Shown here: positions 1 through 19,425 of the stretch, one piece after another
How positions within the stretch are numbered: the first letter of the stretch is position 1
Layout of the letters: each line of letters begins with the position of its first letter
Assembly (NCBI GenBank): GCA_040904565.1
Contig: JBBDTI010000022.1
Location: 5,205 to 24,629, forward strand
DNA: 19,425 bases
Direction of reading: 5' to 3'
From: Rhodothermales bacterium
Lineage (GTDB): Bacteria > Bacteroidota > Rhodothermia > Rhodothermales > VXPQ01
Program-made: the position numbers and the translations under genes
The notes under the pieces: model-generated
The model's database searches: none
What the model was told of the DNA's origin: nothing
The model's input: only the letters and a program-made list of their open reading frames with translations

Positions 1-1
1 C

Positions 2-844
2 GGCAAGCGACGGAGGCGCCGCTTTACGGTAGCAGCCGTCGCGGCGGCATGCATCATCCTGTTTGGTATCGGATGGATGTTCACGCCGGCGACGGTCACG
101 ACGCCTCCGGGCGAGCAGCAGGTCGTCCGCCTGCCGGACGGGTCGGCGGTCGAGATGAACAGCGCCACGACGCTGCAGCGCTCCAGACTGTTCGCTGCCG
201 TTCCGGTTTGGCTCGGCGGCGGTCGGAGCATCCTGCTCGAGGGTGAAGCGTACTTCCGTGTGGTCCCGTCAGATGACCCCTTCGTCGTAGAAACGAACGA
301 CGCGATCGTCGAAGTCCTGGGCACCGAATTCAACGTCCGTGCGCGCAACACGCTGGACGAGGCCGGTACGGCCGTTACACTGGCCGACGGGCGCGTTCGT
401 ATATCGTCCAGATCCACAACCGATTCCGTTTCGTCGGCCCCGTCACCCACATCCGTCGTCCTCTCGAAGGCCGGAGACGCGGCTCACGTGAAATCTTCCG
501 GCACCGTAACGCGGACGGACGGCAGCGATGGCTCCTCGCTCGACCATGCATTGGCGTGGCGAAGCAGCGGCTTTGCCGCGATCGACCTTCCCCTTCGTTC
601 CGTTCTCGATGAAATGGAGCACCGCTACGACATCGAAATCTTCCCGCGAGAAGGGGTAGACGTCCGCGCTCCAATAAATGTCTTCTACCTCCGCGGTGCC
701 GAGCCCGAGCAAATACTGCGCGACATCTGCCTTTCCCAGTCCTGTGGGTACCGCGAAACCAGCCGCGGCTATGCCCTCGTAGACCGTGGCAGCGCGTCCA
801 CCGACGACGACCTGATATCGGCGACGCCCGATTCGAGTAACTAA
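2..844 (+). CDS. FecR-family anti-sigma factor / transmembrane sensor, 5'-truncated
   Basis: Frame 2 is open from position 2 and reads GKRRRRRFTVAAVAAACIILFGIGWMF (basic stretch plus TM helix) before the ORF-track start at 77, so the gene begins upstream of the window. FecR motifs: TPPGEQQVVRLPDGSAVEMNSAT, LEGEAYFRV, PFVVET..VEVLGTEFNV, VTLADGRVRI, and C-terminal LAWRSS..DLPLRSVLDEMEHRY. Confidence 0.9.
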   Translation, partial: GKRRRRRFTVAAVAAACIILFGIGWMFTPATVTTPPGEQQVVRLPDGSAVEMNSATTLQRSRLFAAVPVWLGGGRSILLEGEAYFRVVPSDDPFVVETNDAIVEVLGTEFNVRARNTLDEAGTAVTLADGRVRISSRSTTDSVSSAPSPTSVVLSKAGDAAHVKSSGTVTRTDGSDGSSLDHALAWRSSGFAAIDLPLRSVLDEMEHRYDIEIFPREGVDVRAPINVFYLRGAEPEQILRDICLSQSCGYRETSRGYALVDRGSASTDDDLISATPDSSN

Positions 845-871
845 TCGCGGGCCCGTATCTCCATCCCAACC

Positions 872-3640
872 ATGCGAACCCGATACCTCTTGCTCTTTTT
901 AGCCCTCTTCTGCTGGGGGTTCGTGGGCGCCGGCATGGCATGGGGCCAGGACGACGGGCAGCGCTACTCTCTCGTCCTCCGCGGCGTGCACCTGAACGAA
1001 GCGCTCGAAGAGCTGGCCCGCGTAACGGAGATCGACCTGATCTATTCGTCGGAGCTCGTATCGGACCTGGTCGCCTATTGCAACGGCCGCGACATGCCCG
1101 CCGAGCGCCTCCTCCAGTGCATCCTGGCCGAATCGGAACTCGACTACGTGCGTTCGTCAGCCGGAACCTACGTGATCATCGAATCGCTGGAAGACAGTCC
1201 CCTATTCGGTCACGTCGCCGGACGCGTCGTCGACGATGCGACGGGCGCCCCGCTGCCCTACGCCAACGTCCTCCTTGCCGACGCCGCCGCCGGCACGACG
1301 ACGGATGCGGCCGGACTCTTCAGCTTCGCGTCCGTGCTCTCCGGCAGCCACCGCCTCTTCGTTACCTACGTGGGCTACGAAACGGCCGTCGACAGCGTGC
1401 GCATCGAACCGGGAAGCCGTAACAGGCTGGAGATCGGCCTCACCCGGAGCACGCTTTCCATGGAGCCGATCGTTGTAGACGGACTCACTCAGCGGCTACC
1501 GTCGAGAGCGCTCGGTACGGGTACATTAGCCGTCGACGATCGCCTGACCGGTGCGATCGGGACACCCGACGTGGCGCGCGCCGCCGCGGGAATGTCCGGC
1601 GTCTCGATTCGACATCCCCTGGCCGATCTCCATATTCAAGGCGACGATGCCGGAGAACACCTTACCCTGCTCGACGGCGCTCCCGTCCGGGATCCCGTGA
1701 CGCTCGGTCGACACCTGAGCGCGTTCAGCCCGCTCGCCATCCAACGAATCACCGTCCACAAGGCCGGTTTCGGCGCATCACATGGTAGCCACCTGTCCGG
1801 CGTGATCGAGGTAGAGCACGACGTTTCGATACAGGGATCGAGTACGGCGACCGTGCATGTCGACCCGGTAAGCGTCAGCGGAAAAGCGGAGGGGAAGGTC
1901 TCCCTTTCGAACGACCGCAATGCCGTCGGCATGATTTCTCTGAGAAGCAGCATGTGGGACGTCTTCAGGGACCCGGGACTGGAGTCGTTGCTGGACAGGT
2001 GGAATGCCGTCGACCCGATTTTCGCGGGAATCTGGATTCGCGAACCGGTTACGACGGAATCGCTGGCCGCACGGCGCCACCTTCCCGATCTTGCCTTCAC
2101 GGACCTGCATGGCGCCGCGCGCGCAGAGATCACCCCGTTCTCGACCCTTCATGCTTCGGCCTTTCGTGCTACGAACCGCATCGGGTCCGAGCTGGCCATC
2201 ATCAATGCCGACGACGCATCCGAGCTGGACCGGATGATGCTCACGCGTGATGAGTACGACTGGACGAACTGGGCCGGCCAGGTACGATACACCTGGCTTG
2301 CGAATGCCCGCTCGGCCATGACGCTGCAGCTTCTGGCCAGCGGAAACACGTCCAGCTACCGGTATCTGTCACTCTACGAAGACGTCCCTTCCGGTACCCG
2401 GAGCGTCGAACCCTATGCGGAAGAACTCCGGCCGTCGCTCGAGGGCTTCGTCGGTTCCGGTGAGGTCAACACAATCCACGAATACACGGCGCGGGCCACT
2501 TATAGCCGGAGCCTCGCTCCGGACCGCCACCTAGACGTCTCGCTCGAGGCAACGAACGTCGATAGCTGGTTCGAGCTCGGAAACCACTTCGTTGCTCCTT
2601 TCTCCCACGCTGCCGACGCCTGGCACGTGACCGGCTACGCTGAGGGACGGCTTTCGGTCGGACTCCACACGACCATCGAACCCGGATCCCGCCTGACCTA
2701 TCTTCCGGAACGGCAGACGTTCTACGCGGAGCCACGCCTTGCCGTGCGCTTCGATGGGCAGGCAGACGCCATCGGTCACTACGCACTACGCGTCGCGGGC
2801 GGACTCTATCGCCAGTTTATTCCATCCTTTGCGCTAACCAGCTCCGGACCCACCTCGGCGGTACCGTTCGTACGATTCTGGCTCCCGTCGGATCGATCGA
2901 TGGCGCCGCCCCGCTCCTATCACCTGTCCGCCGAAGCCCTCTTTCTTCCGTCCGACCGGTGGACCGCCAGCGTCGAAGCGTATCGCAAGTGGCACCCGCG
3001 TCTGCTTACGGTGGACTACGTGGCGCTGCTCCAAAATCTGCCGGCCGTACGGCCTCGTCCCGATCCGACGCCGCTCGACCAGTCGGATTTCATTGCAGCC
3101 ACTACCGGGCGCTCGCTCGGGGGCAGCATCCGTCTCGCCTATCGGACGGTGCGACACGCCGCATCGCTCCGCTACGGATACAGCCTGTCGGAGCGGCGCT
3201 ATCCGGACCGATTCGAGGATCGGCTTCTGCCCGTTCCGTGGAACGAACCGCACCGCCTGGCCGCCGAGGCACGGTACGGCATTACGTCATTCCTCTCCAT
3301 TCACGTGGACGCTGAAACCACATGGGGGCGCCGATGGGCCCTTCGCCGGACCTATTACGATTACCTGGCTCCAGCCCTCCAGCAGTCCGCATTTCCCCCC
3401 TTCGACCTGGACCATCCCGAAAGACATACACTTCCCGCGTACGTCGATCTTGACCTGGGGCTTTCGTACGACCTCGAGCTCCGTCCGTTGACCGTGCGGG
3501 TCAGTGCTCTTATCGCCAACGTGTTCGACCGGCACAATGTCTACGACTGGAGCCTGGAAGCATCTGGAGATCGGTACCGGACGGTCGACCGATCGCTTCC
3601 GGGCCGTCGGCCCGTCCTCTCCATACGACTCGCGTACTGA
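872..3640 (+). CDS. TonB-dependent receptor/transducer (signal peptide, STN-like domain, carboxypeptidase-regulatory-like domain, plug, beta-barrel)
   Basis: Signal peptide ends AWG|Q. STN-like LRGVHLNEALEELARVTEIDLIY. CarboxypepD_reg-like VAGRVVDDATGAPLPYANV..TTTDAAGLFSF..VTYVGY. Plug LHIQG..LLDGAPV..IQRITVHKAGF.A.HG..LSGVIEV. Barrel EPRLAVRF, YVDLDLGLSY, NVFDRHN, ending in aromatic Y. Lies 27 nt after fecR. Confidence 0.9.
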   Translation: MRTRYLLLFLALFCWGFVGAGMAWGQDDGQRYSLVLRGVHLNEALEELARVTEIDLIYSSELVSDLVAYCNGRDMPAERLLQCILAESELDYVRSSAGTYVIIESLEDSPLFGHVAGRVVDDATGAPLPYANVLLADAAAGTTTDAAGLFSFASVLSGSHRLFVTYVGYETAVDSVRIEPGSRNRLEIGLTRSTLSMEPIVVDGLTQRLPSRALGTGTLAVDDRLTGAIGTPDVARAAAGMSGVSIRHPLADLHIQGDDAGEHLTLLDGAPVRDPVTLGRHLSAFSPLAIQRITVHKAGFGASHGSHLSGVIEVEHDVSIQGSSTATVHVDPVSVSGKAEGKVSLSNDRNAVGMISLRSSMWDVFRDPGLESLLDRWNAVDPIFAGIWIREPVTTESLAARRHLPDLAFTDLHGAARAEITPFSTLHASAFRATNRIGSELAIINADDASELDRMMLTRDEYDWTNWAGQVRYTWLANARSAMTLQLLASGNTSSYRYLSLYEDVPSGTRSVEPYAEELRPSLEGFVGSGEVNTIHEYTARATYSRSLAPDRHLDVSLEATNVDSWFELGNHFVAPFSHAADAWHVTGYAEGRLSVGLHTTIEPGSRLTYLPERQTFYAEPRLAVRFDGQADAIGHYALRVAGGLYRQFIPSFALTSSGPTSAVPFVRFWLPSDRSMAPPRSYHLSAEALFLPSDRWTASVEAYRKWHPRLLTVDYVALLQNLPAVRPRPDPTPLDQSDFIAATTGRSLGGSIRLAYRTVRHAASLRYGYSLSERRYPDRFEDRLLPVPWNEPHRLAAEARYGITSFLSIHVDAETTWGRRWALRRTYYDYLAPALQQSAFPPFDLDHPERHTLPAYVDLDLGLSYDLELRPLTVRVSALIANVFDRHNVYDWSLEASGDRYRTVDRSLPGRRPVLSIRLAY

Positions 3641-3765
3641 GCTACCGCTCCGGGGCCGTACCCCGCCGTCCGCTCCGCAACGAAGTAGACGTCGACGTAG
3701 TCACATCACGCCGCCCGGGTACTATAGGAATACGGAACCCATTCTATGTATTGCTGAGGCTGACC

Positions 3766-6342
3766 ATGAGACTACGCTACTACTTCTCGCTGCTCTTTGC
3801 GGCAGCAATCCTCTTCGCCATCGAACCTTCGCAGGCACAGACGTTCTTCACCGCCGAACTCACCCCGGATCAGGAAACACAGAATGTCGAGAGCAGCGGC
3901 GCCGGAACGGCCGCGCTCGTTCTTACCGATGAAGGACTCAGGTTTCTCGTCACGGTAGACAGCCTTACCGGAGACATCGCCGCCGCTCACTTTCATAACG
4001 CCGCCATGGGCGTGGACGGCGGCGTCGTCCGAGGCATCGGCGACAGCTTCGAAGGAAACACGGCATCGGGCATCTGGACCGCCTCCGACGATCAGGCGCT
4101 CACCGACGAGATGATCGCGGAGCTGTTCGCCGGAAACCTGTATCTCAACGTGCATACCGCCGAGTATGGAGCCGGAGAGCTTCGCGGCCAGGTTCTCCCC
4201 ACATCCGGCGCCGGGCTCTCCGCCCATCTCACGGCAGACCAGTCCACCGGCGACGTGACGAGCGACGGCACGGGCTCGGCATCCGTACAGCTGACGGATC
4301 AGGGCGCCCTGTATTATGTGACCGTGGACGGACTCACAGGCGACATCGCCAATGCACACTTTCATAGCAGTGCGATCGGAACGGACGGAGGGGTCGTCCA
4401 CGGCATCGCTGCCGACTTTGACGGCCAGACGGCCTTCGGCGTCTGGAGACCCGCAGACCTGACCGCGGAGCACCGCGCTTCCCTGTTGCAGGGCGAGCTG
4501 TATCTGAATATCCATACGGCGGCGTATCCCGCCGGCGAGATTCGCGGCCAGGTCCTGCCTTCTACAGGCTGGGGATTTCACGCCGACCTCGATGCGGATC
4601 AGTCGACCGGCGACGTGACGAGCGGCGGCACCGGCACGGGCACGTTTACCCTGACCGACGAGGGGCTGACGTTCCACCTTACCGTAGATGGACTGACAGG
4701 CCCCATAACCAACGCCCATTTCCACCGCGCACCCGCCGGTGAAGACGGTGGGGTCGTGCGAGGCATCATGGACGAGTTCGAGGGTAATACGTCATCCGGC
4801 ATATGGACGTCCGACGACGACCAGGCCCTCTCTGAGGAACTCGTACGCGACCTGCTTGCGGGCAACGTCTACGTCAACATCCACACGGATGCGTATCCGG
4901 CCGGCGAGATCCGCGGACAGGTGCTCCTGAGGGATGGGGCTGAGCTGACCGCCCACCTCACGTCGGACCAGGAGCCTGGCGACGTAACGAGCGAGGCGAC
5001 CGGTTCCGCCGCGCTGTCGCTGACGGACGAAGGACTGTCCTACCGGATCACGGTCAACGGACTCACAGGGCCCATCACGGGCGCACACTTCCACGAGGCA
5101 CGCATCGGCTCCAACGGAGGCGTGGTTCACGGCATCACGGACGCCTTCGACGGCGGCACGGCATCCGGTATCTGGACCTCGTCCGACGACCAACCCCTGA
5201 CGGCCGAACGCATCGAATCCCTCCTGAAGGGCGAGCTGTACCTCAACGTTCACACCGAAGCAAACTCCGGCGGAGAGATACGCGGACAGGTGCTGGTGAG
5301 TGAAGGGGCAGGACTGCGCGCCGCGCTCACGAACGAGCAGGCATCCACCGACCAGGAGGGATCGGGCACCGCGACGCTGACCCTCACGGAGCAGGGCGTA
5401 ATCTACCGTGTGACCGTGACGGGTCTCTCCGGAGACGTGACCAACGCGCACTTCCACGAAGGCGCCGCTGGCGTCAACGGAGGCGTCGTACACGGAATTT
5501 TTGACGCCTTCGATGGCAATACGGCCACCGGCGTATGGACGCCTTCAGATGACCAGCCGCTCACCGACGACATGGTGACGGCACTCGTACGCGGCGAGCT
5601 GTACCTCAACATTCACACGGCGGCGAATCCCGGCGGAGAGATCCGCGGACAGGTCGTGGCCGGCAGCGGCATCGGATCCGCCGTGCAGCTGGATCCCGGG
5701 CAGGAGGGTGCGGGCGTGGAGAGCATGGGCACCGGGACGGCTTCACTCAATCTCACGCAGGCCGGTCTATCCTACAGGCTCACGGCCACCGGCATGACGG
5801 GGACGATCAACAGCGGCCACTTCCATAATGCCCCGTTTGGAGAAAACGGCGGCGTCGTGCGTGGCATCAGCGACGATTTTGTTGACGGTACGGCCGCAGG
5901 CATCTGGCGGGCCTCCGACGATCAGGCGCTGACGACCGAACTCACACGCGAGCTGCTTGCCGGCAACCTCTACCTCAATCTACATACGGCAGCTTATCCG
6001 GCCGGCGAGATTCGCGGCCAAGTACGCCCGGGGAATGTCGTCTCGACTGCGATCGAACCCGCGTCGGACGAGCTGCCGAATTTATTCCGCCTCGAGCAGA
6101 ACTACCCCAACCCCTTCAACCCGTCCACGACGGTTGAATTCGCAATGACGGAGTCGACCCACGCACTGCTCGAAGTGTACGACGTCGTGGGTCGCCAGGT
6201 CACGACCCTGATCGACGGCGTCATGCCGGCGGGTGAATACCAGGTCCGTTTCGATGGGGCGGATCTGCCGAGCGGCGTCTATTTCTACCGGCTTTCGGCA
6301 GGTAGCCGGCAGGCAACCCGATCCATGCTGCTGTTGAAATAG
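3766..6342 (+). CDS. Secreted protein with six tandem CHRD domains and a C-terminal T9SS type A sorting domain
   Basis: The ATG at 3766 gives a clean signal peptide (MRLRYYFSLLFAAAILFAIEPSQA|Q). Six units each contain HFH..GGVV[RH]GI..[LV]Y[LV]N[VIL]HT..GE[IL]RGQV, the CHRD signature. The C-terminus FRLEQNYPNPFNPSTTVEF..LEVYDVVGRQV..LPSGVYFYRL..MLLLK is a typical T9SS sorting domain. Confidence 0.88.
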   Translation: MRLRYYFSLLFAAAILFAIEPSQAQTFFTAELTPDQETQNVESSGAGTAALVLTDEGLRFLVTVDSLTGDIAAAHFHNAAMGVDGGVVRGIGDSFEGNTASGIWTASDDQALTDEMIAELFAGNLYLNVHTAEYGAGELRGQVLPTSGAGLSAHLTADQSTGDVTSDGTGSASVQLTDQGALYYVTVDGLTGDIANAHFHSSAIGTDGGVVHGIAADFDGQTAFGVWRPADLTAEHRASLLQGELYLNIHTAAYPAGEIRGQVLPSTGWGFHADLDADQSTGDVTSGGTGTGTFTLTDEGLTFHLTVDGLTGPITNAHFHRAPAGEDGGVVRGIMDEFEGNTSSGIWTSDDDQALSEELVRDLLAGNVYVNIHTDAYPAGEIRGQVLLRDGAELTAHLTSDQEPGDVTSEATGSAALSLTDEGLSYRITVNGLTGPITGAHFHEARIGSNGGVVHGITDAFDGGTASGIWTSSDDQPLTAERIESLLKGELYLNVHTEANSGGEIRGQVLVSEGAGLRAALTNEQASTDQEGSGTATLTLTEQGVIYRVTVTGLSGDVTNAHFHEGAAGVNGGVVHGIFDAFDGNTATGVWTPSDDQPLTDDMVTALVRGELYLNIHTAANPGGEIRGQVVAGSGIGSAVQLDPGQEGAGVESMGTGTASLNLTQAGLSYRLTATGMTGTINSGHFHNAPFGENGGVVRGISDDFVDGTAAGIWRASDDQALTTELTRELLAGNLYLNLHTAAYPAGEIRGQVRPGNVVSTAIEPASDELPNLFRLEQNYPNPFNPSTTVEFAMTESTHALLEVYDVVGRQVTTLIDGVMPAGEYQVRFDGADLPSGVYFYRLSAGSRQATRSMLLLK
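3847..6024 (+). repeat. Six diverged intragenic repeats of about 120-123 codons (CHRD units)
   Basis: GE[IL]RGQV codons start at 4174, 4534, 4903, 5272, 5635 and 6004, giving periods of 360, 369, 369, 363 and 369 nt, all in frame. Some DNA identity remains, e.g. gcctccgacgatcaggcgct at 4081 and 5911. Confidence 0.9.
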
Positions 6343-6373
6343 TCCTGGAACGACCCGTTCCTCGTCCACCGGC

Positions 6374-6415
6374 AAACACGGCCGTCCGCACTACCGCGGC
6401 GGCCGTGTTTTCTTT
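6374..6415 (+). terminator. Rho-independent terminator after the CHRD gene, possibly bidirectional
   Basis: aaacacggccg(t)ccgc-actacc-gcggcggccgtgttt forms a 15-bp stem with one bulge, followed by tcttt. It sits between convergent genes. Confidence 0.8.
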
Positions 6416-6455
6416 ACGGCCGTCCGGTTCGAACGATGTCGTCCAGAACCGGCGT

Positions 6456-7097
6456 CTATTTTTCGTAGGCCCGCGCGAGTTCGTCGTACATGGCCGCACC
6501 GATCAGCAAGCTGAGCGCTCCGGTAAATACGATGCCGACGATGAAGAACGCGAGTCCGAGGAGGTTGAGCCCTACGAGCGCCAGCGCGACCAGAAAAATC
6601 GCGCCGCGGTGTCCCTCCGTCATCGCCCACGCCTTCTGCAGGGTGTCGATGACGCCGAGATCGTCGTCCAGAACGAGAAACATCGCAGGCATCAGCGCGA
6701 CGGCTACGTAGACGCCCGGCGCGACGAGCAGGGCGAACCCGACGATCATCATCACGGAATACAGGACGAACACCCCGAAACTTCGACCGAACTCGCGAAA
6801 GCCGAGAAACATCTCGCCGAGATCGGGCTCTTCATCGCGTATCAGCCGCAAGGCGAACATGTACACGCCCGCCGTTACGGGCCCCGCGATCGCGTACATT
6901 AGGATCTGGCCGAAATCGAAGAACCAGCCGCTCCGATCCCAGAGTACGCCGCCACCTGTCAGCAGGCTGTAGAGAATGAACACGGCGATCATGAGTCCCA
7001 TGTGCTCTTTGAAGACCCGCCATCCGCGGGTGAACAGCGATCGAACGTCCAGGTCCGGTTCACGTACAACTCCTGGGTCACGTAACATTTCGGCCAT
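6456..7097 (-). CDS. Integral membrane protein, DUF975/YciC-like
   Basis: The ATG at 7097 is preceded by a GGAAGG SD-like sequence. About five hydrophobic helices, with the family-like pattern LFTRGWRVFKEH, GPVTAGVY, DLGEMFLGF, GFALLVAPGVY, GVIDTLQKAWAMTEGH. Confidence 0.7.
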   Translation of the reverse strand: MAEMLRDPGVVREPDLDVRSLFTRGWRVFKEHMGLMIAVFILYSLLTGGGVLWDRSGWFFDFGQILMYAIAGPVTAGVYMFALRLIRDEEPDLGEMFLGFREFGRSFGVFVLYSVMMIVGFALLVAPGVYVAVALMPAMFLVLDDDLGVIDTLQKAWAMTEGHRGAIFLVALALVGLNLLGLAFFIVGIVFTGALSLLIGAAMYDELARAYEK

Positions 7098-7148
7098 GAT
7101 TGATTTTCCTTCCGGATGAGCGTGGGTGCGACGGAGTGCGCCAGTGTG

Positions 7149-7175
7149 CGTGACTGCGCGACCGTGACTGCGCGA
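7149..7175. repeat. 13-bp perfect direct repeat in the divergent intergenic region
   Basis: cgtgactgcgcga occurs at 7149-7161 and 7163-7175. Confidence 0.8.
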
Positions 7176-7366
7176 TAAGGTCTGCCCGGCCCGCTGTCGC
7201 GCTGCATCGTAACGACGTCCGATCTGTCGCAACTTAACGGGTGCGGAGCGCAGGACAGATGGTTCATTTCACATTATACGGACGTTCGCTCGACATGGAT
7301 GCGCTCCATAGCCAAATCGCTGTCTCCCGTTCATTTCCCCTCTCACACCACGCAATAGCGACGACC

Positions 7367-8233
7367 ATGCCACGACGATATTCCGGCCCGCTCTTACTTC
7401 TGTTCGCGGTCCTCGCAATAGGATGCGGAAACCCCGACACGTCGACGGAAGATGGCGTTTCACAGCGCGTGGCCGAAACCGAAGTGCGTCTGAACGCAAC
7501 CGAAGGGGGCGCACTTCTGCTCGAAGCCATCGACGCGCACGGAGGCCTCGAGGCCTGGTACGCGGCGCCGACGAGCTCCTACACCTGGGAATACGCGAAT
7601 GAGCCCGCCGACCTTCAATTTAAGTCGTTCCTCGTGGCGGACAATGAGACGCGCCGCGTCTATCACGATCTGCTGACCGTGGGGGCCTATGGGAATCCGC
7701 GGCCTGTCGAGGCGCGGTTCGCGTGGACCGGCGAGGACGCATGGATGTACCCCGACTCGATCGAATCGGTCAATCCGCGATTCTGGGCAACAACCGGATA
7801 CTATTTCGAGCAGATCCCCTTCATCCTCTCAGACCCCGGCACGTTCCATGAGCGAATGGCCGACGAAGAGCTCGACGGAGAGATGCACGACGTGGTCCGC
7901 GTGACGTTCGGTCAGGGCGTCGGCGACTCGCCCGGCGACGCCTATACGCTGCTGCTCGACAAAGAAACCGGCCTGGTGAACGCTATCCGGTATACGGTGA
8001 CCTATGGACGCGATCCCGACCCCGATGCCACGCCCTCGGAGACGCTGTTCTATTATGAGGACTACGTGACGGTCGACGGGCTCACCGTAGCCACGCACTT
8101 CATGGGATACGATGCCGAAGAGATGACGTTCAAGAATGAAGCCTGGGCCGACTCCATCTCCTTCCGCCGGCGCTTCGATCCCTCGCGGCTCGAGGCACCC
8201 GATGGGGCCCGGTTCGTTCCAGCGCCCAATTAA
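7367..8233 (+). CDS. Lipoprotein, DUF6503-like (possibly LolA-like fold)
   Basis: The ATG at 7367 gives MPRRYSGPLLLLFAVLAIG|C, with a lipobox. The N-terminal motif LLLEAIDAHGGLEAW and YYFEQIPFILSDPG resemble DUF6503. Acidic, beta-rich mature part; ends 25 nt before the ATPase. Confidence 0.65.
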   Translation: MPRRYSGPLLLLFAVLAIGCGNPDTSTEDGVSQRVAETEVRLNATEGGALLLEAIDAHGGLEAWYAAPTSSYTWEYANEPADLQFKSFLVADNETRRVYHDLLTVGAYGNPRPVEARFAWTGEDAWMYPDSIESVNPRFWATTGYYFEQIPFILSDPGTFHERMADEELDGEMHDVVRVTFGQGVGDSPGDAYTLLLDKETGLVNAIRYTVTYGRDPDPDATPSETLFYYEDYVTVDGLTVATHFMGYDAEEMTFKNEAWADSISFRRRFDPSRLEAPDGARFVPAPN

Positions 8234-8258
8234 ACGCAGTCTGTAGTAGCCACGCATC

Positions 8259-10394
8259 ATGTCGGCCACTCCACATCACGTCGAAGTACCGGTCTCCGGA
8301 ATGGACTGTGCCGGGTGCGCGCGTACGGTCCAACAGGCCATTAGCGCCGTGCCGGGTGTTTCTTCCGCGGAGGTGCTTCTCACCGCCGAGAAGGCGATCG
8401 TTGACCTAGACGACACGGCCCACATCGAGCAGATTCACCGTGCCATCGAAGCGGCCGGCTACGGCGTCCCGGAAACCGATCCTCGGCCAACGGACCGGGA
8501 GGACGACGTGACCGATGATTCGGCCGACGACGTCTCCAGGCAAATCCTGCGTCTGTTTGGATCGATCTTCGCCGCCGTGCTGGTCGTGGTCGTGGCGGGG
8601 GAGGTTCTCGGACTGCTGGACTGGCTCGTCGACGCCGTTCCGTGGTACGTCGGCGCGCTGGCCGTGGCCGGACTCGGTTATCCCGTCTTCAAGCAGGTCG
8701 TCCGGTCGACCCTCCGAGGCCATATCATCGCGCACACGCTGATGGCCGTCGGAGCCGGTGCGGCACTGATTGCGGGACAGTGGGTGACGGCCTTGATCGT
8801 CGTCTTCTTTATGCGGATGGGCGACTACGCGGAACGGTTCACGACCGAGCAGACGCGCGAATCGGTCCGCTCGCTGACCCGCATGGCGCCGCAGACGGCG
8901 CGCGTTGTGTGGGAGGATGAGGAACGTACGGTAGCCGTCGACGAGGTCGAGCCCGATGACATCGTCGTCGTCCGACCGGGAGAACGCATTCCGGTTGACG
9001 GGATCGTGGTGGCCGGACACGCCACCGTGGATCAGTCCGCCATTACCGGAGAAAGCATGCCCGTAGAAGCGGTACCTGGCCGAAAGGTCTTCGCGGCCAC
9101 CATCGCCGGTGGAGGCTCACTGCGCGTCCGATCGACGGCAGCCGGTCGCGATTCGACGTTCGGCCGGGTCATCGAAATGGTGCAGCAGGCTGAACGCCAT
9201 CGCGGAGCCGTGCAGCGGTATGCGGATCGCTTTTCAACGTACTACCTGCCCGTCGTGGCTGCCATCGCGGGAGCTACCTACCTCTTCGGCGGTGGACTCA
9301 TGGCGACCGTGGCCGTGCTCGTCGTCGCCTGCTCGTGCGCCTTCGCGCTCGCCACGCCCGCCGCGATACTTGCCTCCGTGGGTGCGGCGGCGAAGCAGGG
9401 CCTGCTCATCAAAGGGGGCAAGTATGTCGAGGCACTGTCTCGGGCGGATGTGGTGCTGGTCGACAAAACGGGCACGCTCACGCTCGGCCGACCCGAGATC
9501 AGAGAGGTGACGACGCTCAACGGCTTCAGCGAGGACGAACTGATTCGACTCGGCGCATCCGCCGAAAGGTATTCCGAACATCCACTGGCGGACGCCGTCC
9601 GCCGGCTGGCTGCCGATCGCGGCATCGAGCTGGCCGAGCCGGAGGATTTTCACGCCGTGCCGGGAGCCGGCGTGCACGCACGGGTGAACGGCATGGACGT
9701 CCGAGTAGGCTCCGAGCGCGTCGCCGGCGTCGCGGCCGCCGCAGCCTCGACGCTGGAATTGGCGACGCGTACCGGCACGCGTCTATATATCGATGTGGAT
9801 GGGCAGGCCGGCGGCGTACTGTCCGCGGCGGACGCCGATCGAGAAGAGGTCCCCGTCGCCCTCGATGCGCTCCGGCAAATGGGCATCGAGCACATCGAAC
9901 TCCTTACCGGTGATAGGCAGGACGTGGCCGCGGAGCTGGCCTCCAGGCTGGGCATCACCTTCAAGGCCGAGCTGCTGCCGGAGGACAAGATCGAGATCGT
10001 GCGACACTACCAGGGGCACGGACACACCGTCGTCATGATCGGCGACGGCGTCAACGATGCACCCGCCCTCGCGCAGGCCGACGTCGGCATCGCCATGTCG
10101 CGTGGAACCGACGTGGCCACGGAATCGGCCCACGTAGCACTCATGCGGGACGACTGGTCCCTCGTCCCCAGCCTCTTCCGCATTGCACGCCGAACGATGG
10201 GCGTGGTGCGACTCAACATCGGGTTTACGGCCGCATACAACGTGGTCGGACTCGCTCTGGCCGCCTTCGGCTTCCTGCCGCCGATTTACGCCGCCGCCGC
10301 ACAATCCCTCCCCGACATCGGGATCATGGCCAACTCAGCCCGTCTCATACGCCAGGATGACGGCCGCTCGCGATCTCACGCACCGGTCACCTGA
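8259..10394 (+). CDS. Heavy-metal P1B-type ATPase with N-terminal HMA domain and CSC membrane motif (P1B-7-like)
   Basis: GMDCAGC HMA domain, eight predicted TM helices, TGES, ACSCAFALATP (CSC at 9330-9338), DKTGTLT, SEHPLA, TGD, GDGVNDAPALA, YN (10236-10241) and QSLPD (10302-10316). Confidence 0.92.
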   Translation: MSATPHHVEVPVSGMDCAGCARTVQQAISAVPGVSSAEVLLTAEKAIVDLDDTAHIEQIHRAIEAAGYGVPETDPRPTDREDDVTDDSADDVSRQILRLFGSIFAAVLVVVVAGEVLGLLDWLVDAVPWYVGALAVAGLGYPVFKQVVRSTLRGHIIAHTLMAVGAGAALIAGQWVTALIVVFFMRMGDYAERFTTEQTRESVRSLTRMAPQTARVVWEDEERTVAVDEVEPDDIVVVRPGERIPVDGIVVAGHATVDQSAITGESMPVEAVPGRKVFAATIAGGGSLRVRSTAAGRDSTFGRVIEMVQQAERHRGAVQRYADRFSTYYLPVVAAIAGATYLFGGGLMATVAVLVVACSCAFALATPAAILASVGAAAKQGLLIKGGKYVEALSRADVVLVDKTGTLTLGRPEIREVTTLNGFSEDELIRLGASAERYSEHPLADAVRRLAADRGIELAEPEDFHAVPGAGVHARVNGMDVRVGSERVAGVAAAAASTLELATRTGTRLYIDVDGQAGGVLSAADADREEVPVALDALRQMGIEHIELLTGDRQDVAAELASRLGITFKAELLPEDKIEIVRHYQGHGHTVVMIGDGVNDAPALAQADVGIAMSRGTDVATESAHVALMRDDWSLVPSLFRIARRTMGVVRLNIGFTAAYNVVGLALAAFGFLPPIYAAAAQSLPDIGIMANSARLIRQDDGRSRSHAPVT

Positions 10395-13300
10395 TCCTCC
10401 GTAAACTGCATGCGAAGCCGGCGGCGCTGCACGAGCGCGTACGCTGCCGGAATGACGACAAGCGTCAGAACCGTCGAGCTGACGAGACCGCCGACCATAG
10501 GCGTCGCGATCCGACGCATCACCTCGCTGCCCGTGCCGGTTCCCAGCATGATCGGCATCAAACCGATCAGCGTCGTGAAGACCGTCATCAACTTCGGCCG
10601 GACGCGATCTACGGCTCCCTCTTCCAGGGCCGCGTTCAGCATCGATCGGGAGGTCAGGCGCCCCTCGCGGCGGTACCGCTCGACGGCCTCGTTAAGGTAC
10701 ACCTGCATGACCACTCCCGTCTCCGCGGCAAGTCCGGCCACGGCGATGAAGCCGACGCCGACGGCGATGCTCATGTTGAAGTCGAGGGCGGCCATAAGCC
10801 ACACGGCCCCCACCACGGCGAACGGAAGCGTCGCCATGAGGAGCGACGACTCCCACACATTCTTAAAGTGGAGGAAGAGGAGCAAAAAGATGATCGCCAG
10901 CGTAATCGGCACGAGGACCCGCAGCCGCTCGTTGGCGCGCTCCATGTATTCGTACTGCCCGCTCCACGTGATCGCGTATCCGGGGGGAAGCTCGACCTGA
11001 TCGGCCACGATGCGACGCGCCCGCTGCACGTACGTGCCGATGTCCGTCCCCTGATTCAGATCGACGTACACCCAGGCATTCGGACGAGCATTTTCGCTCT
11101 TGATCATGGGCGGACCGCCTTCGATGGTGAAGCTCGCCAGCTGTCCAAGCGGTATCTGTGCCCCCGTCGACGTCGGCACGAGGACCTGCCGCAGTGCGGG
11201 CACGTCGTCGCGCAGCGCCTGCGGGTATCGGACGTTTACGGGAAAGCGGTCGAGTCCCTCTACGGTCGTCGTCACGTTCATACCTCCGACCGCACTGGTG
11301 ATCACATCCTGCACGTCACCCGTCGTCAGACCGTGCCGCGCGGCCTCCCGCCGGTCAATGTCTATATCCAGAAACGAGCCGCCCATGACGCGTTCGGCGT
11401 AGACCGACATCGTGCCCTCGAGCGGCCGAAGCGCCTGCTCCACCTCTTCGCCCAACCGCTCGAGCACAGCCAGGTCCGTCCCGGCGATCTTGACCCCTAC
11501 GGGTGTCTTGATGCCCGTTGCCAGCATGTCGGTCCGCGTCTTGATGGGCATGGTCCACGCGTTCGTCAGCCCGGGGATCTGGATGGCCGCGTTCATTTCG
11601 GACACGAGACCGTCCCACGTCATCCCCTCTCTCCACTGGTCTTCCGGCTTCAGGATGATGATCGTTTCGATCATCGTCATCGGTGCCGGATCCGTAGCCG
11701 TCTCCGCCCGTCCGATCTTGCCGAACACGGACCCGACCTCCGGAAACGACTTGATGATGCGGTCGGTCTGCTGGAGCAGCTCCCTTGCCTTCTGGGACGA
11801 CACGCCCGGCAGGGTCGTCGGCATGTACAGCATGTCGCCTTCGTTCAACGGCGGCATGAATTCCGATCCGATCTGCGGGAACGGCACGTACGCCTGCCCG
11901 AACAGCATGCGCTGCAGGGGAAGTGCCGTAAGGACGAACACCAGCCCGGCTGCTACGATGACGGATACCGGACGGCGCAGCGTGGCCCGGATCACGGGCC
12001 GATACACGTAGATGAAGAATCGCGCTATCGGATTCTCGTCCTCTCGCCGAATTTTTCCTTTGATGAAGACGACCATCAGGGCCGGAATGAGCGTCACCGC
12101 GAGCAGCGCCGCCGACGCCATAGCAAACGTCTTCGTAAACGCCAGCGGGGTGAACATGCGCCCCTCGACCTGCTGCAGCGTGAACACCGGCAGGAACGAT
12201 ACGGTGACAATGAGCAGAGAGAAGAACAGGCTCGGACCGACCTCCTTCGCCGCGTCCACGACGGCCCTCATGCGGAGATTCGGTGGAATATGCTCTCCGA
12301 TCGACGCATCACGTAGCCGCAGGCGCTCGAGGTGCTTGTGGGCGTTTTCCACCATTACCAGGGACGCATCCACCATCACTCCGATGGCGATCGCGATGCC
12401 GCCGAGGCTCATGATGTTGGCATTGATCCCCAACAGGTACATGACCCCGAGCGACATGAGGATGCCGATCGGGACCGTGATAAGGGCCACGAAAGCACTT
12501 CGCGCGTGCAGCAGAAAGAGGATCACGATTAGCGTGACGACCAGCAGCTCTTCCCAGATCTGGGTCGTGAGGGTGGAGACGGCTCGATCGATCAATCCGG
12601 ATCGATCGTATTCCGTAACGACGTGCACGCCCTCAGGCAGGCTTGCTTCGAGCTCGGAGAGGCGCGTCTTCACGGCTTCGATGACCTTCCGGGCATTCTC
12701 GCCGTAGCGCATGACGACGATCCCGCCCACGACTTCGCCCTCTCCGTTCTTCTCGGCGATGCCGCGCCGCAGATCGGGTCCGAGCTGGACGCGCGCCACG
12801 TCGCCGATCGTTACGGTCGTGCCGGACGCCGTCTTCAGCGGGATACCTCGAATATCATCGATTCCGCCCAGATACCCCCTTCCGCGAACGATATATTCGC
12901 GTTCGCCCATCTCGAGCAGGCGCCCGCCGACGTCCGCGTTCGATCGCTGAATCTGCATCTTGACGTGGCTCAGGGGGATACCGTGTGCAGAGAGCCGCTG
13001 CGGATCGACGACGACCTGGTACTGCTTCACGAACCCGCCCACCGTGGCGACCTCGCTTACGCCCTCGACCGCCTGCAGCTCGTACTTCAGAAAGAAGTCC
13101 TGTATCGTCCGCAGTTCCGCCAGATCGTGGGCTCCCGTCGTGTCGACCACGCTGTATTGAAATACCCAACCCACGCCGGTGGCATCCGGCCCCAGCGCAG
13201 GCCTCACCCCATCGGGAAGACGATCCGTTACGAAATTCAGGTACTCGAGAACGCGACTCCGCGCCCAGTACATGTCGGTTCCGTCTTCAAATATCACGTA

Positions 13301-13582
13301 TACGAACGACGTTCCGAACATAGAATACCCTCGAACGGTCTTGGCAAAGGGCACCGAGAGCATGGCCGTCGTGAGGGGATAGGTAACCTGCTCCTCGACG
13401 ACCTGCGGCCCCTGTCCGGGGTAGTCCGTCTTGATGATAACCTGAACGTCCGACAGGTCGGGGATCGCGTCGATGGGCGTGTTCACCGTGGCCCAGATGC
13501 CTCCCACCGCCAAGAGGAGCGTCAATAGAATGACGAGCAGCCGGTTTGTCGCGCTCCACTCGATGATTCGCTGCAGCATCAT
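10376..13582 (-). CDS. cusA: CusA/SilA-type Cu(I)/Ag(I) efflux RND permease
   Basis: IDAIPDLSDVQVII, VEEQVTYPL, YWARSRVLEYL, LGPDATGVGWV, NIMSLGGIAIAIG.MVDA, RVRPKLMT. The Met triad falls at residues 587/637/686 (LYMP, MTMIET, TDMLATG), the same 50/49 spacing as E. coli CusA M573/M623/M672. The start overlaps the cusB stop (ATGATG). Confidence 0.93.
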   Translation of the reverse strand: MMLQRIIEWSATNRLLVILLTLLLAVGGIWATVNTPIDAIPDLSDVQVIIKTDYPGQGPQVVEEQVTYPLTTAMLSVPFAKTVRGYSMFGTSFVYVIFEDGTDMYWARSRVLEYLNFVTDRLPDGVRPALGPDATGVGWVFQYSVVDTTGAHDLAELRTIQDFFLKYELQAVEGVSEVATVGGFVKQYQVVVDPQRLSAHGIPLSHVKMQIQRSNADVGGRLLEMGEREYIVRGRGYLGGIDDIRGIPLKTASGTTVTIGDVARVQLGPDLRRGIAEKNGEGEVVGGIVVMRYGENARKVIEAVKTRLSELEASLPEGVHVVTEYDRSGLIDRAVSTLTTQIWEELLVVTLIVILFLLHARSAFVALITVPIGILMSLGVMYLLGINANIMSLGGIAIAIGVMVDASLVMVENAHKHLERLRLRDASIGEHIPPNLRMRAVVDAAKEVGPSLFFSLLIVTVSFLPVFTLQQVEGRMFTPLAFTKTFAMASAALLAVTLIPALMVVFIKGKIRREDENPIARFFIYVYRPVIRATLRRPVSVIVAAGLVFVLTALPLQRMLFGQAYVPFPQIGSEFMPPLNEGDMLYMPTTLPGVSSQKARELLQQTDRIIKSFPEVGSVFGKIGRAETATDPAPMTMIETIIILKPEDQWREGMTWDGLVSEMNAAIQIPGLTNAWTMPIKTRTDMLATGIKTPVGVKIAGTDLAVLERLGEEVEQALRPLEGTMSVYAERVMGGSFLDIDIDRREAARHGLTTGDVQDVITSAVGGMNVTTTVEGLDRFPVNVRYPQALRDDVPALRQVLVPTSTGAQIPLGQLASFTIEGGPPMIKSENARPNAWVYVDLNQGTDIGTYVQRARRIVADQVELPPGYAITWSGQYEYMERANERLRVLVPITLAIIFLLLFLHFKNVWESSLLMATLPFAVVGAVWLMAALDFNMSIAVGVGFIAVAGLAAETGVVMQVYLNEAVERYRREGRLTSRSMLNAALEEGAVDRVRPKLMTVFTTLIGLMPIMLGTGTGSEVMRRIATPMVGGLVSSTVLTLVVIPAAYALVQRRRLRMQFTEDQVTGA

Positions 13583-14988
13583 TCTACCTCACTGTCGTTG
13601 ACATCGGAGGACTCCACGTTCATCGGAGCGTCGCTCGAGTTCATCTCGCCGTGATCGTGTCCGGCCATCGCACCGACGGCACTTCGGAGACGCGCCTCCG
13701 AATCGATCAGGAACTGAGCGCTCGTAACGACGCGCTCGTTGCCCTGGAGTCCACTGAGGATTTGCGTACGTCCAGACGCTTCGAAACCCGTCACGACGTC
13801 CGCCGGCATGAACCGACCTTCGCCGAGCGCGAGGATGACGACCTCTCGATCGCCCGTCCGGATCACGGCTTCGTCGGGTACTACAGGTGTGGCCGGCATC
13901 CTACCGCCTTCCAGCCGGACCGTGGCGTACATGCCCGGCTTGAGGGGGGCGTGATGGCCTCCCTGCAGCGTGATGCGAGCCCGGGCCGTGCGCGTGTCGG
14001 TATCCAGCATGTGATAGACGTGGTCGACGCGTCCGCGAAACGTGGCGCCGGGATCGTAGGGAAGTTCCACCGTGGCCTCCGTACCGGCTCTCACCCAGCC
14101 GACGTCCTGTTCGTAGACATCCACCATCAGCCAGATGGTGTCGATGTCGATGATGCGCATGAGAGACGCACCGGCCCGTACGTGCTGCCCCTCGGTCACC
14201 TGCTTGTCCATCACCTCCCCGGATGCCGGCGCGAAGTACCGTATCGTCCGCTTCGGTTCACGGGTCGTTTCGATCTCGCGGATCTGTTCCTCCGTAAGGT
14301 CCCAGTAGGCGAGGCGCCGGCGTGCCGCCCGCAGCAGCCGCCGGGCGTCGTCGGCCGCCGGTGTGCCCTCGAGGCGTTCCAGGTTTCGAAGCGCGAGAAG
14401 GACCTCTTCCTGCGTCGCCACGAGATCCGGGCTGTACAGGTCGAGCAGCGGTTCGCCCTTCGTCACGATCGCCCCATCGAAGTCGGCGTGGAGCACCTCG
14501 ACCCAGCCATCGACCTTCAGGGAGACCGTGTGCGCGCCCTGCTCGTCCATCTCGAACCGGCCCGTCGTTCGCAGGGATCGCTGCAGCGACTCGACCGTGA
14601 CCGGCGCCGTACGCACGCCGATGTTCTGGAGCGTGACGGGATCGATGCGGACGGTGCCGTCGTCCAGCTGGTCGACCTGCACGGGGATGAGGTCCATCCC
14701 GCAGATGGGACACTGCCCGGGTTCGTCCCGGACGATCCATGGGTGCATGCCGTCCTGATACACGACCCCGTCGCCGTCCCGGTCGGCGGCGGCGAGTCCG
14801 CCTGCACCAGCCTGCTGCGGCGCCGCCCCCGTCGCCGCATGACCGACCGAACCCTCCGCCGCCTCGGTACCCGCCGCTCCTTCCGGCCCCGTGTTTTCAT
14901 ACAGTACGAGCACGGTGAGCCCTATCGTTACGATGATGAGCAGGGCCGCAGACGCGGTGATGACGGTTATCTTCTTCGTGGTATTCAT
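13579..14988 (-). CDS. cusB: CusB-like RND periplasmic adaptor with N-terminal heavy-metal-binding domain
   Basis: N-terminal TM anchor, YQDGMHP..PGQCPICGMDLIP metal-binding domain, IDPVTLQNIGVRT, GWVEVL, LYSPDLVATQEE, LKPGMYA, VVTSAQFLIDSE, and a His/Met tail MAGHDHGEM. The start at 14988 is 4 nt after the tolC stop; 15009 is an alternative. Confidence 0.88.
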   Translation of the reverse strand: MNTTKKITVITASAALLIIVTIGLTVLVLYENTGPEGAAGTEAAEGSVGHAATGAAPQQAGAGGLAAADRDGDGVVYQDGMHPWIVRDEPGQCPICGMDLIPVQVDQLDDGTVRIDPVTLQNIGVRTAPVTVESLQRSLRTTGRFEMDEQGAHTVSLKVDGWVEVLHADFDGAIVTKGEPLLDLYSPDLVATQEEVLLALRNLERLEGTPAADDARRLLRAARRRLAYWDLTEEQIREIETTREPKRTIRYFAPASGEVMDKQVTEGQHVRAGASLMRIIDIDTIWLMVDVYEQDVGWVRAGTEATVELPYDPGATFRGRVDHVYHMLDTDTRTARARITLQGGHHAPLKPGMYATVRLEGGRMPATPVVPDEAVIRTGDREVVILALGEGRFMPADVVTGFEASGRTQILSGLQGNERVVTSAQFLIDSEARLRSAVGAMAGHDHGEMNSSDAPMNVESSDVNDSEVE

Positions 14989-14992
14989 GGCG

Positions 14993-16306
14993 TTATTCCA
15001 TCCGGGCATTCTGTGTACCGATGAGGTCGGAGAGGTCGTCGAGCGATGTGATGCCCAGGGCTCGTTCCAGCCGGACAGCGGCCTTCAGATAGCGGATAAG
15101 GGCATCCGCTCGGCCCGTTCGGAGCGAGAACATGGTTCGCTCGGCATCGAGGAGATTCAAGAAATCCGTGCGCCCTGTCGTATAGGCGCTCAATGTGGCC
15201 TCTACGGTCGCATCCGCCTGCGGCAGCAGCGTCCGATCGTAGAGATCCAGCGTTCGCTGCTCCTGCTGGAGGGCGTAGAGGAGATCGTCGACCCGTGTCT
15301 CGATCTCTGCCAGAAGCGCCTGGCGACGCGCGTCGATCTGACGGGAGCGGACCTCCGACTCGGCGATCCGTGCACGTTTGGAGCCTCGCTGCAGCGGCAG
15401 CTTGACGGACACGCCGACGGCCAGGGCATCCCGACCGCCCCCCATGGGCAGGGCGTCCGCTCGTGCGATGTCGAAATACGTAAGGCTGACCCCGAAGTCC
15501 GGCAGAAGCTGCTTTCGCGACAGCTCCGTTTCGGCTTCCGCTCGCACCGCCGCGGCCTCCAGTGCCGCCATTTCCGAGCGCTCCCGCACGGAGAGATCCA
15601 CGAGAGCGTCGTAGGGTACCTCCGGCAGCTCCGGCGCTACGAGCTCGGTCGTCTCGAAATGCGAGGCACTCCCCGGCTGATTCGTCAGGCGCGCGAGCTT
15701 CGCGGCCGCAGAACGCCGCCGCACCTCCAGATCCACCAGCTGCTGTGCCATCCGATTCTTCTCGACCTGTGCCTGAAGGACCGCCTGCTGGGCACCCTGA
15801 CCCACTTCGTAACGGGAGGTTGCCGCCTCCTCGAACGCCCGCAGATCGTCCCGAAACGCGAGGACCAGTTCCGTAAGCCGCTGCGCGTGGTACAGGTCGT
15901 AGTAGGCTTCCTTGGCTTCCAGAAAGAGGTCCGCGGCAAGTACGTCCGCTTCATGCCGCGTGACGTCCGCGCTGAGATCGGCCACTTCACCCTGGAGGCG
16001 AAGCTTGCCCGGATACGGAATCATCTGCTCGACGCGCCACTGGGTACGCTGTGAGCCGCGCGCCGTGAGGAGCGGTACGGGCTGGTACGTTACCCCGGCG
16101 GTCGGGTCCGGCAGGGCCGAAACCTGTGCGCGGCGAAACGCCAGCGCGTCGGCGTCGAGGCGAGCCGCAACGAGCGTGGAATTGTCACGCTCGACGGCGG
16201 CAAGCACGTCACGAAGGGTACGTGGACTCTCCTGTCCGGGCGACGATCGGGCCGAAAAGGCGAGGACTGCCGCGACGAGAAAGAGTCGCAGTGATGTAGA
16301 TGACAT
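14993..16306 (-). CDS. TolC-family outer membrane factor (CusC-like)
   Basis: Signal peptide SPG|Q, ALPDP, EQMIPYPGKL, VSVKLPL, YEVGQGAQQAVLQAQ and YTTGRTDFLNLLDAER (two OEP repeats). First gene of the C-B-A order. Confidence 0.88.
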   Translation of the reverse strand: MSSTSLRLFLVAAVLAFSARSSPGQESPRTLRDVLAAVERDNSTLVAARLDADALAFRRAQVSALPDPTAGVTYQPVPLLTARGSQRTQWRVEQMIPYPGKLRLQGEVADLSADVTRHEADVLAADLFLEAKEAYYDLYHAQRLTELVLAFRDDLRAFEEAATSRYEVGQGAQQAVLQAQVEKNRMAQQLVDLEVRRRSAAAKLARLTNQPGSASHFETTELVAPELPEVPYDALVDLSVRERSEMAALEAAAVRAEAETELSRKQLLPDFGVSLTYFDIARADALPMGGGRDALAVGVSVKLPLQRGSKRARIAESEVRSRQIDARRQALLAEIETRVDDLLYALQQEQRTLDLYDRTLLPQADATVEATLSAYTTGRTDFLNLLDAERTMFSLRTGRADALIRYLKAAVRLERALGITSLDDLSDLIGTQNARME

Positions 16307-16428
16307 GGATCTGATCCGGATCGAAAAACTGCAGACGTGCCCGCGCGGGGAAGAAGTCGCATCACGCAGGCTCGAGAGTACCCCGTAGGGTCACGGTCGG
16401 ACGGACGTCCGCCGCGTGCAGTCTGATC

Positions 16429-16986
16429 TCAGATCAGAAAGACGGAAAGATGGGCTGGAGAGAGAGGTGGGAGGGGCGGCGATCCGACCCGCGAAATAGG
16501 AATGCGCACCGTAGGAGGCCGCACTATGGCCTCGGCTACGAGCGCCGTCGTGGCCACCGGCACGACGCCCGCCTCTTCGTAGGCGAACTTTACCGGCGTG
16601 GCGGGACGGTCGAATATGGGCGACTCGAAGACGCAGCAGGATAGATTCGGCTGCGACGCATCCCCAGGAGCCGACTCGCTCGCTTCGTGGTGCATCCCAT
16701 GGCGCATCTCATTGCCCGACGCGTCGTGGTGCATCCCATGGCGCATCTCATTGCCCGGTGCTTCGTGGTGCATCGCATGGGCCGACGCGTCCACCTCACC
16801 AGGATGGTCGTCTTCGTCCGTCTCCTGATTGCAAACGGCAGCCGCCATACGGGGCTGGACAACGCACGCCGCGTGGACTACCGGCAGAATGACGAGCCAC
16901 AGCATGGCCGCGAGAGCGATGGAGGCCGCCCATCTATACGCTGCCGCTGTTTGGGCTGATCGATATGTCGCAAGGATACCTCGCAT
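16429..16986 (-). CDS. His/Met-rich exported leader-type protein with HxxC, CC and C-terminal PP motifs (DUF2946 / HYC_CC_PP-like)
   Basis: Hydrophobic segment WAASIALAAMLWLVILPVVHAAC, His/Met repeats, SCC, and the ending SPPLPPLSPAHLSVFLI*. It lies 122 nt upstream of tolC on the same strand. The start is uncertain: ATG 16986, or ATG 17070 / GTG 17073 overlapping the upstream stop. Confidence 0.65.
   Translation of the reverse strand: MRGILATYRSAQTAAAYRWAASIALAAMLWLVILPVVHAACVVQPRMAAAVCNQETDEDDHPGEVDASAHAMHHEAPGNEMRHGMHHDASGNEMRHGMHHEASESAPGDASQPNLSCCVFESPIFDRPATPVKFAYEEAGVVPVATTALVAEAIVRPPTVRIPISRVGSPPLPPLSPAHLSVFLI
16682..16780 (-). repeat. 39-bp tandem repeat, about 2.5 copies, encoding [PS]GNEMRHGMHH[DE]A
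   Basis: Units at 16682-16720 and 16721-16759, partial unit at 16760-16780. The core tcgtggtgcatcccatggcgcatctcattgcccg is identical in the two full copies. Confidence 0.93.
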
Positions 16987-17069
16987 TCGGACGCGTAACG
17001 AAACGACGGTCTCCAGGTTTCGTGCCCGCTCCCGTATCGCGTGGACATCACCGAACCCCCGGCGAAGCA

Positions 17070-17321
17070 TCACGCGGCCTGCATCCGCCGATAGACCCAG
17101 ATCAACAGCAGTCCGCCAACCACGGCGAGCATAAAGCTGCCGACGTTAAAGCCCGAGATGCCGCCCAGTCCGAAAAGCGACCCGATGAAGCCGCCCACGA
17201 CGGCACCCGCGATACCCAGAAGGATCGTTACGAACACACCGCCGGGATCGGATCCCGGCATGATCCATTTTGCGAGCGCACCGGCAATCAAGCCGAACAG
17301 GATCCAGGAGAGAATTCCCAT
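17070..17321 (-). CDS. GlsB/YeaQ/YmgE family (transglycosylase-associated) small membrane protein
   Basis: MGILSWILFGLIAGALAKWIMPGSDPGGVFVTILLGIAGAVVGGFIG..SFMLAVVGGLLLIWVYR, 83 aa. GAGGAAG SD upstream of ATG 17321. Confidence 0.9.
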   Translation of the reverse strand: MGILSWILFGLIAGALAKWIMPGSDPGGVFVTILLGIAGAVVGGFIGSLFGLGGISGFNVGSFMLAVVGGLLLIWVYRRMQAA

Positions 17322-17342
17322 GACGCTTCCTCGTAATTTGTG

Positions 17343-17348
17343 ATTGTA
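17343..17348 (-). promoter_or_regulatory. Possible -10 element (TACAAT) for the minus-strand glsB-like gene
   Basis: attgta on + reads TACAAT on -, about 21 nt upstream of the start codon in a relatively AT-rich divergent gap. No convincing -35 element. Confidence 0.3.
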
Positions 17349-17613
17349 TCGACGTGGGTCCATAAGTAACGGGATAAACGCCTGAAATAGCGTAACAGAC
17401 TCGTGCCGAATAGTGTGGATGCGGTGATCGCCGTTACATAGCCTCCTAAACTGATGGACGCGTATCGAGAATATTTCGCGGATCATTCCACCCCGATTGA
17501 AACCGTCCGATCAGACATCCTATTGAAGATGGGGGACGATGTAGCGCCGAAGCGCGACCGTCCCGCTGTCCAGTACTGGTCCCATGCCATCTATCTCCTC
17601 GAAACGGACGCCC

Positions 17614-19317
17614 ATGCCCGACACGGAAGTTACGAAGCTTAATACGTACAGCAGCCGGATCACCCAGCCGCTGAATCAGGGAATCTCTCAGGCCATGCTG
17701 TACGCCACGGGCCTGACGGAAGAAGACCTCGACAAGCCGCAGGTCGGCGTCGTCGCCAACTGGTGGGAAGGCAACCCATGCAACATGCATCTCAACAAAC
17801 TCGCGGCGCACGTCAAGGAGGGCGTCGTGGACGCGGACCTCGTGGGCATGCGCTTCAATACGATCGGCGTGTCGGACGGCATCAGCATGGGCACGGAGGG
17901 CATGAGCTATTCGCTCCAGTCTCGTGATTTGATTGCCGATTCGATCGAGACGGTCGTGGCGGCCCAGTGGTACGACGCTCTGATCGCCCTGCCGGGCTGT
18001 GATAAGAATATGCCGGGCTGTCTCATGGCGATGGGGCGGCTCAACCGCCCGTCCATCATGGTCTACGGCGGGACGATCCTCGCCGGGTGCACCCGGCTGT
18101 GGGGCGGGGAGCAGAAACGGGACGTCATTTCCGCCGCGCAGGCGTACGGCGAGTATCTGGCGGGCAAGATTACCGACGAGGAGCGCAAGATCATCATCAA
18201 GAATGCGTGTCCGGGTGCCGGCGCGTGCGGCGGCATGTATACGGCCAACACGATGGCCAGTGCGGCGGAGGCCCTCGGCATGTCGCTGCCGTATTCCTCC
18301 TCCACGCCGGCCGAGTATGACGAGAAGGTCGACGAATGCCGGCGGGCCGGATCCGCCATCCGGACGCTGCTGGAGTTGGACCTGAAGCCGCGCGACATCA
18401 TGACGCGCGCGGCCTTCGAAAATGCCATGGTCGTCGTCATGGCGCTCGGAGGTTCGACCAACGCCGTTCTCCACCTGCTCGCCATCGCACGGGCGGTCGG
18501 TGTGGATCTATCGATGGAAGACTTTCAGTCCGTCAGCGACCGCGTACCGTTTCTGGCCGACCTCAAGCCCAGCGGGCGCTACGTCATGGCCGATCTGCAC
18601 GGGATCGGCGGAACGCCGGCCGTGATGAAGTACCTGCTCGGTGAAGGCCTCCTCGATGGAAGCTGCATCACGGTGACGGGAAAGACGCTCGCAGAAAATC
18701 TCGCCGACGTGGACGGACTGGCAGACGGACAGGATATCGTCCGCCCGCTATCCGATCCGCTCAAGAAGACCGGACACCTGACGATCCTTTCGGGGAATCT
18801 GGCCCCGAAGGGTGCCGTGGCGAAGATCACCGGCAAGGAGGGAACGTACTTCAAGGGACCCGCCCGCGTATTCGACGCGGAGGAAGACATGCTCCGCGGG
18901 CTCGAAAACGATCAGATCAGGAAGGGAGACGTGGTCATCATCCGTTATGAAGGCCCTAAAGGCGGACCCGGCATGCCGGAAATGCTCACACCCACTTCCG
19001 CCATTATGGGAGCCGGGATGGGCAAGGACGTCGCGCTGCTGACGGACGGGCGGTTCAGCGGCGGCTCGCACGGATTCATCATCGGACACATCTGCCCCGA
19101 GGCGCAGGATGGCGGTCCCATCGCGTTCGTCCGGGACGGCGACGTCGTTACGATAGATGCCGACAACCGATCTATCGATGTGGACGTCAGCGAAGGGGAA
19201 ATGAATCGCCGTAAAGCGGACTGGTCCGCTCCGGCCTACAAGGCCACGCGCGGGACGCTTCGCAAGTACATCAAATGCGTGAGGCCGGCCGACGTGGGAT
19301 GCGTCACGGACGAGTGA
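17614..19317 (+). CDS. ilvD: Dihydroxy-acid dehydratase
   Basis: [92 protein letters not shown]. Start at 17614 preferred; 17584 is an alternative. Confidence 0.96.
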
Positions 19318-19425
19318 GAGGAAGCCGAGGTTGCGGCAGCAGGGTGGCCGCTCTGCCTGCGCCCGCGGCCCTATATGCGCTCGTACGTTACGAACCGAAA
19401 CCCATCGTGCCGCTCCTCGAACGCC

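Follow-up and report, generated by a model that had tools for sequence, protein, structure and literature searches.

A candidate FecIRA-type cell-surface signalling locus with a secreted six-CHRD protein in a Rhodothermales bacterium

Genes of the locus

The stretch of DNA analysed in this work, referred to as the window, comprises 19,425 nt of the Rhodothermales bacterium assembly GCA_040904565.1 (contig JBBDTI010000022.1, forward-strand positions 5,205-24,629); the genome carrying it (G000) is 4.02 Mb. ORF calls and Pfam matches identify three co-oriented genes, encoding a FecR-type anti-sigma factor, a TonB-dependent transducer (TBDR) and a secreted protein with six CHRD repeats (Table 1). 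The spacing is 27 nt between fecR and the TBDR gene (845-871) and 125 nt between the TBDR and CHRD genes (3641-3765). The 125-nt gap contains no terminator-like structure (folding z -0.56), and the CHRD gene is followed by a stable hairpin (6371-6413, -28.9 kcal/mol, z -5.45, equalled in 0 of 200 shuffles) and a U-run. The ORF calls, the domain matches and the hairpin statistics thus all agree with the initial annotation of this DNA, which had described a three-gene unit with these gaps, closed by a strong terminator.

Table 1. Features at the locus (positions in the window)
Feature	Position	Strand	Evidence
fecR-type anti-sigma gene, 3' 280 codons: transmembrane helix, periplasmic FecR domain, C-terminal part	2..844	+	PF04773 FecR, 58 bits
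TonB-dependent transducer, 922 aa	872..3640	+	Pfam, profile vs PDB, AF2 model, Foldseek
ECF-type promoter-like motif GTAGTCAC-N13-GGTACT, upstream of the CHRD gene	3697..3723	+	conserved in the gap across 7 aligned loci
Secreted 6xCHRD protein gene, 858 aa from ATG	3766(ATG)/3751(TTG)..6342	+	Pfam, TIGR04183, AF2, fold matches
Six CHRD repeats	3841-4206, 4213-4566, 4573-4932, 4942-5298, 5308-5664, 5677-6036	+	Pfam CHRD (PF07452)
T9SS type A C-terminal sorting domain	~6103-6321	+	Por_Secre_tail, TIGR04183
Intrinsic terminator closing the CHRD gene	6371..6416	+	hairpin, then UUUUCUUU
DUF975 membrane-protein gene, convergent to the CHRD gene	6456-7232	-	gene call
Lipoprotein gene, no assigned family	7241-8233		between CHRD and efflux genes

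An ECF sigma gene, which the initial annotation had suggested looking for in the upstream flank, is present just outside the window (C22:4230-4817), its stop codon overlapping the start of fecR (ATGA). Its product matches Sigma70_r2 (60 bits), r4_2 (66 bits) and TIGR02985 (137 bits, cut-off 126), the latter marking it as a sigma factor of the Bacteroidetes expansion type. The first ~79 codons of fecR also lie outside the window, ahead of a 100-N scaffold gap (C22:4814-5104) with ~55 nt duplicated on both flanks. Because a metagenome contig bridges the gap and runs through fecR in frame, we consider the gene intact. Its product has the architecture of a FecR protein, with ~79 residues preceding a hydrophobic stretch that is followed by the periplasmic domain. 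Of the 20 TBDR-homologue loci fetched, 18 have the sigma-FecR-TBDR triad and the remaining two are cut by contig ends.

The transducer consists of a signal peptide, an STN-like region (residues ~32-104), a CarboxypepD_reg N-terminal extension (115-202), a plug and a beta-barrel. Pfam recognises the extension (CarbopepD_reg_2, 64 bits), places the plug just below threshold (22.7 bits, cut-off 23.9) and has no match for the barrel. The description of this protein as an STN-bearing TBDR does not pass the Pfam threshold for STN (17.5 bits, cut-off 28.4), but it is supported by a profile of orthologues, which matched the signalling domain of PupA (PDB 2a02, E 0.004) as well as the N-terminal extension and plug of SusC, and by the predicted fold. 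In the AF2 model (pLDDT 79.7, pTM 0.77) residues 32-104 form strands alternating with helices (pLDDT 72-88), and the best Foldseek matches are FpvA (full-length), PfeA, FoxA and SusC, with E values down to 5e-22; there were 213 PDB matches at E <=0.001, and among the matches listed every top one is a TonB-dependent transporter. By profile and fold, though below the Pfam threshold, the transducer is thus predicted to carry an STN signalling domain. Residues 198-204 (EPIVVDG), of which Pro199 and Gly204 are conserved, are presumably TonB-box-like, judged by the general consensus of such boxes. A SusC/RagA protein with a SusD partner was also considered and rejected: TIGR04056, whose cut-off is 368 bits, gives 38.1 and matches the N-terminal extension only, and the next gene, as the initial annotation had pointed out, is not SusD-like but encodes the CHRD protein.

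The CHRD repeat protein

The six repeats score 498.9 bits in all against Pfam CHRD. That the protein is T9SS cargo, as claimed earlier, is borne out by its sorting domain (Por_Secre_tail 32.4 bits, cut-off 27; TIGR04183 33.3 bits, cut-off 23), by a Sec signal peptide with a hydrophobic N-terminus ending SQA-Q and by the gene for the sortase PorU elsewhere in the genome (contig C82, 986 bits). All six repeats share the invariant signature His-x-His...Asn-x-His...Gly-Glu-x-Arg-Gly-Gln; over 37 loci the three histidines and the asparagine are kept in 154/154 repeats and the arginine in 153/154.

The repeats are predicted to adopt a Greek-key fold like that of Cu,Zn-SOD. The AF2 model of repeat 4 has a pLDDT of 97.3, and in its VIA-align search SOD-family chains fill the best 15 rows (Z 10.2-7.2), the Cu-only SODs 1pzs, 4n3t and 8aca among them; Ig folds, which are unrelated, score 6.8 or lower. 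All Foldseek matches listed are SODs as well, yet at E values of 0.013 or weaker. The direct sequence match to SOD is weak (E 0.24), whereas 128 repeats compared with SodC by hhalign reach E 1.1e-4, with His-Phe-His placed on the copper-ligand pair His-Val-His. No program aligned the third CHRD histidine with SOD, and in the SodC alignment the column of the bridging histidine holds Trp in the CHRD repeats, therefore at most three of the four copper ligands are possible. The protein is not filed as a SOD, because Sod_Cu (PF00080) is absent from the Pfam families it matches, Trp stands in place of the bridging histidine and the repeats, being free of Cys, have no disulfide. Nevertheless, the invariant histidine triad and its homology to the SOD copper site make metal binding plausible.

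It is useful to compare the array with other extracellular proteins of this fold. The 8aca match (Z 7.2) is DR_0644, the Cu-only SOD subunit of the Deinococcus S-layer deinoxanthin-binding complex, seated on a surface outer-membrane barrel complex. The barrel of that complex is unrelated to ours, there is no signalling triad and the SOD domain is single, thus the link is one of fold only. The array resembles Cu-only SOD repeat proteins in that its His-x-His aligns with copper ligands and in having extracellular SOD-fold domains that lack a Zn site. Its six tandem repeats with short linkers have a parallel in many of the animal CSRPs, which likewise act outside the cell (PMC13017621). The array differs from the CSRPs in belonging to a separate Pfam family, in having three rather than four invariant histidines and no disulfide, and in its own invariant Asn, Glu, Arg and Gln; the term CHRD occurs 0 times in the review (PMC13017621).

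These likenesses would suit a surface antioxidant, a six-CHRD counterpart of the extracellular Cu-only SODs and CSRPs that clears or converts superoxide outside the cell, with the triad serving only to sense an oxidative or envelope cue, and with no CHRD-related import through the TBDR. Such a role could also accommodate the redox proteins (Rieske, cytochrome b561, YceI) found at sister loci, and a Polynucleobacter CHRD protein which is reported to increase along with the adjacent catalase-related peroxidase (PMC7522526). The substitution of the bridging histidine and the missing disulfide speak against it, the genome already encodes a canonical SodC, and a full TonB-dependent transporter would be left without a role, as would the importer of MntR/ZnuA type whose genes share a transcript with CHRD in the related genome G020. 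We regard this explanation as possible, though unlikely.

Chordin offers a second comparison. Its CHRD domains (PDB 9rd6, 9igm, 9qvv) belong to the same Pfam family, match the repeat profile in sequence (E 1.4e-12) and share the SOD-like Greek-key barrel, as their crystal structures indicate (PMC13382577). In the alignments printed, chordin has other residues at the histidine positions and at most invariant sites, and only Gly-Glu-x-Arg-Gly is common. Chordin CHRD binds glycosaminoglycans (heparan sulfate) and shows no metal (PMC13382577). A SusD-less, PUL-like unit, with the array as a surface glycan binder feeding a SusC-like transducer, would be in line with this, with the SusC-type N-terminal extension, with the type of the sigma factor and with the fusion of CHRD to SusE-like domains in 3 of the 21 large T9SS proteins scanned. 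We nevertheless find it rather improbable: the cluster has neither a SusD gene nor a conserved CAZyme gene, the TIGR04056 score is far below its cut-off, redox proteins and a metal importer, rather than glycoside hydrolases, are conserved as partners, and an invariant histidine triad would be unexpected in a glycan site. That CHRD is found joined to SusE, to cohesin and to cadherin-like domains would suit a binding module of a general kind as well.

Promoter-like motif and gene neighbourhoods

A promoter-like motif, GTAGTCAY-N13-NGKWCT, precedes the sigma gene and recurs between the TBDR and CHRD genes, where it ends 43 nt ahead of the ATG with a GAGG Shine-Dalgarno sequence in between. It could be aligned upstream of sigma in 6/6 loci and upstream of CHRD in 7/7. 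A relaxed regular expression gave 26 matches in 39 loci, 24 of them a short way upstream of sigma (13), the post-TBDR gene (8) or an unlinked CHRD operon (3). The exact pattern had 20 matches in 15 whole genomes, 14 at sites of these kinds and 6 elsewhere, compared with 12 for a reversed-pattern control; it must be noted that the motif was derived partly from genomes in which the matches were then counted. Both G000 and G039 contain two exact matches genome-wide, upstream of sigma and CHRD only. Of the two matches in G031, one precedes the sigma gene and the other a Rieske-b561-YceI-CHRD6 operon at a distance of 92 kb, and the single match in G020 lies upstream of an operon with a 3xCHRD gene, an MntR-like gene and a ZnuA-like ABC importer. 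Because the motif is common to the sigma and CHRD upstream regions, nearly unique in the genome and conserved, the sigma/FecR/TBDR system most likely controls the CHRD gene directly. Of the options raised in the initial annotation, induction by the transducer hereby gains direct support from the sequence. A search for an E. coli-type Fur box found at best 9-10 of 19 positions, equal to the genome background.

The synteny proposed earlier holds in the closest orthologues. The six-CHRD gene directly follows the TBDR gene in G000, G001, G002, G004, G005, G039, G058 and L099, and follows TBDR-Rieske-cytochrome b561-YceI in L093 and L097. Within Rhodothermales there are also six-CHRD genes without a TBDR neighbour (G006, G031, G040, G020, L104, L109). 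Outside the order, no TBDR orthologue was found beside any six-CHRD gene by tblastn (loci L091-L160), nor by Pfam in 27 loci where as many as four neighbours were scanned. Among 61 related genomes CHRD occurs in 22 of the 25 with a TBDR homologue of at least 40% identity and in 11 of the 36 without one, the genomes being kin and not independent.

Synteny breaks down once the identity of the TBDR homologues is 49% or lower. These are followed by unrelated genes (for example aldo-keto reductase, radical-SAM, FG-GAP protein), and it is only among them that fecR-TBDR pairs beside unrelated cargo, which the initial annotation had named as evidence against its reading, were seen. In the tree the CHRD-linked TBDRs do not form one resolved clade. 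This could mean that the six-CHRD gene has no functional link with the triad and happens to lie downstream of a mobile sigma-FecR-TBDR cassette, one found in combination with a variety of unrelated genes. We consider this highly improbable, since the near-unique shared motif persists when the CHRD operon is 92 kb off, and each of the TBDR, Rieske/b561/YceI and CHRD gene groups is adjacent to each of the other two in one genome or another.

The P1B-ATPase and cusCBA genes named as neighbours in the initial annotation are indeed in the window, but the DUF975 and lipoprotein genes set them apart from CHRD. A copper-homeostasis island, in which the array and the transducer would be functionally joined to these efflux genes, could draw on the order CHRD6, DUF975, P1B-ATPase, cusA being shared by G003, on a His/Met-rich protein gene upstream of cusC, a heavy-metal-binding domain in CusB and a cupredoxin-like gene in G003, and on the homology of the histidine triad to a copper site. 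The linkage is confined, however, to G000 and G003, its closest relative (TBDR 68%, CusA 87% identity), and none of the other TBDR or CHRD loci examined had a P1B or cus gene nearby. Moreover, a convergent gene and the terminator separate the two groups, and no motif precedes the efflux genes in the scan of G000. Copper P1B pumps have a CPC motif. In the ATPase of the window the motif reads C-S-C, and the protein satisfies the NCBIfam model for Cd/Zn as well as that for Cu. Most likely the efflux genes (P1B-ATPase and cus) are bystanders; we rejected the island as a candidate, finding it quite improbable, and the copper link that had been drawn from the neighbours is not supported.

A proposed sigma-controlled surface array

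The explanation that we prefer, to which we give about an even chance, is that the locus is a FecIRA-type cell-surface signalling unit whose regulon would consist of its own operon and the six-CHRD effector, the array helping in metal acquisition. With FecIRA, FoxIRA and FpvIRA it shares the logic of the triad, including translationally coupled sigma and anti-sigma genes, the signalling domain-plug-barrel transducer, whose best folds are FpvA and FoxA, and a putative sigma-type promoter before the target genes. It differs from them in the SusC-type CarboxypepD_reg extension of the transducer, in a putative promoter placed before the sigma operon and a separate effector instead of the transducer gene alone, and in an effector that is a T9SS-secreted SOD-fold repeat protein, with no siderophore or haem pathway and no Fur box. 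The sigma/SusC transducers of Bacteroidetes PULs are similar in their TIGR02985 sigma, their STN-extension-plug-barrel order and their occurrence in a T9SS-bearing, Bacteroidota-related lineage. Here, in contrast, SusD and CAZymes are both absent, the SusC/RagA model fits the barrel poorly, and the partners are redox and metal proteins.

In the mechanism that we propose, a ligand at the transducer would free sigma from FecR, and the freed sigma would transcribe the CHRD gene as well as sigma-fecR-TBDR. Exported via Sec and T9SS, the CHRD protein would be either anchored on the cell surface or shed from it. At the surface its six three-histidine sites may bind a transition metal, and copper would be our initial guess in view of the homology with the SOD copper site. 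An involvement with metals also agrees with the multi-CHRD genes of Trichodesmium, which are iron- and dust-responsive (PMC5776111). Array and transducer together could then acquire the metal, or a redox-active metal species, by capture or by redox change. The regulon of G000 has no inner-membrane importer or reductase, and homologues of Rieske, b561 and YceI were not found in that genome; sister regulons would gain either MntR with a ZnuA-type ABC importer or the set of YceI, a cytochrome b561 with two haems and a Rieske protein of the periplasm, partners that fit a redox-assisted metal-uptake pathway. A surface array under sigma control would be the first regulatory context for bacterial CHRD domains.

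Gene layout and the transducer

The three co-oriented genes proposed in the initial annotation, with gaps of 27 and 125 nt between them, were confirmed by ORF listing and Pfam, as was the strong terminator after the third gene, whose hairpin (-28.9 kcal/mol, z -5.45) leads into a U-run. Contig C22 extends 5.2 kb upstream of the window, and this flank contains the ECF sigma gene which the initial annotation had suggested looking for. The sigma factor passes TIGR02985 (137 bits, cut-off 126), and the stop codon of its gene overlaps the ATG that is the true start of fecR. A 100-N run lies inside fecR, directly before window base 1. About 55 nt are duplicated on either side of the run (1-55 on the window side), and a contig from a public DNA run bridges the two sides, skipping 155 bases. 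The duplication and the bridging contig indicate that the N run is a scaffolding artefact (an unmerged overlap) and not a break in the gene; as judged from the sequence, fecR is intact and in frame. The public runs listed for the locus were all DNA runs of a single sediment study, with no RNA run among them.

Coordinates of the features discussed (window, positions in the window, which is G000:C22:5205-24629; C, contigs of the source genome G000; L, fetched loci)
Feature	Position	Strand	Remarks
ECF sigma gene	C22:4230-4817		upstream of window; Sigma70_r2 and r4_2
100-N run	C22:5105-5204		inside fecR
fecR-family gene	window 2-844	+	ORF listing, Pfam
TonB-dependent transducer (TBDR) gene, outer-membrane protein, 922 aa	window 872-3640	+	CarboxypepD_reg domain; Plug match sub-threshold (Pfam)
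Promoter-like motif	window 3697-3723		43 nt before CHRD ATG, GAGG in between (alignment)
CHRD protein gene, 858 aa (ATG) or 863 aa (TTG)	window 3766 (ATG) or 3751 (TTG) to 6342	+	six CHRD stretches, 499 bits; Por_Secre_tail sorting domain (Pfam)
DUF975 membrane-protein gene	downstream of CHRD gene		convergent to CHRD gene
Lipoprotein gene	window 7241-8233	+	lipobox LAIGC; ATPase gene begins 26 nt after its end
P1B-type ATPase gene	window 8259-10394	+	N-terminal HMA domain; membrane motif A-C-S-C-A
214-aa ORF	window 16429-17073	-	upstream of cusC; three His/Met-rich repeats (e.g. HGMHH...GNEMR); no Pfam family
Cupredoxin-like gene of G003	L082:6326-6724		between ATPase gene and cusA
Second sigma-FecR-TBDR triad of source genome	G000:C62:21848-26243 (L090)		TBDR 34% identical
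Lipoprotein/YceI/DUF5777 recurrences	L042:7309-9249, L037:6207-6650, L116:10710-12242, L129:7157-7711		
Lipoprotein/YceI/DUF5777 set of source genome	C67:4277-5802		
CHRD genes linked to ECF sigma or anti-sigma genes	L110:6521-11046, L112:5898-10689, L130:7766-11052		Saprospiraceae and Balneolales MAGs
G020 operon	L061:3240-9434		3xCHRD T9SS protein first, MntR-like repressor, ZnuA/AztC-like binding protein, ABC ATPase, permease
CHRD-fusion cargo proteins	L057, L054, L070, L064, L066-L068, L079, L073, L080, L138, L131		

The TBDR had been described as STN-bearing. The Pfam STN match is weak (17.5 bits, cut-off 28.4), but a profile of 22 TBDR orthologues matches the N-terminal extensions of SusC proteins and the PupA signalling domain 2a02 (E 0.004); the description is backed by profile and fold and not by the Pfam threshold. 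The AF2 model of the TBDR (pLDDT 79.7, pTM 0.77) matches TonB-dependent transporters throughout, the top match being full-length FpvA (E ~5e-22), followed by PfeA, FoxA and SusC. A glycan system lacking SusD is a rival explanation with which the SusC matches can be reconciled; no susD gene follows the TBDR gene, and membership of the TBDR in the SusC/RagA family was rejected (TIGR04056, 38 bits vs 368).

Gene order in related genomes and the copper efflux genes

A search of 61 related genomes found TBDR homologues in all of them, each genome having several paralogues. Among 20 loci fetched around the best matches the order sigma-fecR-TBDR was present in 18, the remaining two being cut by contig ends. 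Downstream sequence was visible in 17 loci. The gene of the six-CHRD, T9SS-sorted protein (CHRD6) directly followed the TBDR gene in five of these, whose TBDRs are among the closest orthologues (50-58% identity), and unrelated genes followed in the other 12 (39-49% identity). Unrelated cargo beside fecR-TBDR pairs, which the initial annotation had named as evidence against its signalling idea, is thus what we see at the lower identities, but not at the higher ones. When 22 TBDRs were placed in a tree, those linked to CHRD fell into four lineages within an unresolved 18-member clade.

Further loci add linked cases. CHRD6 is directly downstream of the TBDR gene in G001 and L099, and the order is (sigma-)fecR-TBDR-Rieske-cytochrome b561-YceI-CHRD6 in L093 and L097. 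The record of a cultured Rhodothermales strain, Roseithermus sacchariphilus MEBiC09517 (CP030158.1, locus L122), contains a Rieske/b561-YceI-CHRD6 operon. The genomes G046 and G020 have the triad of sigma, fecR and TBDR genes followed by Rieske-b561-YceI without CHRD, and G031 has Rieske-b561-YceI-CHRD6 without an adjoining triad; therefore the TBDR, the Rieske/b561/YceI and the CHRD groups adjoin in every pairwise combination. Homologues of Rieske, cytochrome b561 and YceI were not found at E 1e-5 in the source genome, which is 95% complete. Within the order, CHRD6 orthologues also occur without a TBDR neighbour (G006, G031, G040, G020 with three repeats, L104, L109). In other phyla no TBDR orthologue was found beside CHRD6, either by tblastn (loci L091-L160) or when, in 27 loci, up to four neighbours of CHRD6 were scanned with Pfam. 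Directly upstream of CHRD6, two Saprospiraceae MAGs carry the gene of an ECF sigma factor together with an uncharacterised gene of 413-457 aa, and a Balneolales MAG has the gene of an RskA-type anti-sigma factor, thus CHRD6 seems to be tied to ECF regulation, without a TBDR, in lineages beyond Rhodothermales.

The paralogous second triad of the source genome has neither the promoter motif described below nor a CHRD neighbour. A small C-x4-C-H lipoprotein (weak PSCyt1 match, E 0.013), YceI and a DUF5777 barrel recur downstream of TBDR homologues and also beside CHRD genes in other phyla; such a set is also present elsewhere in the source genome.

The P1B-ATPase and cusCBA genes downstream are as first named, although a DUF975 gene and a lipoprotein gene intervene between them and the CHRD gene. 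In the copper reading of the initial annotation the CHRD protein and the transducer would form an island with these efflux genes. Their proximity in the window agrees with this rival reading, but conservation is against it, as the P1B-ATPase gene and cusA adjoin CHRD6 only in the source genome and its nearest relative, G003. The usual P1B membrane motif at the place of A-C-S-C-A is CPC, and the ATPase scores above the cut-offs of two NCBIfam subfamily models, that for Cd/Zn and that for Cu. Assignment to class P1B-6, described as having the signature D[Y/F]SCA and no N-terminal metal-binding domain (bioRxiv 10.1101/2020.01.10.902569), was rejected, A-C-S-C-A and the HMA domain being a misfit. 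The lipoprotein matched nothing in Pfam or NCBIfam, and G003 lacks a homologue at the corresponding position. The 214-aa ORF likely encodes a periplasmic Cu/Ag-binding accessory protein. The cupredoxin-like gene of G003 has no counterpart in the window because the ATPase gene and cusA overlap there tail to tail.

A promoter-like motif and its probable targets

When the gaps between TBDR and CHRD genes were aligned for seven loci, and the regions upstream of the sigma gene for six, the same element emerged from both alignments: GTAGTCAY, 13 nt, NGKWCT. Its strict form has exactly two matches in the 4.02-Mb genome, upstream of the sigma gene and of the CHRD gene. The relaxed form matched 26 times in 39 loci: 13 matches were upstream of sigma genes, eight before the gene following the TBDR gene, three before unlinked CHRD operons (G006, G031, G020) and two elsewhere. 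In 15 whole genomes the exact IUPAC pattern had 20 matches, 14 at sigma, post-TBDR or CHRD-operon places and six elsewhere; it must be noted that the genomes in which matches were counted include some that had served to derive the motif. The reversed pattern gave 12 matches in the same 15 genomes, so the six stray matches amount to no more than background. In G039 there are two matches, upstream of sigma and of CHRD, and G031 also has two, one before sigma and one before the Rieske-b561-YceI-CHRD6 operon 92 kb away. The single match of G020 precedes the operon that opens with 3xCHRD and also encodes an MntR-like repressor and an ABC importer resembling ZnuA/AztC, and the sigma gene of this genome has a variant with one mismatch.

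We infer that the motif depends on the sigma factor; its conservation at two sites, near-uniqueness in the genomes and persistence in trans would be hard to explain otherwise. The best-supported reading is that the locus encodes a FecIRA-type signalling unit, whose regulon would consist of its own operon and the CHRD effector. Read-through from the upstream operon into the CHRD gene is also possible, because the 125-nt gap contains no terminator-like fold. With the E. coli-type Fur box consensus, which may not suit this phylum, the best matches before the sigma and CHRD genes covered 9-10 of 19 positions, at or below genome background.

The CHRD repeats and their possible role

The six repeats of the window protein are 53-61% identical to repeat 1, and repeat-by-repeat orthology is partial: in 31 of 66 comparisons the best match occupied the corresponding position. 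PorU is present in the genome, so export of the CHRD protein by T9SS is plausible. Other large T9SS cargo proteins carry CHRD, in up to eight repeats, fused to SusE-like, cadherin-like/Big_9, cohesin, lamin-tail, DUF4397 or DUF5689 domains.

In sequence the repeats match the chordin CHRD crystal structures (E 1.4e-12), which, according to their depositors, are SOD-like barrels lacking both metal and the SOD histidines (PMC13382577); in the printed alignments the His positions of the bacterial repeats are taken by other residues in chordin. The model of repeat 4 (pLDDT 97.3) had SOD-family chains, Cu-only SODs included, as all of its top 15 matches (VIA, Z 10.2-7.2), and among the matches listed Foldseek returned only SODs, with weak E-values. 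Despite the sequence match, chordin CHRD chains were absent among the matches listed by either program. A profile of 128 repeats aligned with the order's own SodC proteins (hhalign, E 1.1e-4, probability 56%); the six window repeats alone did so weakly (probability 11%). In the 128-repeat alignment His-Phe-His falls on the copper ligands His-Val-His of SodC, and Trp stands in the column of the SOD bridging His. Identity of the CHRD protein as a SOD was rejected on family criteria; a canonical SodC is also encoded in the genome. Across 37 loci of many phyla, 154 repeats were compared: three His and an Asn were kept in 154, Arg in 153, Glu in 152 and Gln in 152. One of the patterns used to find loci included the third His, so that every locus had at least one repeat chosen for it; the remaining repeats and the His-x-His were free of such selection.

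It is possible that the array serves as a surface antioxidant. This rival has a model in the Cu-only SOD repeat proteins (PMC13017621) and agrees with the reported co-induction of a Polynucleobacter CHRD protein with a peroxidase (PMC7522526). We favour a reading in which the surface CHRD array would act in acquisition of a transition metal or redox metal, because the three-His site is invariant and homologous to a copper site, because Rieske, b561 and YceI partners recur, and because in G020 the promoter-like motif precedes an operon with an MntR/ZnuA-type importer. Among candidate metals for the site copper would come first. The response of multi-CHRD genes to iron and dust described in Trichodesmium (PMC5776111) fits metal acquisition. 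A more far-reaching proposal, which we regard as speculative and rather unlikely, is that the CHRD arrays of bacteria correspond, among prokaryotes, to the extracellular Cu-only SOD repeat proteins, with mononuclear His3 metal centres strung along the cell surface and turned on through TonB-dependent cell-surface signalling, and that with periplasmic Rieske protein, di-haem cytochrome b561 and YceI they make up an undescribed trans-envelope pathway of redox-assisted metal acquisition.

In the literature searched there was no record of the function or regulation of CHRD domains in bacteria, nor was any bacterial CHRD protein linked there to copper, T9SS or TonB-dependent signalling. For CHRD the locus supplies a definite regulator, whose regulon of two promoters seems nearly free of other targets; the invariant three-histidine site is open to mutation and metal loading, and the recurrent partner genes suggest a redox step. 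If our reading is true, FecIRA-type signalling would be extended to the control of a T9SS-secreted effector, and a domain common to bacteria and the animal BMP antagonist chordin would gain its first biochemical role.

What the first reader, a model, noticed from the sequence alone, without database searches (positions are those of the whole stretch)
16429..16986. Candidate copper-sensing ribosome-stalling leader protein upstream of cusCBA
Seen: an export-type hydrophobic segment ending in HAAC, another Cys, a His/Met repeat block, SCC, and a Pro-rich C-terminus (RVGSPPLPPLSPAHLSVFLI*), directly upstream of the efflux genes. Known: DUF2946-type upstream ORFs (Bordetella CruR, Rhodobacter CutF) combine a Sec-targeting helix, a Cys motif and a C-terminal Pro-rich arrest motif to control downstream copper genes co-translationally. 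Inference: this is an FCB-lineage counterpart controlling an RND pump, unusual in carrying a large His/Met insert, so it may act as both sensor and metal buffer.
Basis: partly seen in the sequence, partly recalled or inferred. Interest (0 to 1): 0.75.

Follow-up and report, generated by a model that had tools for sequence, protein, structure and literature searches.

The report
Metal-sensing leader gene before copper pump
A small cysteine- and histidine-rich membrane protein gene sits in front of a copper/silver efflux pump, and its last codons base-pair with the pump's translation start, so it most likely acts as a built-in switch that turns on pump synthesis.

Summary
The ORF is real (minus strand, ATG 16986 to stop 16429-16431, 185 aa). 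It lies 122 nt upstream of an OEP/TolC-like, CusB-like and CusA-like operon.

It belongs to a conserved family: 46 of 285 genomes of the order matched. An OEP gene follows in 29 of 31 other loci.

It is not a detectable DUF2946 member. It scores 12.1 bits against a 23.7-bit cut-off, and hhalign gives 9.4% probability. It has CC instead of CxxC and no RAPP. Canonical R[AG]PP-type DUF2946-like ORFs exist separately in the same phylum.

New evidence still supports a cis-acting leader:
- The last codons plus stop codon pair with the 9-11 nt just before the tolC AUG. The helix covaries: 81.7% of cells are paired against 23-46% in slid controls, and 6 of 11 pairs show double changes.
- The distance from CC to the C-terminus is fixed at 61-70 aa, while the upstream linker varies from 30 to 100 aa.
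- The extreme C-terminus (L-x-x-x-F-L-I-stop) and the Cys motifs are under strong purifying selection. The rest is near-neutral and predicted unfolded.

The arrest site is more likely the ORF end than the PP codons. Metal-dependent stalling itself is inferred, not shown. I file it as a new variant of the CutF/CruR kind.

The parts
16429..16986 (-). Leader ORF (185 aa from ATG 16986; stop TGA 16429-16431)
   Evidence: family conservation
16876..16932 (-). N-terminal hydrophobic membrane/export segment (residues ~19-37), preceded by Arg residues
   Evidence: sequence. AF2 gives helix 4-52, with 10-residue blocks 11-40 at mean pLDDT 85-94
16831..16875 (-). H38-x-x-C41 ... C52 motif at the outer end of the membrane segment. 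C41 is invariant; W30, H38 and C52 are nearly invariant
   Evidence: alignments A1, A3; pN/pS 0.05 for QTTCAM in the 11-sequence genus group
16681..16780 (-). His/Met block: 39-nt tandem repeat, 2.6 copies, variable in copy number among close relatives
   Evidence: P0002/P0003 lack one unit
16633..16638 (-). Invariant CC (C117-C118), 67 residues before the C-terminus
   Evidence: spacing 61-70 aa in 49 distinct sequences
16432..16482 (-). Conserved C-terminal segment SPPLPPLSPAHLSVFLI (candidate arrest peptide)
   Evidence: position counts over 50 distinct sequences: L(-2) 50, F(-3) 45, I(-1) 45, L(-7) 37, P(-13/-14) 30-31; pN/pS 0.11
16430..16438 (-). 5' arm of the long-range helix (UCUGAUCUG: last codons plus first two bases of the stop codon)
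16310..16318 (-). 3' arm of the helix (CGGAUCAGA), ending 3 nt before the tolC-like AUG (16306)
16307..16428 (-). 122-nt structured intergenic region enclosed by the helix
   Evidence: MFE -67.5 kcal/mol, z -3.06, 0 of 200 shuffles as stable
14993..16306 (-). OEP/TolC-like outer-membrane factor, the gene whose start is masked
13579..15009 (-). CusB-like adaptor with N-terminal HMBD; overlaps the OEP gene by 17 nt
10376..13582 (-). CusA-type RND pump; overlaps cusB-like by 4 nt. Met is conserved at the three positions that I recall as the CusA metal site

Best explanation
The ORF is a cis-acting regulatory leader (upstream ORF) of a tolC-cusB-cusA-type copper/silver efflux operon.

In the free mRNA, its last codons and stop codon pair with the 9-11 nt immediately upstream of the tolC-like AUG. 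In many relatives these nucleotides include an AGGA Shine-Dalgarno-like element. This pairing masks the start site. A ribosome occupying the end of the leader ORF melts the helix and frees the start. The overlapping cusB and cusA genes then follow by translational coupling.

The leader peptide is inserted co-translationally by its N-terminal membrane segment. When the ribosome reaches the stop codon, the Cys4/His cluster (HxxC, C, CC) lies at a fixed 61-70 residues from the peptidyl-transferase centre, on the far side of the membrane. Binding of Cu(I)/Ag(I) there is proposed to alter folding or pulling force. The conserved C-terminal peptide (P...L-L-x-x-x-F-L-I-stop) would then stay arrested longer at termination, prolonging the open state and raising pump synthesis.

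Shown here: the family, the operon context, the covarying helix, the spacing constraint, and the selection pattern.

Inferred: export topology, metal binding, arrest at the stop codon, and the direction of regulation.
For: Family and context:
- 46 of 285 order genomes match.
- The downstream gene is OEP in 29 of 31 other loci. One is a multicopper oxidase and one is a truncated fragment.
- The intergenic length is mostly 73-130 nt, and larger where an insertion lies.

Helix:
- In the window, MFE folding pairs UCUGAUCUG with CGGAUCAGA, which ends 3 nt before the AUG (z -3.06).
- The same arrangement appears in the 7 Rhodothermales loci folded. It is weaker in the two distant loci L024 and L025.
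- Duplex energy of the last 12 nt plus stop against -18..+2 of the AUG has a median of -12.8 kcal/mol. It beats all 200 control windows in 15 of 32 loci and is within the best 1% in 19 of 32.
- On a 24-locus alignment, 81.7% of cells pair against 23-46% when the partner is slid. 6 of 11 pairs have double changes (15 cells). 0 of 500 shuffles reach the observed value for 4 of the 5 measures; for 'further standard pair types', 28 of 500 did.
- Compensation includes changed last codons (AUC, AAU, CGU) and stop codons (UGA, UAG).
- The 3' arm stays next to the AUG where the spacer is enlarged (L043, L047, L048).
- Modelled start-site accessibility has a median of 0.30 free and 0.49 with a ribosome on the stop (n=31).

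Peptide:
- CC to C-terminus is 61-70 aa in 49 distinct sequences. First Cys to CC is 30-100 aa.
- C-terminal counts are L(-2) 50 of 50 and F(-3) 45 of 50.
- The codons for S and V in SVFLI vary synonymously (UCC/UCU; GUC/GUG/GUA/GUU).
- pN/pS is 0.11 for the C-terminal 10 codons, 0.05 for xxCAM, 0.19 for PPCC and 0.4-1.1 for most other windows (11-sequence group).
- AF2 finds no fold beyond the membrane helix (mean pLDDT 57.9).

Metal:
- The pump is CusA-like (E 8e-56 to CusA against 1.6e-11 to ZneA) with Met at the three aligned CusA site positions.

Precedent:
- CutF, stem-loop and cutO (PMC9973294 and bioRxiv 10.1101/2025.02.05.636593, Discussion read).
- Bacteroidota arrest peptides that stall with the stop codon in the A site (PMC10987492, passages).

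No two-component or MerR-type regulator gene was seen among the window ORFs scanned. ORFs 6405-6902 and 7241-8233 had no Pfam hit.
Against: - No experimental or expression data. No RNA run holds the locus (see Tried and rejected).
- The ORF is long (150-200 aa) for a leader and carries four conserved Cys, so a stable product with its own function is possible.
- The helix alone is explained equally well by constitutive translational coupling.
- Modelled opening is moderate (0.30 to 0.49). It is absent or reversed in 4 of 31 loci (L035, L038, L052, L054).
- Duplex support is weak in the most distant members: L025, L024, L054 and L062 are within control range with the fixed 15/20-nt windows.
- The last three codons lie inside the helix, so part of the F-L-I conservation may be RNA-level.
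- In the more divergent 6-sequence group that contains the window, synonymous differences are large (pS mostly 0.45-0.83). There the C-terminal window has pN/pS 0.41 and the CC window 0.60, so the contrast is much weaker than in the 11-sequence group.
- A hydrophobic F-L-I C-terminus is not a known arrest motif. No homology to any proven arrest peptide was found.
Confidence: 0.55

Rival explanations
1. The product is a stable, membrane-anchored periplasmic metal-binding accessory protein of the pump (a CusF-like chaperone or buffer). The helix merely couples tolC translation stoichiometrically to it, with no regulated arrest.
For: - Four conserved Cys plus His-rich (here His/Met-rich) sequence.
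- Length of 150-200 aa.
- No CusF gene in this operon.
- The helix is compatible with plain coupling.
Against: - Most of the periplasmic part evolves near-neutrally (pN/pS 0.4-1.1) and is predicted unfolded.
- The His-rich linker varies from 30 to 100 aa, and the Met/His repeat is polymorphic.
- Neither the fixed CC-to-stop distance nor the invariant extreme C-terminus is explained.
- CusF_Ec domains are encoded elsewhere in the genome (two places, contigs C74 and C84).
Confidence: 0.25
2. CruR-like transcriptional attenuation. Ribosome dwell time at the leader's end controls Rho-dependent or intrinsic termination in the 122-nt spacer, rather than start-site masking.
For: - Long structured spacer.
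- One weak terminator-like hairpin with a U-run at 16331-16344.
- Precedent of CruR (PMC9426467, passages).
Against: - The terminator-like hit is within chance expectation (1 found against 1.1 expected).
- The conserved, covarying element is the pairing with the AUG-proximal nucleotides specifically.
- The spacer interior is not conserved and tolerates insertions.
Confidence: 0.08
3. The hydrophobic C-terminus is a recognition tag for a periplasmic PDZ-protease or partner (a degron or signalling ligand). The protein would signal by regulated proteolysis or binding, not by ribosome arrest.
For: - Strict placement of the L-x-x-x-F-L-I motif at the free C-terminus.
- From general knowledge, not tested here: tail-specific proteases and DegS-type PDZ domains read apolar C-termini.
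- CutF is rapidly degraded after export (PMC9973294, passage).
Against: - This does not explain the helix that ties the stop codon to the tolC start, or the fixed CC-to-end distance.
- No protease or PDZ gene in the window ORFs scanned.
Confidence: 0.07
4. It is a chance open frame in GC-rich DNA, and only the RNA element is functional.
For: GC-rich DNA carries many long spurious ORFs.
Against: - The frame, motif order and length are kept in 46 genomes.
- Synonymous variation lies at conserved residues, and pN/pS is 0.05-0.19 in motif windows.
Confidence: 0.02

Closest known systems
CutF of Rhodobacter capsulatus (cutFOG; DUF2946)
   Same: - First ORF of a copper-detoxification operon.
- N-terminal Sec-type export signal.
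- Four Cys: two upstream plus a Cys motif.
- Conserved C-terminal stalling-type sequence.
- An RNA structure masks the next gene's ribosome-binding site and is opened by the ribosome on the leader.
(PMC9973294 passages; bioRxiv 10.1101/2025.02.05.636593 abstract and Discussion.)
   Different: - No detectable sequence homology.
- CC instead of CxxxC.
- The conserved end is L-x-x-x-F-L-I-stop rather than PPP.
- The masking element is a long-range helix formed by the leader's own stop-codon region across a spacer of about 73-130 nt, not a local downstream stem-loop.
- The controlled gene is an RND outer-membrane factor, not a multicopper oxidase.
CruR (Bp2923) of Bordetella pertussis, prototype of Pfam DUF2946
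   Same: - Exported or anchored small ORF heading a copper-related operon.
- Long intergenic region.
- Fixed distance between the Cys motif and the C-terminal motif.
(PMC9426467 passages.)
   Different: - CruR has CxxC, then 45 residues, then RAPP three residues before the stop.
- It acts through Rho-dependent termination, and copper relieves the arrest.
- The window family has CC, 61-70 residues to the stop and no RAPP.
- Canonical R[AG]PP ORFs with 43-47 spacing exist separately in the same phylum and order.
CzcI of Cupriavidus metallidurans (upstream of czcCBA)
   Same: A small exported ORF directly upstream of a C-B-A ordered heavy-metal RND operon. It is grouped with CutF-like proteins and lacks a C-terminal proline motif (PMC9973294 Discussion passage).
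   Different: Not compared by sequence here, because no CzcI sequence was available from a tool. No Pfam or NCBIfam family matched the window protein at threshold.
[quoted passage not shown]
   Same: A conserved motif at the very C-terminus, with the stop codon as part of the stalling site. These Bacteroidota examples were shown by toeprinting (PMC10987492 passages).
   Different: Those end in Pro and regulate sec genes or tna. The motif here ends in F-L-I and is untested.
Long-distance start-site masking opened by upstream translation (such as the MS2 coat-replicase interaction; recalled, no paper read)
   Same: Translation of an upstream cistron disrupts a long-range pairing that hides the downstream start.
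   Different: Here the 5' arm is the stop-codon region itself, and the upstream cistron carries metal-ligand motifs.

Membership tests
Pfam DUF2946 (PF11162; CruR/CutF) | Score at or above the Pfam gathering cut-off (23.7 bits) | tested here: not met
   The window protein scores 12.1 bits, E 0.34. Of 14 relatives, 2 gave faint hits (E 0.19 and 3.4) and none reached the cut-off. A six-frame search of the own genome found 0 matches at E<=1.
Pfam DUF2946 (PF11162; CruR/CutF) | Profile-level homology to bona fide members | tested here: not met
   hhalign of family alignment A3 against 9 phylum DUF2946-like ORFs (A4) gives probability 9.4% over 21 columns, in the membrane helix only.
Pfam DUF2946 (PF11162; CruR/CutF) | CxxC (CruR) or CxxxC (CutF) metal motif | tested here: not met
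   The family has an invariant adjacent CC plus HxxC and a single C.
Pfam DUF2946 (PF11162; CruR/CutF) | C-terminal RAPP-type or PPP motif a few residues before the stop | tested here: not met
   No R[AG]PP. In 41 of 49 members, PP lies 11-25 residues before the end, and it is absent in 8. The invariant end is F/L-L-I-stop.
Pfam DUF2946 (PF11162; CruR/CutF) | Cys motif to RAPP spacing of about 45 residues | tested here: not met
   Phylum DUF2946-like ORFs: 43-47 in 9 of 10 examined; L068 lacks CxxC. Window family: CC to C-terminus is 61-70. Subtracting the residues after the last PP and the PP itself gives about 47-57 from CC to PP where PP exists.
Pfam DUF2946 (PF11162; CruR/CutF) | N-terminal export signal or Nin-Cout anchor | tested here: met
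   A hydrophobic segment follows Arg residues. AF2 gives helix 4-52, with blocks 11-40 at mean pLDDT 85-94. No dedicated signal-peptide predictor was available.
Pfam DUF2946 (PF11162; CruR/CutF) | Gene directly upstream of a metal-homeostasis operon, with a sizeable intergenic region | tested here: met
   122 nt to the OEP gene in the window. OEP follows in 29 of 31 other loci. Whether it is the first gene of the transcript was not tested; a Transgly_assoc gene lies 84 nt upstream on the same strand.
   No NCBIfam model matched the window protein at E<=1. Among 14 relatives at E<=10, only 4 had weak hits to unrelated models. I could not confirm that such a model is in release 20. No paper holds the name.
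Regulatory arrest peptide (functional class) | Ribosome stalls on the nascent peptide in cis | not testable with these tools
   Only indirect support: conserved extreme C-terminus, fixed spacing, and the helix.
Upstream-translation-opened start-site masking (functional class) | Conserved, covarying pairing between the leader and the downstream start region | tested here: met

The most novel reading that the evidence does not exclude
This is a previously undescribed class of transmembrane metal-sensing arrest peptide, unrelated in sequence to DUF2946. It would stall at termination on a hydrophobic P...L-L-x-x-x-F-L-I-stop motif. A long-range helix would place its own stop codon directly on the start site of the RND pump operon, so periplasmic Cu/Ag occupancy of a Cys4/His site 61-70 residues behind the ribosome's active site sets pump translation without any protein regulator.
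Probability: 0.4. Interest if true: 0.75.

Novelty: new variant of a known kind. Interest (0 to 1): 0.6.

Why it matters
Post-transcriptional metal sensing by nascent exported peptides has so far been worked out for only two DUF2946 proteins, both in Proteobacteria. This family would show that the same logic arose with a different peptide motif and a different RNA device, in Rhodothermales and possibly wider Bacteroidota, a phylum where I recall Shine-Dalgarno-led initiation being described as atypical (no call).

It also offers a compact, clearly testable system. It has one helix with natural compensatory variants, one terminal motif and one spacing rule. With these one can ask how a ligand bound outside the membrane changes ribosome behaviour at a stop codon.

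Practically, it flags a mis-annotation: homologues are called from an internal Met. It also flags an unrecognised regulator of copper/silver efflux operons.

Tried and rejected
- Sequence families: Pfam and NCBIfam scans of the protein and 14 relatives gave no family at threshold. Rfam gave no match in 16200-17200.
- The search for related loci with alignment A1 failed for lack of a conserved stretch. With A2 it returned only 3 genome loci and 1 metagenome locus.
- The search of earlier findings: one call was rejected for a disallowed word.
- The last homologue search, with the distant L024 ORF, found only 2 proteins and no informative name.
- ESM Atlas: the nearest clusters are unnamed or 'putative copper resistance protein' (0.95). 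One cluster with DUF2946 on 23% of members scored 0.93. These are leads only, and no structural match reached TM 0.5.
- AF2 gave no fold to search, so no fold search was run.
- Expression: no RNA holder is listed for the locus. Nine DNA (metagenome) runs were listed, 4 of them holding half or more of the sampled words.
- The supplements of PMC9973294 that should list the CutF-like proteins are not held as text. I could not check whether this family is already in their 'list D'. That bears directly on the novelty claim.
- Promoter scan: no sigma-70-type site. The scan is uninformative for this phylum.
- The PP codons as the operative stall site were considered and judged less likely.
- A lipoprotein reading of H-A-A-C was considered and dropped. 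Position -3 is a nearly invariant His or Gln rather than Leu, judged by eye with no predictor.
- Complex prediction was not used, because no protein-protein claim is made.
Full report
**Observation**

On the minus strand an ORF runs from ATG 16986 (longer options: GTG 17073, ATG 17070) to a TGA at 16429-16431.
- a hydrophobic segment ending in PVVHAAC;
- a second Cys 11 residues on;
- a His/Met block;
- SCC;
- the tail RVGSPPLPPLSPAHLSVFLI.

The His/Met block is a 39-nt tandem repeat of 2.6 copies at 16681-16780. Relatives that are 87-91% identical carry one unit fewer.

An OEP/TolC-like gene starts 122 nt downstream (14993-16306). A CusB-like adaptor with an HMBD domain follows (13579-15009, overlapping by 17 nt). 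A CusA/CzcA-family pump comes next (10376-13582, overlapping by 4 nt).

A 200-residue part of the pump matches E. coli CusA at E 8e-56, against 1.6e-11 for ZneA. It keeps Met at the three aligned positions of the CusA metal site. The residue identities of that site are recalled, not taken from a call. A CopA-like P-type ATPase lies convergent at 8259-10394.

**The ORF is a gene and belongs to a family**

Single-sequence searches found only a handful of relatives. A profile of these (A3) matched 46 of 285 genomes of the same order, and 35 of 172 high-quality ones. One database record names the group Rhodothermales.

All members share one plan:
- a short basic N-terminus (…LRTYR…);
- a membrane segment;
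- P-[LV]-V-[HQ]-x-x-C;
- a further Cys;
- a variable His-rich stretch;
- CC;
- a variable stretch;
- a conserved end.

Over 50 distinct sequences the end reads L(-7) 37, [LF](-6) 44, F(-3) 45, L(-2) 50 and I(-1) 45, with Pro at -13/-14 in 30-31. The following gene is OEP in 29 of 31 other loci. One is a multicopper oxidase and one is a truncated fragment. The family is single-copy in this genome.

**Not a DUF2946 member**
- The Pfam DUF2946 score is 12.1 bits against a 23.7-bit cut-off.
- Two of 14 relatives give faint hits.
- NCBIfam has no matching model. The window protein had no hit at E<=1, and 4 of 14 relatives had only weak hits to unrelated models.
- Searching PF11162 across 301 genomes of the phylum found borderline-to-significant ORFs in 22, of which 4 were over the cut-off.
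- Those ORFs have the published hallmarks: CxxC, then 43-47 residues, then R[AG]PP, then 2-5 residues and a stop. This agrees with Roy et al. 2022 (PMC9426467, passages: CXXC and RAPP, 45 intervening residues).
- Three of these genomes are in the same order as the window, so both kinds coexist there.
- hhalign between the two alignments gives 9.4% probability, over the membrane helix only.

So 'it is a DUF2946 protein' fails. 'It works like one' remains open.

**A conserved long-range helix**

Folding the window's junction pairs UCUGAUCUG with CGGAUCAGA. The first arm covers the last codons plus two bases of the stop. The second ends 3 nt before the tolC-like AUG. The helix encloses three internal hairpins (-67.5 kcal/mol, z -3.06, 0 of 200 shuffles as stable).

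The same arrangement appeared in the 7 Rhodothermales loci folded. It is weaker in the two distant loci L024 and L025. In a duplex search over 32 loci, the 3' arm ends 0-3 nt before the AUG in most. Two start-codon assignments were corrected.

With fixed windows (last 12 nt plus stop against -18..+2), the median duplex energy is -12.8 kcal/mol. 15 of 32 loci beat all 200 control windows from the downstream coding region, and 19 of 32 lie within the best 1%. The weakest are L054, L062, L058, L024, L025, L053 and L052.

On a 24-locus MAFFT alignment the 11-pair helix gives:
- 81.7% of cells paired, against 23-46% when the partner is slid by 1-3 columns;
- 6 pairs with changes on both sides (15 cells);
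- 0 of 500 shuffles reaching the observed value on four of five measures; the fifth, further pair types, was reached by 28 of 500.

Examples of compensation are UUU/UUC with GAA/GGA, AAU-UGA with UCA-AUU, CGU-UGA with UCA-ACG, and AUU-UAG with CUA-AAU. In L043, L047 and L048 a palindromic insertion enlarges the spacer to 152-323 nt, yet the 3' arm stays next to the AUG. In 16 of 32 loci AGGA lies 4-6 nt before the AUG, inside the 3' arm; in two more, AAGG lies 7-10 nt before it. The window itself has none of these motifs.

**Peptide-level constraints**

CC lies 61-70 residues (median 67) from the C-terminus in 49 distinct sequences. The first Cys to CC distance ranges from 30 to 100.

Nei-Gojobori windows gave the following.

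| Group | Window | pN/pS |
|---|---|---|
| 11-sequence genus group | last 10 codons | 0.11 |
| 11-sequence genus group | xxCAM | 0.05 |
| 11-sequence genus group | PPCC | 0.19 |
| 11-sequence genus group | most other windows | 0.4-1.1 |
| 6-sequence divergent group (contains the window) | C-terminal window | 0.41 |
| 6-sequence divergent group (contains the window) | CC window | 0.60 |

In the 11-sequence group, non-coding extension upstream of the start scores about the same as the weakly constrained windows. The contrast is much weaker in the more divergent group.

Ser and Val of SVFLI use two and four codons respectively. Selection there therefore acts on the peptide. The last three codons are also constrained by the helix.

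AF2 with the family alignment predicts only the N-terminal helix with confidence (mean pLDDT 57.9).

**Where would the ribosome have to sit?**

Ribosome footprints were modelled as unpaired stretches. Median start-site accessibility is as follows (n=31).

| State | All loci | Window |
|---|---|---|
| Free mRNA | 0.30 | 0.20 |
| Ribosome on the stop codon | 0.49 | 0.47 |
| Ribosome 12 codons upstream (the PP position) | 0.30 | 0.22 |

PP is missing in 8 of 49 members. The end of the ORF, not the PP codons, is therefore the likely control point. A Pro about 12 residues from the end would then sit deep in the exit tunnel; this is inference. Bacteroidota arrest peptides that stall with the stop codon in the A site are on record (PMC10987492, passages).

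**Mechanism proposed**

Translation of the leader to its end opens the helix that masks the tolC-like start. Overlapping cusB and cusA follow by coupling. The dwell time at the end is set by the conserved C-terminal peptide and by what happens to the Cys4/His cluster, which is held a fixed distance behind the ribosome on the other side of the membrane.

This is the logic shown for CutF, its stem-loop and cutO (PMC9973294; bioRxiv 10.1101/2025.02.05.636593). By analogy, metal binding would prolong arrest and induce the pump. The helix and the constraints are shown. Export, metal binding, arrest and its direction are inferred.

**Rivals**
- A stable periplasmic metal-binding accessory protein with plain translational coupling (0.25).
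- CruR-like transcription attenuation (0.08).
- A C-terminal protease or PDZ tag (0.07).
- A chance ORF (0.02).

The first is the serious one, and it is not exclusive of a leader role.

**Novelty**

Ozturk et al. 2023 already report CutF-like ORFs in Bacteroidota. These make up 40% of proteomes after normalisation. OEP is the commonest downstream neighbour, and CzcI lies upstream of czcCBA. Their filters were <150 aa, PP within the last 15 residues, and a signal peptide (PMC9973294, sections 10-12 and Discussion passages).

Some members of the present family could have passed those filters. The lists are not held, so I could not check. Searches for 'HYC_CC_PP' (0 papers), 'CutF-like' (4 papers), 'DUF2946' plus 'copper' (11 papers) and 'arrest peptide'/'Bacteroidota'/'efflux' turned up no description of three things:
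- the F-L-I-stop motif;
- the 61-70-residue rule;
- the stop-codon::start-site helix.

I therefore file it as a new variant of a known kind.

**Verdict**

Confidence in the full mechanism is 0.55, and interest is 0.6.

Noticed in passing
window 16681-16780: The His/Met block is a 39-nt tandem repeat (2.6 copies, 91% matches). Relatives at 87-91% identity carry one unit fewer, so copy number is polymorphic in nature.
   Followed up: partly
L043, L044, L047, L048 (spacer between the leader stop and the OEP start): A palindromic element (GGATACTCTGAT...ATCAGAGTATCC type) is inserted in the spacer of L043, L044, L047 and L048, which come from one genus. In L047 it holds a further ~170-nt insert. 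It looks like a small mobile inverted-repeat element. The helix 3' arm is preserved beside the AUG in L043, L047 and L048; L044 is cut off by the contig end.
   Followed up: partly
L064-L075 (other genomes of the phylum, three of the same order): These are canonical DUF2946-like upstream ORFs: membrane segment, His-rich stretch, CxxC, 43-47 residues, R[AG]PP, 2-5 residues, stop. Only 3 of 8 with a downstream ORF show a strong stop::start pairing.
   Followed up: partly
L024 (G090) and L025 (G278): Distant low-GC relatives end in SPPSLFLLHSALLI-stop and SYSPPLLFLANESLLI-stop. They lie upstream of an OEP gene and a multicopper oxidase respectively. L025 has CDC instead of CC, and an ArsR-like gene (judged by eye, no family scan) and an HMA-domain gene upstream. 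This suggests a wider Bacteroidota family, but only two cases were seen and the helix support is weak.
   Followed up: partly
window 17068-17073: GTGATG: an in-frame ATG at 17070 overlaps the TGA stop of the upstream Transgly_assoc (GlsB/YeaQ-like) gene (ORF 17070-17486) by one base. This offers an alternative, possibly coupled, start 28 codons before the homologous ATG.
   Followed up: no
database homologues P0002-P0004, P0016, P0017: Gene callers start these homologues at an internal Met (MLW/MFW...). This removes the basic N-terminus and half of the membrane segment, so it is probably a systematic start mis-annotation.
   Followed up: partly
window 3751-6342 (+) and 77-3640 (+): There is an 863-aa protein with six CHRD domains and a T9SS C-terminal sorting domain. 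Before it lie a FecR-like gene and a TonB-dependent-receptor-like gene with a CarboxypepD_reg domain.
   Followed up: no
window 8259-10394 (+): A CopA-like P-type ATPase with an N-terminal HMA domain converges on the cusA-like gene. The 330-aa ORF before it (7241-8233) has no Pfam match.
   Followed up: no
G000 contigs C74 (15680-15889) and C84 (46282-46467): Two CusF_Ec-domain ORFs are encoded elsewhere in the genome, not in this operon.
   Followed up: no
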